A stretch of DNA of 64,000 nt from Chloroflexota bacterium (GTDB taxonomy: Bacteria; Chloroflexota; UBA11872; VXOZ01), in assembly GCA_963662335.2 (NCBI GenBank), contig CAXXVD010000002.1, positions 768,001-832,000 of the forward strand, given 5' to 3'. Below the pieces are notes generated by a model. It saw only the letters and a list, made by a program, of their open reading frames with translations, was not told the DNA's origin and ran no database searches. This document shows positions 1 to 64,000 of this stretch, piece after piece. Every line of letters starts with the position of its first letter. Within the stretch, counting starts at the first letter, position 1. The translations under genes and the position numbers were made by a program.

Positions 1-1
1 G

Positions 2-1684
2 CCGCACCAGGCGCTGCAAGAGGTTCTGGTCGGCGTCAGCGCCCACCGCCACCGCCGAGAGCGTAATGTGGTCGCGCCTCATGCGGGACATCAACGTTTC
101 CCAGAGGCCGGGCGCGGAGGTTGACTGGCCGTCCGTCACCAGGATGATGTGCTTCACCTGGGCCGGCGTGCGCCGCAGCGTGTCGTAGGCCAGTTGCAGG
201 GCATTGTAGATGTCGGTGCCGCCGCCGGCCTCGATGGTGGAGACGCGCCGCACCACGTTGCGGGCGTCCTCGGCGTCGTTCACCGGCGCGGGGCGCACCA
301 CCCACTGGGGCGAATACTCGAAAGCCAGCACGCCGAGCACGTCGCCGGCTTGCAAGATCTCCACCGCTTGCGCCGCCGCCTCCCGCGCCATGGCGATCTT
401 CGATACCGGCGAGCCTTCGTTCATGCTGCCCGACTTGTCGATGAGCAGCGCCAACGCCAAGGTGGGCAATTCCTCGTGGTCCGGCGGCTGCGAGATGACG
501 GGCAGCGCGTGTTCCAAGGGCGTGCCGCCGTAATCGCCCATGCCGAAGGCCGCGGCCCCGCCCAGCGCCACCAGACCGCCGCCAAAGCGCTGCACGTACG
601 CGCGCAGCGTTTCCATTTGCTGCTCGGTGAGCAGCGAAGCCGGCACGTTCACGAGCACGACACTGGAGACGTCGTCCAACTCTTCCGGGCGCGCCGGAAG
701 CTGGGCCGGCGTGACGTTCTGGGCGTGGATGCCGGCCGCCTGGAGCGCCTGGGTCAGAATCAACGCGTCCCCAACCATGCTTTCCACCACCAGCACCACG
801 CCTTTCGGTCCCACTTGCGCGTAGCCGTAGGCGTCGTTGTTCTGTGGACGCCGGTCGTCCGGCGCTACCACCTGGGCGCGAAAGGAGTAGAATCCTTCTG
901 CCACACCGGGCTGCTGGATCGTGAAGGCGTTTTGCCCGTATTCCAGCGTCACCGGCCCTTCGCTAACCAGCGTTTCGTTCATGAAGAGGCGCAGCACCGC
1001 CTCGCCGCGCAGGGTGGCAGTCACCGACACCCGCACCTCGAAGCTCTCCTCTTCGCGCAGAGCCTGGGGCGGGGCCACCTCGGTAACGGCCGCGTCCACC
1101 CCCGGTTCGGCCAAGAGCGGCACCACGTCCACCTGCACGCCCTGGGCCGCGACCACCTCCGCCGCGCGCATCACGTCGCCGGCCGTCTGGTTGCCGTCGG
1201 AGAGCAGCACGATGCGTTTCGGCGCGTCCGGCGGGAAGAACGACGCGGCCATCTCCAGCGCGTTGGCGATGTTCGTGCGCTCGTCCGGCGGCTGCGTCGC
1301 TTCGCTTTCGTCCGGCGCGCCGCGGCCGAACGGCTGCTCGATGCGCGTCTCCGCGCCAAACGTCAAGAGGGCAAAGCTGTCGTCCGGCGCGCGCGCCGCG
1401 GCCGCCCTTTCGATCCATTGGCGCGCGGCGGACTGGGTTGCCGGTAGCACACTGGCCGACGTATCCAGCAGGAAGATCGTATTGACCGGCCCGCCCGGTA
1501 CCGGCAACCGCAACCCGGCCAGCGCCGCAATGAGCAGCGTAACCGCCAGCAGCCGCAGCGCCGTAGCCAGAACCAGCGTGCGCCGCGAAAGCTGCGTCAC
1601 GCCCTGCCTGGCAACCACGACGACAAGCGCCCAAACGAGCGGGATAAGCAGCAACAGCCACGGCTGTGTAAAGTAGTCAAGCAT
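2..1684 (-). CDS. vWA-domain membrane protein (two vWA domains plus GATase-like region), truncated by left window edge
   Basis: Not in the ORF track because it runs off the edge. Read manually from ATG at 1684: MLDYFTQPWLLLL..., N-terminal hydrophobic helices, MIDAS-like 'FLLDTSASV', 'IVLLSDG', and a second 'LLIDKSGSM'. Lies 2 nt downstream of the preceding vWA gene. Confidence 0.85.
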   Translation of the reverse strand, partial: MLDYFTQPWLLLLIPLVWALVVVVARQGVTQLSRRTLVLATALRLLAVTLLIAALAGLRLPVPGGPVNTIFLLDTSASVLPATQSAARQWIERAAAARAPDDSFALLTFGAETRIEQPFGRGAPDESEATQPPDERTNIANALEMAASFFPPDAPKRIVLLSDGNQTAGDVMRAAEVVAAQGVQVDVVPLLAEPGVDAAVTEVAPPQALREEESFEVRVSVTATLRGEAVLRLFMNETLVSEGPVTLEYGQNAFTIQQPGVAEGFYSFRAQVVAPDDRRPQNNDAYGYAQVGPKGVVLVVESMVGDALILTQALQAAGIHAQNVTPAQLPARPEELDDVSSVVLVNVPASLLTEQQMETLRAYVQRFGGGLVALGGAAAFGMGDYGGTPLEHALPVISQPPDHEELPTLALALLIDKSGSMNEGSPVSKIAMAREAAAQAVEILQAGDVLGVLAFEYSPQWVVRPAPVNDAEDARNVVRRVSTIEAGGGTDIYNALQLAYDTLRRTPAQVKHIILVTDGQSTSAPGLWETLMSRMRRDHITLSAVAVGADADQNLLQRLVR

Positions 1685-1686
1685 CG

Positions 1687-3552
1687 TTACGTGCGCACCC
1701 GGTGGTACCAGACCCACTCACAGAGCAAGAGCGCGAGCGCGAGCAACGCCAGGTACCGCCAGATTTCTTGGAAGACGGGCAATTCGACCGGCGGCACGGA
1801 CGCCGCGCCGCCCGCGAGCGCGGGCAACTGCGCTCCAACGTTCGCTTCCGCGCCCGCGGCGGAGCCGGCCGGCTCCTGAAGGCTAACGATGAAGATCTCG
1901 CGGTAGATTTCTTGCTCGCCCGCATAGTGCGCCACCCGGTAGACGCCCAGTTCCGCCGTGGCGGAGAAGGGGATGCGCTGCCTGCCCGCGAACGAGACGC
2001 GCCCGCCGCCCGGCTGCTCCACCACCAGGCGGTCGGCGTGAGGATGCAGGCCGAGTTCGATCACGTCCTGCGGCTGCACGTGGGTAACCGCCTCTTGCAT
2101 GCGGTAGGGGTTGAGCCACTGGTAGACGTTCCCCATCAGCACCGGAAAGGCCGTGCGCAGCGGCAGGTTGCTCTCCATGAGCGAGAACGTGAAGACCACC
2201 ATGCGCCGCCCGTCGTAGGCGCCGCTGAAGAGCAGCGGCCCGCGATTGCTGCCAATGAGTTCGTCGGCCCAGGCGGGCAGTTCCAGCCGCTGCGCGCGGG
2301 AGACACGCAGATCGCGGACGTCCACGAACCGCATGAGGTCGTGCTCCGGCGCCACGAATGCCACCGGCGGTTCCAGTATCTCGCCGGTCACCGCCAGCAA
2401 CGGCGCGCCGGCCGGCGGATCGAAGATCAACCAGTTGCCGGGCGGCAGCGCGGCCGGCAGCCAGCCGTCGAAGATGTAGAGGTCGTAGACGTCCGCGGGC
2501 CGAAACTCCACCGGACGCACGTGGTCCAGCGCGAGATGCGGAAACGAGCCGAACACGGTGCTGAGAAAGAAGGGCGTATCCGAGACCAGGAGCGCGCGCA
2601 GCACGGGCGGCGGATTGAGCATAGCCGCCGCGCGGTCGTCCGCCGCCAGCGCGTCCTCGTGATCCAGCACCGCGTCCACGCGCGCGGTTTCGGCCGGAAA
2701 ATCGCCAAAGACGACGTCCAGCGAGGAACCCGCCTGCGGGTAGGGAGCCAACGTGATCTCGCGCCGCTCCAGCGGCTGCCCGTCCGCCAGAATTGCCAGC
2801 GGCACGGTGGCGGCCTGCGGGCTGTAGTTCTGCACCTGCACGAACGCCTGGAGGCTGTCCGCGCGCCGGCGGACGGCGAAGGCGCTTATGCCTTGGTTGG
2901 CCGCCGGCGCGCCCACCCGTACGAAATAGACCGTCGCGTTGAGCGACTCGGGCATGACCGGCGCGCCAAAGCTGCCGTCGGTGTAGAGGTAAACCTCGCT
3001 GCCGGGCAGGGAATCGGCCAGCGAAACCGCCAGTTGCAGAGTGCGTTCCGTAGCGCCGACAGTCGCCGTCTGCGTAATGCTCTCGATGGCGGCGCGCGCG
3101 GCCTCCCTATCCGGTGTCTGGTACGCAAGCACCGCGGGCTGATTGTCGAAACTCACCACGGTGAGCCGATCGCCCGGTTCGCTGATTGCAATCTGTTCCA
3201 GCGCGGCGGCTTGCGCCGCTTCCAACCGCGTTGCGTCGCCGTATGCCACGCTCATGCTGGCGGAGGCGTCGATGAGGTGCACCACGTGCCGCTGCGGCAG
3301 GGTATTCGCCGTGCGCTCTGGCCGCGCCAGCACCAAAGCCAGCAAGAGGATCGCCAGCAGTTGCAAGAGCAGCAGGAGGTGACGCCGCAGCCGTTGCCAG
3401 AGCGTGAGCGCCTGCTCGCGCTGCACCAGGTCGCGCCAGAGGAAGACGCTGGGCACCTCCACGCGCAGGCTGCGCGGCCGCAAGATGTAGAAGAGCAGCA
3501 CCAGCCCCGCGAGCGCCGCCCACGCCAGCGCCAATGGAACCAGCAAACTCAT
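1687..3552 (-). CDS. BatA/vWA domain membrane protein
   Basis: Start reassigned to MSLLVPLALAW (ATG 3552, overlapping the DUF58 stop). BatA-like 'LFYILRPR..VPSVFLW', 'LIDASASM' MIDAS, C-terminal 'LLLCEW' helix. Confidence 0.85.
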   Translation of the reverse strand: MSLLVPLALAWAALAGLVLLFYILRPRSLRVEVPSVFLWRDLVQREQALTLWQRLRRHLLLLLQLLAILLLALVLARPERTANTLPQRHVVHLIDASASMSVAYGDATRLEAAQAAALEQIAISEPGDRLTVVSFDNQPAVLAYQTPDREAARAAIESITQTATVGATERTLQLAVSLADSLPGSEVYLYTDGSFGAPVMPESLNATVYFVRVGAPAANQGISAFAVRRRADSLQAFVQVQNYSPQAATVPLAILADGQPLERREITLAPYPQAGSSLDVVFGDFPAETARVDAVLDHEDALAADDRAAAMLNPPPVLRALLVSDTPFFLSTVFGSFPHLALDHVRPVEFRPADVYDLYIFDGWLPAALPPGNWLIFDPPAGAPLLAVTGEILEPPVAFVAPEHDLMRFVDVRDLRVSRAQRLELPAWADELIGSNRGPLLFSGAYDGRRMVVFTFSLMESNLPLRTAFPVLMGNVYQWLNPYRMQEAVTHVQPQDVIELGLHPHADRLVVEQPGGGRVSFAGRQRIPFSATAELGVYRVAHYAGEQEIYREIFIVSLQEPAGSAAGAEANVGAQLPALAGGAASVPPVELPVFQEIWRYLALLALALLLCEWVWYHRVRT

Positions 3553-4432
3553 AGTACGACTCTCCGCAACAGCCGCTGGAACACCACCTCTTCCAGCGGC
3601 CAGGAGGTTTCCAGCCGCACGTAGCGCGCGTTGCGCCGGCCGCAGAACGTCTCGAGCTGGTCGGCCCAGGCCAGGGCGTGCTCCCGGTACTGGTTGAGGG
3701 TTTCCGCGTCCGCCGCCACGTTGATCGTCCGGCCCGTTTCCCGGTCCACCAGGCTCAACTCGCCGTTCAGTTGCGGATCGATCTCCGCCCAATCGAGCAC
3801 GTGCAGCACCACGAGTTCGTGTCCGCCCTCTTGAATCGCCGTAATGCCCCGGTAGGCGTCCTCGGTCATCATGTCGGAAATCAGAATCACCAGGCCGCGC
3901 TGGGCGTTGCGGGCCGTGTAGTTGCGCATGGCCGCCACCAGGGACGTGGCGCCGCTCACCGGCTCCGCCTGCTCCAGAAAGTCGAAGTAGCGCAGGATGA
4001 AGGCTCTCCCCTGGGCCGGCGCGAAATACTGGGTGATCGACTCGCTGAATACCGCCGCGGCGAGCACGTCGTCCCGGTTCAGCGCAATGTAGCCCAGGCT
4101 GCCGGCCAGCGACTTGGCGTAGGCAAATTTGTTCTGCCGGCCCCAATCCATCGAGCGGCTGCCGTCCACCAGCACGTGCACGGCCAGGTGCTCTTCGGCT
4201 TCGCGCAGCTTGATGTACAGGCGGTTCGAGCGTCCGAAGACGTTCCAGTCCACGTGGCGAAAGTCGTCGCCGGGGCTGTAGTTGCGGTAGTCGGCGAACT
4301 CGATCGAGGAGCCGAACTGCCGGCTGCGCCGCCCGCCGCCGCTCACCACGCCGTAGCCGCGCCGGCTGAGCAGTTGCAGCCGGTCCAGCCGCCGCAGAAA
4401 GGCGTGGTCGATCAGGGCCGCGGGACTCGCCT

Positions 4433-4436
<4 letters not shown>
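3549..4436 (-). CDS. DUF58 family protein
   Basis: 'GSSIEFADYRNYSPGDDFRHVDWN', 'VLVDGSRSM', 'LISD' motifs; directly follows moxR. Confidence 0.92.
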
Positions 4437-5430
<994 letters not shown>

Positions 5431-5434
<4 letters not shown>

Positions 5435-7128
5435 GGCGCTTGCTCCAGGGCGTTTGAGAGGGCGTTGAAGTACTGTTGGACGTAGTCGGCGACCGTCCAG
5501 GGCACGAAGTGGCTCGCGCCGCCGGTGGAGACGATGGCGTTGCCGGCGTCGGTCACGCCGTACTGCGCCGGCGCCGTGCCCGGACCGGGTACCGCCACCG
5601 GCGCGCGCTGCGGCGACCAGCGCGAGGGGCCGACGCCTCTATCCGCCAGCACGACCGACGGCTTCTGCGCGATCTGCAAGCGCGGCGCTTCCGGCCCCGG
5701 TTGGAAGGATTCCTCGCCTTGGTTACCGCCGCCCTGGCTGGGGCCGCCGCCGGGGGCGGATTGAAGTTGCCACGAATCTTGCTGCTGTGACTGCCCGGCC
5801 TCCTCCGTCACACCGGCCGTATTGAAGGCCTGTTGCGCCTGCGCTTGCTGCTGCTCCCCGCCCGGCTGCGCGCCCGCTTCCTCGCCGCCGGCGCCGGCGC
5901 GCAGTTGCTCCGCCTGCGCCTCCAACTGCTGCTGCGCCCGGATGCGCTGTCCCCGCTCCTCGATGGCATCGCCAAGCTCCTGGAGTTCGCGCTCCGTTGC
6001 CCGGTCGTTGTAGGAAGCGACCTCCCGGCTCACGTCCGCCAACTCCTGGGCCAGCCGCGGATCGACCGGCTCGGCGCGCTCGGCGGCCTTGGCAAAGGCG
6101 TCGGTCATGTCGTTACGATCCTCGCGCGAGAGATCGCGCACGTTGCGCGCCAAATCCTCCAGGGCTTGCGCCGCCTGCTCGAAGTTGCCTTGCTCGAGAC
6201 TCTGCCCGGCGCTCCGTGACGGCTGCGCCTGTGCGAGTTCCCGTCCGACCTCCGCCAGGGCGGTCTGCTGCTCGTTGACGTGGGGATTGCGTGATTCCTC
6301 CAACTGCTGGGCAAGGTCGCTGAGACTCGCCTCACCCTCTCCACGCTCCCCGGCCGCTCCCTCTTCCGTCGCCTCGCCTTGCTGTCCGGCGTTCTGTTGT
6401 TGGGCATTGTCAGCCTGCGTCAGCAGCGGCTGCAATTGCTCGGGTTGCGCCGCTTGCTCCGCATCCGGTTCCACGAGTTCCCCGGCGCCGCCGCTTTGGG
6501 ATTCTTCAGCCACCACCAGCGCATCGGGCGCGGCGGGTTCAGCCAGCGTGCCCTCGCGCGCGGCGGCTACCTGGTGCGCCAGGGGCGCGAGCGGCGCAAG
6601 CTGGCCGCCCATGTAGGGAAAGACCTCCCAGAAGAAGAGCGCCGCCAGACCCACGACCAGCAGGAGCGCGTCCACGCGCGGGATGCGCAGGGGAAACACC
6701 CGCCGGGGTTGGATCTCCTGCGCGTGGCGCCAGGCGTCTTCGAGTTGCACGCCGCGGAACGGGTTGGCGCTGGCGCTTTCCGATAACTCTACCGCCGTGG
6801 CCAGGCGCGCGGACAACGCCAGGCGCGCGTCGTAGGCCCGGGCAACGTCCAGCGCGGTGCGCCGCCGCGCGAGAACCGGGACCACCATCGCCGCAAAGAG
6901 GCCGGCCGCCAGCACAAGACTGAGCGTAAAGACGGGAAACTGCGGCGTGAACACCGAACCGCCAAAGGAAAGCGCCACGTAGAGCAAGGCCGCCAACCAC
7001 AACGCCCGCGCGCCCCGCCGCACCACGGCGCGCAACCGCAGCCTACGGCCAATCTGCCGCAGGCGCTGGCCGTAGGCCGCCGCGGCGGCCACGCCGGAGC
7101 CGGAGAATTCAGCAGTTGATGTTGCCAA
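5431..7128 (-). CDS. Membrane-anchored Q/E-rich coiled-coil protein, first gene of the MoxR-vWA operon
   Basis: N-terminal transmembrane segments, 'RLATAVE' motif, long Q/E-rich helical region, C-terminal 'YVQQYF'; 4-nt overlap with moxR. TTG start is uncertain. Confidence 0.75.
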
Positions 7129-7338
7129 GATTGCCGCTTCCTAGACCCCAGTGACGGCTCGAATGCGGGCGGCGGCGTGAACGCGGGCGGCTGCGGGGAT
7201 TCACCGCGCCGCGGCGCAACCCCGGCGCGGCATCGCCCTGCCTGCGCGCGGCTCGCGGGCGCGTTGGGCAATCTGCCCCGGCACTGCCCGCTGCCTCAAT
7301 CTTACCCTAGTGCCAAGTGCGCGTAAACGCAGCCGTGA

Positions 7339-7367
7339 TTGAAGCGCCGCAATCGCTGTGCTACCAT
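7339..7367 (+). promoter_or_regulatory. Candidate sigma70 promoter for acs
   Basis: TTGAAG-17 nt-TACCAT with a TGn extended -10, about 60 nt upstream of the acs start. Confidence 0.45.
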
Positions 7368-7429
7368 GACAGCCAAATATGCCCCACCGTAACGAGCACT
7401 TTTCGCTGTGTTGATTGCAGGAGGACACG

Positions 7430-9391
7430 ATGGCAGCAGAATCCGGCAGCACGATCGAAGCCCTATTGGAAGAGCAGCGCCTCTTTTCTCCACCGGAAGA
7501 GTTCGCCAAGAACGCCTACGTCAATGACGATGCCGTATTCGCGCAAGCCGCCGCCGATCCGGAAGCCTTCTGGGCCTCTATCGCGTCGGAGTTGCACTGG
7601 TTCAAGAAGTGGGACCAGGTGCTGGATGAATCCGATCCGCCGTTCTTCAAGTGGTTCGTCGGCGGCAAGCTCAACATCACCTACAACTGCATCGATCGCC
7701 ACCTGAACTCCTGGCGGCGCAACAAAGCCGCCATCATCTGGGAGGGCGAGCCGGGCGACCAGGTTGTCCTCACCTACTACGACCTCTGGCGCGAAGTCAG
7801 CAAGTTCGCCAACGCCCTCAAGGGCCTGGGCGTGAAGAAGGGCGACCGGGTGACGCTCTACATGGGCATGGTGCCGGAACTGGCAATCGCCATGCTTGCC
7901 TGCGCCCGCATCGGCGCGCCGCACAGCATCGTCTTCGGCGGCTTCAGCGCGGAAGCCCTGGCCGACCGCATCAATGACGCCCAGGGGAACGTGCTTGTCA
8001 CGTGCGACGGCGGCTGGCGGCGGGGCGGCATCGTGCCCCTGAAGCAGATGGCCGACGAGGCCGTGGAACGCTGCCCCACCATCGAAAACGTAGTCGTCGT
8101 GAAGCGCATCGGCGATGAAGCCGGTATCGAAATGAAAGAGGGCCGCGACCACTGGTGGCACGAACTGATGGCGGATGCTGATCTTCGCTGCGAGCCGGAA
8201 GAGATGGACGCCGAGGACATGCTCTACATCCTCTACACCAGCGGCACCACCGGCAAGCCCAAGGGCATCGTGCACACCACCGGCGGCTACTCCACGCAGA
8301 CCTACCTCACCACCAAGTGGGTCTTCGACATGAAAGACGACGACGTCTACTGGTGCACGGCGGACATCGGCTGGGTCACCGGCCACTCCTACATCATCTA
8401 CGGCCCGCTGCAGAACGGCGCAACGACGGTCATGTACGAGGGCGCGCCGGACTTTCCGGGCCGCGACCGCTTCTGGGACGTGGTGGAGAAGTACGGCGTC
8501 ACCATTCTCTACACCGCGCCGACCGCCATCCGCGCCTTCATGCGCTGGGGCGAGGAGTATCCGGCAATGCACGATATGTCGAGCCTGCGCCTGCTCGGCT
8601 CGGTGGGCGAACCGATCAACCCGGAAGCCTGGATTTGGTACCACGAGAACATCGGCGGCGAACGCTGTCCGATCGTGGACACCTGGTGGCAGACCGAAAC
8701 CGGCGCGATTCTGATCACGCCGTTGCCCGGCTACACCACCACCAAGCCCGGCTCAGCCACCCGCACGTTCCCCGGCATCCAGGCGGCCATCTTGGACGAG
8801 GCCGGCAACGAGGTGCCGGAGGGCGGCGGCTACCTGGTCATTCAACGTCCGTGGCCCTCGATGCTGCGCACGATCTACGGCGACCCGGAACGCTTCAAGG
8901 ACCAGTACTGGAGCCGCTACCCCGGCATCTACTTCACCGGCGACGGCGCTAAGGTCGATTCAGACGGCTATTACTGGGTGCTGGGCCGGGTGGACGACGT
9001 GATGAACGTGGCCGGGCACCGCCTCTCGACGATGGAAATCGAGAGCGCGCTGGTGGACCACCAGTCGGTGGCGGAAGCGGCCGTGATCGGCAAGACCCAC
9101 GAACTGAAAGGCCAGGCGGTCTCGGCGTTCGTGCTCCTGAAAGAGGGCATCGACCCGGGCGATACGCTGCTGGACGAACTGAAGAAGCACGTGGCGCAGA
9201 AGATTGGGCCGATTGCGCGCCCCGACGACATCTTCTTCACTGCCGACCTGCCCAAGACCCGCAGCGGCAAGATCATGCGCCGCCTCCTGCGCGACGTGGC
9301 CGAAGGCCGCGCCCTGGGCGATACGACGACGCTGCTGGACGCCAACGTGGTGGAGAACCTGCGCGGGCAGTACGAGGATTCCGAGGGCTAA
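7430..9391 (+). CDS. acs: Acetyl-CoA synthetase
   Basis: '[11 protein letters not shown]', 'WCTADIGW', 'DTWWQTETG', '[12 protein letters not shown]'; GGAGG RBS before ATG 7430. Confidence 0.97.
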
Positions 9392-9506
9392 CGACGAGCG
9401 GGCTGCCGATATTACATTTAGGCGCGAGTTGAAGTGCAACGGCAACAACGGGCTTCGCGAAAACGTCGTGGAGCCCGTTGTTTCGTCTTACCGTGCTCAC
9501 GCTTCA

Positions 9507-9699
9507 TGTCATTCCGAGCGTAGCGAGGAATCTAGAGCGCAGCGAGGGATTCATAGCGTAGCGCGGGGGCTTGTCCCCCGCAAACGCGCAAATCTCCGTT
9601 CGTGCTGAGCTTGTCGAAGCATGAACGGAGCCTTGCCCGTTCTGAGTCTCTGCGCGCGCAACCCGCCGTTCACCCTTCGACGCCGCTCAGGGCGAACGG
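9507..9699. repeat. Mosaic cluster of palindromic repeats (families B, A, F)
   Basis: tgtcattccgagcgtagcgaggaatct (9507), gtagcgcgggggcttgtcccccgc (9558-9581), and an inverted pair ccgttcgtgctgagcttgtcgaag / cttcgacgccgctcagggcgaacgg. Confidence 0.8.
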
Positions 9700-9843
9700 C
9701 TTGGTGGACGACTATCCTCGGTTGGCAACTCTCTTGGTATAAAAAAACTCCGCTGCCCAGGCAACGGAGGATCATCCAAGCGAGAAAATGTCCTGCGAGA
9801 GCGACCTGCGAAAATGTCGGCGCGGAGAGCACTCGCGCGGCCT

Positions 9844-10221
9844 CTACTTCACGGCAACGCCGCCGCCGGACGCCACGGCATCTTCGACAACCGGATTGAG
9901 CCACCGTTCGCCGTACGCGCGCATCACTTCCAGCACCGGCACCAGGGCGGCGCCTTTTTCGGTCAGGGCGTACTCCACGCGCGGCGGAATTTCGGCGTAG
10001 GCGCGGCGGGTGATGATCTGCTCTTCTTCCAGCGTACGGAGGCGTTCGACGAGGGTATTGGGGCTAATGCCCTCGAGGGAGCGTTCCAGGGTGCAGAAGC
10101 GCTGGGGGCAGGCGGCGAGGTCGCGCAGGATGAGGAGCGTCCAGCGCCCGCAAATCAAAGACGCGGTGCGCGCAATGGCGCATTCGGCATCCCTGTCGGA
10201 ACAGCGCGTGGACATGGCCAT
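9844..10221 (-). CDS. HxlR family winged-helix transcriptional regulator
   Basis: 'CAIARTASLICGRWTLLIL..L', 'GISPNTLVERLRTLEE', 'PPRVEYALTEKG'; GGAG RBS before ATG 10221. Confidence 0.9.
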   Translation of the reverse strand: MAMSTRCSDRDAECAIARTASLICGRWTLLILRDLAACPQRFCTLERSLEGISPNTLVERLRTLEEEQIITRRAYAEIPPRVEYALTEKGAALVPVLEVMRAYGERWLNPVVEDAVASGGGVAVK

Positions 10222-10484
10222 GCTTGCACTCCACTGTGGGCGGACTGCCCGCCCGTGCGTTCGCGCCACTTCGATTCGATTGTAGCGCAGTTTTGGCATG
10301 ACGGTCAAACGACCGGCCGCTTGCACTGCGCGACAGCATTGGGGCTTGTTTGCCAAGAGGCGGGGGACAAGCCCCCGCGCTACGTTAGTGATTGACAGTC
10401 CATGTCACTCCGAGCGCAGCGAGGAGTCTCGTGCCGTGCTCTAGGCAGTCTGCAGCTCCAGCACACGAGATTCCTCACTGCGCT

Positions 10485-10624
10485 GCGCTCCGTTCGGAAT
10501 GACAGGAATGCCGCGCTCCGTTCGGAATGACAAGAAAGCCGCGTTCCGTTCGGAAGGACAGGAGTGTTGCGCTTCGTTCGGAGTGACAAAAGTGTTGCGC
10601 TCCGTTCGGAATGACAAAAGTGCC
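10485..10624. repeat. Tandem array, 5 x 28 bp (20-bp gcgctccgttcggaatgaca core + 8-nt linker)
   Basis: Cores start at 10485, 10513, 10541, 10569 and 10597; they are an expansion of the family-B repeat arm. Confidence 0.9.
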
Positions 10625-10714
10625 AATACAACAAAACGGTCAAGCCTAAAGCCACCGAGGCCGAAGCAAGTTGCAGTTGACGACTCTACCCGCCATGCGC
10701 TATAAGAAATCGGG

Positions 10715-11209
10715 GTGGCACAGAAGTGTAGGTGCGCTTTGGCAATACGGCTTGGCATACGAATACTTGTCCTCCTTGTAATCTGCCTGGTACCGGCAAC
10801 ACCGGCTGCGGCCTTCTCATTCGTTGTCGAGCAAGAAGACGGCACGTTGACGAACCTGACGCGCTTCCGGCCGCCGGCCTTCCGGCGCGATCTTTCGGAA
10901 TATACCGTAATCCAGGTGGAGTACGGCAACGCCACGTACTACCATCCGTCGCTGCACGGCGGCACCATGGCCAACGGCGAAATCTACAGCCGTTACGACC
11001 CCATCATTGCCGCCAGCCCGTTCTTCCCGCTGGGATCCGTGGTGCGCGTCACCCGGCTTGCGACCGGGGCGAGCATCGTCGTCATCGTGAAAGACCGCGC
11101 GCCGTCGCCGGGCTTCATGTGGATCGACCTGAGCGAAGCGGCGTTCATCCAGTTGGCGCCCTTCATCACCGGCCGCTTCGACGTGCAAATCGAAATCCTG
11201 AGCAAGTGA
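10715..11209 (+). CDS. RlpA-like (DPBB) secreted lytic transglycosylase family protein
   Basis: Signal-peptide-like N-terminus; 'ATYY...HGGTMANGE', 'PLGSVVRVT', 'VKDR', 'IDLSEAAF'. Candidate promoter TTGACG-18-TATAAG at 10677-10706. Confidence 0.85.
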   Translation: MAQKCRCALAIRLGIRILVLLVICLVPATPAAAFSFVVEQEDGTLTNLTRFRPPAFRRDLSEYTVIQVEYGNATYYHPSLHGGTMANGEIYSRYDPIIAASPFFPLGSVVRVTRLATGASIVVIVKDRAPSPGFMWIDLSEAAFIQLAPFITGRFDVQIEILSK

Positions 11210-11243
11210 CCGCAGCCTACGTTTCGCGCCACCTCGCACTGTC

Positions 11244-12212
11244 ATGAAAACTACCGCGCACGCCATCGAACCGCTTACGCCCGTGCCTGAGCACGTGCTC
11301 GGCGTCCGCGAAGAGCTAAACCTGCTCACGTACGGCCCCAGCGAGATTCTGCTTGCCACGGCCGGCGGCGAGATTGCCGGCGCGGTGCGCCTGGCGCTGC
11401 GGGAGGACCCGCGCCGCCGCCACGGCCTCATCGCCGACCTGGCCGCGCACGAGGACTACGACCGCAAGGCGATTGCCGCAGACCTCATCGCCGCCGCCGA
11501 GGAGCGCCTGAAGGCGCGGGGCGTGACCAAGATCGACGCGATCGTGCGCGATGGCGAGGGCGCCACCGTGCCTTTCTACGAGCGCGGCTACTGGGCCGCC
11601 CGCAAGATGGTGCTGCTGACGTGGGACCTCGGCGGACTCGAAGCGCTTGAGTCGAGCGACGAATTTTCGATTGAAGAGCACGCCGCGCCCGACCCGGCGT
11701 TCCTCACGGACTTCGCGCTCGAAAGCTACCAACCCTACTGGCGCTGGTGGAAAGAGTATAAAGAGGACACGCGCTGGCACCGGGTGGAATACCCGGCTGA
11801 GCCGGAAGCGCCGCCGAGCGCGGAACTCGCCCAGGAGATGCGTGACCGCGTGGCGGCGCGTGTTGCTGCGTTCGGCGGGGCCGCGCCGCAGACGCTTTTT
11901 ACCGCGCGGCTGGACGGCGAGGTAGTGGCTCTCTGCGACGCCAAAGCCGCGGCGGACGACGTCACGTTCGATTGGGGCCTCCTCGTGCGCCGGGACTATG
12001 GCGGACGCCGCATCGGCTCGGCCCTGCTCGGGCACGCGCTCCACTGGCTCAAGGCGCGGGGCCTGGAGACCGCGCGCATCGTCACCACCTCCGGCCTGGA
12101 CGACTATGATCCGACGGTCTATCTCTACGCCGCCGCCCACGGCGGCGCGATTAGGGCAGAATACCTGAACCTGGTGAAGAGACGGCTGCACAGCGGCAGC
12201 AGGCCGGGGTGA
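11244..12212 (+). CDS. Tandem-domain GNAT acetyltransferase
   Basis: Two GNAT-like halves: 'DYDRKAIAADLI...FYERGY' and 'DYGGRRIGSALL'. Confidence 0.75.
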   Translation: MKTTAHAIEPLTPVPEHVLGVREELNLLTYGPSEILLATAGGEIAGAVRLALREDPRRRHGLIADLAAHEDYDRKAIAADLIAAAEERLKARGVTKIDAIVRDGEGATVPFYERGYWAARKMVLLTWDLGGLEALESSDEFSIEEHAAPDPAFLTDFALESYQPYWRWWKEYKEDTRWHRVEYPAEPEAPPSAELAQEMRDRVAARVAAFGGAAPQTLFTARLDGEVVALCDAKAAADDVTFDWGLLVRRDYGGRRIGSALLGHALHWLKARGLETARIVTTSGLDDYDPTVYLYAAAHGGAIRAEYLNLVKRRLHSGSRPG

Positions 12213-12258
12213 GCGCTGCGGCTACGCGGCAAACACCGTTTCGGCCTTCATCGAAAAC

Positions 12259-12286
12259 TTGACGGGTGTGGCGAAGCGTGTACACT
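12259..12286 (+). promoter_or_regulatory. Candidate sigma70 promoter for the ABC transporter operon
   Basis: TTGACG-16 nt-TACACT, followed by a roughly 100-nt leader with a hairpin and a strong AGGAGG RBS. Confidence 0.45.
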
Positions 12287-12395
12287 AAGGGCGTGACGCG
12301 CGTTGCCGCGGCGGTTCTCACGCTGAGGGATCAGCGGCAAGGCGCAAGGCAGGGGTGTTGCGGGAAGAATTTAGTCAGGAGAAGGAGGAGTTGCG

Positions 12396-14375
12396 GTGTT
12401 TAGGTCAATGTGGATGAGAGCGGCCGTCTTCGTGGTCGCCGTCTTGGCGGCGGCGGCGCTGGCGGCCTGCGCGCAGGAACCGGCGGCCATGCCGGAGGCC
12501 GCGCCGGAGCAAGAAGCGGAAGCGGCCGCGGAACCGGCCGCGCCGCAGGTCTACCGCATGGGCATCTTCGAGGAGCCCATTACGCGGAACTTCTGGAACT
12601 ACTACGGCGGCCCCGGCGGCTCGGTGTGGACGCAATACGTCCTGAGCGGCTGGGCCGGCGGCCTCTACGGCTACTCCGACCAGAACTTCGAGTGGGTGCC
12701 GAGTCTGGCGGCGGACTTCCCCACCGATCTGCAAAAAGAGACCGTTGACGGCACGGAATACTGGACCACCGAGGTGCCCCTTCGCCAGGGCATCATGTGG
12801 AGCGACGGCGAGGAACTGACGGCGGACGACGTCATCTTCACCGCGCACACCGTGCTGGAGATGGGCATTAGCGGCAACTTTGGCGCGGCGGTGGACCCGG
12901 CCTTCGTCGAACGCATCGAGGCCCTGGACAGCCATCGCATCAAGATCTTCTTCAAGGCGGCCGACGCTGACGGGAACCCGCAGACGCCCGGCCTGAGCGT
13001 GTGGCAGTTCGGCCTGGCTTTCATGCCGATTCTGCCGGAGCACTACTGGGCGCCGGTGGTCGCTGAGGCCAAGAAAGCCGGCGAAGCCGAGGCGCAGATT
13101 GAAGCGCTGATGGCCCACGTGCCCGAGAACGACCCCACCCTGGGCGGCTTCATGTTTGGCAGGTGGGAGCCCGGCGCGTTCATCGAGAACGCCAAGGTTG
13201 AGAACTACTACGCCACCGGCTCGGTCATCACGCGGTACGCCAGCGGCACGCTGCAAGAGGTGAACGAGCGGCTGGGCTACACCGCTACCTACTTCGGCGA
13301 GCCCGGCGGCGACAAGGAACTGGAGTACACGGTCGGCCCCCACGTGGATTCGGCCCTCTTCAGCATCTACGGCAACCAGGACGCGGCCATTCTGGCCCTG
13401 ACCAAGGGCGACATCGACTACGTCTTCAATCCCTTGGGCCTGGAGAAGGGTTTCCGCGAGCGCATCCAGGCGGCGGGCGACCTGGAAATCGTCACCAACC
13501 TGGATAACGGCATGTTCTACCTGGGCTTCAACGTGCGCAAGGAGCCCATGAGCATCCGCGAGTTCCGGCAAGCGGTGGCGGTCATGATCGACAAGGAGTT
13601 CGTGACCCAGACCGTGCTGCAGGGCGCGGCCATCCCGGCGTACTCCATGGTGCCGCCCGGCAACGCGGCCTGGTTCAACGCCGATACGGCCAAATTGGGC
13701 GCGGGCATGAGCAGAGGCGAACGGCTGGCGGAGGCGGTTGCGTTGCTCAAGAGCGCCGGCTTCACCTTTGAGGAAGAGCCGGAGATCAGTGAGGACGGCA
13801 ACTTCGTGGCCAAGGCCGGCAAGGGCCTGAAGATGCCCGACGGCTCCGACGTGCCGGCGCTGACCATCATCGCGCCCAGCGCGGGCTACGACCCGCTGCG
13901 CGCCACGTTCGCCATCTGGATCGAGCGCTGGTTGAACGACGTGGGCATCCCGGTGCGGGCCAACCTCACCGGTTTCAACGTCATCGTGGGCGTGCTCTTC
14001 AGCGATACGGTGCAAGAAGACCTGGACATGTGGATCCTGGGCTGGAGCCTGAGCCTCTTCCCGGACTACCTGGAGGTCTTCTTCAATAGCCGCCGCGCGC
14101 CGGAGAACGAGGGCGGCTACAACTGGGGCGGCTATGCCAATCCTGAGTTCGACACCATCTCGTTCAGCCTGCTCTCCGAGACAACCATCGAGGGCGCGCG
14201 CGACAAGGTCTTCCAGTTGCAGGAATTCCTGGCCGAAGACCTGCCGTACGTGACGCTCTTCACCGTGCCCAAGCTGGATTCCTACCGGCCGGGCAGCGTC
14301 GAGTACCCGTACACTGAGGTCCTCGGCGGACTGGAAGGCGTGGGCGGCATGCAGACGGCGGTGCAGGTGAAGTAG
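12396..14375 (+). CDS. Peptide/nickel ABC transporter substrate-binding lipoprotein (SBP_bac_5)
   Basis: Lipobox 'LAAC', 'LRQGIMWSDGEELTADDVIFT', 'FRQAVAVMIDK', 'EDLPYVTL'. Confidence 0.92.
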   Translation: MFRSMWMRAAVFVVAVLAAAALAACAQEPAAMPEAAPEQEAEAAAEPAAPQVYRMGIFEEPITRNFWNYYGGPGGSVWTQYVLSGWAGGLYGYSDQNFEWVPSLAADFPTDLQKETVDGTEYWTTEVPLRQGIMWSDGEELTADDVIFTAHTVLEMGISGNFGAAVDPAFVERIEALDSHRIKIFFKAADADGNPQTPGLSVWQFGLAFMPILPEHYWAPVVAEAKKAGEAEAQIEALMAHVPENDPTLGGFMFGRWEPGAFIENAKVENYYATGSVITRYASGTLQEVNERLGYTATYFGEPGGDKELEYTVGPHVDSALFSIYGNQDAAILALTKGDIDYVFNPLGLEKGFRERIQAAGDLEIVTNLDNGMFYLGFNVRKEPMSIREFRQAVAVMIDKEFVTQTVLQGAAIPAYSMVPPGNAAWFNADTAKLGAGMSRGERLAEAVALLKSAGFTFEEEPEISEDGNFVAKAGKGLKMPDGSDVPALTIIAPSAGYDPLRATFAIWIERWLNDVGIPVRANLTGFNVIVGVLFSDTVQEDLDMWILGWSLSLFPDYLEVFFNSRRAPENEGGYNWGGYANPEFDTISFSLLSETTIEGARDKVFQLQEFLAEDLPYVTLFTVPKLDSYRPGSVEYPYTEVLGGLEGVGGMQTAVQVK

Positions 14376-14469
14376 CAACGGCGAGAATCCGCAAAGGCGT
14401 TTGACGCCCGTTGAGGAATCTGACGCCTGCGCAGAATCTGACCCGCTGCGATTGCGCGGTTTACGACGG

Positions 14470-14497
14470 GTAGGGGCACGACGTGTCGTGCCCCTAC
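14470..14497. repeat. REP family D (gtaggggcacgacatgtcgtgcccctac)
   Basis: GTAG-headed palindrome; further copies at 34617 (degenerate), 34658-34685, 44812-44839, 57071-57098 and 62742-62769. Confidence 0.85.
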
Positions 14498-14594
14498 CCG
14501 TTTAAGGCTGTGGCGCGTCGGTTTGACTACGGCGCCGCAACCGTCAATAATGGGGCGCAATACATATCCACGCGCTTGACCGGGGAATTGGCGG

Positions 14595-15743
14595 ATGGCT
14601 GCCTATCTAATTAGCAGAACCCTGCAGATACTATTGACGCTCTTCGCGTTCATCTGCATCGTCTTCTTCCTCGTCAACGCGCAGCCGGGCGACATCAGCA
14701 ACGTCTACGCCATGAACCCCGAGTTGCCGCCGGATGCCCGCGAGCGGCTGCAAAACCAGTTTGGGCTCAACCAGCCGTTGTGGCAGCAATTCCTGGTGTA
14801 CGTCAAGAACATCCTCACCGGCAGTCTGGGCGTCTCGTTCACCCACTATCCCCGCAGCGTCATGGACGTGATTGCCGAGCGCCTGCCGCGCACGGTGGCG
14901 CTCTTCATGACGGCCACGATCTTCTCCTTCTACCTGGGTTTCCTGCTGGGCAAGATCATCGCCTGGAAGCGCGGCGGCTGGACCGAATACGCCACCACCC
15001 TGGGCGGCGTGACGCTCTACACGGTCTTTACGCCCTGGTTCGCCCTGATGATGATCTGGCTCTTCGCCTTCAAGGCCGGCTGGTTCCCCATCGGCAAGTT
15101 TCTGGACCCGGTCTTGTGGCGGGACGCGCCGCTGGCGGCGAACACGTTGTTTGGCCGCATGATGCTGACGGCGTTGGCGCTCTCCATCGTCGTCTTCGCC
15201 GTCTTTCTGGTCACCACGCGGCGGCGCATGGCCGGCGCGCGCTTCATTCAACTCGGCAGCCTCATCGCCGCCGTCGGCGTGATGCTCGGCGCGTGGTGGC
15301 TGACCGGTGTCGGCCATTTGGCCTGGGACATCGTGAAGCACATGATCTTGCCCGTGTTCACGCTCACCCTCATCAGCTTTGCCGGCACCATGCTGCTCAC
15401 GCGCAACAGCATGTTGGAGACCATGCGCGAGGACTTCGTGCTGGCGGCCCGCGCCAAGGGCCTGCCGGATAAAGCCGTGCGCGACCGGCACGTGGCGCGC
15501 AACGCCCTGCTGCCGGTGGTCACCAGCCTGGTTTTCAGCCTGGCGTTCGCCGTGGACGGCGGCGTGATTATCGAATCGGTATTCTCCTGGCCCGGCATGG
15601 GGCAGACGCTGGTGGCGGCGGCGATTTCGGAAGACCTGCCGCTGGCGGTGGGCGCGTTCGTCTTCGTCGGCATCTTCGTCCTGCTGGCCCACCTGGCCGT
15701 GGACGTGCTCTACGTCTACCTTGACCCAAGGATTCGCTACTAA
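14595..15743 (+). CDS. Peptide ABC transporter permease (OppB/DppB-like)
   Basis: 'PGD...FGLNQPLWQQF', EAA loop 'EDFVLAARAKGL', 'ESVFSWPGMG'. Confidence 0.93.
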   Translation: MAAYLISRTLQILLTLFAFICIVFFLVNAQPGDISNVYAMNPELPPDARERLQNQFGLNQPLWQQFLVYVKNILTGSLGVSFTHYPRSVMDVIAERLPRTVALFMTATIFSFYLGFLLGKIIAWKRGGWTEYATTLGGVTLYTVFTPWFALMMIWLFAFKAGWFPIGKFLDPVLWRDAPLAANTLFGRMMLTALALSIVVFAVFLVTTRRRMAGARFIQLGSLIAAVGVMLGAWWLTGVGHLAWDIVKHMILPVFTLTLISFAGTMLLTRNSMLETMREDFVLAARAKGLPDKAVRDRHVARNALLPVVTSLVFSLAFAVDGGVIIESVFSWPGMGQTLVAAAISEDLPLAVGAFVFVGIFVLLAHLAVDVLYVYLDPRIRY

Positions 15744-16693
15744 TGGCCGTGGAAGCAACACCGCAACCGGCCGCGCCGTCGCTGCGCAAAGTGCGGCTCG
15801 GCCTGGCGGCGCGCAGCCTGCGCGAAAACTGGTCGCTCTTCGTCAGCACGCGCATCGGGCTGATCGGGTTGACCGTGATCCTCTTCTATATGTTGCTCGC
15901 GCTGGCGCATCCCATTCTGATGAACACCGTGTGGGACGAGCGCATCTACGACCCGGTGGTGGGCTACGCCTTCGATGAGACCCGCCAACCGGCGCCGCCC
16001 AGCCGCAGCCACCTGCTGGGCACGGACCCCCTGGGCCGTGACATCCTGAGCCAACTGATGTACAGCACCCGCACGGAATTCCTGCTGGGGCTGCTGGCCG
16101 CCATCGTCACCGTCGTGATCGGCACCACCGTCGGCGCGATCGCCGCCTACTACGGCGGTGTGATCGATACCCTCCTGATGCGCTTTGCAGACATCATGGT
16201 GATGATGCCGGGCATCAGCATCCTCATCGTCTTGAGCGCGCTGATTGGCGTGGAACACCTGGAGTTGGCGCTCATCATCGGCATCTTATCGGGTTTTGGC
16301 GGCGCGAGCATTCTCTTGAAGTCACAGGCGCTTTCCGTGGTTGTCAAGCCGTATATCGAAGCGGCACGCGCGGCCGGCGGCGGCCCGGCGCACATCATCT
16401 TCATCCACATCGTGCCCAACCTGCTGCCGCTTTCGTTCCTCTACATGATGTTCACCGTCACCGGCGCGATCTTCTCGGAAGCGGTCTTGAGTTTTCTCGG
16501 CCTGCTGGACGTGCGCATGAGTTGGGGCCTGATGATCCACACCACCGAGGCCGCCGGCTACCTGCTGCAAGTCGGCGCGTACTGGTGGCTCATCTTCCCG
16601 GCCAGCCTCTCCATTACGCTGCTCTGCTCCTCGTTCTACCTGGTGGGGCGCGCCATGGATGAGGTGATCAACCCCAGATTGCGGCGCTTATGA
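15743..16693 (+). CDS. Peptide ABC transporter permease (OppC/DppC-like)
   Basis: 'HLLGTDPLGRD', 'YIEAARAAG', 'HIVPN', 'EAVLSFLG'. Confidence 0.93.
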   Translation: MAVEATPQPAAPSLRKVRLGLAARSLRENWSLFVSTRIGLIGLTVILFYMLLALAHPILMNTVWDERIYDPVVGYAFDETRQPAPPSRSHLLGTDPLGRDILSQLMYSTRTEFLLGLLAAIVTVVIGTTVGAIAAYYGGVIDTLLMRFADIMVMMPGISILIVLSALIGVEHLELALIIGILSGFGGASILLKSQALSVVVKPYIEAARAAGGGPAHIIFIHIVPNLLPLSFLYMMFTVTGAIFSEAVLSFLGLLDVRMSWGLMIHTTEAAGYLLQVGAYWWLIFPASLSITLLCSSFYLVGRAMDEVINPRLRRL

Positions 16694-17655
16694 GCGGCGC
16701 TCCCCTGCTGGCCGTGGAAGACCTCACCCTGCACTACAACACGCGGGCCGGTGAAGTCTGCGCCGTGGACGGCGTTTCGCTCGCGCTGCACCGGGGCCAG
16801 TCGCTGGGACTGGTGGGGGAATCCGGCTGCGGCAAGTCGTCCCTGGCGCTGGCGCTGCTGCGGCTGCAGCCGGATAACGCGCGCATACTCGGCGGCAAGA
16901 TCCTGTTGGACGGCATAGACCTGGTCGCGCTTTCCGAGGATAAGATGCGTTCCTACCGCTGGGACCGTATCGCCATGGTCTTCCAATCGGCCATGAACGC
17001 CTTGGACCCGGTGTACCGCGTGGGCGACCAGATCATCGAGGCGCTGGAGGAGCACGTCAATGCGTCGCGGCCGGAAATGATCGAGCGCGTGCACGCGCTC
17101 TACGACCTGGTGAACCTTTCGCACAACTTCATTCCGCGCTATCCCCACGAGTACAGTGGCGGCATGAAGCAGCGCGCCATCATCGCCATGGCCCTGGCCT
17201 GCGAACCGGACCTCATCATCGCCGACGAGCCCACCACGGCCCTGGACGTGATCGTGCAAGACCACATTCTGCGCGAATTGCAGAATATCCGCGCGGAATT
17301 GAACATGAGCATGCTCTACATTTCGCACGACATGGCGGTGATTGCCGAGGTGAGCGACGTGGTGGCGGTGATGTACGCCGGCAAGATCGTGGAATACGGC
17401 ACGGCGGAAGAAGTCTTTGCCCGGCCCATTCACCCCTACACCCGCGCGTTGATGTCGGCCTTTCCCAGCGTGACCGGCGAGAAGCAGGAACTGGCGACCC
17501 TGGGCGGCGAGCCGCCAAACCCGCTGGAATTGCCGTCCGGCTGCCGCTTCCATCCGCGCTGCCCGCACGCGACCGAGAAGTGCGCCGAGCAGGAACCGCC
17601 CACCGTGCGCCGCGGCGCGCACTGGGCCGACTGCTGGCACCCACCGGAGGACTAG
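16690..17655 (+). CDS. Peptide ABC transporter ATPase (OppD/DppD-like)
   Basis: GESGCGKS, 'YPHEYSGGMKQR', 'IADEPTTALD', C-terminal 'GCRFHPRC'. Confidence 0.95.
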   Translation: MSGAPLLAVEDLTLHYNTRAGEVCAVDGVSLALHRGQSLGLVGESGCGKSSLALALLRLQPDNARILGGKILLDGIDLVALSEDKMRSYRWDRIAMVFQSAMNALDPVYRVGDQIIEALEEHVNASRPEMIERVHALYDLVNLSHNFIPRYPHEYSGGMKQRAIIAMALACEPDLIIADEPTTALDVIVQDHILRELQNIRAELNMSMLYISHDMAVIAEVSDVVAVMYAGKIVEYGTAEEVFARPIHPYTRALMSAFPSVTGEKQELATLGGEPPNPLELPSGCRFHPRCPHATEKCAEQEPPTVRRGAHWADCWHPPED

Positions 17656-17759
17656 AACCGATTTCAGATAACTCCGTTTAGACCCCCTCTCCCTGAGGGA
17701 GAGGGCCGGGGCGAGGGTGAAGACGTAGAGCAAGTTTGCGTTGAAGAGGAATAGCGCCG

Positions 17760-18779
17760 ATGACCGATTCGGCAAACACAACAGCCGCCGAAGACCGCCC
17801 CCTGCTGCGGGTAGAGGGCTTGCGCAAGCATTTTCCCGCCGCCACCTCCCGCTTCCGGCGCAACCGGCGCTTCATCCACGCCGTGGACGACGTCAACTTC
17901 ACCCTGGGCCGGGGCGAAAGCCTGGGATTGGTGGGCGAATCCGGCTGCGGCAAGACCACGACCGGCAAGATGCTCGTGCGGCTAATAGACCCCACTGAAG
18001 GCCGCGTGCTCTTCGACGACGGCGCCGGCGAGCCGACGGACATCGCCACCCTGCGCGGCAAGCCCCTGAAGGAATTCCGGCGGCGCGCGCAGATGATCTT
18101 CCAAGACCCGTACGAGTCCATGAACCCCCGGCGCACGATCTACGACACCATCGCCGAGCCGCTCCAGGTGCAGCAGATCGGCACGCTGGTGGAGCGCATC
18201 GACCGCGTGACGGAAATGCTGGCGCTGGTGGGCCTGACGCCGCCGCGCGCCTTCCTCTTCCGCTACCCCCACGAACTCTCCGGCGGCCAGCGGCAGCGCG
18301 TGGCGATCGCGCGGGCGCTGGTGGTGGAGCCGTCGTTTGTGGTGGCCGACGAACCGACCTCCATGTTGGACGTCTCCGTGCGCACCGGCGTGATGCGGCT
18401 GATGGCGGACCTGGCCGAGGGCCTGGGCATCGGCTATCTCTACATCACCCACGACCTGGCGGTGGCGCGCTACATGTGCACCCGCATCGCGGTGATGTAT
18501 CTCGGCAAGATCGTGGAAATCGGCGATACGGAGGAAATCCTGCGCCGCCCGCAACACCCCTATACCCAGGCCCTGCTGTCCGCGGTGCCCGTCCCCGACC
18601 CCACCGTCACCCGCGCCCCGGTCAACATCAAAGGCGGCGTCACGACCCTCATCAACCCCCCGCCCCAATGCCGCTTCTACCCCCGCTGCCCCCAAGCCGA
18701 CAACTTCTGCCGCGACAACGACCACCCACCCCTGGAACGCAAAGGCCAGGAGCAAGAAGTGGCTTGCTACAAGGCGTAG
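17760..18779 (+). CDS. Peptide ABC transporter ATPase (OppF/DppF-like)
   Basis: GESGCGKT, 'LSGGQRQR', 'ADEPTSMLD', 'HPYTQALL'. Confidence 0.95.
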   Translation: MTDSANTTAAEDRPLLRVEGLRKHFPAATSRFRRNRRFIHAVDDVNFTLGRGESLGLVGESGCGKTTTGKMLVRLIDPTEGRVLFDDGAGEPTDIATLRGKPLKEFRRRAQMIFQDPYESMNPRRTIYDTIAEPLQVQQIGTLVERIDRVTEMLALVGLTPPRAFLFRYPHELSGGQRQRVAIARALVVEPSFVVADEPTSMLDVSVRTGVMRLMADLAEGLGIGYLYITHDLAVARYMCTRIAVMYLGKIVEIGDTEEILRRPQHPYTQALLSAVPVPDPTVTRAPVNIKGGVTTLINPPPQCRFYPRCPQADNFCRDNDHPPLERKGQEQEVACYKA

Positions 18780-18928
18780 CCAGCGGCGCAGTTGTTCAGC
18801 GACACTTTCGTTGCTAAAGTATGATGAGCGGGTCGAATGCACTCGCAGAAAGACATTACGTCATCGGATCGACTACAGCAACGAGAGCACTGGCATGAGA
18901 CGAGCGATCCAATGAACAAAGCACTTCT

Positions 18929-19798
18929 ATGCTAACGAAAACCGGAACTGTGACCTACCGTGCTCTCAGCCTGGGTGCAGGCGTGCAGAGTTCTGTGTTG
19001 GCACTTCTTCTGTCCCGATCCGACCCCGGCTTGCTCGAACTTGGCTACCCCAAACCAAATGTCGCCGTGTTTGCCGACACTGGTTGGGAACCAGAGTATG
19101 TTTACCGCCACCTTGACTGGCTTGAAGAGCAACTTGACTATCCGCTAATCCGCGTATCTGATGGCGACATAAAGACAAACCTGAAGCAGGGGCGCACGGT
19201 TTCGGGACACCGGTTTGTGGATGTACCGTTGTTTATGGTGAACCCGGATGGTAAGAAAGGCATGTTGCGGCGGCAGTGTACAAGCCATTATAAGGTTAGA
19301 CCCATCTATCGTGAGATTAGACAGCTTGCAGGTGGACAACGCGGGCGGCCATTCCCAAAAGACACGTACGCTGAAATGTGGCTTGGGATATCTCGGGACG
19401 AGGTGGCGCGTATCAAGCCCAGCCGAGAACCATGGGTTGAACACCGCTGGCCGCTTGTGGAACTTGGTATGTCGCGCCAGGACTGCCTAGAGTGGTTCGC
19501 TTCTGAATACCCGGGCCGTCACCTTCCCCGGTCAGCTTGCGTCATTTGTCCCTATCGCTCGGATGAACACTGGCTGGAACTAAAGCGGTCTGAGCCTGAC
19601 AGTTACAACGAGGCCGTGAAGTTCGATGTATGGCTGCGAAATAGCGCAACGAACCCCGTGAGGGAGATCCTCAACGGCCGTCCGTACCTTCATGCTGCGC
19701 GCCGACCTCTTGCTAGCGTCATCGCTGAACGGGAATCTGATGATTCAGACGCGAACGACTACTTTGTCGAGGAGTGCGAGGGCGTCTGCGGTGTATGA
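18929..19798 (+). CDS. PP-loop / PAPS-reductase-like (adenine nucleotide alpha-hydrolase) Cys-rich protein, putative DNA-modifying enzyme
   Basis: 'SLGAGVQS' PP-loop, 'FADTGWE', 'RQCTSHYK..PI', 'WLGISRDE..R', 'WPL', 'SACVICPY' and C-terminal 'ECEGVCGV'. Confidence 0.8.
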   Translation: MLTKTGTVTYRALSLGAGVQSSVLALLLSRSDPGLLELGYPKPNVAVFADTGWEPEYVYRHLDWLEEQLDYPLIRVSDGDIKTNLKQGRTVSGHRFVDVPLFMVNPDGKKGMLRRQCTSHYKVRPIYREIRQLAGGQRGRPFPKDTYAEMWLGISRDEVARIKPSREPWVEHRWPLVELGMSRQDCLEWFASEYPGRHLPRSACVICPYRSDEHWLELKRSEPDSYNEAVKFDVWLRNSATNPVREILNGRPYLHAARRPLASVIAERESDDSDANDYFVEECEGVCGV

Positions 19799-21053
19799 GG
19801 CGCACACGGAGACGGTTAGCCCCAAGTATTCGCTTCATCCGTACCAGCGGCAGGTGCTGACTGACATCTTGCAGGCCCTGTCATCGCCTGAGCGTCGGGT
19901 CGTTGCGCACTTGCCAACCGGCGCTGGCAAGACGAGAATTGCCGCCCATGCTGCGTGCCGGCTGCTCAACGAGAATGACAACTACGACAAGCGAAGTGAG
20001 GAGCCCCTTGTAATCTGGTCGGCGTCTACAGAGGAGCTTTGCGAACAGGCGGCAGACCAACTTTCAGAGGCGTGGTCGTATCTGGGTTTGCGGGATGCTT
20101 CCATTCACCGCTATTGGGGCAACCGGTCGCTAGACCTGCGGCGACTGTCTTCTGGGTTCTTGGTAACCGGTCTTGCTAAACTGCATTCCGTTGCGTCCCG
20201 AGATAACACACTACTTGCGCACCTGGCCCATTGTACGGCAGGTGTGATCTTTGACGAGGCCCACCAGGCAGTTGCCGAGACCTACGCTTTTGTCACTGAG
20301 CAGCTATGCAGCACGCGGCCGCCTCTCCTCGGCTTGACCGCAACACCGGGGCGCACCGCGAACCTTACGGATGCTGACCATCAGCTTGCCGCTATGTTCG
20401 ATTACAAGAAAGTGTCAATAGACCCTAGAGGACATGAGAGCGCCGTTGCCTACCTCATTCAGAATCGCTACCTGGCTGACACGCGCTTTGTGCCGGTGGA
20501 CTTTGACTCTGATTTTGCAGTCGCAGACCCTCGCCCCGGCCTGGACTATAGTCGGCATGACCTAGCTGAACTGGGCCGCGACGAGCGCCGGACACGTGTG
20601 ATCGCTGAACACGCTATGGGTGCCGTTAGACGGCATCAGCGCACTATTGTGTTCTGCCCCTCGGTGGAGAGCGCACATATGTGCAACCGGCTTCTCTTGG
20701 CTGAGGGCATGGCTACTCACGTGATTACTGCGAAAACGTCCAGCGAGGAACGCCAGGACATCATAGCCACTTTCAAGAGCGACAGTAGGGAGCACATGGT
20801 GTTGTTCAACTACGGCGTGCTTACCGCCGGTTTCGACGCTCCGCGAACTCGTTGTGTCATTATCGCTCGCCCTACCACTTCATTGGTGCTCTATTCGCAA
20901 ATGGCGGGGCGCGCAATGCGCGGCCCTAGAGCCGGCGGCAACCCAAGAGCCGAAATACTCACTGTTGTCGACACGAACCTTCCAGGGTTCGGGTCAGTGA
21001 CCGAGGCGTTCACAAACTGGGAGGAACTATGGAAGACCAACTCGCCGAACTAA
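19791..21053 (+). CDS. SF2 DEAH-box helicase (ResIII-like), no evident nuclease domain
   Basis: 'LHPYQ', 'LPTGAGKT', 'FDEAH', 'GLTATP', 'VFCPSV', 'LTAGFDAP', 'QMAGRAMR'. Likely GTG start at 19791, overlapping the upstream stop. Confidence 0.9.
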   Translation: MYEAHTETVSPKYSLHPYQRQVLTDILQALSSPERRVVAHLPTGAGKTRIAAHAACRLLNENDNYDKRSEEPLVIWSASTEELCEQAADQLSEAWSYLGLRDASIHRYWGNRSLDLRRLSSGFLVTGLAKLHSVASRDNTLLAHLAHCTAGVIFDEAHQAVAETYAFVTEQLCSTRPPLLGLTATPGRTANLTDADHQLAAMFDYKKVSIDPRGHESAVAYLIQNRYLADTRFVPVDFDSDFAVADPRPGLDYSRHDLAELGRDERRTRVIAEHAMGAVRRHQRTIVFCPSVESAHMCNRLLLAEGMATHVITAKTSSEERQDIIATFKSDSREHMVLFNYGVLTAGFDAPRTRCVIIARPTTSLVLYSQMAGRAMRGPRAGGNPRAEILTVVDTNLPGFGSVTEAFTNWEELWKTNSPN

Positions 21054-22891
21054 GAGATGCAGACCGCAGCCTGTTTCCAGGTAGTTTTACAATACGCGCC
21101 ATTAGGGACAGCCGATACCATAGTACCGCATATGCAATTGCCGAGCTTATTGACAACTCAGTCGAAGCAGGGGCGCCTTTAGTCGAACTCTTGTGCATGG
21201 AAGATTCTCAGTTGGCGGAGGTGCGGACTCGGCGACGAGTATCCGAAATTGCAGTCCTAGATAACGGTGAAGGCATGAGCGCAAGAACGTTACTCGACGC
21301 CCTCAAGTTTGGTGGAGGCACTCGGCACGACTCTAATACGGGAATCGGCAAGTACGGCATGGGACTTCCTACTTCTTCAATGTCTCAATGCAAGAAAGTG
21401 GATGTTTGGACTTGGCAGAACGGACTGGATTCTGCATTGCATTCTAGCATTGACGCCGACGAGATTGAGAAAGGAAACCACGAGGTACCTATTCCTAACC
21501 GAGATACTCCAATTCCCGATACATGGAGAAGCGCCGGCAGCGATGAGATATATCGCAGCCGCTCAGGGACCCTTGTCGTATGGAGTAATCTGGACAAGAT
21601 TCAGTGGAAGACTTCTAAGGCAATTATCGAGAACTTGTCCAGGGAGGTTGGGCGCATCCATCGGCATTACATCAATCAAGAAATACATAGGATTCAGGCT
21701 GCATCATTCCTAAAGGATCGGGCTAGCGAACTCAAAAACAGAATACGGATTGTGGCAAACGATCCTCTCTACTTGATGACGCCTTCATCTACTCCAGAGG
21801 GGTGGGATACCAAGGCGATGTTTCGGGAGTGGGGTCCCACTAAAGACTATACGGTCTGGGTGGATGACCGGGAAGCGGTTATTCAGGTGAAATACTCGAT
21901 TGTGAAAGCCGAAGCTTTGAAGACTGATAGTATTTCGCAGCTTCCTGGCAACACTGAACGTGGCAGGCATGCAAGACATAACATTGGCGTGTCGGTCGTG
22001 CGCGAGGATAGAGAGCTAGTGCTTGAAGACGCGTTTCTGAGAGAGGGTGGCAGCACTGAGAACCCGCAAAATCGTTGGTGGGGGTGTGAAGTTCTTTTCT
22101 TTCGCAATTGTGATGAGCTGTTTGGCGTAGACCACAATAAACAGATGGTTGCAAACTTCACGCAAGCGGCAAAGGCTCTCGCTCGAGATGACCGCCCTCA
22201 ACATCGCATACTTGAAGAGATCGGGATCGACGAAAATGACCCGCTATATGCATTGGTGGGTGACATTCGGAACCAGACACGTGCCATGATGCGTGAAATC
22301 GGACAGATGTTTACACAGCGACGAGGGACCCAAGGACCGCGCGGTCGCAGGGGAAGTCCCGAAAAAAAGGCCGCAAGGACGGCTACCGATGCAGACCGAG
22401 ATGCTATGGCTAGCGGTGAAGAAAAGCCGACCGAGACTGACAGAGAACGAATGCAAAAGCCGGCCAATCAGCGAGAAGATGGTCTCAAGGCACAGTTCAT
22501 CTCGTATGGTCAGGCAGAGCAAGATGCCCAGGATCTCGCAAGGATGCTGGTACAGGAGGATCTCTCGTACCAGTTCACCTCAAGAAACCTTCCCGGTTAC
22601 CAGATTTTCAATGTGGAACGAAAGGAGGGTGTCCTTCTAATCGAACTCAATACTGACCATCCAGTCTACGACTTGCTGAGGCATGTTGAAGGTCGACTCG
22701 ACGAGGAAGGTGACGAGAGCGATCCTGCATTCCAATCAATCGTCGCTATCAGACTCTTGTTGTCTTCTTGGGCCCGGATGGAAGACCAGACCGAGTCCGA
22801 TCCCGATCGAAGACACATTCAACACATTGCAATGGATTGGGGACGTCAGGTAGACAAGTTCATTAGTCAACTCCGTGAAAGAGATGGTTAG
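21029..22891 (+). CDS. GHKL (HATPase_c) ATPase, prokaryotic MORC-like
   Basis: Bergerat motifs 'AELIDNSVEA', 'DNGEGM', 'IGKYGMGL', 'GTLVVW'; late 'IELNTDHP'; GAGG RBS; 25-nt overlap with the helicase. Confidence 0.88.
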   Translation: MEDQLAELRDADRSLFPGSFTIRAIRDSRYHSTAYAIAELIDNSVEAGAPLVELLCMEDSQLAEVRTRRRVSEIAVLDNGEGMSARTLLDALKFGGGTRHDSNTGIGKYGMGLPTSSMSQCKKVDVWTWQNGLDSALHSSIDADEIEKGNHEVPIPNRDTPIPDTWRSAGSDEIYRSRSGTLVVWSNLDKIQWKTSKAIIENLSREVGRIHRHYINQEIHRIQAASFLKDRASELKNRIRIVANDPLYLMTPSSTPEGWDTKAMFREWGPTKDYTVWVDDREAVIQVKYSIVKAEALKTDSISQLPGNTERGRHARHNIGVSVVREDRELVLEDAFLREGGSTENPQNRWWGCEVLFFRNCDELFGVDHNKQMVANFTQAAKALARDDRPQHRILEEIGIDENDPLYALVGDIRNQTRAMMREIGQMFTQRRGTQGPRGRRGSPEKKAARTATDADRDAMASGEEKPTETDRERMQKPANQREDGLKAQFISYGQAEQDAQDLARMLVQEDLSYQFTSRNLPGYQIFNVERKEGVLLIELNTDHPVYDLLRHVEGRLDEEGDESDPAFQSIVAIRLLLSSWARMEDQTESDPDRRHIQHIAMDWGRQVDKFISQLRERDG

Positions 22892-22893
22892 TC

Positions 22894-23748
22894 GTGTCGT
22901 ATACCCACGGCGACTTGCTGGGAAGCCTTTGTGCCGGCGCGCAGCGCTTGATCATTGCAGCACCTTACATCAAGACTTATGCACTTGCTAGACTATTGGC
23001 AGAACTTGACCCACTGGCAACCCTAATTTGCGTTACGCGGTGGAACCCACACGACCTTGCCGTCGGTGCTTCCGATGCAGACTGTCGCGCTATAGTCTTG
23101 CGGCGGGGTGGATCCTTCAGACTGCATCCCTCCCTGCACGCCAAGTACTACCGTATTGATGACGTGGTTCTCATTGGCTCCGCGAATCTCACGGCTTCTG
23201 CATTAGGCTGGTCCGCACAACCAAACTTGGAGATTCTTTGCCGTGCCGTTGACAACTTTGACGCAAGCGCATTCCAGCAAGAATTGATGGACGGCTCGCG
23301 AGAGATTACTGACGAAGAATTCGCGTATTGGGAGTCGATTTCAAAGATCACGGCCCCAACTAACCAGCCAATTGCTGGCGGTCAGCCTGTGCTTGAAACG
23401 TGGAGACCTTCAACACGCGACCCGAGAAACGTAGAACTTGCCTATCAAGGCAGAGAAGACGACATAGCCTCACTTGATGAACAGAGTGCGGCGCAAAGGG
23501 ACATCCAAGCCCTTTTGATACCGCCGGGTCTGAACGATGAGCAGGTTCGTGCATGGGCATCGGGCTGCTTGCTCGCCGCCCCTTTTGCCAACTCCGTGAT
23601 GCGGCTGCATGGTATAGATACGCCAACCGCCTCCCGCATACTCGCCGAGAACTATAGCATCAACATTACCGAGGCGAGAAGAGACATGGAAACCGTGCAG
23701 AACTGGCTGGCGTTTCTCGCCCCGGAGGCCACCTCAAAGCTCCCTTGA
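22894..23748 (+). CDS. Phospholipase D-family (single HKD) nuclease-like protein
   Basis: 'IAAPYIK' and 'LHAKYYRIDD..LIGSANLT' (HxKxxxxD..GSxN); starts 2 nt after the ATPase stop. Confidence 0.85.
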   Translation: MSYTHGDLLGSLCAGAQRLIIAAPYIKTYALARLLAELDPLATLICVTRWNPHDLAVGASDADCRAIVLRRGGSFRLHPSLHAKYYRIDDVVLIGSANLTASALGWSAQPNLEILCRAVDNFDASAFQQELMDGSREITDEEFAYWESISKITAPTNQPIAGGQPVLETWRPSTRDPRNVELAYQGREDDIASLDEQSAAQRDIQALLIPPGLNDEQVRAWASGCLLAAPFANSVMRLHGIDTPTASRILAENYSINITEARRDMETVQNWLAFLAPEATSKLP

Positions 23749-23794
23749 GATGCGGTGAGCTTGTCTCTTACGCACCCAACAAGCTATTCCACTG

Positions 23795-24940
23795 TCAAAT
23801 GTCCATCACCGCCCCCGTATCGTCCCGCAGGTTCTTGAAGTAGGAAAAACTGCGCGGCGGGTTGGCGGCGATGACTTCCTCGTTCAGGTCTACGCCCAGG
23901 CCGGGCGAGTCGGGGACGTGGAGGTAGCCGTTCTGAATGGGCCAGGGCTGTTTCAGCACCCGGTCGCGGTAGGGTTGGCTGGGCACGTATTCCAACAGGT
24001 GGAAGTTGGGGACGCTCATGCCGATGTGGGCCGCGGCGGCGGTGGAGACCGGCCCCATGGGGTTGTGGGGCGCTACGAGCACGTGATGCACCTCGGCGAG
24101 CGCCGCGATCTTCTTCACCTCGGTAATGCCGCCGGCGTGGCAGAGGTCCGGCTGGATCACGTCCACGTACTGGCCCGCCAGCAGGGGCGCGAACTGCCAC
24201 TTGGTGAAGTAGCGTTCGCCGGTGGCCAGGTCGATGCCCAGTTCGCGGGCAGTCTCGGTCACAGGCCGAAAGGCTTCGATATTGTCCGGCGGCACCGGCT
24301 CCTCGAAGAACGTGATGCGGCTATCCCGCACGGCGTGCAGTTGGCGCACGGCCTGGGCCGGACGGCTCTTGCCGTGGTTGTCGAGCATGATGTCCACGTC
24401 CCGCCCGACGGCCTGGCGCAGGATGGCGATGCGTTCCCCCAAGAGCGCGGCGGCCTGATGGTCGCCCATGGGCGCGTCGGTAGCCCACGCGCCGGTCTTG
24501 AGCGCGGTGAAACCGGCGCCCACGAGTTGCGCCGCTTCCCGCGCGATGCGGTCGGCTTCGTAGATGCCGACGTGGGTGTAGAGGCGAATGCGGTCGCGGG
24601 CGGGCCCGCCGAGCAGATGGTAGACCGGCGCGCCGTAATGCTTGCCCTTGATGTCCCACAAGGCCTGGTCGATGCCCGCAATGGCGGTGCTGATGACCAC
24701 GCCGCCCTTCCAGAAGCCGTCCCGGTAGAGCGACTGCCAGAGACGCTCGGTCTCCAACGGGTCCTTGCCAATGAGCGCCTCGCCAAGCTGCCCAACCGCC
24801 GCCCGCACCGTGGCGTCCTTGCCTTCCAAGGTGGCCTCGCCCCAGCCGTAAAGCTCCGGCTCGTCGGTGGAAATCTTGACAAACACCCAATTGCGCGGGT
24901 CGCCCCACATGATGAAGGTGTCTACTGCGGTGATGCGCAC
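23795..24940 (-). CDS. Mandelate racemase/enolase superfamily dehydratase (galactonate dehydratase-like)
   Basis: 'GWGEA', 'AGIDQALWDIKGK', 'DNHG', 'FFEEP', 'ATGER', 'QPDLCHAGG', 'APHNP'; GTG start after AAGGAG. Confidence 0.9.
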   Translation of the reverse strand: MRITAVDTFIMWGDPRNWVFVKISTDEPELYGWGEATLEGKDATVRAAVGQLGEALIGKDPLETERLWQSLYRDGFWKGGVVISTAIAGIDQALWDIKGKHYGAPVYHLLGGPARDRIRLYTHVGIYEADRIAREAAQLVGAGFTALKTGAWATDAPMGDHQAAALLGERIAILRQAVGRDVDIMLDNHGKSRPAQAVRQLHAVRDSRITFFEEPVPPDNIEAFRPVTETARELGIDLATGERYFTKWQFAPLLAGQYVDVIQPDLCHAGGITEVKKIAALAEVHHVLVAPHNPMGPVSTAAAAHIGMSVPNFHLLEYVPSQPYRDRVLKQPWPIQNGYLHVPDSPGLGVDLNEEVIAANPPRSFSYFKNLRDDTGAVMDI

Positions 24941-25030
24941 GAGCCATTCTCCTTCTCTCAATTGTTTGGCTTCGGGATGTACTTCTAGCGCAATCGTCAG
25001 CCTGTTCTTGTAGTGACTCTAGGTTAGAGC

Positions 25031-27283
25031 TTACTTGAATCGCTGGCCGATGTATTCTAAGGCCATCTTGAGCGGTAGTTCAGTTGTAGAAGGGCCGGTA
25101 CGAACGTAGAACCGTTCGTCGTTGCCATCCGTTACGTAAACAGGGGCCCGGGATGCCTCGCAGCGAACGACCAAGACACGCCCCCCTTCGAAGTCGTCAA
25201 AATTGGCGTGCATGAACGCCCAGACACTCGCTCCCATTCTCTCATTCACGATGTTGACCAGATGCAGACCCATGCGGTCCTCATTTGAAAAGCCGTCATC
25301 CTTCAAGCCAAGAGGCGAGCCGTCGTCAGCGACGCCAATGAGCAGCGTGCCGCCGCTCTTGTTTAGGAACCCGGCTAAAGTCTTGAGCGCCGACAGTTCA
25401 ATTCGGCTATCCCGCTTGCCTGTGTGGAGATTGACGCGGAGCGTCGACTTGAATTCGACTAAGTCGGATTCCCCGCCTGCTATCAGACTCTCCAGGTCGA
25501 TTGCATCAGTCTCGTCCTCAACGCCTATCGGTGTTGCAAGTTGCTGATACCCTTCTCGCATTATTTGCGCGATCAACTCCCGGCGTTTTCCTAAGAAAGC
25601 CCAATAATCCATGCTTTCCCAGCCGTCGGGCAGCCCATGGCGCACGTACATGTGTGCTAACGCCTCTTCGCAGAATCGTTCCCGCATAGGCGGCAGGTAC
25701 TCCTGCGGGGATTGAGCGGACATCCTTGCGTTATCCGTCCACTCCACGTAAGCATAATTGGCAATCTGATTGACGTCTCTTGTCGCTGTTATGCCGTTTT
25801 GCGCCAGATGGCCCCTTGGAAACAGATGGTGTCGCTCTATACTTCTGTGGCCGCCCCGCCAAGCAGGATCCAGCATTTCCGATATAGAAAATTCGGAGAA
25901 GAGAACTGGAGCATCCAGCAGGACCAGTGAAGCTTCGAACGCAAAGAGCGATGGACTGCGGGCAGAAGAGGTCGCGAGTTCACTTGGCAGCGTCACTTCC
26001 CAGAAGTCAGTGGTAAGTGTCACGTTGCATGTTTGATGAAGCTTGGCTGCGAACTCGTCAGCCGACTTAACTCCCCGCAACATTGCCAGATCGGACTCCA
26101 TCCGAGACTCCGGTGAGCCTGTGTAGCGGCCGGTCACGGCGGACATGAAGAACCACTGGGCGATGACCTGCCGGAGCGCGTGTTCTTCCATGCCAAGTTC
26201 TGTTTTACCAATCAAGTAAAGGATGTACGAATAGAGTAGCGCGGTCTGAGAGCTTATCATTCGGCGCGAACGGTAGCCGGCCCTTCTCAGACAGTGCATG
26301 AAGTCGTGCCAGTTCTGCAGGTTCAGCACTTTCGATTGGGCGTCTCTCAGCCGCTCGAACTGGTCGTCCCGCCGCTCTTCGCTGAACTCTCCAGATTCCA
26401 AGTCCTTCCCGCGCAATATCGAGTACACGTGTTCCAGCCTGGCTCGTTTGAATGCCAGCCCTACCCCCACACGAAGCATCTGATCAGGAGAGGGTTCAAT
26501 GAAGTGATTGTGCGGCGACGGCTCGCCGGTTGTTGGCGTACGGGCCTCTCTGCAGAAGCGTTCTAACTCAGTTCTCCCCTCATCCCAAAAGACTGACATA
26601 AGCGTGAGGATAAAGTCCGCCTGGTTGAGCGTCTTGCCCTGGCTATTGATCCTGACAAAGACTTCCGCAACCGCTTCCTCCGACGTTTCAGCGGATAGTT
26701 GGAGTGCGGTGAAGGGAAACCCGACCAGGCCTTGGAGCTTCGTGATGGCCGCTCGGATCGACCTGACCTCTTGGCTGGACAGTTCCCGCGCGGAGCGAAG
26801 CCCACTGAGATAGTCGTCTGCAACCTGGAACAGATCGGTCTCGTCGCTCCATAGCCGTGAAATGTCCGGGATGAATGACCTGTCGCGTTCAATCGCAGCG
26901 CTGGTCACCTCGAACACCTCTTCCATGGGGTTGAAGGCGATGCGGATGCGCTCGCTTCGGTAATTACTGCGAACGACGGTGGCTCCTTTGATTACGGCGA
27001 AGAGTGAGGTCAATCTCTGCTGACCATCGACGATGACCAAGCTAGGCGCGAGTTGTTTGGCATCCGAACCGATTGCCCTGTGCCCGGAGAGCAGCCCGTT
27101 TTGCCAGAAGAGCAGATACCCCACCGGATATCCCCGGTACATGGAGTCGAATAAGTCGCGGACTTTCGTGTTAGGCCAGACGAACGGCCGCTGAATGTCC
27201 GGCAGCCCAATCTGTCCCATGTCGATGTCATTGACGAGCTTCTCTAATGGAAATGTCACTTGTGCGAAGGCCGTCTTGCTCAT
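25031..27283 (-). CDS. GmrSD-type (DUF262 + DUF1524/HNH) restriction nuclease with C-terminal AlbA_2/Schlafen domain
   Basis: 'IQRPFVW', 'VDGQQRLT', 'FVRINSQG' (DUF262); 'HHLFP..NQIAN...DN' (DUF1524); 'GESDLVEFKS..AGFLNKSGGTLLIGVADDG..YVRTGPST' (AlbA_2). Confidence 0.85.
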   Translation of the reverse strand: MSKTAFAQVTFPLEKLVNDIDMGQIGLPDIQRPFVWPNTKVRDLFDSMYRGYPVGYLLFWQNGLLSGHRAIGSDAKQLAPSLVIVDGQQRLTSLFAVIKGATVVRSNYRSERIRIAFNPMEEVFEVTSAAIERDRSFIPDISRLWSDETDLFQVADDYLSGLRSARELSSQEVRSIRAAITKLQGLVGFPFTALQLSAETSEEAVAEVFVRINSQGKTLNQADFILTLMSVFWDEGRTELERFCREARTPTTGEPSPHNHFIEPSPDQMLRVGVGLAFKRARLEHVYSILRGKDLESGEFSEERRDDQFERLRDAQSKVLNLQNWHDFMHCLRRAGYRSRRMISSQTALLYSYILYLIGKTELGMEEHALRQVIAQWFFMSAVTGRYTGSPESRMESDLAMLRGVKSADEFAAKLHQTCNVTLTTDFWEVTLPSELATSSARSPSLFAFEASLVLLDAPVLFSEFSISEMLDPAWRGGHRSIERHHLFPRGHLAQNGITATRDVNQIANYAYVEWTDNARMSAQSPQEYLPPMRERFCEEALAHMYVRHGLPDGWESMDYWAFLGKRRELIAQIMREGYQQLATPIGVEDETDAIDLESLIAGGESDLVEFKSTLRVNLHTGKRDSRIELSALKTLAGFLNKSGGTLLIGVADDGSPLGLKDDGFSNEDRMGLHLVNIVNERMGASVWAFMHANFDDFEGGRVLVVRCEASRAPVYVTDGNDERFYVRTGPSTTELPLKMALEYIGQRFK

Positions 27284-27595
27284 TGCAATTGCTCTCCGTG
27301 GCTTGCAGGACAATGATAGTCAAGGAAGTCGCAAGCACGCATGGGCCTTTCACCCGCCAATCCAAGCACTTGATGCCTGCCCATTCTCGTGACCTTCCTG
27401 CTTGCTCAATCCTATGTACGGGTACTTTGGCAGTCCTGGGATCCACTCCGGGAACTGAAACCAAAGCGGCGTGCACCCCGCAGTGAAATCCAGGTACTAT
27501 TGCCACGCACACTCCAGACTACTCGCTTGCGCGCGGCCTGGTCTAGCAGCGTTGCGTGACCTTGCAAAGACTCATGTCGAGCGGCAATCGAACTC

Positions 27596-28621
27596 CTATT
27601 TGGCCGGTATGTTCACCCACTCGCCGCTCTCAGCCGCGGCTTTGGCGTGCAGGGTCACCGCCATGGTGCGCAGCACCTCGTCGGCGCCGGCGTAGGGTTC
27701 GCGCTCGGCGGTCAGGGCTTCCAGGAAGTCGCTGCTGGGCGTGTGGCTCAGGGGCGGGACATCCAGGTCGAACGGTTCCTTGTCGTTCAGCACCACGCGC
27801 ACGCCGCCCTGCTTGTTGGGGCCGGAGGGTTCCAGGGTGCCGGCGGTGGCGATTTCGGCGGTACCCTGCGTGCCGGTCAGGTAGACCCGGTAGTCGCCGT
27901 GATAGGGCGCGGCGTCGGGCGTGAGCCAGTCGGCCACCACCAGGCCTTTCATGCCGCCGTCGAACTCCAGCAGAGCGTGGGCGTGGTCGTAGAGTTGCGG
28001 CAGTTCGGGAAAGCGCGTATTGCCCTGGGCGGCGGCCACGCGCACCGGCTCCTGGCCGGAGAACCAGCGCAGCGAATCGAAGTAGTGCACGCCCAGGTCT
28101 ACCAGCACGCCGCCGTTCTGCGCCGCGTCCAGTTCCCAGAGATTGCGCGTGTGGGGGCGCAGCTTGTGGGGGCCGAAGCCGTACACGTGCACGATTTCGC
28201 CAAAGTCGCCCGCGTCCACGCGCTCTTTCAAGGCCCGGTGCGGCGCGGAGTAACGCTGGCTGAGCATCATGCCCAGGCGCGCCCGGCCCAGGGCGTGGGC
28301 CGCCCGCACCTGCTCGAGCTGCGCCATCTCGGTGAGCAGCGGCTTGTCGGCAATGACGTGGATGCCGCGCTCCAGGCAGGCGATGAGCGCCAGGTACTTG
28401 GTGGCGTTCGTGCGGGCCACGCCGACGACGTCCGGCCGCTCCTTGTCGAGCAATTCGTCGAAGTCCGCATAGACCGGCACGCTGTGCTCGGCGGAAATTC
28501 TGGCGCGAACCGTTGGCTCGTCTTCCGCGATGCCGACGAGGGTGGTTGACGGGTTATCCGCCACGGCCCCCACGAATTCGCTGATGTGCCCGTGCCTCAT
28601 GCCCATTACCGCTGCGCGCAT
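27596..28621 (-). CDS. Gfo/Idh/MocA family oxidoreductase
   Basis: 'AAVMG..HGH', 'HVIADKP', 'GGVLVDLGVHYFD'. Confidence 0.9.
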   Translation of the reverse strand: MRAAVMGMRHGHISEFVGAVADNPSTTLVGIAEDEPTVRARISAEHSVPVYADFDELLDKERPDVVGVARTNATKYLALIACLERGIHVIADKPLLTEMAQLEQVRAAHALGRARLGMMLSQRYSAPHRALKERVDAGDFGEIVHVYGFGPHKLRPHTRNLWELDAAQNGGVLVDLGVHYFDSLRWFSGQEPVRVAAAQGNTRFPELPQLYDHAHALLEFDGGMKGLVVADWLTPDAAPYHGDYRVYLTGTQGTAEIATAGTLEPSGPNKQGGVRVVLNDKEPFDLDVPPLSHTPSSDFLEALTAEREPYAGADEVLRTMAVTLHAKAAAESGEWVNIPAK

Positions 28622-28712
28622 GATTGTGGTTTCTCCTTTGGTTCTGTGATTCTCACGGTTCGATTGTACGCATTCTTGGATGGGTGCGTTCGCCCGCCCG
28701 CATCCGCAAGAG

Positions 28713-28736
28713 GCGGGGGACAAGCCCCCGCGCTAC
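28713..28736. repeat. REP family A (gtagcgcgggggcttgtcccccgc)
   Basis: Copies in either orientation at 9558, 10360, 28713, 36188, 36230, 37244, 40627, 51140, 51222, 51508, 57213, 59441 and 59497; partial copies at 57357 and 59641. Confidence 0.9.
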
Positions 28737-28868
28737 GGGTATGACCTTCCCTTAGTTCCCGGGCCTGGCGGCGAGTCGGTTACCCACCCGATTTACTGAT
28801 TCTTCTCCGGTAGCGCAGGCCCTTCGACAAGCTCAGGACAGGTTTGCAACCTGCGGCCTGCGTCTATT

Positions 28869-30056
28869 CTACTGTGCCGCATCGCCCTTTGCAGCGGACA
28901 CGCCTGCCAGTACCTGCTCCGGCTCCAGCTTCTCCATGCACTCCACCGTGCCGAAGCGGCAGGTGGCCGGTTGGCCGGTTTCCGGCCGGTAGCAGGGACT
29001 GCAGAAGATGGGGTGGCGGCGCACGGCGTCCGGCTGGCCGTGCGGGCCGTAGCGCACCCAGCTTGTAGGGCCGTAGAGGCCGACCACGCGCGTGCCCAGC
29101 GCCGCGGCCAGGTGCAGCGGGCCGCTATCGCTGCCGACCATGAGCGCGCAGTGGGCGAGCACGGCGGCCAGTTGGCCCAGCGTGGTCGCGCCGGTGAGTA
29201 CGAGCGGCGACTCCGCGCAGCGCGCGGCGATTTCGCCTGCCGCGCCGGCTTCGTCCGGCCCGCCGACCAGCACGGCGCGATAGCCGGTCCGCTGGAGTTG
29301 GTCGATGAGCGCGACCCAGTGGCGCCGCGGCCACAGCTTGGCATAGCCGTTGCGCGCGCCGTGACCGCAGGCCACCCAAAGCGTCTCCGGTTTGGCCGCC
29401 GCCGCAAACGTTTCTTGCGCCCAGGCGCGGTCGTCCGCGCTCACCCAGGCTTCCATGCGGTCGGGCGTGGCGGCGGCCCCGGCCGCTTGCGCCACCGCCA
29501 GGGCGCAATGCGCCTCATGGCGGTCCTGCGGCAGGCGGCTGCCGGCCGCGTGGAGCGTGAAGGCGCCTATTGGCGCTTCGCCGGCGAAGCCCGCCCGCTG
29601 CGGCGCGCCGGTCAATAGGCCAAGCGTAGCCGCGGGCGCGCCGTAGAGACTCAGGCTGAGGTCGTACCGCTGCGCGCGCAGGGTTTGGATGAGCCGCCAG
29701 ACCCGCCGCCACCGCTTTAGCGAGAGAAAGCCGGGCAGATGGGTCAGCGCGTCCGCGTCGAGCGTATAGACGTGATCGACGTACGGGCATTCGGCCAGCA
29801 GCGGCGCGGTGTTGGGCGTCACCAGCGCGTCCAGGCGGGCCTCGGGAAACCGCCGCCGGGTGTTGCGGACGGCCGGGATAGAGAAGAGGAGATCGCCGAT
29901 GAGATCGAGGCGGATTATGAGGATTCTTTCGACAGCTTCCGGGCTATAGAGTTGCCGCCCGCGCCGGAGTCGGGCAACCAAGGCCAGGGCGGCGCAGAAG
30001 AGCCACAAGACGACTCCGGCGGCGCGGCGCGCGATGCGCTTGAGTGCGGAAATCAT
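28869..30056 (-). CDS. Glycosyltransferase family 9 (heptosyltransferase-like)
   Basis: 'ILIIRLDLIGDLL', 'KLWP', 'GATTLGQL', 'GSDSGPLHLAAA', 'LYGPT', 'CSPC'. Confidence 0.9.
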   Translation of the reverse strand: MISALKRIARRAAGVVLWLFCAALALVARLRRGRQLYSPEAVERILIIRLDLIGDLLFSIPAVRNTRRRFPEARLDALVTPNTAPLLAECPYVDHVYTLDADALTHLPGFLSLKRWRRVWRLIQTLRAQRYDLSLSLYGAPAATLGLLTGAPQRAGFAGEAPIGAFTLHAAGSRLPQDRHEAHCALAVAQAAGAAATPDRMEAWVSADDRAWAQETFAAAAKPETLWVACGHGARNGYAKLWPRRHWVALIDQLQRTGYRAVLVGGPDEAGAAGEIAARCAESPLVLTGATTLGQLAAVLAHCALMVGSDSGPLHLAAALGTRVVGLYGPTSWVRYGPHGQPDAVRRHPIFCSPCYRPETGQPATCRFGTVECMEKLEPEQVLAGVSAAKGDAAQ

Positions 30057-31297
30057 GCGGTGGCGCTCGCTAGCGTGTTTTCCAGCAATGCCCGGGCCTC
30101 CTCGATGGCGGCGGCCGGCGCGATAAACTGCATGCATGGGTGGCGCGGCAAATCCGCCTCCGGCAGCGCCAGGTACCCGCAGTGGCGGCACGGGATCGAA
30201 GAGACTACCGTGCGGTGCCGCGCGGCAGGCCCCCACGGCCCAAAACGCGCGGGATCGCTGGCGCCGTAGAGTGTAACGCTGGGCGTGCCCACCGCCACCG
30301 CCAGGTGCAGCGGGCCGGAATCGGGTCCCATCACCAGCGCGCAGCGGGCGTAGAGCGCCGCCAACACGCCGAGAGTGGTATCACCGGCCAGGCGGGTGCG
30401 CGCCTGCGGCAGGCCGGCGGCGACTTCCTGCGCGAGTTGCTGTTCGGCAGGCCCGGCGGTTACGAGAAAGTACACGTGCTCACTCTGTGCTAAGGCTTTG
30501 CCTACCGTGTGCCAGCCGGCGGCGGGCCAGTTCTTGATCGGCGCGCCGGAGCCGGGGTGAATGGCGACGAGCGCGCTTTCGGCGGGTATGCCAATGTTCT
30601 GAAGCAGCGCTTCGGCCTGGGCCTCCTCATCGCGGGTGTAGTCGAAGCGCAGGCGCGTGCTTACGTCCTCGACCTCCACGCCAACCGCCGCCGCGGCCCG
30701 CGCCAAGCGCAGGTTGCTCGCCGCCTGATGCTCGCCGCGCCGCTCCGGCAGCGCGTGGCTCAGGAACGGCGCGCATTCCGGTACGTCAAATCCCCAAACG
30801 TACGGAATCCCGCCGAAGGCTGCCAGCGCCGCGCCCCACCAGAAGTCGGGACGCAGGTTCAGGGCAAGCTGATACTCTTCACCGCGCAGCCGCGCCGCTT
30901 CCCGCCACAACTGCCGGTAGGCCCGCGCGCCCGCTTGCGGCTGATTACGCTCGAAACCGGGAAAGCGGCAGGTCTCAATGCGGTCTATATACGGATTGTG
31001 CGCCAGCGCCGCCGCCGACCACGGCCCGACCAGCGCAGTTATTTCACTCTCCGGAAAGGCCTGGCGCAAGAGCCGCAGCGCGGGCGTGATGAGCAGCACG
31101 TCGCCTATGTGGTCGGGGCGAATAACCAGAATGCGGTCAACGTGGGGCGTAGGAAACCGGTACGGCCGCAGGAAGCCCAGCGCTCGCAAGAGCGCGCGCC
31201 GCGCTAACCGCCTGGCGGCAGACTGGCGAGGCAACAGCGTGCTAGGCAACGGATGAGGAACGGCGCGCGGCGCTTCCGAACGGTCTTCCCTAGCCAT
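30053..31297 (-). CDS. Glycosyltransferase family 9 (heptosyltransferase-like)
   Basis: 'ILVIRPDHIGDVL', 'IHPGSG..KNWP', 'GPDSGPLHLA', 'CRHC'. Confidence 0.9.
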   Translation of the reverse strand: MAREDRSEAPRAVPHPLPSTLLPRQSAARRLARRALLRALGFLRPYRFPTPHVDRILVIRPDHIGDVLLITPALRLLRQAFPESEITALVGPWSAAALAHNPYIDRIETCRFPGFERNQPQAGARAYRQLWREAARLRGEEYQLALNLRPDFWWGAALAAFGGIPYVWGFDVPECAPFLSHALPERRGEHQAASNLRLARAAAAVGVEVEDVSTRLRFDYTRDEEAQAEALLQNIGIPAESALVAIHPGSGAPIKNWPAAGWHTVGKALAQSEHVYFLVTAGPAEQQLAQEVAAGLPQARTRLAGDTTLGVLAALYARCALVMGPDSGPLHLAVAVGTPSVTLYGASDPARFGPWGPAARHRTVVSSIPCRHCGYLALPEADLPRHPCMQFIAPAAAIEEARALLENTLASATA

Positions 31298-31310
31298 GAC
31301 TTAGCCTCTG

Positions 31311-31943
31311 TCACAGCGCCTGCAGGAATCTTTTCAGCGGATCATAGACCGGCGATTCTAGGCACCAGTGCCCGGCTTCAGTTGCTTCTCCAACGCGTAG
31401 CTCAGGTTTAGATCGGGAAGCCAAGAAGGCATACGCCCGTGCCTTGTCAGAAATGCAATGTGACACTCCTGCGGTCTCTTTTAAGCATTGCACGTATTGC
31501 TTCACACACTGTATGGCAGGATCACACGCTACTGCCGAAAGACAAAGCGTCTCGAGTGTCCCTGGACTCGCGCAGTCCGGCAGGACATAGACCCCAACTC
31601 GCGGCCTGCCCTGCGTCACAACCATTGGAGCATTCGGTGCGCCCAAGCCAGCATTCTTAAGCAAGCCGCGTACCGACTGAAATGCCTGTGATGAAGATTT
31701 GTCCGCGTCGCGCGTAACCCCAATTGATTCTAAAGTAGGGTACTCCGGCCTGACAGGCAACGCACGCAAAACTCTCTTGAGGTTGCCTATTCCCTTGAAA
31801 TTGGCGACTTGAACGGGATCTGAAGTGTCCAACTCATCAAGGAGAAATCGAAAGAATCGATACTCACTCTCTCCTTCCACCAAAAGCAACTTTGGCAGTA
31901 CGATTTCGATATGGTCTTCGCTACCTTGTACGGACATTGCCAC
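31311..31943 (-). CDS. DUF3226 / TOPRIM-like protein
   Basis: 'LLVEGESE', 'RDAD' (DxD), 'GTLETLCL', 'KARAYAFLA'; coupled to the upstream ATPase; more AT-rich than the host. Confidence 0.75.
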   Translation of the reverse strand: MAMSVQGSEDHIEIVLPKLLLVEGESEYRFFRFLLDELDTSDPVQVANFKGIGNLKRVLRALPVRPEYPTLESIGVTRDADKSSSQAFQSVRGLLKNAGLGAPNAPMVVTQGRPRVGVYVLPDCASPGTLETLCLSAVACDPAIQCVKQYVQCLKETAGVSHCISDKARAYAFLASRSKPELRVGEATEAGHWCLESPVYDPLKRFLQAL

Positions 31944-33046
31944 TAGCGCACCTCGAAGTTGAATTCTATGGAAGTTTCCAGTTGCTCTTGGTCGTATGTT
32001 ATCGCGACAATCTCTCCGTCCCGCTGTTCCAGACGGTGCAGGCGGAAGTCGTCATCATCGCCATCCGCAAAGGCCCTTTGGGCCGCTTTCACACATTCCC
32101 AACTATGTGTGGTGGCGATCACCTGGACATTCGACTCCCGCGCCGCGACATCGACCGCCTTCCATACGTCCACGAGCGCCGAGTAGTGCAGTCCGTTCTC
32201 GATCTCGTCGATGAGCACGGTACCGGTCTCATTCGTCATGATCACCAACAGCCATGAGAGGACGCGGGCAATTCCCTCTCCCATGTGTAGAAGTGGCATG
32301 AGAGGGACGGTACCGACATCGGCGTGAAAAATCGGCATGTTCGTACGATAGAGCAAGTCTAGACGCTGAATGCGGGGGTCCAGCGCCTGCAAGGCAGGCA
32401 GTACATCTGCATCTCGACCTGTTTCAACCAAAGCGCTGTACTGTTCAGCGTAGGCCTCTGGGAACCGCGGGTAATTCAAGATGAGAATTGCGGGCACGTA
32501 CGGGTTGACATTCGACGACGAAAACTTGATTTCAAATGGGTCACCAGTCGTTGAGGAGGATTTTGTCTCAGAGGGAGTCAATCGCGCAGAAGACGTGAAG
32601 ACTTGCCCCTGGCTGTCCTCGTAGTCGAGAACCAACTCATTGGGGGAAACAACGCCCGCGCCAATCTGTAGTTCAGACTTGAGCGCGCCATTCGCTTCGG
32701 TCGGGAAAAGGGACCGCTCTTCTGGCTGTGCGAGTCTAACCTGCAACGCGCCTTTCCCTGCCCGGTCGTGAACACTCATGAGTTCAATAACTGCGTCCGA
32801 CTGCTTGGCGTAGAAGAGCCAGTCAAGCTCTCTCCAGTGGGCCGCACTGCTGTTTCCAACCCCACGGAGAAGGTTTGCGGTGAAAATTCTTTCCGGTGTG
32901 CTTGGGGCACTATGGGCATTGAGTGCCTCAAGTAGGGCCGTCTTGCCTACATTGTTCTTGCCCGCTATGAGATTTACTCTTGCCAGCGGTTGGATTTCAA
33001 AGTCTTGGAAGCAGCGGAAATTCCTCGCTGCGAATTTGCGGAACAT
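31943..33046 (-). CDS. AAA_15/AAA_21 ABC-type ATPase
   Basis: 'NFRCF', 'GKNNVGKT', 'MGEG' signature, 'LIDEIENGLH', 'ATTHS'; true start at ATG 33046. Confidence 0.88.
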   Translation of the reverse strand: MFRKFAARNFRCFQDFEIQPLARVNLIAGKNNVGKTALLEALNAHSAPSTPERIFTANLLRGVGNSSAAHWRELDWLFYAKQSDAVIELMSVHDRAGKGALQVRLAQPEERSLFPTEANGALKSELQIGAGVVSPNELVLDYEDSQGQVFTSSARLTPSETKSSSTTGDPFEIKFSSSNVNPYVPAILILNYPRFPEAYAEQYSALVETGRDADVLPALQALDPRIQRLDLLYRTNMPIFHADVGTVPLMPLLHMGEGIARVLSWLLVIMTNETGTVLIDEIENGLHYSALVDVWKAVDVAARESNVQVIATTHSWECVKAAQRAFADGDDDDFRLHRLEQRDGEIVAITYDQEQLETSIEFNFEVR

Positions 33047-33080
33047 CACGTCTCCTCCAGATCGGACGCGATTGCTTCGT

Positions 33081-33674
33081 TTATTCCAATGAGCCCTTGC
33101 TGCTCGGCACGCCCTGTTGTCGGCGGGGATCGGGTTGCACCGCCTGTGCCAGGGCGCGGGCGAGGGCTTTGAAGGCCGCCTCGGCCTTGTGGTGGTCGTT
33201 TGCGCCGGCCAGCAGGCGGACGTGGAGCGTGAAATGTCCCTGCACGGCGAAGGTCTCCAGGAAGTGGCTGAGCATCTCGCTTTGCAGCGCGCCCAGCTTA
33301 TAGCCGGTGAGCGGCAGGTCGATCGTCGCGCCGCCGCGGCCGCTGAGGTCAACGGCAACCTGCGCCAGGGCTTCGTCCAGGGGCACGAGCGCCCAGCCCA
33401 TGCGTGTGATGCCGGCTTTGTCGCCCAAAGCCGCGTCCAGCGCGCGTCCCAGGCAGATGGCCACGTCTTCCACGGTGTGGTGGGAGTCCACTTCCAGGTC
33501 GCCAGTGGCGCGCACCGCCAAATCGAAGAGGCCGTGCGTGCTGAGTTGACTCAGCATGTGGTCGAACATGCCGATGCCGGTGGCGATCTCCGCCTGGCCG
33601 CTGCCGTCGAGCGTCAGCGTAACGGCCACGTCGGTCTCGCGGGTGCGGCGGGCGTGTTGTCCGGTGCGTTTCAT
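33081..33674 (-). CDS. hisB: Imidazoleglycerol-phosphate dehydratase
   Basis: 'RRTRETDV', 'FDHML', 'HHTVED', 'PLDEAL', 'NDHHKAEA.FKA', 'PSSKG'. Confidence 0.97.
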   Translation of the reverse strand: MKRTGQHARRTRETDVAVTLTLDGSGQAEIATGIGMFDHMLSQLSTHGLFDLAVRATGDLEVDSHHTVEDVAICLGRALDAALGDKAGITRMGWALVPLDEALAQVAVDLSGRGGATIDLPLTGYKLGALQSEMLSHFLETFAVQGHFTLHVRLLAGANDHHKAEAAFKALARALAQAVQPDPRRQQGVPSSKGSLE

Positions 33675-33748
33675 TTGCAGTCTATTTCAATACGACTCTC
33701 TGGGTGGTTCCCACGCGGCGTGTTATGAGCGGGCGCGGCGGCAAGAAG

Positions 33749-34011
33749 TGTCATTCCGAGCGCAGCGAGGAATCTAGGATTCGCGCCCACGAAACCGCTG
33801 CCTCTCCGCAGACATCCTAGACCCCTCACTCCGTTCGGGGTGACAACCAACATCGTCATTCCGGGTGACAACCAACATCGTCATTCCGGGTGACAATCGA
33901 CATCGTCTTTCCGATCGTTGTCGGTCACTCTCGTCGTTTACTGTCATTCCGGCGCAAGCCGGAATCCAGGGCGCACACGCGGAAGATGGATTCCGGCTTG
34001 CGCCGGAATGA
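33749..34011. repeat. Mosaic repeat cluster: family-B inverted pair, 3 x 25-bp tandem, family-C inverted pair
   Basis: tgtcattccgagcgcagcgaggaatct (33749); (ccgggtgacaaccaacatcgtcatt)n at about 33835-33912; gtcattccggcgcaagccggaatcca (33943) with its inverse at about 33987-34011. Confidence 0.85.
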
Positions 34012-34072
34012 CGGACGATGCGCCACGTATTCTGGATGGCAATTGCGAACCTAATGCCGCGTCTCCCTAGCC

Positions 34073-34540
34073 CTAGCCCAGGTCGAACTGAAACACCAGG
34101 TCATCCCGTTCCTTGAAGTCGTAGCCGTCGGTGTACTTGCTCACCTGATCGCCCTGGATGTTGATGTAGTCAATCGGCTCGGACACGGCGAACGGCGCCA
34201 CGTGCCAGGTGCCCACGTGCATCCGGATGGCGCAATCGCCGGGAAAGTGGAAGAGCGCGACCGTGGCGGGATCGAACGAATCCGGCGTTTCGCTGGGCGG
34301 CCCCACGAAGAAGAGGCCGTCCTTGCCGCCCAGCGGCACGAAAACCTGGGTCTCCTCCATGTGGCGGTTCAGGAAGTGCGGCTGCTCCGCCGCCAGATCG
34401 CGCAGCGGCGCGTGGGTGATGCGCGCCGTAAGCGCGCCGTCGGTGCAGACGATTTCGGAGCGGTCGGCGTCGAGGATGTTGCCGAAGGGCGCAAAGCTCT
34501 CCGGCGTAAGCGGCTGGGGCTTGAGGGTGATGACACGCAT
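34073..34540 (-). CDS. Ureidoglycolate lyase (AllA)-like cupin protein
   Basis: 'QPLTPESFAPFG', 'NRH..TQVFVPL', 'GTWH.AP'. Confidence 0.75.
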   Translation of the reverse strand: MRVITLKPQPLTPESFAPFGNILDADRSEIVCTDGALTARITHAPLRDLAAEQPHFLNRHMEETQVFVPLGGKDGLFFVGPPSETPDSFDPATVALFHFPGDCAIRMHVGTWHVAPFAVSEPIDYINIQGDQVSKYTDGYDFKERDDLVFQFDLG

Positions 34541-34719
34541 GGCAGACCTCGTTTCTCTTGGTTGGCGGTTCTGGCGGTTCGCTTCTATGATACGAATTTC
34601 ATGGGTTCAGCCACAAGTAGGGGCGCGACACGTCGTGCCTTTGTCCATGCCGCCCGTGTAGGGGCACGACATGTCGTGCCCCTACACGGGCGTGGCTGAT
34701 TTGCGTGGGGGCCGGGGGC

Positions 34720-36051
34720 TTAGGTCCGGCGCGCCCGCCGGCGCGCGGCGCGGGCGTGGGCGGTAAACCCTTCCGCCTCGGCCAAACGCGCGGCCGGTTC
34801 CGCAATTTCGGCGGCGGTCTGCGGATCCAGCGCCACGATGCTGGTGCTCTTGTAGAACTCCTGCACGGTGAGCGGAGACGAAAAGCGCGCCGTGCCGCCC
34901 ACGGGCATGACGTGGCTCGGCCCGGCGATATAGTCGCCCAGCACCTCCGGCGAGGCGCTGCCCACGAAGACGCCGCCGGCGTTGCGCACCTTGCCCACCC
35001 ATTGCCACGGCTCGCGGGTGAGCAGGCAGAGATGCTCCGGCGCGTACTCGCTCGCTGCATTGACGGCCGTTTCCAGAGTGTCTACCACCACGATGCCGCC
35101 GTTGTGCCGCAGCGAATAGGCGGCTTCCTCTGGGCGCGGCAGGGCCGCCAGTTGCGCGGCCAGTTCTTGTTCTACTCGCGCGGCCAGGTCGGCGCTGTCC
35201 GTGATGAGGAGCGGCGTCGCCAGCAGGTCGTGCTCGGCCTGGGCGAGCAGATCGGCCGCCACCTCCGCCGGCTCGGCCGCGGCGTCGGCAATGATGAGCG
35301 TTTCCGTTGGGCCGGGCAACTGGTCGATGCCCACCTGGCCGTAGACCTTCTGCTTGGCGAGAATCACGAAGAGATTGCCCGGGCCAAGAATCTTGTCCAC
35401 CTTCGGCACTGGCCCGGCGCCGTACGCCAGCGCGGCGATGGCCTGTGCGCCGCTGATTCTGAAGACCCGGTGCGCGCCGGCCACCGCCGCCGCCGCCAGT
35501 TTGAGCGGATGCACGCTGCCGTCGGCGCGGCAGGGCGTGGCCAGGACGATCTCTTCCACACCTGCCACCCGCGCCGGCACGACCGACATGAGCACCGACG
35601 AGGGATAGACCCGCTCCGTGCCCGGCGAGTAGATGCCGACGCGCTGCAGGGGCCGCACCATCTCGCCGAGGCCGGTCTCAAAATCCAGCCACGAGTTGCG
35701 CCGCTGTTTTTCATGATACGCGCTGATGCGCGCCGCCGCCTGCTCCAGCACGCCCAGCAGCGCGGGGTCGATGCGATCGCGGGCCGCGGCAATCTCCGCA
35801 GCGGGAACCTCCAGCGGCTCCGGCGCGGCGCTGTCGAAGTGCCGCATGTAGCGCAGGAGCGCGGCGTCGCCTTCCGCCCGCACGTCGGCCAGGATGCGGT
35901 CCACCACCGCGCCGGGGGGCAGGTCTTTCCCAAAGACGTCGCGGATGCGCGCCGCCACCGGCGCGGGCAACGCTTCGTCCCCCAGCGGCGTGCGCTTGAG
36001 CACCGTGCGGCGGGCTTCTGCAAGATCGGTGATGATGCGGGTTACCGGCAT
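34720..36051 (-). CDS. hisD: Histidinol dehydrogenase
   Basis: 'GAQAIAALAYG', 'GPGN', 'ID..GPTE', 'QAEHD', 'APEHL', 'GDY.AGPSHV.P'. Confidence 0.96.
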   Translation of the reverse strand: MPVTRIITDLAEARRTVLKRTPLGDEALPAPVAARIRDVFGKDLPPGAVVDRILADVRAEGDAALLRYMRHFDSAAPEPLEVPAAEIAAARDRIDPALLGVLEQAAARISAYHEKQRRNSWLDFETGLGEMVRPLQRVGIYSPGTERVYPSSVLMSVVPARVAGVEEIVLATPCRADGSVHPLKLAAAAVAGAHRVFRISGAQAIAALAYGAGPVPKVDKILGPGNLFVILAKQKVYGQVGIDQLPGPTETLIIADAAAEPAEVAADLLAQAEHDLLATPLLITDSADLAARVEQELAAQLAALPRPEEAAYSLRHNGGIVVVDTLETAVNAASEYAPEHLCLLTREPWQWVGKVRNAGGVFVGSASPEVLGDYIAGPSHVMPVGGTARFSSPLTVQEFYKSTSIVALDPQTAAEIAEPAARLAEAEGFTAHARAARRRARRT

Positions 36052-36293
36052 ATTGATTGTCTCGCTAGAGATTATGTTTCCGCTTGAAGATTCCGGTAGC
36101 GCAGGTTTGCAACCTGCGTGACTGCGGCGCACACCCGCTCTCCTGACGGGCAACCGCCGGAGGCAACGCCCCGCGCCGCCCAGCCCGGCGGGGGACAAGC
36201 CCCCGCCCTACACGGAATTGGCGTTTGCCGTAGCGCGGGGGCTTGTCCCCCGCCTCTTAACGCCAATAACGAATACCCTACCGGCCGCGCCAC

Positions 36294-37073
36294 TTACACC
36301 ACGTACGCCGCCACCCGTTTCAGATACCGCCGCGCGCTGGCAGCCTCCGGCGGCGCGGTTGCCAGCATCTCCCGCGCGGCGCGCGCGGCGTCGTAGGGCA
36401 CGGCGCGGAACTCCACGTGCCACGCGCCGCGCTCGTGGGTCAACACCGCGTAGCGGGCGCGCGGGTCGTGCTTGCGCTCGTAGGTATGGCCCACCGCGCC
36501 GGGATTGACCACCAGGCTTTCATTATAGCGGCGTTCCACGCGCCGGTGGGTGTGGGCGCAGAGCACCAGGTTGGCCGTCACGCCCTGCAGCATGGCGTGG
36601 AATTCTTCGTCCGAGGTGCGCGGTTGGTCCGGCCCCAGCGTTCTGGCGTCCGGCGCGGGATAGAGCGACCGCGTGAGATGGCCGGGCGCACCGTGACAGA
36701 GCAAGGTATCTTCCTTCCCCACCAGAGATAAGAAACGTTCATTAGGCAGGTCGCGAAACCGCGCCACCCGCGCCGCGCCCAGTTCCGCGAACGCCTGCCG
36801 CTCGACGAACGACTTGCCGGCGCCGGCATCGTACCGCGACAATTCCGCGCACTCGTCGCCCAGCAGCCGCTGCAAACCGCGCTCCATGTTGCCGGCAATC
36901 CCCACGTGCGGCAGGCCGTCCAGCGCGTCCAACACCGCCCGGTTGTGCGGGAACTTCACCACGCTGTCGCCCAATACCGCCACCATGTCCGGCGCTTGGC
37001 GCTTGAGATCCGCCAATACCGCTTCCAGGGCGTAGATGTTGCCGTGAATGTCGGCGAGAGCCGCGAGGCGCAT
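36294..37073 (-). CDS. Metallophosphoesterase (copy 1)
   Basis: 'ADIHGN', 'LGD', 'GNME', 'CHG', 'AHTH', 'VNPGAVG'. Confidence 0.88.
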   Translation of the reverse strand: MRLAALADIHGNIYALEAVLADLKRQAPDMVAVLGDSVVKFPHNRAVLDALDGLPHVGIAGNMERGLQRLLGDECAELSRYDAGAGKSFVERQAFAELGAARVARFRDLPNERFLSLVGKEDTLLCHGAPGHLTRSLYPAPDARTLGPDQPRTSDEEFHAMLQGVTANLVLCAHTHRRVERRYNESLVVNPGAVGHTYERKHDPRARYAVLTHERGAWHVEFRAVPYDAARAAREMLATAPPEAASARRYLKRVAAYVV

Positions 37074-37307
37074 AGATGTATTCTCGCAGGACTGCTTGCG
37101 AAGCGAAGAGTAGACGCTTCCCTGCCGTCATATGGGCAGGAGGCGCGGTGGCGCAAATGCCGGAAACAGAGCCGGGGGAACGTCCCTCGTTCAGTATCCG
37201 AGATTCCTCGCTACGCTCGGAATGACATTATTGAGCGGCATGCGTAGCGCGGGGGCTTGTCCCCCGCCTCTTAGCGCCGGAAGAAACCATCAAACCTGGC
37301 CGCGACC

Positions 37308-38087
37308 CTAGACCACGTACGCCGCGATGCGTTCCAGGTAGCGGCGCGCGCTGCCGGCTTCCGGCGGCACGGCGGCCAGCATCTCCCGCACGGCGCTGAC
37401 GCCGTCATACGGCGCCATGCGGAATTCAACGTCCCAGTCGTTATCCCGATAGGTCAGCAGCGCGTAGCACGCCCGCGGATCATGTTTGCGTTCGTAGGTG
37501 TGGCCCACCGCGCCGGGGTTGACCACCAGTATTCCATTATAGCGGCGTTCGACCCGCCGGTGGCTGTGAGCGCAGAGGACGAGGCGCGCGGACACGCCTT
37601 GCAGCTTGGCGTGGAGTTCGCCAGCCGTCGTGCTCGGCTGGTCCGGCCCCGGCGGCGTGGCGTCGGGCGCGGGATAGATCGACTTCGTGAGACTACCGGG
37701 GGAACCGTGACAGAGCAGCGTATCCTCGCTCTCAAGGAGGGACAGAGACCGCTCGGTAGGCAGGTCGCGAAACTGCGCCACACGCTCCACACCGATCTGC
37801 GCAATGGCCTGCCGCTTGAGAAACAGCACCCCCTTGCCGGTGTCGTACTGCGAAAGGTCGGGGATTTCGTCGCCGAGTTGCCTCTGCAAACCCCGCTCCA
37901 TGTTGCCCGCAATGCCCTCATGGGGAATGTCGTCCAATGCGTCCAGCACGGTGCGGTTGTGCGGGAATTTTATGACGCTATCACCCAACACCACGACCAT
38001 ATCGGGCACTTGCAGCCGGAGGTCCGCCAGGACTGCTTCCAGGGCGTAGATGTTGCCGTGAATGTCGGCGAGGACGGCGAGACGCAT
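37308..38087 (-). CDS. Metallophosphoesterase (copy 2, tandem paralog)
   Basis: Same motifs and same 259-aa length as the adjacent copy. Confidence 0.88.
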   Translation of the reverse strand: MRLAVLADIHGNIYALEAVLADLRLQVPDMVVVLGDSVIKFPHNRTVLDALDDIPHEGIAGNMERGLQRQLGDEIPDLSQYDTGKGVLFLKRQAIAQIGVERVAQFRDLPTERSLSLLESEDTLLCHGSPGSLTKSIYPAPDATPPGPDQPSTTAGELHAKLQGVSARLVLCAHSHRRVERRYNGILVVNPGAVGHTYERKHDPRACYALLTYRDNDWDVEFRMAPYDGVSAVREMLAAVPPEAGSARRYLERIAAYVV

Positions 38088-38270
38088 GGCTGTGTTCCGG
38101 TAGGACACCTTTGTGTAGTTCTGTCGAGATAGAAAGGCTGGGGGAAGCTATGGCAAACGTGACAAGCCAATTGGGGACTGCAACTGAATCAAACCGGCGT
38201 CTCCAGCCGCTGGATACAATTCTTCAGGCAGTGCAGGCACTGTGTTGCAGTCAGAAAGGGTCGTTCACCC

Positions 38271-39227
38271 TCATTTGAACCGCAGCTCGAATTTTGCCGG
38301 GTTCTCGCCTACGTGGGCAATAACAGTGCGAGTGTTCTTGATGTGCGCGACAACGCTGAAGTTTGTCTCCATGTACATAGAATCTATCTGACGGGGCGAA
38401 ATAAACGCCTTGCCACTTTCATGAACCGGTTTGCTTGACACAAGATACAGTTTGCTCTTTCCGCCTCTTCGAATAGGACAATGGCTTGGAAGCAAAGAGT
38501 CATTCTTGGCGAGCCACTGCGTAATCCTTACCGCGACATCTTTCCAGTGACGCACAGCCTGACGAGACTTGTCCGGGAACCGGATATCAGTTGGCGGAGG
38601 ATCATGCTTTCTTACCTCTAGCTCCGAAAGGGGACGCCATTCAAGCTCGTCTGGAGGAGGTACCGGAGCCGGCTGAGGTGCAGGAGACGGCGCGGGTTTC
38701 GGTTGGATGAGAGGAGCGTGACCGGGAACGACTTCACCATCCGCTAGACTTGGCCGCCAGAGAGCCAACGCCACTAGGCAAACGTCTGCCGCTGACTGTG
38801 CGATCAAATCAAATTCGGCCACCAACTTTTCATCGATGGCTCCTTGGCGGTTAGTCTCATAGATATCCCAACGACCCCCATCCGTCAAGGCGAAGTGCCC
38901 TGTTCCCTCCATGAGACAGTAGAGCAATGCTTGAGCCCGAGAGTCCTTGGGCGCATCATCCCTTAGCGGTGAGCCCAGTTTCTTTGCTTCAATCATCATT
39001 GCCGGTCTTCCGTCGCATCCAAGGAGCGCATAGTCAGCCCGGCCTTTGCCCGATTCATACTCGGGTAAGACTAGGGCCGGGTTGGCCGTGTCCCAGCCGA
39101 GTTCGCGCAAGAGCGGGTTGATCAGGGCATATCGGGTGAGGGCCTCGCTGGCTCGCAGCGCGTCGTTGTGCGTCGCGATGCGCTCTTTGAGCGATTCGAT
39201 CAGGGTATGCAGGCTCTCCAGGGGCAT
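38271..39227 (-). CDS. HsdR_N-type PD-(D/E)xK nuclease with Pro-rich linker and putative SeqA-C-like DNA-binding domain
   Basis: 'EALTR..LINPLL..LGW', 'PEY...RADYAL', 'IEAKK', 'QAL.Y', 'LTDG..W'; PKPAPSPAPQP linker; distinct C-terminal domain. Confidence 0.75.
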   Translation of the reverse strand: MPLESLHTLIESLKERIATHNDALRASEALTRYALINPLLRELGWDTANPALVLPEYESGKGRADYALLGCDGRPAMMIEAKKLGSPLRDDAPKDSRAQALLYCLMEGTGHFALTDGGRWDIYETNRQGAIDEKLVAEFDLIAQSAADVCLVALALWRPSLADGEVVPGHAPLIQPKPAPSPAPQPAPVPPPDELEWRPLSELEVRKHDPPPTDIRFPDKSRQAVRHWKDVAVRITQWLAKNDSLLPSHCPIRRGGKSKLYLVSSKPVHESGKAFISPRQIDSMYMETNFSVVAHIKNTRTVIAHVGENPAKFELRFK

Positions 39228-39517
39228 AGTGAGGGACTTCCCATTTAGACCATTTGTCGGCCAACCCGTCTCTAACATGTAAGCAGCTAGGCTCTCTACT
39301 TGCAAGTAGGCCTAGGTTCGACGATCTTGCCGCTCAGTTGGTGGTGGGGATCTATTCCTTGAATGTGCCCCGATGCCGTGCTAGAGTGACAACACCGAGG
39401 GCGGCTGCCGCGCCGGGCGGACGCAGGTTACAAACCTGCGCTACCAGATGGGCCGTGCGCGGTTCTTGCTATCTTGCCGCTCTTGCCCGCCTGGTCTACC
39501 GGAGGAGCACCGTTTTC

Positions 39518-40567
39518 GTGAGCGCAACGCACGCCGTTTCCGCCGCTTCTCAGTTGGGAGAGCCGCCTGCGCCTGGCGGCCTGGCGCGGCGCGCGGTGCG
39601 GTTCGTGCGGGCGCGGATAGGGCTGCTTTCCAATAGTCCGCGGCTCATCAGCGACCCGGAGTTCTTCACAAGCCGGTCGGTCATCCAGTCGCTGGTGACG
39701 AACGTGTTGGCGGTACCGGAGATACCCTACGCCGAGCCGCTGGACGCGCGCATGGTCGTTCTGGACGTGCCTGAGGCGTCGCCGGCGGTGCGCGTGGGAG
39801 AGGATGAGGTTCTTGCCGTAGCGGACTTCAGCGCGTTGGCGGCGGCGTGTTCAGACCGGCGCTGCACGTTGTTTGGCAACCTGGGGGTGTTCTTTCGCTT
39901 TGGGCTGGCGGTATTGGAGCGGCGGCACGGGATTTGCAGCTTCCACGCCTCGGCGTTGTACCGGCCCGACCGCAACGAACTGCTGCTCGTGGTCGGCGGC
40001 GCCGGCGCGGGCAAGACGGTCTTCCTGCTGGAGGGGCTGCGGCGCGGCTACCAGGTTTTCAGCACGGAGATGACGCATCTGGAGTTTCGCGGCGGCGACG
40101 TCGTGTTCCACAAGGGGTCGCTGGTGGACAACATCCGGCTGGGTAGCTTTGTGTACGATTTTCCCGACGCGGCGGCGCGGCTCGGCCTGGACTTGCCTGA
40201 GGTGGAGAACGTGTGGGGGCACAAACTGGCGGTGGATCTCGCGCCGGTGGCGCCGGCGGCCGACGAGTTGGTCAATCCGCGGCTCTCGCTGCTCTTTCCC
40301 AAGATCGAATCGGGACGCGCGACGGCGGTGGTGTCGGACGTTGAGCCGGGCCCAAAGATGGTCAAGCTGCTCTTCGATAACGCATCGGAAAAGATCGGCG
40401 GCACGGCGTTGCTCTACGACCGCATCCCGCTGCCGGGCACGGACGCGCCGGACATCGCCGCCAAGCGGCTGGACGCCATGCGGCGCCTGGTGCACGAGCA
40501 TACCGGCTTGATTGCCCGCGCGAAGGACATCCTGGCCGGTACGCACAATTGCATGGAGGGATTGTAG
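39518..40567 (+). CDS. HprK-related P-loop kinase-like protein
   Basis: 'FHASAL...LLVVGGAGAGKT' resembles the HPr-kinase C-terminal fold; GGAGG RBS before GTG 39518. Confidence 0.6.
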   Translation: MSATHAVSAASQLGEPPAPGGLARRAVRFVRARIGLLSNSPRLISDPEFFTSRSVIQSLVTNVLAVPEIPYAEPLDARMVVLDVPEASPAVRVGEDEVLAVADFSALAAACSDRRCTLFGNLGVFFRFGLAVLERRHGICSFHASALYRPDRNELLLVVGGAGAGKTVFLLEGLRRGYQVFSTEMTHLEFRGGDVVFHKGSLVDNIRLGSFVYDFPDAAARLGLDLPEVENVWGHKLAVDLAPVAPAADELVNPRLSLLFPKIESGRATAVVSDVEPGPKMVKLLFDNASEKIGGTALLYDRIPLPGTDAPDIAAKRLDAMRRLVHEHTGLIARAKDILAGTHNCMEGL

Positions 40568-40626
40568 GCAGGGCGGTAGGATGAAACGCCCTGCCATTGC
40601 CGGTGGTAGCCTCCGGTCGCCAAGAG

Positions 40627-40778
40627 GCGGGGGACAAGCCCCCGCGCTACATTGAGGGAAGAGCGCTTCGACAGGCTCAGCGCGAACGGACGAGAACTAG
40701 CTGTCATTCCGAGCGCAGCGAGGAATCTAGGGGGCCCTACGCGCGAGATTCTTCGTCGCTGCGCTCCTCAGAATGACA
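40627..40778. repeat. Mosaic repeat cluster (A, F, family-B inverted pair)
   Basis: REP A inverse, cttcgacaggctcagcgcgaacgg, and tgtcattccgagcgcagcgaggaatct...agattcttcgtcgctgcgctcctcagaatgaca. Confidence 0.8.
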
Positions 40779-40829
40779 ATGAGCAATCCTAATGAACGGT
40801 CAAATCGCACAATAAGGAGAGTTCAGCCT

Positions 40830-41633
40830 ATGCCACAGGCCTGGGAAGGAATTGTCGAGCCGCCGGTGCGCACCCGCGTCACCGCCAAGCCGCGCGCTAC
40901 CGGCTACACGATGGTGTTGGACAAAGGGTTGGGCCTCAACGCCACCGCCGACCTGATGCAGATGGCGGCCCACGTCATCGACTCGCTCAAGCTCACGTTC
41001 GGCACCTCGGCGTTCTATGAGGAGCGCGTGCTGCGGGAGAAGATCGGCCTGGTGCAGGCGGCCGGCGTGGACATCTACCCCGGCGGCACGTTTCTGGAGG
41101 CGGCGGTGGTGCAGGGCAAATTGCCGGCCTACGTCGCGCGCGCCAGAGAGCTTGGCTTCAACACCATCGAGGTCTCCGACGGCACCATCGAGATGGACGC
41201 CGCCACCCGGAACGACATCATCGCCCGCGCGTTGGACGCCGGCTTCAAGGTGCTCACCGAGGTGGGCAAGAAAGACCCGAAAGACGCCATCGCCACCACC
41301 ACCATGCACGAGCAGATTGCCAGCGACCTGGCGCAGGGCGCGCATAAGGTCATCGTGGAGGCGCGGGAATCCGGCCACGGCGTGGGCATCTTCGACGCCG
41401 GCGGCGACGTGCAGACCGAAATGGTGCAGGAAATCCTGGGCGGCGTGAACAACGTGGACGACCTCATCTGGGAAGCGCCGATCAAGAACCAGCAGCAGTG
41501 GCTGATTCTCGAGTTCGGCCCGAACGTCAATCTGGGCAACATCCCGCCGGAGGACATCCTGGCGTTGGAAGCGCTGCGCTGCGGCATGAGGGGCGATACG
41601 CTGAAACGGGCCGTGGCCGGGACGTGGCCGTAG
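40830..41633 (+). CDS. comA: Phosphosulfolactate synthase (ComA family)
   Basis: 'KPR.TG.TMVLDKGLG', 'KLTFGTS', 'PGGTFLE', 'IEVSDG', 'EVGKK', 'VEARESG', 'WEAP', 'GPNVNLGNI', 'LEALRCG.RGDT'. Confidence 0.92.
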   Translation: MPQAWEGIVEPPVRTRVTAKPRATGYTMVLDKGLGLNATADLMQMAAHVIDSLKLTFGTSAFYEERVLREKIGLVQAAGVDIYPGGTFLEAAVVQGKLPAYVARARELGFNTIEVSDGTIEMDAATRNDIIARALDAGFKVLTEVGKKDPKDAIATTTMHEQIASDLAQGAHKVIVEARESGHGVGIFDAGGDVQTEMVQEILGGVNNVDDLIWEAPIKNQQQWLILEFGPNVNLGNIPPEDILALEALRCGMRGDTLKRAVAGTWP

Positions 41634-41718
41634 GATTGACGCCCACTGCGGAAAGGCCGGAAGCGCAGTTTTGCAGCCTGCGCGGGAGCACAAATAGAGC
41701 GCGGGCGCGGCGCCAATG

Positions 41719-41876
41719 CCATTCCGAGCGCAGCGAGGAATCTCGTGCCTTCCTACGACCTGCCACATGGCGTAAGCGCTGTAGATTCCTCACTGCGCTC
41801 CGTTCGGAATGACATGACTGCGCTGCGCTCCGTTCGGAATGACATGACTGCGCCGCGCTCCGTTCGGAATGACATG
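41719..41876. repeat. Family-B inverted pair followed by 3 x 30-bp tandem
   Basis: Unit gcgctccgttcggaatgacatgactgcgct repeated from about 41795. Confidence 0.85.
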
Positions 41877-41992
41877 GGCAAGATTATGCGTTTCACGATT
41901 GGCCCATGCTTTTCGCGGTTTGCACGGCCTGGGCGAATGTAGCATGATTAAGCGGAAGCGTCTGCGCCCATGGGCTAATCAGGAGGTCGGTT

Positions 41993-42958
41993 GTGGGAGA
42001 ACCGTACGCGTTTTTCGAAGGCAACGTGGTGCCGCTGGCTGAAGCCAAAGTCGGCATCATGACCCACGCGCTCAACTACGGCACCGGCTGTTTTGAGGGC
42101 ATCCGGGGCTACTGGGTGCCGGAGGACGAGCAGGTCTATCTCTTTCGCGCCCGCGAGCACTTCGAGCGCCTGCACCGCTCCGCGCACATCCTGCGCATGA
42201 AGGTGCGCTTCAGTCCCGCGGAACTCACGCAAATGGCCTGCGACCTGGTGGCAACGTGCGGCTGGCGGGAGGACGTCTACGTGCGCCCGCTGGTCTACAA
42301 GAGCGCCGAGCAAGTGGGCCTCTCCCTGGTGCGCAAGGCCGCCGACGGCGGCCTTGAGGACGTGGAAAACGATTTCTTCATGTTCACCGTGCCCTTTGGC
42401 GCGTATCTGGACCTGGATAAACCCATTCGCGTCACGGTCTCGCCCTGGCGGCGCATCGACGACAACGTGATTCCGCCGCGGGCGAAAGTCACCGGCCTCT
42501 ACATCAACTCGGCGCTGGCGACCTCCGACGCCAAGATACTGGGCTTCGACGAAGCCATCATGCTGAACGGCGACGGCACCGTCTCGGAAGGCCCGGGCGA
42601 AAACATCTTCCTGCTGCGCGACGGCAAGCTCATCACCACCGGCCCGGACTCCAACATCCTGGAAGGCATCACGCGCCACGCGGTGATGACGCTGGCGCGG
42701 GATGAACTGGGCCTCCAGGTGGAGGAACGGCGCGTGGCGCGCACGGAACTCTACGTGGCCGACGAACTCTTTTTCACCGGCACGGCGGCGCAAATTTCGG
42801 CCATCGGCGAGGTGGACGGCCGCGTAATTGGCAACGGCGAAATCGGCCCGGTGACGGCTCAGTTGCAGGAAGCCTTCTTCGACGCCGTGCGCAACCGCAA
42901 TCCGAAGTACGCGGATTGGTGCGCCGCCGCCTATCCGGTGGGCGCTGGGGTGAAGTAG
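41993..42958 (+). CDS. ilvE: Branched-chain amino acid aminotransferase
   Basis: 'HALNYGTGCFEGIR', 'RAKVTGLYINS', 'EG.GENIF', 'LEGITR', 'ELFFTGTAA'. Confidence 0.95.
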   Translation: MGEPYAFFEGNVVPLAEAKVGIMTHALNYGTGCFEGIRGYWVPEDEQVYLFRAREHFERLHRSAHILRMKVRFSPAELTQMACDLVATCGWREDVYVRPLVYKSAEQVGLSLVRKAADGGLEDVENDFFMFTVPFGAYLDLDKPIRVTVSPWRRIDDNVIPPRAKVTGLYINSALATSDAKILGFDEAIMLNGDGTVSEGPGENIFLLRDGKLITTGPDSNILEGITRHAVMTLARDELGLQVEERRVARTELYVADELFFTGTAAQISAIGEVDGRVIGNGEIGPVTAQLQEAFFDAVRNRNPKYADWCAAAYPVGAGVK

Positions 42959-43080
42959 GCGCAATTCCCGCGCCGCCGCAGCCGCCCGGCTGCCGCGCTG
43001 CCGCCTCGTGGCGGCGCGCCGGCCCAGCGCGGGCCGCGGGCGTTGCGCGCGCCAGGGCGAAGCCCCGCCAAAGGAGTGCC

Positions 43081-43458
43081 ATGGCAAAGCAAACGCGCAC
43101 CGGCGCCGGGCTCGAGCTTGTGTCCGGCTACCGCTGTTGGACCGATAAGGCGTTCCTTGCGCTTCTAATTCTGGCCCTGCTTATCAACGCGGTAGTCTTC
43201 CTCGCCGTCCTGGACGTCTACCCGCGCTTGCCGGAGCGGCTGCCGGTGCTCTTCAACGCCCAGGGACAGGCCGATTTCGTGGCCAACAAGGCGCACCTCT
43301 TCCGCCTGCCGTTGGGCGCGCTGCTGGTGACGCTTTTCAGTTGTTTGGCGAGCGCGCTCTTGCTGCGCGGCAGCCCCTTCTGCGCCCGCATGGCTATGTT
43401 GGCAAGTTGCTGGACGGGTCTGCTGCTCCTGGGCGGCCTCTGGTTCATCACCGCTTGA
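43081..43458 (+). CDS. Small membrane protein, DUF1648-like
   Basis: Three hydrophobic helices, 'LPERLPVLFNAQGQAD'; AAGGAG RBS. Confidence 0.6.
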   Translation: MAKQTRTGAGLELVSGYRCWTDKAFLALLILALLINAVVFLAVLDVYPRLPERLPVLFNAQGQADFVANKAHLFRLPLGALLVTLFSCLASALLLRGSPFCARMAMLASCWTGLLLLGGLWFITA

Positions 43459-43477
43459 CGAAAGGAGAACATGCTTC

Positions 43478-44221
43478 ATGCAATTGGAGGGAAAGAGCGC
43501 CATCGTCACCGGCGGCGCCACCGGCATCGGCCGCGCGGTCTGCCTGAGTTTGGCCCGTGAAGGCGCGAACGTGGTCGTCAACTACTCGAAGTCGCAAGAA
43601 GAGGCGGAGCAGACCGCCCGCGACGCCACCGCGGCCGGCGGCAGCGGCGTGCCGTTCCGCGCCGACGTGGCCGATGAAGGCAAGGTCAAGGAGATGGTGG
43701 CCTTTGCCCATGAATCTTTTGGCCGCGTGGACGCGCTGGTGAACAACGCGGGCTATACCCAGTTCATCGCTCACACCGAACTCGACAAACTCACGGACGA
43801 ACTCTGGGACCGCATCTACGCGGTGAACGTGAAAGGCGCGTTCTACGGCATCCGCGCCGTGACGCCCATCATGCAGGCGCAGGGCAGCGGCAGCATCGTG
43901 AACATCGCGTCGGTGGCCGGCATCACCGGCGGCGGCAGTTCGGTGCCGTACGCCGCCTCCAAGGCCGCGCTCATCGCCCTCACCAAGTCCATGGCCGCCG
44001 CCCTGGGGCCGGCAATCCGGGTGAACACGGTGTCGCCGGGACTCATCTACACGCGCTGGACGGAGAACTACCCGGACCGCAACGAGGAAATTCGCCAGGG
44101 CACCATCATGCAGCGCCTGGGCACGCCGGCAGACATCGCCGCCGCGGCACACTACCTGATCTGCAACGCCGATTGGGTGACCGGGCAGAACATCGTCATC
44201 GACGGCGGACGTGGAGTCTGA
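43478..44221 (+). CDS. SDR family oxidoreductase
   Basis: TGGATGIG, NNAG, YAASK, 'VTGQ'. Confidence 0.93.
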   Translation: MQLEGKSAIVTGGATGIGRAVCLSLAREGANVVVNYSKSQEEAEQTARDATAAGGSGVPFRADVADEGKVKEMVAFAHESFGRVDALVNNAGYTQFIAHTELDKLTDELWDRIYAVNVKGAFYGIRAVTPIMQAQGSGSIVNIASVAGITGGGSSVPYAASKAALIALTKSMAAALGPAIRVNTVSPGLIYTRWTENYPDRNEEIRQGTIMQRLGTPADIAAAAHYLICNADWVTGQNIVIDGGRGV

Positions 44222-44270
44222 TGACGTTTCCCGAGAGTATGAAGGCGCCGCTACGGAAGGATTTTCACCG

Positions 44271-44783
44271 ATGCCGGTTGACGAGACATTCCTGGCCGAG
44301 ATGACGATACGCCCGTATCAGGCGGACGATGAGGCGCGGGTGAAGGAACTGACGATTGCCGCGTTCACCGGCGTCAGCATCGAGCACAACATCGAGAATA
44401 GCTGGCCCGGCCTCCTGCCCGTGCCCTGGGGCGAGCGCAAGTGGCCCATGGTGGCCGGCGATCTGAGCGACCATCCGGAAGACTGCTTTGTCGCTGAGTA
44501 CAAGGGCGAATTAATCGCGTTCGCCACTACGCGCATCAACCGCGCCAACAGCGTGGGCGGGATTCCCGATATGGCGGTGGACGCGCGCTTTCGCGGCAAG
44601 GGCATCGGCCGCAAGCTGCTGGAGCACTGCCTGGCGTATTTTCGCGCCCAGAAGCTGACGCTGGCGCGCATCGAGACCCTTGACCAGAACCCCATCGGCC
44701 GCCACCTGTACCCGGACCTGGGCTTCGAGGAGGTGGCGCGGCAGATCTTCTACGCCATGCCGCTGGAGCCGGAGGACGGGTAG
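44271..44783 (+). CDS. GNAT family acetyltransferase
   Basis: 'AVDARFRGKGIGRKLL', 'HLY..LGF'; start could extend to 44211. Confidence 0.85.
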   Translation: MPVDETFLAEMTIRPYQADDEARVKELTIAAFTGVSIEHNIENSWPGLLPVPWGERKWPMVAGDLSDHPEDCFVAEYKGELIAFATTRINRANSVGGIPDMAVDARFRGKGIGRKLLEHCLAYFRAQKLTLARIETLDQNPIGRHLYPDLGFEEVARQIFYAMPLEPEDG

Positions 44784-44915
44784 CGCGGGAATTTGCAAGC
44801 GCGCTCCCCCGGTAGGGGCACGGCATGCCGTGCCCCTACCGCGGCCCGCCAACTGTCCCCGTTGGCGCTCGGTTTTGCGCTCGAATAGGGCCGGCGTTCC
44901 ACGAGGAAGAACGGC

Positions 44916-45809
44916 ATGAACATCGGCGTGATCGGGCCGGGGCGCGTGGGCGGCGGACTGGCGCGCCTGCTGGCGGAACGCGGCTACGCGGCGCGCGCCG
45001 TTGCCGGCAGGACGCCGGAACGCGCCCAGAACCTGGCCGCCTCCCTGCCGGCGTGCGAGGCCGTCCCGGCGCAAGAAGTGGCTGACACTTGCGACCTGGT
45101 CTTCATCACCACGCCGGATAGCGCCATCGCAGCCGTGGCGCGCGCCGTATCCTGGCGGCCGGGACAAGGCGTCGTCCATTGCAGCGGCGCGTTGCCGGCG
45201 GCGGCGCTGGCGATGGTAGAAAAGTTTGGCGCGTTGCCCGGCGCGTTCCACCCGTTGCAGACTTTGCCGGACGCCCAGGCGGCGTGCGCAAATCTACCCG
45301 GCTCGTTCGTCGCCATCGAAGCGGCGGAGCCGCTCCTGGGGCGGCTTACGGCAATCGCGGACGCTCTCGGGTGCGCGTGGGGCTACGTGCCGCCGGCGTC
45401 GCGGCCGGCCTACCACGCCGCGGCGGTGTTGGTTTCGAATTACACGGTCGCCCTGGCCCACGCCGGCGTCGAACTCTGGCGCGCAATCGGCAAGACCGAA
45501 CCGGAAGCCCTGGAAGCGCTGGCGCCCTTGCTGCACGGTACGGCGCGCAACCTCCGCCGCCTGGGTCCCGCGGCAGCCCTTACCGGCCCGGCCGCGCGCG
45601 GCGACTGGGCAACGGTGGCAATGAACCTGACGGCCATCGACCAGGCCGCGCCGCAACACACGTTCACCTACGCTGCAATGGCGCTGGGGATGATATACAA
45701 TGACCTCGCGCCCGCCGGCGGCAGCGATGAAGCCGGCGCCACGGACGCAGTCGAGAAGGAATTGCGCTCTCTGCTGTGCGCAGCCATGAAAGACCGGGAG
45801 AGACCATGA
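44916..45809 (+). CDS. Rossmann-fold + DUF2520 protein (PanG-like ketopantoate reductase candidate)
   Basis: 'IGPGRVG', 'VHCSG', 'FHPLQT', 'YHAAAV..SN', 'ALTGPAARGD'; ATGA-coupled to panB. Confidence 0.85.
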   Translation: MNIGVIGPGRVGGGLARLLAERGYAARAVAGRTPERAQNLAASLPACEAVPAQEVADTCDLVFITTPDSAIAAVARAVSWRPGQGVVHCSGALPAAALAMVEKFGALPGAFHPLQTLPDAQAACANLPGSFVAIEAAEPLLGRLTAIADALGCAWGYVPPASRPAYHAAAVLVSNYTVALAHAGVELWRAIGKTEPEALEALAPLLHGTARNLRRLGPAAALTGPAARGDWATVAMNLTAIDQAAPQHTFTYAAMALGMIYNDLAPAGGSDEAGATDAVEKELRSLLCAAMKDRERP

Positions 45810-46678
45810 GCGCCGCGCGCGCCACCACCGCCGATCTCAAGCGGATGAAGGCGGAGGGACGCAAGATCGTCATGCTCACGGCGTACGACGCGCCGCTGGC
45901 GCACTTTGTGGAAGCCGCCGGCGTGCCCGCGATTCTGGTGGGCGACAGCCTGGGCAATACGGTGCTGGGCCACGACAACACCCTGCCGGTCACGATGGAC
46001 GACATGGTGCGCCATACCCAGGCCGTGGCGCGCGGCACGCGCCGGGCGCTGGTGATTGCCGACATGCCGTTCCTCTCGTATCAAGTCTCCGACGAGCAGG
46101 CGCTGCGCAACGCCGGCCGGCTGGTGCAGGAAGGCGGTGCGCACGGGGTGAAGCTGGAAGGCGGCAAGGGCGCCGTGGCCGCAACCGCGCGCCTGGTGGC
46201 GGCCGGCATTCCGGTGATGGGGCACCTGGGCCTGACGCCGCAGTCGGTGCACCAACTGGGCGGCTACCGCGCGCGGGGGCGCACGCTGGCTGAGGCGGAG
46301 GAGATCCAGCAGGAGGCGCTCGCCCTGGAGCGCGCGGGCGCGTTTGCTGTCGTCCTGGAGAGCATTCCGGCGGCGCTGGCGCGGAAGATTACCGAGTCGC
46401 TCACCGTCCCCACCATCGGCATCGGCGCGGGCGTGCATTGCGACGGGCAGATTCAAGTGCTGCACGACCTTGTGGGCCTGAATCCGGACGCCGCGCAGCC
46501 GCGCCACGCCAAGGCGTACGCCAACCTGGGAGAAACGCTGCGCGCCGCCGTAGAAACGTACGCGCGGGAAGTGGAATCCGGCGCGTTTCCTGCGCCGGAA
46601 CACAGCTTCAAGCTGCCCAACGACGTGGCCCGCGCGCTGCGCGGCAAGGCCCCGGTTCCCGCCGCCGACCAGGGTTGA
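45806..46678 (+). CDS. panB: 3-methyl-2-oxobutanoate hydroxymethyltransferase
   Basis: 'MLTAYD', 'LVGDSLG', 'ADMPF', 'VKLEG', 'GHLGLTPQ', 'IGIGAG..CDGQ'. Confidence 0.97.
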   Translation: MSAARATTADLKRMKAEGRKIVMLTAYDAPLAHFVEAAGVPAILVGDSLGNTVLGHDNTLPVTMDDMVRHTQAVARGTRRALVIADMPFLSYQVSDEQALRNAGRLVQEGGAHGVKLEGGKGAVAATARLVAAGIPVMGHLGLTPQSVHQLGGYRARGRTLAEAEEIQQEALALERAGAFAVVLESIPAALARKITESLTVPTIGIGAGVHCDGQIQVLHDLVGLNPDAAQPRHAKAYANLGETLRAAVETYAREVESGAFPAPEHSFKLPNDVARALRGKAPVPAADQG

Positions 46679-46693
46679 CGGTTGCGCGCCGCC

Positions 46694-47545
46694 ATGCAAG
46701 TCCTGCGCACGATTCCAGAGTTACGCGCCGCCCGCCGCGCGGCCCGCGGCAGCGTTGGCCTCGTGCCCACCATGGGCTACCTGCACGCGGGCCACCTGGC
46801 GCTGGCGCAGGCCGCCCGCGCGCAGAACGATCACTGCTGGGCCACGTTGTTCGTCAATTCACTGCAATTCGGCTCCGGCGAAGACTTTGCCACCTATCCG
46901 CGCGATCTGCCCCGCGACTTTGCCCTCTTCCGGGAGGCCGGCGTGGACGCGGTTTTCGCGCCGGCAGCGGAGACGATGTACGCTCCCGGCTTTAGCACGT
47001 TCGTTGAGGTGGAGCATCTCACTGAGCGCCTGGAGGGCGCGGCGCGGCCCGGGCACTTCCGGGGCGTCACCACCGTGGTCTGCAAATTGCTCAACATCGC
47101 GCAGCCCGACCGCGCCTACTTTGGCCGCAAGGACGCCCAGCAACTGCGCGTCATCCAGCGCATGGTGCGCGACCTGGACATCCCCACTGAGATCGTGCCG
47201 ATCGACACGGTGCGCGAAGCCGACGGCCTGGCGCTGGCCAGCCGCAACGTCCACCTGAAACCGGCGGAACGCCAAGCCGCGACCGCCCTCTACCAGGCGC
47301 TCCAGGCGGCGGCGGCACGCCATGCCGCCGGTGAACGCGACGCCGACGCCCTGCGCGCCGCCATGCGCGACGTTCTGGCGCGCGAACCCCTCGTCCAGGT
47401 GGATTACGTGAGCATTGCCGACGACGAAACCCTGGCGGAACTGGCAACCGTAACCGGCCCGGCGCTCGCCTCGCTCGCCGCGCGCATCGGCGCCACGCGC
47501 CTCATCGACGCCATCGAATTAGGCCGCGATGACACCGCCTCATAG
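46694..47545 (+). CDS. panC: Pantoate--beta-alanine ligase
   Basis: 'VPTMGYLHAGH', 'RPGHFRGV', 'FGRKDAQQ', 'READGLALASRN', 'RLID'. Confidence 0.97.
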   Translation: MQVLRTIPELRAARRAARGSVGLVPTMGYLHAGHLALAQAARAQNDHCWATLFVNSLQFGSGEDFATYPRDLPRDFALFREAGVDAVFAPAAETMYAPGFSTFVEVEHLTERLEGAARPGHFRGVTTVVCKLLNIAQPDRAYFGRKDAQQLRVIQRMVRDLDIPTEIVPIDTVREADGLALASRNVHLKPAERQAATALYQALQAAAARHAAGERDADALRAAMRDVLAREPLVQVDYVSIADDETLAELATVTGPALASLAARIGATRLIDAIELGRDDTAS

Positions 47546-47671
47546 AAGTCTGGCCGGCAATGGCAAGCGCAGGTGGATTCCGTCCCGCCATGAAAAGACC
47601 ATCCCCGGACTTCAACTCGCCAGTCAGAGATAGTGTTAGCGATTGACGGGCAAAGCGAGAGAGCATGTTCC

Positions 47672-47706
47672 GTGTAAAATTGAAAGTACTACTTTCAATT
47701 TTACAC
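47672..47706. promoter_or_regulatory. Perfect 17-1-17 AT-rich palindrome, candidate operator upstream of terC
   Basis: gtgtaaaattgaaagta-c-tactttcaattttacac, with exactly complementary arms. Confidence 0.6.
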
Positions 47707-47964
47707 ATCCCACGCGCTAGCGGCCTTCATAGGCGTCTATTGCCCCACGGCCAAGCAGACGCGCCCAGCAGCGCCGACAGCGTATGCGTCCCATTCCGTA
47801 CACGTGACGCTCAGGCCGTGGTTGCGTTACTATGGGAGTCGTGCGCTCACGCGACATTTCACGGCTTCTAGCGGGAGACGGCGCCGTAGTACCGGCGCCT
47901 TAATTGTGTCACGCGCGCAGGCGCCACGCACCGACTATTCTCTACATCGACGAAGGATGCAACG

Positions 47965-48963
47965 ATGCTCGGAACGATGAACTCACCGGTACTCTGGATC
48001 GGCTTCACTGCCGTTGTCCTGACCCTGCTGATCCTCGACCTGCTGGTCTTCCACCGGGGCGCGCACGTGATCAAGCCGCGCGAAGCCGCCACCTGGGTTG
48101 CCATCTGGGTCAGCCTGGCCCTGGCGTTTGCCGTGGGCATGTTCATCTTTGCCGGCGCCGAACGCGGCACCGAGTTCATCACCGGCTATCTCATCGAGTG
48201 GACCCTGAGCGTCGATAACCTCTTCGTCTTCCTCATCATCTTCACGTACTTCGCGGTGCCCCACGAATACCGCTACAACGTGCTCTTCTGGGGCATCCTG
48301 GCCGCCATCATCCTGCGGGGCACGTTCATTCTCATTGGCGCGGCCCTGCTCGCGTCGTTCCACTGGATGATCTTCGTCTTTGGCGGCTTCCTGATCTACA
48401 CCGGCATTCGCATCCTGCTCAAGGGCGATGAGGATACGGACCCGGAGCGCAACTTCGCCGTGCGCGTGTTCCGCAAGATCCTGCCCAGCACCGCCAACTA
48501 CCACGGCGGCAGCTACATCGTCAAGGTGGACGGCCGCTGGCTGGCGACGCCGCTGCTGCTCGTGCTGCTGGTGGTGAACGTGACCGACGTGGTCTTTGCC
48601 CTGGATTCCGTGCCGGCGATCTTCGCGATCACGCGCGAACCTTTCATCGTCTACTCGGCCAACATCTTCGCCATCCTCGGCCTGCGCGCGCTCTACTTCC
48701 TGCTGGCGAACCTGATGGACCGCTTCCACTACCTGAGCGTGGGACTCGGTCTGGTGCTGGTCTTCGTGGGTGTCAAGATGGTGGTGGGCGACTTCCACGA
48801 CGTGCCCAAGGGCGACCACTTCTTTACGCCGGTGCTCAAGGGCATCGAAACGGTGGCGACCGCGTTCCACGATCAGCCGGTCTACTCCCTGGCCGTGGTG
48901 GGCATTTTGCTGGGCGGGTCGGTGATCGCCTCGCTGCTGCGGCCTGCGGACGCCGGGGAGTGA
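47965..48963 (+). CDS. terC: TerC/Alx family membrane protein
   Basis: 'GYLIEWTLSVDNLFVF', 'VLFWGI', 'DVVFALDSVPAIFA', 'NIFAILGLRALYF'. Confidence 0.92.
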   Translation: MLGTMNSPVLWIGFTAVVLTLLILDLLVFHRGAHVIKPREAATWVAIWVSLALAFAVGMFIFAGAERGTEFITGYLIEWTLSVDNLFVFLIIFTYFAVPHEYRYNVLFWGILAAIILRGTFILIGAALLASFHWMIFVFGGFLIYTGIRILLKGDEDTDPERNFAVRVFRKILPSTANYHGGSYIVKVDGRWLATPLLLVLLVVNVTDVVFALDSVPAIFAITREPFIVYSANIFAILGLRALYFLLANLMDRFHYLSVGLGLVLVFVGVKMVVGDFHDVPKGDHFFTPVLKGIETVATAFHDQPVYSLAVVGILLGGSVIASLLRPADAGE

Positions 48964-49033
48964 CCCGGCTGCGGCAATAGGACTCCTGCCTTAGACACCC
49001 TCTAACTTGGAGAGGGAGAGGGAACCGGGGAGA

Positions 49034-51100
49034 CTATTCGGCGAGTTCCAAGGTCACCACGTCCACGTCGGTCAGGCGCGGCAGGGTGACGAGCGTGTGC
49101 GTGCCGTGAGGACGAACGTGCACGGCTTGGCCGCTGGCGGCGTGGGCGGCGCGCACCGCGAGCGCGGACTTGATGGTTAGGTCGGCCAGCGGTACCGCTT
49201 CCGGTATATCAACCCAGGGCCCGGCGCGCCGGCCGCGCCCGACGCCCTGGCCCAGCGGCCGGCTGACCGGGCAGTTCACCAGGAAGACTTTCAGTTCGTT
49301 GCCGTCCCGGGTGTAGGCGATCTCGACGTTGGGCGCGCCCTGCACACGCAGGTCGGCGGCGTAGCCGATGAACTGCAAAATCCGCATCACCATGCGGCCG
49401 AACGCCCGCGCGCCCCGCAGCATGTATTCGGCGAACGGCTCGTGGTTGCAGTAGGCGATTTGCCCCGCGCCGAAGCGCCCGCAGACCACGGCCGGCATCC
49501 CGGTTTCCGTGCTCCAGCGCGTGCCGTGGCTATCCCACACGTTGCCGCGCGGCTCTACGACGGGCTTCAGCGAGTAGGCGAGTTCGCCAAAGCCGGGGAA
49601 GTTGCGCAGCGGCCAGTGCCCCAATGAACACGCCAACTCCCAATCGGGAATCTGCCACCCTGCCGGCGCGTGGATGAACCAGCCGTCCTGGCGCGCGCGG
49701 CCGTGCTCTTGGCGGTCGGCCAGGATGATGCCCAGGTCGCGCTGCAAGCTATGCGCGCCGGTGACGAGCATCCGCCCGCCGTTCTCCACGAACTCCCGCA
49801 CCAGCGGCAGGGATTCCGGCCGCAAATCGCCGGGATGCGCGACGACGAGCGCCTTCAAGCCGGCGAGGTCGTCCGCCGCCAGCAGGTCGTCGCACACCAG
49901 CCGGAAGGGAAAGTGCTGTTCGGCCAGGTACTTGTACGCGCCGGCCGTATCGCGGCTGAAACCGGCTTCCGTGGGCACATTCCCCAGCGCTACTTGCTCT
50001 TCCGAGAAGAGCAAACCGACGTCCGCAAGCTCTGTTGACGCGGCGCGCTCCGCCGCCAGCGGCCCGATCTTCTTAAACGTGTTGGCCACTTTGTCCAGGG
50101 TTGGCGCGCCAAAGAAGCCGCTGCGCGTGTCCGGCGCGCCCCAGAGCACGGTGGCGTCGGCCCCGGCGCTGAGCGCGCTGGCGGCCTGGTAGGTAAGCTG
50201 GCTCTCGCTCACGCCGCCGTACATCACGGTGTCCCAGCAGAACGCGATTTCCACGGGCCGTCCCCGCGCCAGCGCCCGCAGGCGGTGGGTCTGCATGGCG
50301 GGCAGGAAGAAGTTTTGCCCGGTGGCGTCGGATTCGCCAAAGAGGTAGTCGTCGTGCGTGTAGGGCCAATGGGCGTTGTGGGTGAGGCGCACGTCATTGC
50401 CGCTGGCGCGGATGCGTTCCTTAACGCCGACGAGAAAGGAATCTACAATGCGATTACCGAAGGCGGCCAGGCGCGCGCGGTCTGCCGGCGCAAAGCGTCT
50501 CTGCCGCCTGCCACCGGGGCGTCTCCCGCCCGCGCGGGAGCCTGGACGCGGCCGCGCGTCGGGCAGCGGCTCGCCGAATTGCGCTTGCCACGCCGCCTGG
50601 CAGTAGTCGCAATAGCAGAGCAGCCGGTAGTGCACGATGTCCAAGAAGAGCCGCGAAAAGGCGTACTGCGCCAGCAATTCGTCGAGCATGGCGTAGGCGT
50701 AATCGCGGTAGGGCGAATTGAGGCAAAGCCAGCGCCAGCGGGTCGGCGGGCCGGGCAGGGGTTTGCCGTCCGCGTCCCGGCTGCGCCAGGAAGGCTGGGC
50801 GCGGTAGGCGTGCTCGTCCCAACGCACGGAGTAGTAGAGGCCGGGGTCGATGCCGTTCTCGCGGGCGGCGTCCAGTTGCGCGCCGATCAGGTCGCCGTCC
50901 AGCGCCGGATGCCGCGTACCGGCTGTAGTGTCATAGTAGGCGTGGCCCCAGTGGCACTTGGCCTGCAGCAAGACCGCGTCGGCGCCAATCTCGCGCAGCG
51001 CCGCCATTTGCGCGCCGGCGTCCACCTGGGAGAGCGTGCCCGCGCCATAGGGCCCAAAGTGGTTGTCGATCAATATGCGTTTTGGGCCGGTCTGTGCCAT
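49034..51100 (-). CDS. Putative glycoside hydrolase (GHL6/GH42-like TIM barrel with trimerisation-like domain)
   Basis: 'QAKCHWGHAYY', 'HPAL..DL', 'LCLNSPY', 'LFLD...CYCDYC', later GATase-like middle domain; GGAGG RBS before ATG 51100. Confidence 0.7.
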   Translation of the reverse strand: MAQTGPKRILIDNHFGPYGAGTLSQVDAGAQMAALREIGADAVLLQAKCHWGHAYYDTTAGTRHPALDGDLIGAQLDAARENGIDPGLYYSVRWDEHAYRAQPSWRSRDADGKPLPGPPTRWRWLCLNSPYRDYAYAMLDELLAQYAFSRLFLDIVHYRLLCYCDYCQAAWQAQFGEPLPDARPRPGSRAGGRRPGGRRQRRFAPADRARLAAFGNRIVDSFLVGVKERIRASGNDVRLTHNAHWPYTHDDYLFGESDATGQNFFLPAMQTHRLRALARGRPVEIAFCWDTVMYGGVSESQLTYQAASALSAGADATVLWGAPDTRSGFFGAPTLDKVANTFKKIGPLAAERAASTELADVGLLFSEEQVALGNVPTEAGFSRDTAGAYKYLAEQHFPFRLVCDDLLAADDLAGLKALVVAHPGDLRPESLPLVREFVENGGRMLVTGAHSLQRDLGIILADRQEHGRARQDGWFIHAPAGWQIPDWELACSLGHWPLRNFPGFGELAYSLKPVVEPRGNVWDSHGTRWSTETGMPAVVCGRFGAGQIAYCNHEPFAEYMLRGARAFGRMVMRILQFIGYAADLRVQGAPNVEIAYTRDGNELKVFLVNCPVSRPLGQGVGRGRRAGPWVDIPEAVPLADLTIKSALAVRAAHAASGQAVHVRPHGTHTLVTLPRLTDVDVVTLELAE

Positions 51101-51387
51101 GAGATACCTCCCTCGCACGCTGGATGCCGTAAATATGCCGTAGCGCGGGGGCTTGTCCCCCGCTTCGTGGTTCACCTCTGGGCGCGAAGATGGATTCCCG
51201 CTTTCGCGGGAATGACGGAACGTAGCGCGGGGGCTCGTCCCCCGCCGCTTGGCTCCACGGGCAACCACGATTCGCGGCCAGGCGCTTCGCGCGCGCCTGG
51301 CGCGCTCTTCTCAATGCTACTTATCCCATAGCCTGTTTGCCAACCGATTCCGCCTTTGCGCCTGGCGGAAGGCGAGGGGAACCACCC

Positions 51388-51549
51388 TAATGCTGTCGCA
51401 CTAAACAGAGCGGCAGCAGAACTTGCGTCTAGAATCTCCGGTAGCGCAGGTTTGTAACCTGCGAAGCTGTTAGGTCAATTCTGTGCGTGCCAGTTTCAAT
51501 AGCTCCGGCGGGGGACAAGCCCCCGCGCTACGTTAATGCGACAGCATTG
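51388..51549. mobile_element. 162-bp IS4-like MITE, intact copy
   Basis: TIRs taatgctgtcgcactaa / ttaatgcgacagcattg (15/17 match); flanked by gggaaccaccc / gggagccaccc (10/11 direct repeat); contains REP A and REP E internally. Confidence 0.85.
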
Positions 51550-51707
51550 GGGAGCCACCCGCGCGACAGTAACGGTCAACACTGCCTGGCGAAATGCGTA
51601 TTCTGTCAAGGAGTTAGCAGGCAGTTACAGGAATGACCGCTTGGGGAACGAGTTACCCAAGCGCGTCTCGAGGGGTATGATAGGCGGCAGAGAGAGTACG
51701 TCCGGCG

Positions 51708-54700
51708 GTGGAGATTTGCCGAGTGAACGCGCGCCTGCCCCACATTGCCACAGACACCGCACAAGCGACTCCCCTGCTATCCGAACTGCGGCAGGCGGTC
51801 GCAGCCGAACTTGAGGCCGCGCGGTCACAGGCGGCGCTCTTTCGCGTGGAGGTCTACGCCGGCAAGCTGGGCGCGGAGACCGACGATGGCTATATGTACA
51901 CGTTTCTACTCAGCGCGCTGCTGCCGGTCTTGGACGATACGCCGGGCGAACTCCACATTGGCAACCGGGCGCACCCCTGCCTCATTGCCGCCGTGGCGGG
52001 ACTGCGCGTCACGGTGCTGCTGGCAACGGCCCCGGCCCGCTTCATCGAGCGCGCCACACTGGCGGCGCAGCCTTGGACGGCGCTGGCGCGTCTGGATGAG
52101 GCGCTGGCGGACCGCGCGGCTGCGAGCGCGGCGGACGCGGACTTGAGCGCGGCGCTCTTCAGCGGCGAACCGGCGCTGGTGGAGCGGATTGCCCCGGCAG
52201 CCGCTGGTCCCGCCGACCCGCCGCTGGCGGAGATGCAACGGGAAGCGCTGGCGGCGGCCCTGGAGCGCAGCGTGACGGTCATCACCGGCCCGGCGCACAC
52301 CGGCAAGACGCATCTGCTGCGCCGGGTGGCCGCGTCGTGCGTGCAGGCGGGTTGCCGCGTGCTGCTGCTGGCCCCGTCCCACGACGCCATCGACGCGGCG
52401 CTCCGCCCGCTGGCCGAATCCGGCGCCGGCGGCGCCTACGCCGCGGGAAAGCTGCTCCGGCACGGCTCCAGTCCCGCTCCGGCGCTGCTACAGGCCTATC
52501 CGCTGCTCGCGCCGGAGCGCGCCGCGCGCCTGGTCGAAGCGGAACGGGAACGGGAGCGAGCGGCGCTGGATGCGGAACGGGCGGCGTTGGCGGAGCGGGA
52601 ACAGACCCTCGGCGTGTTGCATAAGGCCGCGGCGCTGGCGCAACAGGCGGCTGCGGAGCGCGACGCGGCGCAGGCGGCGGTAGACGCGCTGGCCGCGCAA
52701 GCGGACGCCGCGTCCGGCAGTAGCGCCGAGCCTACCGCCGGGCAGCGCCTGCGGGAACGCTGGCTGTGGCTGCGGCGGTGGATCATGCGTTTCGGCGGGC
52801 GCGCAACCCGGCGTGCCGAGCGCGCGTATCGAGAGAGCGCCGAGCGGCAGCGACAAGAGTCCTATGGGCACGCGCAGCGGCTGGCGGAAGCGCAGCGGCG
52901 TCTTGAAGAGAAGGCGGCGGCCGCGGCCCGCCTCGAGGCGGGTGTCCGCCAACAGCTTGCGCAATACGACCTCAATCTCAACGACCTCGAAGGGGAGCGG
53001 CAACAGGCTGTGGCGCGCTCGGAGGCGCTGGCGGTGGAGCGTGAGCGGGCCGCGGCGAAGCCGAGCATCCAGGCCGCCTACAACCGGGCGCTTCTGGTAG
53101 GCGGCACGCTCTCGCACGCGCTGGCGGGTGAGGCAGTCCCGCCGCAGTCGTCCGACACACAATCGCGGTCGTCTGACGCTCAGTCGCGGCTTTCCTACCT
53201 CCAACCGCAGTCGTTCGACGTGGTGTTGATCGACGACGCCCACCGCGTGCCCTTGCCCCACCTCTTCTGGGCGGCCGGTCTAGCCCGGTCGCGCGTCGTG
53301 GTCGCGACCGAACCGGCGGCGCTGCAACTCTGGCACTGTGCCCAACAGGCGGTTGCCCACCGCTGGCTGGGGCGCTCTTTCATCGCGTATCTGGGTGGAC
53401 GGCGCGAGCTTGGCGCACCCGCGGCGCTCGCCCTTGCGGAGCGGTACGGGATCGCTCCCGCGCTGGCCGCGAGCGTGACGGGTTGGCTTGCCGAAACGGA
53501 CAGCGCGTCCGGCAAGCGCTTGCCGACCCTGGATTCCGGCTTTCGCCGGAATGACGAGTTGCAGCGCTCCGGCGAGCGGCGGCGTTCCCCAGTACGTGGA
53601 CGGCGGCACAGGCCGCTTACCGCGGTTCTGGAAGCCGAAAGTCCCGTGGCGCTGGTGGATACCGACGCTCTGAAGCCGTGGTGCGCGGCAATCCCGCGCC
53701 ACGGGCGCGTGAACGTGGGCAGCGCCCTCACCACGGTGGCGCTGGCGGAGCGGCTGCGCGCGGCGGACGCCGCCCAGTCCATCGCACTCGTCACGCCGTA
53801 CCACGCCCAGGCGCGGCTGCTGCTCCACCTGGCGCGCGACCGGCGCCTCGCCGACGCCATCGGCGTCTACGCGCCGCCCTGCTTGCCCGCTCGGGCGGCG
53901 GACGTCGTGATTCTGGATACAGTCGAAGCGCCGGGGCGGTTCACCTGGTCCGCGCTCGATGATTCGCGCCCGGATTCTCCGGCATACGACCTCTTTAGCA
54001 GCGTCTGCGCCCAGGCGCGGCAGCGGCTGCTGCTGGTAGCGCACGACAAGCACGTGCGCGCCGCGTTCGGCGCGCGGTCGCTCTTGCGGCGGATGCTGAG
54101 CGACGCCGCGGACGCGGGTTGGGCGGCGTCCGCGGGCGATTGTGTGGCGAGTTACCGCGCCGGGGCGGTGTCCCGCGCGCCGCAAGCGCCGGGCGCGAAC
54201 GCCGCGCGCAACGCGCGTCCCACCGCCGCCGACGGCTGGGGCCTTCTGTTGCAAGATCTGGAAACGGCGCAGCGCGGCGTTACCATCTGGAGTCCGCACT
54301 TGGCGCTGAACACCGTGGAGCGCGTGCTGGGCCGGCTGCCGTCCGCGCTGCTGGAACGCGGCGCGGTGCGCGTGGTCACGTTGCCGGCGGCCGCCCTGCG
54401 CGGCGGGCAGCGCGCGCAAGCGGCCGCGGCGCGCCGGGTCTGCGAGCAAGTGGGCGTGGTGGTGGCAGAGCAGAGCACACTGGCGGCCAATCTCGTTACC
54501 GTGGACGACCGCCTGGCGTGGGAGTGCACGCTGCCGCCCCTCAGCGCTGGCAGTGGCGGCCTGCAACTGCGCCGCATCGAGAGCGCCCCGGTCGCGCGCC
54601 TGCTGCGCACGCTCCTAGCCGTGGAGGACACCGACACAATTGCGCCGGACGCCGCCTTCTTCATGCCGTTCGCTGAGCTAGGCAACCTGGCGCCGCGCGC

Positions 54701-54719
54701 GGACTCGCGCTCTTTCTGA
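51708..54719 (+). CDS. Degenerate SF1 (DNA2/NAM7-like) helicase with coiled-coil insert and inactive PLD-like tail
   Basis: 'ITGPAHTGKT', 'RVLLLAPSHDAID', 'FDVVLIDDA', 'LVTPYHAQ', 'ADVVILD.V', 'QARQRLLLV'. C-terminal 'VTIWSP...LVTVDDRLAW' lacks HKD. Start uncertain. Confidence 0.65.
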   Translation: MEICRVNARLPHIATDTAQATPLLSELRQAVAAELEAARSQAALFRVEVYAGKLGAETDDGYMYTFLLSALLPVLDDTPGELHIGNRAHPCLIAAVAGLRVTVLLATAPARFIERATLAAQPWTALARLDEALADRAAASAADADLSAALFSGEPALVERIAPAAAGPADPPLAEMQREALAAALERSVTVITGPAHTGKTHLLRRVAASCVQAGCRVLLLAPSHDAIDAALRPLAESGAGGAYAAGKLLRHGSSPAPALLQAYPLLAPERAARLVEAERERERAALDAERAALAEREQTLGVLHKAAALAQQAAAERDAAQAAVDALAAQADAASGSSAEPTAGQRLRERWLWLRRWIMRFGGRATRRAERAYRESAERQRQESYGHAQRLAEAQRRLEEKAAAAARLEAGVRQQLAQYDLNLNDLEGERQQAVARSEALAVERERAAAKPSIQAAYNRALLVGGTLSHALAGEAVPPQSSDTQSRSSDAQSRLSYLQPQSFDVVLIDDAHRVPLPHLFWAAGLARSRVVVATEPAALQLWHCAQQAVAHRWLGRSFIAYLGGRRELGAPAALALAERYGIAPALAASVTGWLAETDSASGKRLPTLDSGFRRNDELQRSGERRRSPVRGRRHRPLTAVLEAESPVALVDTDALKPWCAAIPRHGRVNVGSALTTVALAERLRAADAAQSIALVTPYHAQARLLLHLARDRRLADAIGVYAPPCLPARAADVVILDTVEAPGRFTWSALDDSRPDSPAYDLFSSVCAQARQRLLLVAHDKHVRAAFGARSLLRRMLSDAADAGWAASAGDCVASYRAGAVSRAPQAPGANAARNARPTAADGWGLLLQDLETAQRGVTIWSPHLALNTVERVLGRLPSALLERGAVRVVTLPAAALRGGQRAQAAAARRVCEQVGVVVAEQSTLAANLVTVDDRLAWECTLPPLSAGSGGLQLRRIESAPVARLLRTLLAVEDTDTIAPDAAFFMPFAELGNLAPRADSRSF
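53529..53555. repeat. Family-C palindrome inside the helicase CDS (encodes LDSGFRRND)
   Basis: ctggattccggctttcgccggaatgac matches the intergenic copies at 33943, about 33987, 51191 and about 59686. Confidence 0.85.
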
Positions 54720-54810
54720 ACGCAAGCCAAGCTCCCTCTCCCGGTCGCGCCTGCGGGGCTGCGCGGCGTGTCCGACCCACCGCAGCGGGCACAGGATTCA
54801 GCCGCACCGG

Positions 54811-55851
54811 CTAGAACCGTCCACTGCGGACCTCGAAGCGGGTCGGTTTCCCGTGGGAAGGCAGGTCGCGCTCCAGCCAAGCGGCGGTCCAGTCGATCAT
54901 CGTTGCCAAAGGCACGAGCGGCCGGCCGAAGAGTTGCCGCGCTTGGGCGGTGCTGTTGACCCACGCGGTTGCCGCCTCTGTGCCCGCAAATTGCGGCGTT
55001 TTGTTGAAGCGCGCGCCAAAGGCGTGGGCCAGGGCGCGGATGCTCATCGCTTCAGGCCCGCCGACGTTTAGGGCGCGCGCAGGCGTGTCGCAATGTAACA
55101 GCGCGCGCAGGGCCTGGCTGCTCGCGTCGCCTTGCCAGATGACGTTCACGTAACCCATCGCCAGCGGCACGGGTTTGCCGTCGCGCACCCACCGCGCCAC
55201 GTCGTGCAGCACGCCGTAGCGCATGTCGATGGCGTAGTTGAGCCGCAGCAGGCGGCCCGGCGTGCCGTGCTGCCGCGAGAAGTGTTGGAAGACGCGCTCG
55301 CGTCCCACGCAGGAGTTGGCGTACTCGCCCACCGGTTCCGGGGCGGTCGCCTCGTCCCAGCCGTGCCCGGCAACCGGCGCGTAGGGATAGACGCAGAGGG
55401 TGGAAAAGGCCACGATGCGGGAGTGGCGGAACGTCTCGGCCACGATGGCCGGCGCGTGGGTGTTCATGGCCCAGGTGAAGGCCGGGTCTGCCTGCGTGCC
55501 GAACTTCTTGCCCGCCATGTAGACCACGTTGGGCAACTGCGGCAGCGCGGCCACCGCCGTCCGGTCCAGAAGGTCGCAGGCGATGGTCTCGACGCCCCAG
55601 GCCTCCAGGCGCGCGCGCACGGCGGCATCGCTAAAGCGCGCCACGCCCACGATGCGCTTGCCGGGCGCCGCGCGCTTGGCCAGCCGCGCCAACGTCGGCC
55701 CCACCTTGCCGCCGACGCCGAGTATGAGAATGTCGCCATCAAGCCGCCGCAAATCATCGACCAGCGCTTGGCTGGGGCGGGAGAGCAACTCTTCCAGGGC
55801 GTCTACGCCGGCGATGTCCGCCGGCAGGGTAGACGAAGTGAGTATTGCCAT
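54811..55851 (-). CDS. NAD-dependent epimerase/dehydratase family protein
   Basis: 'LGVGGKVG', 'AGKKFG', 'EYANSC.GRE', 'RLNYA...YGVL.D'; start could be 55875. Confidence 0.88.
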   Translation of the reverse strand: MAILTSSTLPADIAGVDALEELLSRPSQALVDDLRRLDGDILILGVGGKVGPTLARLAKRAAPGKRIVGVARFSDAAVRARLEAWGVETIACDLLDRTAVAALPQLPNVVYMAGKKFGTQADPAFTWAMNTHAPAIVAETFRHSRIVAFSTLCVYPYAPVAGHGWDEATAPEPVGEYANSCVGRERVFQHFSRQHGTPGRLLRLNYAIDMRYGVLHDVARWVRDGKPVPLAMGYVNVIWQGDASSQALRALLHCDTPARALNVGGPEAMSIRALAHAFGARFNKTPQFAGTEAATAWVNSTAQARQLFGRPLVPLATMIDWTAAWLERDLPSHGKPTRFEVRSGRF

Positions 55852-55938
55852 GGGTGCACCATTGGAAGCGCTCATTGCAACGGCAATTCAGTATACCATG
55901 TACCCTGACTGTCTCAGCGCGAGCAAGGAGCGACGGCA

Positions 55939-57006
55939 ATGAAGCGGGTAATGTTCGACGACCTCTACACCTGGTCGGTCTTCAACGAGGAGAAGCAATT
56001 CGACTTCAACGGCTTTCTGTGGGTAAGGGAAGAAGGCAACATCCTCATCGATCCCGTGCCCATGAGCGCCGGTGACGCGGCGCAACTGGACGCGCTGGGC
56101 GGCGCGGCGCTCATCGTCCTGACCAACCGCGACCACGAACGGGACGCCGCGACTTTACAGAAACGCACTGGCGCGCGCATCGTGGCGCACGCGGCCGACG
56201 CGGCGCTCTTTGGGCTTACCGTAGACCGCACGGTGACCGATGGCGAGGAGATCGTGCCGGATCTCAAGGCGCTGCACCTAGCGCACGGCAAGAGTCCCGG
56301 CGAGATCGCGCTGCTCTGGCGCGGCGGGCGCGTGGCCTTCATCGGCGATTACGTCTGGGGCAATCCCGTGGGCGCGTTGACGCTGGGCGCGGAACCGGCG
56401 CTGGCGGACCCGGCGCAGGCGGCGCTGCAACTGCGCAAATTGCTGGCCGTGCAGCAACTCGACGCGCTGCTGCTCGGCGACGGCCACTCGCTCCTGACCG
56501 GCGCCCGCGACGCGCTGCTGGCCATGCTGGAGGCGCGCCGGGACATCTACATCAACCGGATCAACCTGGATGAAATCCCGTGGTTCGAGATACCCAACTG
56601 GCCCGGCGCGTTTGGCTATGCGTTCAAGGACGTCGATCCGCTCATCGGCGCGCGGCATCTCGGTTACCTGGTGATGCGGCTCGATCCGGGCAAGAAGGGT
56701 TTTCCGCTGCACTTCCACTACTTCGAGGAAGAACTCGGCGTGGTGCTGGAGGGCACGTGCACCATGCGCACCTCGCGGGGCGACGTGGCGCTGCGCCAGG
56801 GCGATTTCGTTGCCTTTCCGCCGGGCCCCAACGGCGACCACCAGTACGTCAATGACGGCGATGAGCCGTGCGTGATGCTGCTGCTCAGCAACATCGTGCC
56901 CAGCGACGTGAGCGAATACCCGGATTCCAACAAGGTGAACCTGCGCGGCGTGCGCCACATCTTCCACAAGGAAAAGGCAGTGGACTATTGGGACCGGGAG
57001 TCCTGA
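55939..57006 (+). CDS. Metallo-beta-lactamase-fold + cupin fusion protein
   Basis: 'LTNRDHER', 'K.PGE', 'GD', 'LGDGH' (degenerate MBL) followed by 'PLHFHYFEEE...GDFVAFPPG...H' (cupin). Confidence 0.82.
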   Translation: MKRVMFDDLYTWSVFNEEKQFDFNGFLWVREEGNILIDPVPMSAGDAAQLDALGGAALIVLTNRDHERDAATLQKRTGARIVAHAADAALFGLTVDRTVTDGEEIVPDLKALHLAHGKSPGEIALLWRGGRVAFIGDYVWGNPVGALTLGAEPALADPAQAALQLRKLLAVQQLDALLLGDGHSLLTGARDALLAMLEARRDIYINRINLDEIPWFEIPNWPGAFGYAFKDVDPLIGARHLGYLVMRLDPGKKGFPLHFHYFEEELGVVLEGTCTMRTSRGDVALRQGDFVAFPPGPNGDHQYVNDGDEPCVMLLLSNIVPSDVSEYPDSNKVNLRGVRHIFHKEKAVDYWDRES

Positions 57007-57194
57007 TGTTCCTTACGGCATTGGGCGTAGGGGCGTCGCGAAAATGCCTTTGCGCGCTCTGCCGGTAGGCGTAGGGGCACGACATGTCGTGCCCCTACGC
57101 CCGACGGCGGTTTACGCGGCGCCATTTGCCACAGGCCCCGGCGCCGTGGGTCGAGCGCCAATGGCCTGCGCCGGCGATAGAGGGGGGCATGTTC

Positions 57195-57356
57195 CAACGC
57201 TGTCGTGCTAACGTAGCGCGGGGGCTTGTCCCCCGCCGGGGCTATCGAAACTGGCACGCAAAATAACGACCTAGCAGATTCGCAGGTTACAAACCTGCGC
57301 TACCGGAGATGCGTGGCGTGGTTTTCATTGCCATTGCGATTAATGCGGCAACATAA
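57195..57356. mobile_element. 162-bp MITE, diverged copy in opposite orientation, inserted in a REP A
   Basis: Ends caacgctgtcgtgctaa / ttaatgcggcaacataa; same length and internal layout as 51388-51549; flanks ggggcatgttc / gggacaagccc. Confidence 0.75.
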
Positions 57357-57577
57357 GGGACAAGCCCCCGCGCTACGGCCTGGAATTCCTGTGTTACCAT
57401 TTGCTGTCATTCCGAGCGCAGCGAGGAATCTGGAATCCGCGCTGCGGCCGCCAAGCGAATCCACCTACCCGGTACCGGATGCGCGCAATTGGCAATTAGC
57501 GCTGCCCCACCATGTGTAGTACGGTATACAAAGATGGAGCGCGCGTGAAGGTTAGCGATGAGCGAAAGGATGCGCCG

Positions 57578-58612
57578 GTGTCGGCACGAGTGCGTTTTGG
57601 CATTGCGGGGATGGACCACTGGTACGCCGGTTTCGCGGCGCTGCGGGGCATTGCCGCCAACGATGATGCGGTGGTGACGGCGGTGGCGCACCGCCAGACG
57701 GCGTACGTGGAGGCGATTGCCGCCGAATACGCGATACCCTCCATTACCAGCGATTACGCTGAAGTCGCGCGGCGGGACGACGTGGACGTGGTGGTGGCGG
57801 CGTGCACCACGGCGGAAGCGCCCGCGTTGTGTCAAGAGGCGGCGGCGCACGGCAAGCACGTCATCTGCGTGAAGCCCATGGCGTTGACGTTGGCAGAGGC
57901 CGACGCGGTAGTCGCGGCGGTGGAGCGGGCCGGCGTCGGCTTCTATCCGCTGGAAGCGATTCAGACAAGCGGCGGCGCGGCGCGGCAGTACGCCCAGTGG
58001 CTGGAAGAAGGCCGCATCGGCCGGCCCATCAGCGCCGCGGTAATCCGGCGTGGCGGCCTGCCCACGCAGGAGTGGCCCGGCGTGCACGTGGCGCGCACCT
58101 GGTGGCTGGTGGCGGGCAAAGCTCCCGGCGGCGGCTGGATCGACCACGCCATCTACGACGTCCACATGCTGCGCCGGTTGCTTGGCGCTGAGGTTGTCCG
58201 CGTCACCGGCGCCACCGCGAACCTGGTGCACACGGATATTCCGTTCGAGGACTACGGTGCGGCGACCCTCACGTTCGACAACGGTTTCGTGGCAACGCTG
58301 GAGGTCACGTGGTCCAGCGGCCCGCAGTCCGGCATGCACGCTTTTCATCTGGTGGGCACGGAGGGACAGATCGCCACGGACGGCATCTCCGGCAAGCTGG
58401 CCGTGCGGGGCAATTTTGCGCCCTGGCAGGGTTGGGTGCTCTCCGACGGCGCACGCAGCCCAAGCGGAGACAGCGTCGCGCTGATGGTGGATTTCGCGCG
58501 GAACGGCGCGCCGCTGCCGGCCACGGTGCATGACGGCCGCCGCAACCTGGCGGTCTGCCTGGCGTTCTACGAGGCCGCCCGCGCTGACCGCGTCGTGACG
58601 CTGCCGCGCTAG
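57578..58612 (+). CDS. Gfo/Idh/MocA family oxidoreductase
   Basis: 'FGIAG', 'GKHVICVKPMA', 'GGGWIDHAIY'; GTG start after AAAGGA. Confidence 0.88.
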   Translation: MSARVRFGIAGMDHWYAGFAALRGIAANDDAVVTAVAHRQTAYVEAIAAEYAIPSITSDYAEVARRDDVDVVVAACTTAEAPALCQEAAAHGKHVICVKPMALTLAEADAVVAAVERAGVGFYPLEAIQTSGGAARQYAQWLEEGRIGRPISAAVIRRGGLPTQEWPGVHVARTWWLVAGKAPGGGWIDHAIYDVHMLRRLLGAEVVRVTGATANLVHTDIPFEDYGAATLTFDNGFVATLEVTWSSGPQSGMHAFHLVGTEGQIATDGISGKLAVRGNFAPWQGWVLSDGARSPSGDSVALMVDFARNGAPLPATVHDGRRNLAVCLAFYEAARADRVVTLPR

Positions 58613-58625
58613 CCGCAGATTAGCC

Positions 58626-59396
58626 ATGAGCACGGTTATCGCGATTGCCAATCAAAAGGGCGGCGTGGGCAAGACGACTACGGCCGTCAACCTGGGCGCG
58701 TACCTGGCAATGCGGCGGCAGGACGTGCTGCTGGTAGACCTGGATCCGCAGGCGAACACCACCGGCGGCCTGGGCATTCCCAAGCAAGACCCCAGCATCT
58801 ACCACGCAATGCGCGGCGGCACGGCGGCGCGGGAACGCATCGTGCCGGTGGCGGACGCGCCCAATCTCTCGCTGTTGCCGTCCAGCCCGGCGCTGGCCGG
58901 CCTGGAGGCGGAGGCCGTGGAACTGCCGGAGCGCGAGTATCTTCTGCGCGCCGCGCTCGCGCCGCTGCGGGACGAGTATGCGTACGTGCTGATAGACTGT
59001 CCGCCGTCGCTGGGCATGTTGACCGTGAATGGCCTCTGCGCCGCCGACGAGGTGATAATTCCCGTGCAGTGCGAGTACCTGGCGCTGGAGGGCCTGGCGC
59101 AACTGCTGGATTCGGTGCGGCGCGTGCGCGGCGGCTTGCACCCCGCGCTGGGCCGGGTGCGCATTCTCCTGACCATGTTCGACACGCGCACGCGCCTGGC
59201 GCAGCAGGTGCGGGACGAGGTGCGGGCGCATTTTCCCGGCCAGGTGTTCGCGACCGTGATCGCTCGCAACGTGCGCCTGGCGGAAGCGCCCAGCCACGGC
59301 CGCACGATATTGGCGTATGACCCATTCTCGAAAGGCGCCGAAGCGTACCGGCTCCTGGCGGAGGAAGTATCGGGCAGTAGCGGTCATACGCGGTAA
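58626..59396 (+). CDS. parA: Chromosome partitioning ATPase ParA/Soj
   Basis: 'NQKGGVGKTTT', 'DLDPQAN', 'IDCPPSLG', 'PVQCEYLALEG', 'RNVRLAEAPSHG'. Confidence 0.96.
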   Translation: MSTVIAIANQKGGVGKTTTAVNLGAYLAMRRQDVLLVDLDPQANTTGGLGIPKQDPSIYHAMRGGTAARERIVPVADAPNLSLLPSSPALAGLEAEAVELPEREYLLRAALAPLRDEYAYVLIDCPPSLGMLTVNGLCAADEVIIPVQCEYLALEGLAQLLDSVRRVRGGLHPALGRVRILLTMFDTRTRLAQQVRDEVRAHFPGQVFATVIARNVRLAEAPSHGRTILAYDPFSKGAEAYRLLAEEVSGSSGHTR

Positions 59397-59496
59397 TCGA
59401 GCGCAAGCGTCATTCCGAGCGCAGTGAGGAATCTACGGCCGTAGCGCGGGGGCTTGTCCCCCGCTCCGCACCATGCAAACTCAGGAGCGGCACACC

Positions 59497-59640
59497 GTAG
59501 CGCGGGGGCTTGTCCCACGCTGGAGCCATTGAAACTGGCACGCAGAGAATTGACCTAACAGCTTCGCAGGTTACAAACCTGCGCTACCGGAGATTTGGGA
59601 CGCGAGTTCTGCTGTCTCTCTGTTTAATGCGACAGCATTG
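59497..59640. mobile_element. MITE copy lacking one TIR (144 bp), between parA and parB
   Basis: Nearly identical to the reverse complement of 51388-51531; ends in ttaatgcgacagcattg followed by gggcttgtccc. Confidence 0.8.
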
Positions 59641-59787
59641 GGGCTTGTCCCCCGCCGGGCAGGGCGGCTGTTTGGGCGGAGAGGATGGATTCCGGCTTGC
59701 GCCGGAATGACAGACGGAGCCGGAATGACGGATGGTGCCGGAATGGCGGACGAAATCGGATTGGCGGCTGCAAGGAGATAGGCGAGG

Positions 59788-60621
59788 GTGTCACGTAAAG
59801 GCGGACTAGGTCGCGGACTCGGCGCGTTGCTGCCGGAATCCGGCTTGCAGGACGTGCCGGTGGAGCGCATTCACCCCAATCCCCTGCAGCCGCGGCAGGT
59901 GTTTGCCGAAGAAGAGCTGGCGGAACTCGCGCAATCGATCCGCGAGCACGGCATCTTACAGCCGGTGGTGGTCAGCCGCCAGCCGGAAGAGGGCGCATAC
60001 CAGTTGATCGTCGGCGAGCGCCGTTGGCGGGCGGCCCGGCAGGCGGGACTGGCTACCATTCCCGCGCTCATCCGGCCCACCGGCAGCCGCGAAGCGTTGG
60101 AATTGGCGCTGGTGGAGAATCTCCAGCGCGTCCGCCTCTCGCCGCTGGAGACCGCCGAGGCCTACGCGGCGCTCATGAGCGAATTCGGCATCACCCAGGA
60201 GCAGGTGGCGGCGCGCGTTGGCAAGAGCCGCTCGGCCGTGGCCAATACGCTCCGCCTGCTCAACCTGGCCGTCGCCGTGAAGGAAGCCCTGGCCGCCGGC
60301 ACGATCAGCGAAGGGCATGCCCGCGCCCTGCTGCGGCTCTCTACCGAACGGCAAGTCTTTGCCTTAGCTGAGATAGAGAAACGGGGCCTGAACGTGCGCC
60401 AGACCGAGCGGCTCGCGCAGCGGCTGCTCGCGTCGCCGCGTTCCGCCCGCGCCAAGCCGGTGGATCCGCGCAGCGGCGAGTGGGAAGACCTGCTGCGGCG
60501 GACGCTGGCGACGAGAGTGGAGATCCAGCGCCGGGGCAAGCGCGGCACGATTCGCATCCACTTCTATTCGGATGAAGACCTAGAGGCTCTAATAGACCGG
60601 CTGCTGGCGGATGAAGCGTAA
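59788..60621 (+). CDS. parB: Chromosome partitioning protein ParB/Spo0J
   Basis: 'GLGRGLGALL', 'NPLQPR', 'GILQP', 'GERRWRAA', 'ENLQR', HTH 'GKSRSAVANTLRLL'. Confidence 0.96.
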   Translation: MSRKGGLGRGLGALLPESGLQDVPVERIHPNPLQPRQVFAEEELAELAQSIREHGILQPVVVSRQPEEGAYQLIVGERRWRAARQAGLATIPALIRPTGSREALELALVENLQRVRLSPLETAEAYAALMSEFGITQEQVAARVGKSRSAVANTLRLLNLAVAVKEALAAGTISEGHARALLRLSTERQVFALAEIEKRGLNVRQTERLAQRLLASPRSARAKPVDPRSGEWEDLLRRTLATRVEIQRRGKRGTIRIHFYSDEDLEALIDRLLADEA

Positions 60622-60738
60622 GCGCCGTGTCGCTTCCTCGTCCCAATAGTCTCGCATACGGCTGTGCGCTTCAATAGATCGTCTTGTGTTAGGCTTATAG
60701 AGACCGTGTGCGTTGGCAGCGACAGAGAGAGGAACGCG

Positions 60739-61566
60739 GTGGACGATTCACCTTGGGTAGCGCTTGTAGGCCCGTTTCCAACGGAACTCCGCCCCACTAC
60801 GCGGTGGCGCGACCGCTATGGGCGCTTGCCCCGCACGATTCACGCGCGCGCGCTTGCAGAAGCGCTGGCGGACCCGGCGCTGGACAGCGTCATCCTGCAC
60901 TGGAACCTGCCGGAGCGCCCGGCGCTGGCGGAAGATGTGCTGGCGCGCGGCCTTCCGTTGTGTCTGCCCGGGCCTCTCGCGCGGGAAGAAGAGCGGCTGG
61001 TGCGCGCCGCCAACGGCTCAGTGTTTCTTGGCGCGCCGAGCAACGCGCTGCCCGCCGTGCGCGCCATGCGGCTGGCGCTTGGCGACGACACCACCGGTCC
61101 CGTGCGCTACGTCGCCGTGCGGCGGCTGACCCAACCCGCGCCCGGCGCGCCGCATTATGCGCCGCTGGCGGACGCGTTGGAGACTGCCGCCAGCTTTGTG
61201 CCGGGAGACCCGGCGTGGGTCTTTGCGCAGCGCGCCGAACGGGCGGAGACTACCACGATTATTGCCAATCTCCACTTCCCGGCGGCCGAGGTGATGGCGA
61301 CCTGGGCGCAGGCGCCGGGCGGCCCCGCGCACGATGACTGGCTGCTCTACGGCACGAAGGGCATGGTGCACCGGCGCGACGAGAATGCCGGCCACACCCT
61401 TGCCGCGCAATTGTTCGATCACTGGCTGAGCGTGCGCGGCGGGCGCGACGAACCGCTTCTGTGGCCGGAACAAGCCCTCACTGCGGCGCGTCTCGCCCGG
61501 GCGGTTGACCGTTCGCTCCAGGAACGCCGCCGTATCGCCTGGCAGGAGGTAGCTGACGATGGCTGA
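60739..61566 (+). CDS. Degenerate Gfo/Idh/MocA-like protein
   Basis: Residual similarity ('EALADPALDSVI', 'LLYGTKG', C-terminal 'AVDRSLQ') but lacks the GxG and EKP motifs; overlaps the next gene. Confidence 0.55.
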   Translation: MDDSPWVALVGPFPTELRPTTRWRDRYGRLPRTIHARALAEALADPALDSVILHWNLPERPALAEDVLARGLPLCLPGPLAREEERLVRAANGSVFLGAPSNALPAVRAMRLALGDDTTGPVRYVAVRRLTQPAPGAPHYAPLADALETAASFVPGDPAWVFAQRAERAETTTIIANLHFPAAEVMATWAQAPGGPAHDDWLLYGTKGMVHRRDENAGHTLAAQLFDHWLSVRGGRDEPLLWPEQALTAARLARAVDRSLQERRRIAWQEVADDG

Positions 61567-62611
61567 GAAACTGCGCGTGGGCCTGGTGAGCGGAATCCGC
61601 CATCAGGATGATTACGCCGCCTTCTTCGCGCGCCACCCGGCCGTGACCCTGGTCGGTCTGGCCGACGATGCTGATATTCCGGATGACTACCACGCGCTCA
61701 ACCGCGATCTGGCGGCGCAAGTCGGGCTGGAATACACCACGGATCTCGACGCTTTTCTCGCCCGCGACGACGTGGACGCCGTGTGCGTGGCGCCGGAGTA
61801 CGCCCGGCACACGCCGTTGGCGCTGCGCGCGCTGGCGGCGGACAAGCACGTGCTGGTGGATAAGCCGATCGGCATTACCCTCGAGCAGTGCGACGCGCTG
61901 ATTGCCGCGGCCCGCCGCACCCGGCGTACCTTTGCTTGGATTGCCCGCATCGGGCATCCCTCGCTCCAGCGGGCGCGGGACGCGGTGGCGGCCGGCGACC
62001 TCGGCGAGATCGTCAACGTAAACGCCCACTTTCTGGCCACCTACGGCAACGGCGAAAAGTGGGACGACGAGGAGTACGCCTTCTTCGATCCGGTCGTGAA
62101 CGGCGGCGGCGAACTGCTGAACTTCGGCCTCTATCCCCTCACCGCCATCTTGAACGTCACGGGGTTGGCCCCCGCCGCCGTGCATTGCGTCACAGGCGCG
62201 TACTTCAACCGCCCGCACCGCGAGTTCGACATCGAGGACATGGCGCTGCTGAATTGCGAAATGGAGAACGGCATTCTGGCCTCGGTCTGCGTCGGGCGCG
62301 GGCACGTGCCGGGCAACCTGCACCATAGCGACCTCTGGCTGGAGGTCACCGGCACGCGCGGCACGCTGGTGGCCGATGAACTGGAACCCGACGCGGTGCT
62401 CACCGGCCCGACGCCCGGCTACGTCGAGCGCCGCTACCGCTACGCGGACGGCATGCAGGCGCACTTCGACGCCGTTATCGAAAACTTCGTCTGGGCCGTC
62501 CGGACCGGCGGCGCGCCCTTCCTGGGCGCCGACGCGGCGGAAAAGGTGATGCACACGGTCTTTGCCGCCTACGCATCCGCCGCAACGGGCGCGGTGGTGA
62601 CCGTAGACTAA
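61559..62611 (+). CDS. Gfo/Idh/MocA family oxidoreductase
   Basis: 'KHVLVDKP', 'GGGELLNFGLY', 'VTGTRG'; GGAGG RBS. Confidence 0.9.
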   Translation: MAEKLRVGLVSGIRHQDDYAAFFARHPAVTLVGLADDADIPDDYHALNRDLAAQVGLEYTTDLDAFLARDDVDAVCVAPEYARHTPLALRALAADKHVLVDKPIGITLEQCDALIAAARRTRRTFAWIARIGHPSLQRARDAVAAGDLGEIVNVNAHFLATYGNGEKWDDEEYAFFDPVVNGGGELLNFGLYPLTAILNVTGLAPAAVHCVTGAYFNRPHREFDIEDMALLNCEMENGILASVCVGRGHVPGNLHHSDLWLEVTGTRGTLVADELEPDAVLTGPTPGYVERRYRYADGMQAHFDAVIENFVWAVRTGGAPFLGADAAEKVMHTVFAAYASAATGAVVTVD

Positions 62612-62851
62612 CCCGCTGTTGGCAATTTTCCTTGCCGTTGCCCGCCGGGCGGACGCGCAGCGGTTTCAAACCTGCGTCCTATCTTGGTACTATAATCCAT
62701 ATGGGGAATCAGTCATTGCGTGCGCCGACAGCAGGCGCGGCGTAGGGGCAAGACACGTCGTGCCCCTACGCCTGCGGAGCGCAGTTCCAGAGCCCGTGCA
62801 TTCGCCCGGGCGCTAGAATAGGCCGGGATCAGCGGCAAGGAGAAACCAACG

Positions 62852-63238
62852 GTGAGCGCCGGCAATTCAAGAAACGGCAGGGCGGCAAAACACCTGGACG
62901 TGAGTAACCGCTTCATTCGTCAAGCGCGGGAGGAGCTCGCCGCGGGCGACCGCCTGCAAGCATCGGAGAAGGCGTGGGGCGCGGCCGCGCACGCCGTGAA
63001 AGCGGCGGCAGAGCAACGAGGCTGGCAACACAATTCGCATGTGCGTTTCTTTGGCATTGTGAGCCGCATTGCTGACGAAGCCGGCGACCCCGAACTGCGC
63101 GACCTGTTCAGCACGGCAAACTCTCTCCATCAAAACTTCTATGAGGACTGGCAGGACGAGAAGTTTGTGCAGCGGGGCATAGAGCGGGTGCGCCTGCTTG
63201 TGCGCAAGATGGAGAGATACGCTGTTAGCTCTCCGTAA
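62852..63238 (+). CDS. PaREP1 / HEPN-like protein
   Basis: 'QASEKAWGAAA..VKA', 'SH', 'ANSLHQNFYE'. Confidence 0.8.
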   Translation: MSAGNSRNGRAAKHLDVSNRFIRQAREELAAGDRLQASEKAWGAAAHAVKAAAEQRGWQHNSHVRFFGIVSRIADEAGDPELRDLFSTANSLHQNFYEDWQDEKFVQRGIERVRLLVRKMERYAVSSP

Positions 63239-64000
63239 CGCGCGGCGGCTGATAGCGGGAGCGGCGCTTGCCTGCCTCTTGGCGCTTGTCACTGCCGCGA
63301 GCGTCCACGCCGCCGATTGCCAGTTCGTGCTCGGCTTCAAGATACTGCGCGATCTCATCGGCCACGACGTCGTCGGCGAGTGCCTGGAGAACGAGCGCTA
63401 CAACGCCACCGGCGACAGCGTGCAGCAGACCACGGGCGGCTTGCTGGTCTGGCGCAAGGCCGACAACTGGACCGCCTTCACCGACGGCTACCGCACCTGG
63501 CTCAACGGCCCCAACGGCCTGGAACAGCGCCTGAACACCGAGCGCTTCCCCTGGGAGCCGGACTACGCGCCGGGCGGCGGCGTTGCCACGCCGACGCCCA
63601 CACCGGTCCCGCCGCCGACGCCCACGCCGGCGCCGCTGCGCACGCCCAAACCGCCGCCGCCTACGCCGGCACCGGTTCCGCCGGTCGCGCCCACCGCCAC
63701 GCCAGCCCGCGCGCCGTTGCAGCCAGCAATTGACCCCAAGCTTAGCAATGCGCTACAGACGCTCAAGACCACGCCGGTAGGCGAGACTCTCTTCGCCTGG
63801 TTCGCAGAAGCGGCGCCCCGCCTCAGCTTTGGCGCGCCGCCCGCGGGCTGGACGTCCCGCTACTACGAACCGCCGCGCCACGAGATCGTCATCGACCGGG
63901 CGCTGCGCAACGAGAGCGCCGACGTGCTGGCGGCGCTCATCGCGTGGGAGACGGTGCTGGCCTACAACGCCAAGCACCGCGGCCGCCAGCGCGCGCGTTG
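63222..64000 (+). CDS. Secreted protein with Pro/Thr linker, truncated by right edge; start codon uncertain
   Basis: Read manually: signal peptide ...LLALVTAASVHA, then 'DCQFVLGFK.LRDLIG..VGECLENE...QQTTGGLLVWRKADNWTAFTDGYRTWLNGP', a PT-rich linker and a zincin-like 'LAALIAWE'. No in-frame ATG after the TAG at 63180. Confidence 0.7.
   Translation, partial: MLALRNARRLIAGAALACLLALVTAASVHAADCQFVLGFKILRDLIGHDVVGECLENERYNATGDSVQQTTGGLLVWRKADNWTAFTDGYRTWLNGPNGLEQRLNTERFPWEPDYAPGGGVATPTPTPVPPPTPTPAPLRTPKPPPPTPAPVPPVAPTATPARAPLQPAIDPKLSNALQTLKTTPVGETLFAWFAEAAPRLSFGAPPAGWTSRYYEPPRHEIVIDRALRNESADVLAALIAWETVLAYNAKHRGRQRAR

Follow-up and report, generated by a model that had tools for sequence, protein, structure and literature searches.

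A four-gene cassette encoding a PAPS-reductase-fold protein, an SF2 helicase, a MORC-like ATPase and a single-HKD protein in a Chloroflexota genome: a candidate compact variant of phosphorothioation-type defence

Four genes for a PAPS-reductase-fold protein, an SF2 helicase, a MORC-like ATPase and a PLD-family protein lie side by side in a Chloroflexota genome. They raise the question of whether they form a defence system in which the first protein marks self DNA, and whether such a system would be new in kind or a variant of a known one. The window is the whole stretch of DNA that was analysed, 64,000 nt in length (GCA_963662335.2 CAXXVD010000002.1:768001-832000). Its features of interest, with positions counted from its first nucleotide, are:

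18780..18928, + strand: presumed promoter/leader, a 149-nt spacer from the ABC operon stop to gene 1; role assumed from position only
18929..19798, + strand: gene 1, 289 aa, PAPS-reductase-fold protein, proposed DNA-marking enzyme
19791..21053, + strand: gene 2, 420 aa from GTG 19791, SF2 DEAH helicase/translocase
21029..22891, + strand: gene 3, 620 aa, MORC-like GHKL ATPase
22894..23748, + strand: gene 4, 284 aa, single-HKD PLD-family protein, presumed nuclease

The preliminary description had presented four same-strand, tightly coupled genes, more AT-rich than the host and placed directly after an ABC operon, and these points hold. If gene 2 starts at GTG 19791, it overlaps gene 1 by 8 nt and gene 3 by 25 nt, and 2 nt separate gene 3 from gene 4. 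This GTG has a GAGGG 9-13 nt upstream, the open frame extends upstream to 19692, and the gene 2 counterpart in G003, a genome of the same genus, is a 420-aa ORF. The GC content of the cassette is 0.50-0.58 (19000-23499) versus 0.63-0.68 upstream and 0.64-0.67 just downstream. The upstream neighbour is an Opp-type ABC operon (14595-18779), the downstream neighbour is an MR/MLE enolase-family gene in convergent orientation, and the ten flanking ORFs scanned encode transport and metabolic functions. In G001, a further genome of the genus, a PQQ beta-propeller gene occupies the corresponding site in place of the cassette, and G003 has the same cassette there. A consensus scan of 18780..18928 found no sigma-70-like site, promoter and terminator scans of the cassette region stayed at shuffle level, and the cassette ends carry no terminal direct or inverted repeats. 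The reported lack of a methyltransferase, PglZ, SspC or DndD-type ATPase was also confirmed for the cassette and its flanks. Methyltransferase and PglZ domains are absent from the four proteins and the ten flanking ORFs scanned, tblastn detected no SspA, SspB or SspC homologue in the 64-kb window or at 15 cassette loci, and neither the cassette and its flanks nor the rest of the genome showed a DNA-targeting or ATPase partner like SspB, SspC, DndD or DndE. The host genome (96% complete) yielded no SspC and no SspB, but the SspB scan was weak in that its model matched no control genome. The genome has 12 matches to Aminotran_5, the cysteine-desulfurase family.

The expectation that the four genes recur as a unit was borne out. 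A MORC gene occupies the cassette position at 18/18 loci whose gene 1 reaches 68% identity or more (13 genome loci plus G003, G082, G020, G032 and G040), and 13 of the 14 loci tested have the full set of four in unchanged order, the 14th ending at a contig end. Among the 13 genome loci the order is complete in 12, with the remaining one ending at a contig end, and protein identity runs at 71-80% (gene 1), 64-74% (gene 2), 63-71% (gene 3) and 46-68% (gene 4). The cassette loci fall into at least six phylum-level groups and share flanking genes only between close relatives. Within the genus, 3 of 16 relatives match gene 1; G003 alone carries the cassette, and the other two have a fusion form. 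Decayed copies occur as well (a fragment in L001 and a split gene 3 in G020). The cassette is a self-contained, horizontally spread unit.

Such strong lateral spread, patchy distribution and decay would also suit a cassette that is chiefly a selfish addiction/maintenance module or a DNA-repair set and not an anti-phage system, and the best named relative of gene 2 is the repair helicase RadD. In restriction-modification systems, addiction and defence are not mutually exclusive. The similarity to RadD is, however, far under the family cut-off (108 vs 720 bits), defence-type genes cluster nearby, and homologues of genes 2-4 pair with ssp modules, for which defence by the partners SspE and SspFGH is described as experimentally established (PMC8092258). 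We consider addiction or repair improbable as the main role.

The AF2 model of the gene 1 protein (pLDDT 93.6) has the Rossmann-like PP-loop fold of the PAPS reductase/PP-loop ATP pyrophosphatase superfamily. Its best fold matches are PAPS/APS reductases (Z 10.7-11.8 over 166-175 residues). Next come the Fe-S tRNA thiolases NcsA (Z 10.6) and TtuA (Z 9.5) and other PP-loop enzymes, and Foldseek returned TtuA and CysH at E about 1e-4. Profile searches gave 19.6 bits for Pfam PAPS_reduct (PF01507), under the gathering cut-off of 22.5, no match to any NCBIfam model or to the PADLOC models of DndC and BrxP, and 1.3e-42 for PHROG 424. Single-sequence PDB searches with genes 1, 3 and 4 found nothing; the gene 1 profile found only 'PptA' among PDB sequences (21fy_C, E 1.3e-3), on which we found no publication. 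An ordinary assimilatory PAPS/APS reductase beside unrelated genes would agree with the closest folds and with the annotation of the phage homologues. This explanation is opposed by the sub-threshold Pfam score and missing NCBIfam match, and by the 8-nt overlap with the helicase gene, the two travelling together at 18/18 loci. It is further opposed by the host genome, in which neither ATP sulfurylase nor APS kinase was detected and a whole-genome PF01507 scan gave nothing at E<=1e-3. No substrate route was thus found for an assimilatory enzyme, and we regard this explanation as scarcely credible.

One earlier reading has to be corrected: SLGAGVQS had been taken for a PP-loop, but it is not canonical. 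True SspD has SGG[KR]DS there, whereas gene 1 has GAGVQS instead of SGGxDS, with G16, G18 and Q20 invariant in 112 sequences; in the same alignment, the invariant Q replaces the D of SspD. CysH has Q at this loop position. With this loop, ATP-dependent backbone adenylation is not assured. Of the cysteines, C117, C204, C207 and C287 are invariant in the 112 sequences, while C186 and C283 reach 90% conservation or more; such a set is typical of Fe-S clusters, and gene 1 is probably an Fe-S enzyme. R115, C117, T118, K122, C204, C207 and C287 are common to gene 1 and true SspD.

Gene 1 as SspD was nevertheless ruled out. The match to the PADLOC SspD model is partial (1.5e-12, 45.8 bits, profile positions 4-200 of 277) against 332-364 bits for true SspD proteins, the identity to SspD is 23-26%, and SspD is placed on a separate long branch of the tree (SH-aLRT 100). 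The cassette copies of gene 1 form one clade (SH-aLRT 98) nested in a short stand-alone family. By tree and profile scores, gene 1 is a member of the large stand-alone family annotated as "PAPS reductase" in phages, which comprises about 4,100 clusters at 50% identity. Lone gene 1 homologues are carried by 47 phage records, and 0/80 metagenome loci of the family have gene 3 or gene 4. The lone phage homologues fit an enzyme that works without SspB/C-like partners.

QueC-like PP-loop enzymes act on partner proteins or small molecules in some defence systems, and gene 1 could likewise leave DNA alone and instead modify a protein partner or produce a small molecule regulating the nuclease machinery. 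One of the structural matches of its model is a Cap9-CdnD complex in which a protein is modified (9nto_B, Z 8.6), and with a degenerate loop and no DNA-targeting partner the substrate need not be DNA. The phage family members, on the other hand, stand alone without any of the three cassette partners, as the metagenome count also indicates, and elsewhere the homologues of these partners are paired with the whole DNA-modifying SspBCD set. A target other than DNA therefore appears rather improbable to us.

The DEAH, GHKL and HKD motifs that had been listed for genes 2-4 are all seen in their translations and alignments. Gene 2 has the two RecA-like lobes and motifs I, II (DEAH), III and VI of an SF2 helicase, with GAGKT, DEAH, TATP and QMAGRAMR in its translation. 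It matches ResIII (1.8e-18), Helicase_C (6.5e-16) and DEAD, all above the Pfam cut-offs (E 1e-15 to 1e-18), PADLOC PbeA through the helicase part (7e-20) and RadD in the PDB (2.3e-18). The N-terminal region of Ssp-linked helicases (roughly 100-130 aa) is missing from gene 2: ResIII begins at about residue 13 (from GTG) versus residue 143 in L136. Gene 3 shows the Bergerat fold with N-box and G-boxes and the S5-like transducer of a MORC-type GHKL ATPase (HATPase_c_3 3e-21, 76.3 bits, cut-off 25), the GHKL and transducer/S5-like domains covering residues ~16-430 and being followed by a C-terminal region of ~190 aa. In the AF2 model (pLDDT 80.9), residues 16-430 match the two-domain ATPase module of MORC3 (Z 22.8, 304 aa, 3.4 A) and those of MORC4 (Z 21.4), SMCHD1 (21.1) and MORC2 (19.2), with further matches to Hsc82 (19.6) and MutL (18.9); MORC3, MORC4 and SMCHD1 are ahead of Hsc82 and MutL by 1-4 Z units. 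Across 21 sequences, the most distant at 33% identity, E39, N43, D78, G80, G107, G110 and G112 do not vary. Residues 440-620 had no Pfam match at E<=1 and were barely covered by the fold searches. Gene 4 has the PLD/HKD motif HxK(x)4D(x)6GSxN, with H82, K84, D89, G95, S96 and N98 invariant in 16 sequences, and is predicted to be a nuclease. Its PLDc_2 score of 27.0 bits is exactly the cut-off, and the DrmC matches are 1.7e-7 (28.5 bits) in PADLOC and 20.5 against a cut-off of 133 in NCBIfam. The conserved C-terminal domain of gene 4 (~145 aa) had no Pfam match at E<=1, and the Atlas leads for it are weak, below 0.9. Complex prediction for the gene 3 and gene 4 proteins, each with its own alignment, scored 0.07 against a mark of 0.32, which is no answer either way.

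What genes 2-4 (the trio) restrict, and by which mark they would tell self DNA, is suggested by the neighbours of their distant homologues. Helicase-MORC-PLD homologues with 33-41% MORC identity adjoin ssp phosphorothioation genes at 14 of the 16 loci examined, the neighbours being bona fide SspD and mostly SspBCD. In G064, SspA, SspB, SspC and SspD (PADLOC E 1e-100 to 0) come immediately after the trio (43/40/33% identity), and in G292 a MORC homologue follows SspB-SspC-SspD-SspE. SspD lies within 9 kb of a full-length MORC homologue in 10 of 12 plasmids (two of the 10 are near-identical), and SspABCD stands beside the trio in 2/2 IMG/VR contigs. At the other two of the 16 loci, L143 and L147, SspD was not found nearby; the link between trio and ssp genes is thus not a strict one. 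In the cassette, gene 1 alone appears to take the place of the ssp module that adjoins the distant trio homologues. The earlier claim that gene 1 stands in place of a non-methyl, sulfur-type modification thus gains support, short of proof, from the 14/16 loci with SspD.

The same logic of marking self and restricting unmarked DNA would be kept if gene 1 carried out some other sulfur- or nucleotide-dependent DNA modification, for example thiolation of a base. The nearly as good fold matches to NcsA and TtuA, the GAGVQS loop, the long branch between gene 1 and SspD, and the identity of only 33-44% between the cassette trio and the Ssp-linked trios all speak for this explanation, as does the description of PbeAC modules that pair with methylases too (PMC6459918). 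The ssp genes are, however, the only modification genes found beside trio homologues (14/16 loci), and gene 1 and SspD have a Cys constellation in common. A mark other than phosphorothioate is thus a minority prospect, though one to be taken seriously.

Several phosphorothioation systems invite comparison with the cassette. In the hypercompact TdpABC of thermophiles, TdpA is reportedly a hexameric translocase and TdpB a nuclease, and we know of no report of a MORC or PLD protein in it. The cassette is likened to it by description only, in its compact design and in that tdpC alone is said to suffice for modification, writing phosphorothioate (PMC12914056). With SspABCD plus SspE or SspFGH, the cassette shares a modification-plus-restriction design and a PAPS-reductase-fold enzyme, gene 1 and SspD having the same conserved Cys/Arg/Lys positions. 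It differs in lacking SspA, SspB and SspC and in that gene 1 is not an SspD orthologue, and its restriction genes are unlike SspE (DUF262) and SspFGH (Walker A plus FtsK-like) as described in PMC8092258. The DndCDEA-PbeABCD system also pairs restriction genes with a PAPS-reductase-based modification; PbeA, an HKD-SF2 helicase fusion paired with dnd genes (PMC6459918; PMC10853773), joins the PLD/HKD domain and the ResIII/Helicase_C motor (PMC6459918) that the cassette splits between genes 4 and 2. In contrast, PbeC is a CxC ABC ATPase where the cassette has a GHKL/MORC ATPase, and the cassette has neither the DndE-like PbeD nor the small PbeB described in PMC10853773. Assignment to PbeABCD was rejected: only gene 2 matches PbeA, and genes 3 and 4 match no Pbe model.

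Prokaryotic MORC operons were described by Iyer, Abhiman & Aravind (2008, PMC2292703), in which a MORC-type GHKL ATPase adjoins an SF2 (Rad25-like) helicase, some have an HKD domain, and restriction machinery is the interpretation given. These operons are linked to DNA methylases, unlike the cassette, and the main text of that paper has no PP-loop or DndC proteins. The word 'sulfur' occurs in that main text once, within a species name. In BREX type 4, PAPS-reductase-fold BrxP replaces the methyltransferase and is described as writing phosphorothioate with BrxC (PMC12914056), but BrxP has a DUF4007 fusion and extra domains (PMC12839542). The four proteins gave no BrxP, BrxC, PglZ or BrxL match, and BREX type 4 was rejected; so was DISARM, as the DrmC matches of gene 4 are weak and neither DrmA nor DrmB (DUF1998) was matched. 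The PADLOC candidate PDC-M33 is alike in that two genomes of the same genus, G009 and G014, have a domain resembling gene 1 (47-49% identity) in fusion with DUF6339, within a PDC-M33-like set of three genes (A 2e-69, B 5.5e-23, C 1.9e-17). It has no helicase or PLD, and its partner proteins are unrelated to those of the cassette by BLAST or hhalign; we know of no experimental data on it. PDC-M33A had no Pfam match at E<=1 and was rejected as a hidden MORC (BLAST and hhalign not significant, only an N-box-like motif aligned, E 0.13), and PDC-M33B was rejected as a hidden PLD (BLAST not significant).

We incline, with somewhat more confidence than doubt, to the reading that the cassette is a compact modification-restriction system in which gene 1 would place a sulfur mark (probably phosphorothioate) on DNA, and DNA without it would be restricted by the trio. 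Gene 1 may have been recruited from the large stand-alone family of phages and other mobile elements, and would mark host DNA with sulfur, most likely as backbone phosphorothioate, the sulfur coming from a housekeeping cysteine desulfurase. Gene 2 would act as an SF2 translocase, gene 3 as a MORC-type GHKL DNA clamp and gene 4 as an HKD nuclease active as a dimer; together they would survey DNA with ATP and damage DNA without the mark. We infer the chemistry of the mark, the sufficiency of gene 1 for writing it, the assembly of the three proteins, and an inhibitory, not activating, effect of the mark on them. Counted against this reading are the GAGVQS loop, the low identity to SspD and different branch, the lack of an SspB/SspC/DndD/DndE-like partner, the SspD-less loci L143 and L147, and the helicase N-terminus shorter than in Ssp-linked homologues; the evidence throughout is comparative. 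We favour placing the cassette, as a compact variant, within Ssp/Pbe/Tdp-like phosphorothioation defence over calling it a new kind of system.

Phage 'PAPS reductase' genes are usually treated as sulfur-metabolism genes. They have also been proposed as DNA-modifying anti-defence genes (PMC13551039). A wider reading, which we hold to be speculative and on balance unlikely, is that the whole stand-alone family consists of single-enzyme DNA sulfur modifiers with which phages would disguise their DNA, and whose chemistry would be unlike that of Dnd, Ssp and Tdp, as suggested by the Q-for-D loop. The cassette would then have captured such an enzyme as a self marker, and its bacterial MORC would read a backbone mark as a prokaryotic forerunner of eukaryotic MORC on epigenetically marked DNA.

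The view that the combination is no named system stands: PADLOC-DB 2023 gave single-gene, partial matches only and no four-gene match. We found no literature describing these four genes as a set, or a MORC/GHKL partner of ssp genes, although the supplementary neighbourhood lists of PMC12914056, PMC8092258, PMC10853773 and PMC2292703 could already contain the arrangement. With the trio-ssp linkage seen in homologues, the cassette would be a new variant within phosphorothioation-type defence. If this is true, it would be a minimal four-gene system of roughly 4.8 kb, in which one small enzyme does the work of the three- to five-gene Ssp/Dnd modification machinery, and would offer a tractable model of sulfur insertion into DNA. 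A known restriction partner is reported missing from 83.9% of 2,678 sspBCD loci (PMC8092258), and the helicase, MORC-like ATPase and PLD nuclease would provide one for some sspBCD loci without SspE or SspFGH. The widespread phage 'PAPS reductase' genes and the prokaryotic MORC ATPases would likewise gain a testable function.

The cassette consists of four forward-strand genes, positioned as follows:

18929-19798, + strand: gene 1, PAPS-reductase-like, ORF of 289 aa
19692-21053, + strand: gene 2, SF2 helicase, ORF giving 420 aa from GTG 19791
21029-22891, + strand: gene 3, MORC-like GHKL ATPase, ORF of 620 aa
22894-23748, + strand: gene 4, PLD, ORF of 284 aa

With the gene 2 start at GTG 19791, which is preceded by GAGGG 9-13 nt upstream, the genes are coupled as tightly as the preliminary description had claimed (8-nt overlap, 25-nt overlap, 2-nt gap); the gene 2 ORF in G003, a genome of the same genus, is also 420 aa. 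The AT-rich insert noticed earlier is equally real: the GC content of the four genes is 0.50-0.58 vs 0.63-0.68 on both sides. The cassette is flanked by an Opp-type ABC operon upstream and a convergent enolase-superfamily gene downstream. Since the same site is occupied by a PQQ beta-propeller gene in G001 (same genus) and by the cassette in G003, the four genes constitute a variable insert. No terminal repeats were found at the cassette ends and flanking DNA is common only to loci from close relatives; we therefore concluded that the four genes are the entire travelling unit.

The proposal that the four genes form one system implied that they recur together, and they do. A word-indexed search (E<=1e-3) returned 5,437 relatives of gene 1, the best 120 of which are all 72-91% identical, while the best 120 relatives of gene 3 are 67-74% identical. 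Among species-representative genomes there are 13 loci, 12 with all four genes in the same order and the 13th on a contig that ends within gene 3. Their hosts belong to Latescibacterota, Dehalococcoidia and Caldilineaceae (Chloroflexota), Binatia, Acidobacteria, Alphaproteobacteria and Gemmatimonadetes, and the identity of their gene 1 to that of the window ranges from 71 to 80%. Additional copies were observed in genomes G003 (in the position that the cassette has in the window), G082 (genes 1-4 being 68, 55, 50 and 49% identical), G020, G032 and G040. The MORC gene of G020 lies in two frames (G020:C1:134969-136725; residues 1-129 and 129-589) and is probably broken. In G040 (G040:C1:2773435-2777385) identity is 81% for gene 1 but no more than 46% for the MORC gene, which suggests module exchange between cassettes. 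Distribution within the genus is patchy: gene 1 is matched in 3 of 16 other genomes, and of these three G003 alone has this cassette. One comparison locus, L001, carries a second gene 1/gene 2 fragment (6043-6397; 71-75% identity over 38 and 87 residues) 1.6 kb upstream of its intact cassette, probably a decayed duplicate.

Genes 2-4 encode a putative motor, ATPase and nuclease. Gene 2 is an SF2 DEAH motor (Pfam ResIII, DEAD and Helicase_C) with best matches to PADLOC PbeA (7e-20) and the solved RadD structure (2.3e-18). The GHKL domain of gene 3 is of the MORC type (HATPase_c_3, 3e-21), and residues 16-430 of its structural model (pLDDT 80.9) fit best on the two-domain ATPase modules of MORC3, MORC4 and SMCHD1 (Z 22.8, 21.4 and 21.1), ahead of Hsc82 (19.6) and MutL (18.9). 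Gene 4 scores exactly at the PLDc_2 cut-off and contains a single complete HKD motif that is invariant across 16 sequences. For the C-terminal region of gene 3, and likewise for that of gene 4, no family match was found.

Gene 1 falls below the Pfam PAPS_reduct cut-off (19.6 vs 22.5 bits) and matches no NCBIfam model; it gave a partial match to the PADLOC SspD model (1.5e-12) and a good match to PHROG 424, 'phosphoadenosine phosphosulfate reductase' (1.3e-42). Its AlphaFold model (alignment of 112 sequences, pLDDT 93.6) is nearest in fold to PAPS and APS reductases (Z 10.7-11.8 over 166-175 residues), followed by the Fe-S tRNA thiolases NcsA and TtuA, and Foldseek concurs. Across the 112 sequences C117, C204, C207 and C287 never vary and C186 and C283 rarely do, an arrangement typical of Fe-S PAPS-reductase-like enzymes; alignment with true SspD shows a common Arg/Cys/Thr/Lys block, CxxC and final Cys. 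The 'PP-loop' SLGAGVQS of the preliminary description is at the right position but is not the canonical motif. We call it degenerate because GAGVQS, with an invariant Q, replaces the SGG[KR]DS of SspD, and this Q-for-D substitution renders the ATP-pyrophosphatase step uncertain. The sole solved structure matched by the family profile in a sequence search was PDB 21fy chain C ('PptA', 270 aa; E 1.3e-3, spanning the CxxC region); a literature search for this entry found no paper. Gene 1 is unlikely to be an ordinary metabolic enzyme, because the host genome (G000, rated 96% complete) shows no ATP sulfurylase (PF01747), APS kinase (PF01583) or other member of PF01507 (PAPS_reduct), a family that also takes in CysD and CysH; by these three profiles, assimilatory sulfate activation was not detected in it.

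When 50%-identity representatives were searched exhaustively with gene 1, 4,107 clusters passed E<=1e-3 and 1,185 passed E<=1e-30. Most members are about 260-300 aa long, and a subset of about 545 aa bears an N-terminal DUF6339. Homologues at 30-43% identity occur in 47 phage records, singly and among early or replication genes in the two regions inspected. In 80 metagenome loci with 39-46% homologues, relatives of genes 3 and 4 were found in none and a weak helicase match in two. In a maximum-likelihood tree (132 rows, midpoint root, quick search, SH-aLRT support only) all nine cassette copies fall into a single clade (SH-aLRT 98) within the short forms, and five true SspD sit apart on a long branch (SH-aLRT 100); cassette gene 1 thus appears to derive from the stand-alone family and not from ssp. 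Two genomes of the window's genus (L022, G009, 9718-14043; L023, G014, 634-4986) have a three-gene set that matches the PADLOC candidate PDC-M33: two genes corresponding to its A and B are followed by a fusion of DUF6339 with a domain resembling gene 1 (47-49% identity). The A protein has EVIQNSLDA at the GHKL N-box position; considered as a gene 3 relative, it showed no significant similarity.

The partners of distant gene 3 homologues point to phosphorothioation. A gene 3 search of 401 genomes of the window's phylum gave 14 matches, including the window's own genome and the unpublished G363, the latter left out of everything but this count. Two matches were informative. G064 has a homologous trio (43, 40 and 33% identity to genes 2, 3 and 4) with SspA, SspB, SspC and SspD immediately behind it in the same orientation (PADLOC E-values from 1e-100 to 0), and in G292 SspB-SspC-SspD-SspE precede a MORC homologue (33%). 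Gene 3 relatives occur in 31 PLSDB plasmid records; 12 span at least 80% of gene 3 at 33-35% identity, 10 of which have a gene 4 homologue by BLAST. An SspD homologue lies within 9 kb in 10 of these 12 (two being near-identical Trichormus plasmids), mostly with a cysteine desulfurase, DUF4007/SspB and the large ATPase SspC. Plasmids with an Ssp-linked trio include those of Pannonibacter and Trichormus. No SspD homologue was found within 9 kb in the Agrobacterium and Cyanobacterium HL-69 plasmids, the latter having a cysteine desulfurase alone. The Agrobacterium locus (L143, NZ_CP039925.1, 5705-17982) contains a divergent helicase-MORC pair and then three genes, the last with an FtsK/SpoIIIE domain, a make-up reminiscent of SspFGH or DndFGH; no PAPS reductase was found within 9 kb. 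Gene 3 has a relative on two IMG/VR contigs, and on both SspABCD adjoins the trio. Overall, ssp modification genes lie beside distant (33-41%) gene 3 homologues in 14 of 16 loci. Homologues of SspA, SspB and SspC were found neither in the window nor at 15 cassette loci, and SspB and SspC were not found in the host genome either; gene 1 seems to take the place of the whole ssp modification module.

A separate defence-type gene is located at 25031-27313 (- strand), in a low-GC stretch of its own (about 0.55), and encodes 760 aa with N-terminal GmrSD_N/DUF262 and C-terminal Schlafen AlbA_2. It matches PADLOC HEC-05 (3e-36) and weakly SspE (9e-4), and neither G001 nor G003 has it at the corresponding position. 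In loci L002, L023 and L140 a DUF262-type gene likewise comes straight after the cassette, the PDC-M33-like variant and the Ssp-linked trio, respectively.

We consider it rather probable that the cassette is a modification-restriction defence in which gene 1 would mark host DNA and genes 2-4 would act on DNA lacking the mark. By analogy, the SF2 motor may translocate, the MORC-type ATPase may clamp DNA and the HKD protein may cut as a dimer. This logic has two possible versions: the mark would be a backbone phosphorothioate, or it would be a different DNA modification that depends on sulfur or a nucleotide. The phosphorothioation version is our somewhat favored reading. The mark is most likely sulfur, and probably a phosphorothioate, because relatives of the trio pair with phosphorothioating genes, gene 1 has the SspD Cys set and the host is rich in cysteine-desulfurase-family genes (12 Aminotran_5 matches). 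Against it, gene 1 has the Q-for-D loop and is distant from SspD, an SspB/SspC-like site-selecting partner is absent, the cassette helicase does not have the N-terminal extension of Ssp-linked helicases, and ssp genes are missing from two of the distant trio loci. According to PMC12914056, phosphorothioate is written by tdpC alone and, in BREX type 4, by BrxP with BrxC; phage PAPS reductases are proposed to modify DNA for evasion (PMC13551039; PMC11437467). PbeA is described as an HKD-SF2 fusion operating with dnd genes (PMC6459918; PMC10853773).

The earlier suspicion that the combination was uncatalogued holds, as no PADLOC-DB v2.0.0 system covers the four-gene set. In the main texts of openly accessible papers we found neither a PAPS-reductase-like, helicase, MORC/GHKL and PLD set nor ssp genes with a MORC partner. 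Iyer et al. 2008 (PMC2292703) reported operons linked to methylases in which MORC accompanies an SF2 helicase that is in some cases fused to HKD, and the text of Rakesh et al. 2024 (PMC10853773), on dnd systems, does not contain the terms MORC or GHKL. The cassette is outside Ssp, Dnd-Pbe, BREX type 4 and DISARM, since a search for the components that define each of them found these missing, and we filed it as modification-restriction of the phosphorothioation type. The mark would either block the trio, as with SspFGH, which according to PMC8092258 attacks DNA lacking the mark and becomes toxic when sspBCD is missing, or arm it, as with SspE.

Follow-up and report, generated by a model that had tools for sequence, protein, structure and literature searches.

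An SspD-related PP-loop enzyme heads a horizontally spread four-gene cassette and is a candidate DNA-marking subunit of a restriction-like defence system

The inserted cassette and its genes

The window, which is the whole 64,000-nucleotide stretch of Chloroflexota DNA analysed here, contains an inserted segment of four genes. The segment and its genes are as follows.

18780..23801, no strand assigned: inserted low-GC segment of ~5 kb between the stop codon of an oppF-like gene and an MR_MLE gene, with the enzyme gene first
18929..19798, plus strand: SspD-like, phage-type PP-loop enzyme of PAPS-reductase fold, ATG start, 289 aa, nucleotide loop SLGAGVQSS, Cys117/186/204/207 and terminal dyad Cys283/287
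19791..21053, plus strand: SF2 helicase/translocase (ResIII + Helicase_C), ~420 aa, GTG start, 8-nt overlap with the stop of the enzyme gene
21029..22891, plus strand: GHKL ATPase (HATPase_c_3, MORC/MzaB-like), 620 aa, Pfam match at 3e-21 and MzaB match at 3.2e-13
22894..23748, plus strand: PLD/HKD nuclease, 284 aa, N-domain with invariant H82 and K84, helical C-terminal domain at residues 166-284

The GC content of the cassette is 0.544, against 0.647 and 0.664 for the flanking genes. The same oppF/MR_MLE site is empty (184 bp) in one genome of the same genus, and the cassette is carried by 2 of the 17 genus genomes. Trees of the enzyme family (FastTree and IQ-TREE quick) group 31 close loci into one clade with a support of 99, which spans 7 phyla. 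Of these 31 loci, 26 have the helicase-GHKL-PLD trio behind the enzyme, three others end at a contig edge and two have decayed. The cassette is an inserted, horizontally spread and conserved four-gene unit. The sequence-only reading had likened the enzyme to the stand-alone phage or prophage type; the gene is not a lone one, as its translation is coupled to that of a helicase-GHKL-PLD module of restriction-like make-up.

The insertion borders showed no convincing target-site duplications or terminal inverted repeats, and the cassette contains no integrase. A scan for promoters and terminators gave counts no higher than those in shuffled sequences. We also considered the oppF/MR_MLE site as a defence hot spot and rejected this, as three other genus genomes carry PQQ beta-propeller genes (383-1053 aa) there and no defence genes.

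In the helicase, the Walker A motif GAGKT and the DEAH box are invariant. Its matches include PbeA (7e-20) and mREase_IV (5.7e-12) among the PADLOC models, and RadD (1.7e-18) and the SauUSI entry 7clg (1.5e-7) in the PDB. The C-terminal ~450 aa of the GHKL ATPase match no family, and the protein as a whole has no sequence match in the PDB. The PLD nuclease matches DrmC in PADLOC (1.7e-7), and its structural matches are SauUSI (Z 15.7), BfiI (12.9), Nuc (12.7) and NgoAVII-R (11.3). By the SauUSI match of the nuclease and the PbeA match of the helicase, the two are akin to ATP-dependent restriction enzymes. The matches of the C-terminal domain of the nuclease (BrxA Z 5.4, SspB Z 4.7) are too weak for a sulfur- or modification-sensing role to be assigned to it. 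Co-folding of the helicase with the enzyme scored 0.00 against a mark of 0.32, a result that speaks neither for nor against binding.

Family, fold and conserved cysteines of the enzyme

Sequence comparison places the enzyme in a large, phage-rich and hitherto nameless sister family of SspD (phrog_424). The match to phrog_424, annotated as a phage “PAPS reductase”, has an E-value of 1.3e-42 and covers residues 11-289 of the enzyme and positions 163-412 of the 460 in the profile; the ESM Atlas clusters nearest to the enzyme are 64-67% viral. Both results bear out the earlier view of a compact phage or prophage type. At least 1498 clusters (50% identity) match at E <= 1e-30, and they come from phages, plasmids and defence islands, while no NCBIfam family matches the enzyme. 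Canonical SspD proteins are equally short (266-291 aa as trimmed); therefore, small size, which the earlier reading had contrasted with DndC, does not set the enzyme apart from the Ssp type.

Profile comparison with hhalign aligned the family with 13 canonical SspD over 215 columns (probability 99.5%, E 9e-23). The alignment with 8 DndC was restricted to the N-terminal half (E 0.0097), and that with APS reductase extended over 87 columns (E 1e-4), in which the first cluster cysteine aligns. SspD was also the sole PADLOC defence model to match the enzyme (1.5e-12). On this model the enzyme scores 45.8 bits across positions 4-200 of 277, compared with 365-439 bits for 22 canonical SspD of a phylum sample. 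The DndC model TIGR03183 (DNA_S_dndC) gave no match at E <= 0.01.

The enzyme has a PAPS/APS-reductase-like PP-loop fold, as the earlier reading had claimed: structure comparison gave Z scores of 12.1 to 7rge, 11.0 to 6vpu and 10.9 to 2goy. Base- and cofactor-thiolating PP-loop enzymes (TtuA, NcsA, LarE and YcfA) are also among the structural neighbours. Confidence in the AlphaFold2 model is high (mean pLDDT 93.4) apart from tail residues 271-289, which are disordered. A PDB search with the single enzyme sequence returned WhiB7 alone, a chance match (E 0.97), and a search with the family profile returned one weak match, “PptA” (21fy_C, E 0.0053, CVGC motif), on which a literature search found nothing relevant.

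Residues G16, G18, Q20 and S21 of the SLGAGVQSS loop are each present in 100 of 100 diverse relatives. The SGGxDS nucleotide loop of PP-loop ATP pyrophosphatases is absent from the enzyme, with Gln in place of Asp and Val in place of Lys, a feature on which the sequence-only reading did not remark. The family loop is GxGxQS, whereas all 8 DndC (one as SLGKDS) and all 13 SspD carry SGGKDS. Because the invariant Gln and the Val replace the Asp and Lys of SGGKDS, ATP pyrophosphatase activity of the enzyme is not assured. Likewise, the adenylation step that the earlier reading borrowed from TtuA/TtcA is uncertain, given a PP-loop that is non-canonical in having Gln for Asp.

The cysteines reported by the sequence-only reading are all present in the translation, in RRQCT (C117), RQDC (C186), SACVICPY (C204 and C207) and the terminal ECEGVCGV (C283 and C287), and they are conserved across relatives. 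All six are invariant in 25 close homologues. Among the 100 diverse relatives (38-56% identity), C117, C204, C207 and C287 occur in every sequence, C283 in 99 and C186 in 97. As judged from these alignments, the four motifs are hallmarks of the family, far above chance. All 120 close homologues examined carry the terminal pattern C-x3-C-G-x$, as do 124 of 150 cluster representatives; another 13 representatives end in a different terminal di-Cys, and the remainder are mostly fragments. The extreme C-terminus of the family reads ECEGxCG[VIL]. The C-terminal cysteine tail thus stands as a conserved hallmark, with parallels in the CxxCHL of SspD and the ECG(M/L)H of APS reductase.

At the cluster positions, the RWCT/CC and CxxC cysteines of SspD, DndC and APS reductase have their counterparts in C117, C204 and C207, which may form the Fe-S-type cysteine set suggested earlier. 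The spacing from the first cysteine to the CxxC is 87 residues in the enzyme, 85 in SspD, 84 in APS reductase and 122 in DndC. C186 lies 18 residues ahead of the CxxC, like C237 of DndC, and relaxed hhalign pairs the two.

Proposed function and competing explanations

Outside the window's clade, the enzyme occurs in other gene settings. In the 34 loci of a sister class (41-51% identity), it forms the C-terminal part of a fusion with DUF6339 and lies behind PDC-M33A/B (1e-87, 6e-33). Downstream of it are the same trio in 4 loci, bona fide SspE in 2 (E 9e-240), GmrSD-like genes in 11, with both kinds in one locus, and DndB-like genes in 4. A further 11 stand-alone copies of the enzyme adjoin GIY-YIG and DndB-like genes, and a DndD/PbeC-like gene (cluster c14) was found in only 3 sampled loci, all of the sister class. 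SspE and DndB neighbours were found in sister clades only; none of the 31 loci in the clade of the window has them. We asked whether PDC-M33A/B could be a divergent SspBC; hhalign detected no similarity to the genes on either side of 13 canonical SspD (best E 0.16), and the PDC-M33 module therefore cannot be called one. Stand-alone copies occur on mobile elements as well, namely in Thermus phage P23-77 (ORF3), in Pelagibacter phage HTVC034P (gp12) and on pTiC58 next to ArdC. In the literature consulted, we found no description of the cassette, no paper on DUF6339 and no experiment on any member of the enzyme family.

On balance, we lean towards the enzyme being the subunit that marks DNA in a mobile defence cassette, one that resembles a restriction-modification system and is composed of four genes, for the enzyme, the SF2 helicase, the GHKL ATPase and the PLD nuclease. 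Self DNA is probably what it marks, with none of the customary helpers DndD, SspC and SspB, as reported for TdpC, and this self-marking is probably phosphorothioation. Neither DndD (ABC ATPase) nor DndE adjoins the enzyme, whose neighbours are the helicase, GHKL and PLD genes, and Pfam and PADLOC searches of the 64-kb window found no SspB (DUF4007) or SspC. The enzyme would act without a DndD-, SspC- or BrxC-type partner.

We propose that C117, C204 and C207 would hold a [4Fe-4S] cluster; C186 might be a fourth ligand or act in sulfur relay. A nucleotide would activate a DNA phosphate, and the activated oxygen would be exchanged for sulfur, which the flexible C-terminal dyad C283/C287 would carry in persulfide form. 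A housekeeping cysteine desulfurase would load the dyad. With its 12 Aminotran_5 matches, the genome could supply sulfur to the enzyme; the independence from a DndA-type desulfurase put forward in the earlier reading is not indicated. Host DNA that carries the mark, most probably a phosphorothioate, would be spared by the helicase-GHKL-PLD machine, and invader DNA that lacks it would be translocated on and cut.

The link of the enzyme to phosphorothioation is indirect, since SspE and DndB neighbours are confined to sister clades. In addition, phosphorothioate synthesis is held to need a PAPS-reductase-domain protein together with an NTPase, and an isolate with a PAPS-reductase gene beside an ATPase but without dndD is described as having no detectable phosphorothioate, according to the portion of PMC12914056 consulted.

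A broader reading, to which we attach tentative credence, extends the proposal to the whole family as self-sufficient DNA sulfurtransferases. These would combine a CysH-like loop (Gln for Asp) with a Cys-dyad shuttle of their own, and would write a phosphorothioate or an undescribed sulfur mark without a nickase, an NTPase or a dedicated desulfurase. The mark might serve as a one-gene anti-restriction cloak on mobile elements or as a “self” stamp in defence cassettes.

It is rather unlikely, in our estimate, that the enzyme marks DNA for the cassette with something other than a phosphorothioate, such as a thiolated or substituted base or another phosphate adduct, by a chemistry unlike that of DndC and SspD. 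The invariant Gln of the GxGxQS loop, the absence of any matching NCBIfam model, the structural proximity to TtuA, NcsA, LarE and YcfA, and the missing DndD/SspC/BrxC-type partner would all suit such a mark, and some Dnd-like systems have been suggested to make other modifications (PMC10853773, as far as consulted); yet SspD is the closest detectable family, and sister clades pair with DndB-like genes and with SspE, described in the consulted part of PMC8092258 as a phosphorothioate-sensing effector. The three-Cys core and Cys dyad also fit the layout given for DndC, for which the same portion of PMC10853773 describes a 4Fe-4S centre on three cysteines and a Cys dyad thought to relay sulfur.

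Less likely again is a role without self-marking, in which the enzyme would be an accessory or effector of the helicase-GHKL-PLD machine (acting on invader DNA or nucleotides, or in sulfur or redox sensing) or a captured phage or plasmid anti-restriction gene. The stand-alone phage copies and the copy beside ArdC on pTiC58 resemble counter-restriction genes, and two ATPases are encoded within the cassette itself. The nuclease is structurally closest to SauUSI, which depends on modification and cuts modified DNA; the self/non-self logic proposed above could therefore be reversed. However, the enzyme is kept ahead of the trio in 26 of 31 loci and overlaps it by 8 nt, the trio also follows the enzyme module of PDC-M33, a larger one, in 4 loci, and SspE or GmrSD-like nucleases take the partner position in the other loci of that module, which is how modification-plus-restriction systems are laid out.

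That the enzyme is the organism's assimilatory PAPS/APS reductase (CysH) can be set aside almost entirely, in agreement with the sequence-only reading. Although it is the sole PF01507-like sequence in the 96%-complete genome, has PAPS/APS reductases as its nearest solved folds (Z 10.9-12.1) and ends in an EC..G-type tail, it reaches only 19.6 bits on Pfam PAPS_reduct (PF01507; cut-off 22.5), matches no NCBIfam model and aligns weakly with APS reductase. The ECG(L/M)H catalytic tail is absent: the enzyme tail has two cysteines and no His, whereas 10 of 10 APS reductases compared end in KECG(M/L)H. The genome yielded no match for ATP sulfurylase (PF01747), CysD or sulfite reductase (PF01077), although 96% completeness falls short of proving their absence, and none for TIGR02055 at E <= 1e-30. 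Moreover, the gene lies in a low-GC insert shared by few genomes of the genus, where helicase, GHKL ATPase and nuclease genes are coupled to it.

The family has very many members, is frequent in phages and plasmids, and is fixed ahead of a portable restriction module across at least 7 phyla. In the articles consulted, each of the established DNA phosphorothioation systems (Dnd, Ssp and BREX type 4) depends on an NTPase as well as a PAPS-reductase-type enzyme, with TdpC as the single reported exception. If one 289-aa protein does write a sulfur mark, many phage “PAPS reductase” genes would be explained, the catalogue of defence systems would gain a nameless member (enzyme, SF2 helicase, GHKL ATPase and PLD nuclease), and a minimal tool for site-specific modification of the DNA backbone would be at hand. 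Given the non-canonical nucleotide loop, the chemistry of activation lends itself to direct test.

Comparison with known systems

The enzyme resembles SspD in its similar size, its RxCT cysteine, its CxxC and its terminal Cys dyad after an acidic linker. It differs in the loop and tail, which are SGGKDS and CxxCHL in SspD and GxGxQS and CxxxCG[VIL] in the enzyme, in the additional conserved C186, and in its partner module, which is helicase-GHKL-PLD. With DndC it shares the PP-loop/PAPS-reductase fold, the RWCT-type cysteine, the CxxC and a cysteine 18 residues upstream of it; in contrast, DndC is ~200 aa longer, carries the SGGKDS loop and has no terminal dyad. CysH/APS reductase is alike in having a flexible, Cys-bearing C-terminal tail.

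TdpC offers a parallel in organization, a single PAPS-reductase-type gene serving as the entire modification module beside a restriction module, and in the TdpABC system tdpC alone is reported to be required for phosphorothioate synthesis (An et al. 2025, as cited in the portion of PMC12914056 consulted). Neither the family profile nor the searches with the restriction partners matched any Tdp-named PDB chain. BrxP of BREX type 4 is defined by a DUF4007 fusion and by its neighbours BrxC, PglZ and BrxL (PMC12914056 and PMC12839542, each in part); the enzyme is a single-domain protein of 289 aa, and the cassette has no PADLOC or Pfam match to DUF4007, BrxC, PglZ or BrxL.

As in NTP-dependent restriction enzymes of the SauUSI, PbeA and NgoAVII/CglI type, a PLD/HKD nuclease would work with an SF2 translocase. 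The cassette differs from these in that nuclease and helicase are encoded by separate genes, with the GHKL ATPase between them. PbeA is described as an HKD-SF2 fusion downstream of Dnd modification genes in PMC10853773, the consulted text of which mentions neither “MORC” nor “GHKL”. The PADLOC candidate PDC-M33 is also distinct, since M33A, M33B and DUF6339 are absent from 31 of 31 loci of the window's clade.

The phage and plasmid genes of phrog_424 share the loop, the Cys set and the tail of the enzyme, with DCSGICGV at the end of the P23-77 protein and ECEGMCGV at that of HTVC034P. These genes stand alone and presumably shield the DNA of the element that carries them, whereas the gene in the window is fixed ahead of the helicase-GHKL-PLD trio.

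Family placement of the PP-loop enzyme

The enzyme gene opens a cassette of four genes tightly packed head to tail.

18929..19798, + strand: PP-loop enzyme, ATG start, 289 aa
19791-21053, + strand: SF2 helicase (ResIII and Helicase_C), GTG start overlapping the enzyme stop in GTGTATGA
21029-22891, + strand: GHKL ATPase (HATPase_c_3, 3e-21; weak match to MzaB)
22894-23748, + strand: PLD/HKD protein, N-domain structurally matching SauUSI

Pfam returned only PAPS_reduct for the enzyme, at 19.6 bits and under the 22.5-bit cut-off, and NCBIfam, which has no model for it, gave zero matches. PADLOC matched SspD only (1.5e-12, model positions 4-200 of 277), and PHROGs matched phrog_424, "phosphoadenosine phosphosulfate reductase" (1.3e-42, residues 11-289). 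The AlphaFold2 model, built from a 100-row alignment, has a mean pLDDT of 93.4, with residues 271-289 disordered. Foldseek placed TtuA and CysH at the top (E 5e-5 to 1e-4, TM about 0.4). The exhaustive VIA-align search ranked PAPS/APS reductases highest (7rge, Z 12.1, rmsd 3.7, 166 aligned; 6vpu, 11.0; 2goy, 10.9; 7lhr, 10.9), followed by NcsA, TilS, LarE and TtuA (Z 9.6-10.7).

Reference sets were drawn from same-phylum genomes: 13 canonical SspD (374-439 bits on the PADLOC model), 8 DndC above the TIGR03183 cut-off and 10 APS reductases. In profile-profile comparison, the enzyme family matched SspD over 215 columns (probability 99.5%, E 9e-23), which assigns the window protein, on sequence grounds, to a family that is sister to SspD. 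Canonical SspD proteins reach roughly eightfold higher scores on the SspD model, so the window protein is not one of them. DndC, which aligned in its N-terminal half only (E 0.0097), and CysH (APS reductase E 1e-4, 87 columns) were rejected on the same comparison. A sulfate-assimilation CysH, the alternative named by the sequence-only reading, is ruled out for practical purposes: the genome, which is 96% complete, has no PF01507-like sequence other than the enzyme, whose own score is below cut-off, and neither ATP sulfurylase, NIR_SIR sulfite reductase nor DndC was found there.

The sole solved chain matched by the family profile was 21fy_C ("PptA", 270 aa; E 0.0053). The alignment spans the CxxC region, which reads CVGC in PptA, and this chain may be a solved relative; literature searches on PptA found nothing relevant.

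Conserved cysteines and the nucleotide loop

The enzyme has many homologues: 5437 of 6984 candidate proteins at E <= 0.001, including plentiful close ones (73-91% identity, 287-289 aa). Against 1.84 billion cluster representatives, the family profile gave 4695 matches at E <= 0.001, of which 1498 reached E <= 1e-30. The translation contains the cysteine motifs claimed from sequence (RRQCT, RQDC, SACVICPY and terminal ECEGVCGV), and all six cysteines are invariant in a 25-row alignment. Among 100 representatives sharing 38-56% identity with the window enzyme, C117, C204, C207 and C287 are present in 100, C283 in 99 and C186 in 97. The terminal C-x3-C-G-x occurs in 120/120 close and 124/150 representative sequences; 13 further representatives carry another terminal di-Cys and the remainder are mostly fragments. 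ECEGMCGV is the most frequent ending.

Conserved cysteines in the enzyme family and reference proteins
Enzyme family: C117 (RxCT), C186, C204/C207 (CxxC), C283/C287 (terminal)
SspD: C92 (RWCT), C177/C180 (CxxC), C275/C278 (terminal CxxC)
DndC: C133 (RWCT), C237, C248, C255/C258 (CxxC)
APS reductase: C132/C133 (CC), C216/C219 (CxxC), C244 (ECGMH)

Profile-profile alignment pairs C117 with the RWCT cysteine in both SspD and DndC and, in APS reductase, with the leading cysteine of the CC pair; spacing from the first cysteine to CxxC is 87 in the enzyme family (SspD, 85; APS reductase, 84). C186 lies 18 residues before CxxC, an offset identical to that of DndC C237, with which a relaxed alignment pairs it at low confidence. 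According to the available text of PMC10853773, three DndC cysteines hold a 4Fe-4S centre and a separate Cys dyad likely takes sulfur from DndA to DNA. By analogy, C117, C204 and C207 would be putative cluster ligands, and the terminal dyad, which follows an acidic, disordered linker, a putative sulfur shuttle. Canonical SspD likewise places its terminal cysteines after an acidic stretch (...DDEDD..C..CHL). Because of this analogy with DndC and SspD, the "Fe-S Cys set" and "sulfur-relay tail" of the sequence-only reading are reasonable proposals.

That reading overlooked the nucleotide loop. The PP-loop SGGKDS is found in the 8/8 DndC and 13/13 SspD examined, except for one SLGKDS and one SGGRDS, whereas the enzyme family has S-L-G-[AG]-G-V-Q-S-[ST], in which an invariant Gln replaces the Asp and Val replaces the Lys. 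Every one of the 84 family rows in the tree set, phage and plasmid copies among them, carries this Gln-type loop. Because of these two replacements, the predicted ATP-pyrophosphatase/adenylation step is less secure than family membership implies. E. coli CysH, which does not hydrolyze ATP, also has Gln in its loop.

A mobile cassette and its relatives

The cassette is an inserted, mobile segment with a GC content of 0.544, compared with 0.647 in the opp operon to the left and 0.664 in the MR_MLE gene to the right. Among 17 genus genomes, own included, a contiguous match was found only in its own and in G278 (77% DNA identity). The site is empty in G214 and G170, where the oppF-MR_MLE gap is 184 bp and about 218 bp; in G197, G080 and G134 it holds a PQQ beta-propeller gene, with PQQ-like repeat products of widely differing lengths (749, 1053 and 383 aa at L128, L129 and L130, respectively). 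The oppF/MR_MLE intergenic region is a variable site, and defence genes are not its sole content. No repeats were found at the cassette borders.

For neighbourhood comparison, 80 loci were kept from one-genome-per-species contigs. In 31 of them the protein is 64-87% identical to the window protein, and the helicase, GHKL and PLD genes lie directly 3' of the enzyme in 26 of these; three end at a contig edge and two have fragments only. None of the 31 has PDC-M33A/B or DUF6339. The trees covered all 80 loci together with three proteins from mobile elements, and 5 of the 13 SspD served as outgroup. The 31 close-class proteins and the window protein form one clade (FastTree support 99), and an IQ-TREE quick tree agrees, its starred sets holding the window protein containing the close class only. 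Record titles place clade members in Chloroflexota, Latescibacterota, Rhodothermota, Pseudomonadota, Binatota, Acidobacteriota and Gemmatimonadota, and so the clade has moved horizontally across seven phyla.

Several cassette copies look decayed: the PLD frame has an internal stop at L011, the GHKL gene is reduced to its first 154 aa at L014 and aligns from aa 148 onward at L005, and the helicase is reduced to aa 7-133 at L019 and aligns from aa 112 onward at L028.

In a second class (34 loci, 41-51% identity) the enzyme domain is joined to DUF6339 in a product of about 540 aa, encoded behind two genes matching the PADLOC candidates PDC-M33A (1e-87) and PDC-M33B (6e-33). Its partner genes vary and are mostly downstream: the helicase-GHKL-PLD trio (4 loci), bona fide SspE (E 9e-240; 2 loci), GmrSD-like genes (11 loci; one kind in 7, the other in 5, both in 1) and DndB-like genes (4 loci). 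In a third class (11 loci), a stand-alone enzyme precedes a GIY-YIG gene and a member of the DndB family (Pfam DndB, 1.6e-32). None of these partners occurs at 4 of the 80 loci. The family member P0255 (397 aa, from an L255-type locus) begins with a DNA-binding winged-helix domain of the ArsR/MarR type (HTH_5, 1.5e-7), which fits a DNA-directed function.

Phage and plasmid copies are stand-alone, adjoining a replication gene in the 17-kb Thermus phage P23-77 and recombination genes in Pelagibacter phage HTVC034P, and immediately following ArdC in pTiC58; the closest clusters in the ESM Atlas are predominantly viral. The pTiC58 product is annotated without the Cys tail (...LDLWPI). Because the tblastn match there (L127, NC_003065.3, 4956-5891) overruns the annotated CDS end by about 20 nt and the matches in related Agrobacterium plasmids are split in two, the sequences suggest that some Ti-plasmid copies are frameshifted or mis-annotated at the C-terminus.

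Two further candidate defence loci lie in the window.

25031-27313, - strand: GmrSD_N (DUF262) protein with C-terminal Schlafen/AlbA_2, 760 aa (4.4e-31, 7e-16)
31311-33358, - strand: AAA_15/AAA_21 ATPase (471 aa) and DUF3226 protein (210 aa)

The first, just past the MR_MLE gene, matches PADLOC HEC-05 (3.1e-36) and has a GC of 0.557; no counterpart was found in the 16 other genus genomes among the matches listed, nor in L001, a syntenic locus. The gene probably represents a second defence insertion, separate from the cassette. The second lies in a lower-GC stretch (0.595-0.63) and is a candidate AbiL/PDC-M38-type defence pair (ATPase: AbiLi 2.5e-55, PDC-M38A 9.3e-52; partner: PDC-M38B 8.2e-14).

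Comparison with phosphorothioation systems

The helicase, with invariant GAGKT and DEAH motifs, matches PbeA (7e-20), a type IV restriction model (5.7e-12), the Dnd-system restriction enzyme TIGR04095 (1.3e-8) and, among PDB chains, RadD and the SauUSI entry 7clg. The PLD protein model (pLDDT 91.6) matches SauUSI through its N-domain (Z 15.7, rmsd 2.3, 140 aligned), followed by BfiI (Z 12.9), Nuc (12.7) and NgoAVII-R (11.3); its helical C-domain gave weak structural matches only. Thus, from these and the GHKL matches, the trio resembles an HKD-plus-SF2, NTP-dependent restriction enzyme whose parts are encoded by separate genes, with a GHKL ATPase added. PbeA is described in the available text of PMC10853773 as an HKD-SF2 fusion whose gene follows those for Dnd modification.

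The enzyme behaves as a portable "modification" gene, with swappable nuclease modules in cells and solo in mobile elements. Because of its SspD homology and the SspE/DndB-like neighbours of sister clades, the evidence points to phosphorothioation as its likely chemistry. The suggestion that it works independently of a DndA-type desulfurase finds no support, because the genome contains 12 Aminotran_5 matches (best 2e-157) as candidate sulfur donors.

No model set in PADLOC-DB v2 matched the cassette, and it is undescribed in the available portions of PMC2292703, PMC10853773, PMC12839542, PMC12914056 and PMC12707154; we file it as a probable phosphorothioation-type restriction-modification system not previously described in the main-text literature searched. 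Its enzyme family is set apart by the Gln-type loop and by the ECEGxCG tail. As far as the available text of PMC12914056 describes, Dnd, Ssp and BREX-4 need a PAPS-reductase protein and an NTPase, phosphorothioate was absent from one isolate with a PAPS-reductase gene and without dndD, and tdpC by itself is sufficient in the Tdp system. The enzyme family may be either self-sufficient like TdpC or served by the cassette's own ATPases.
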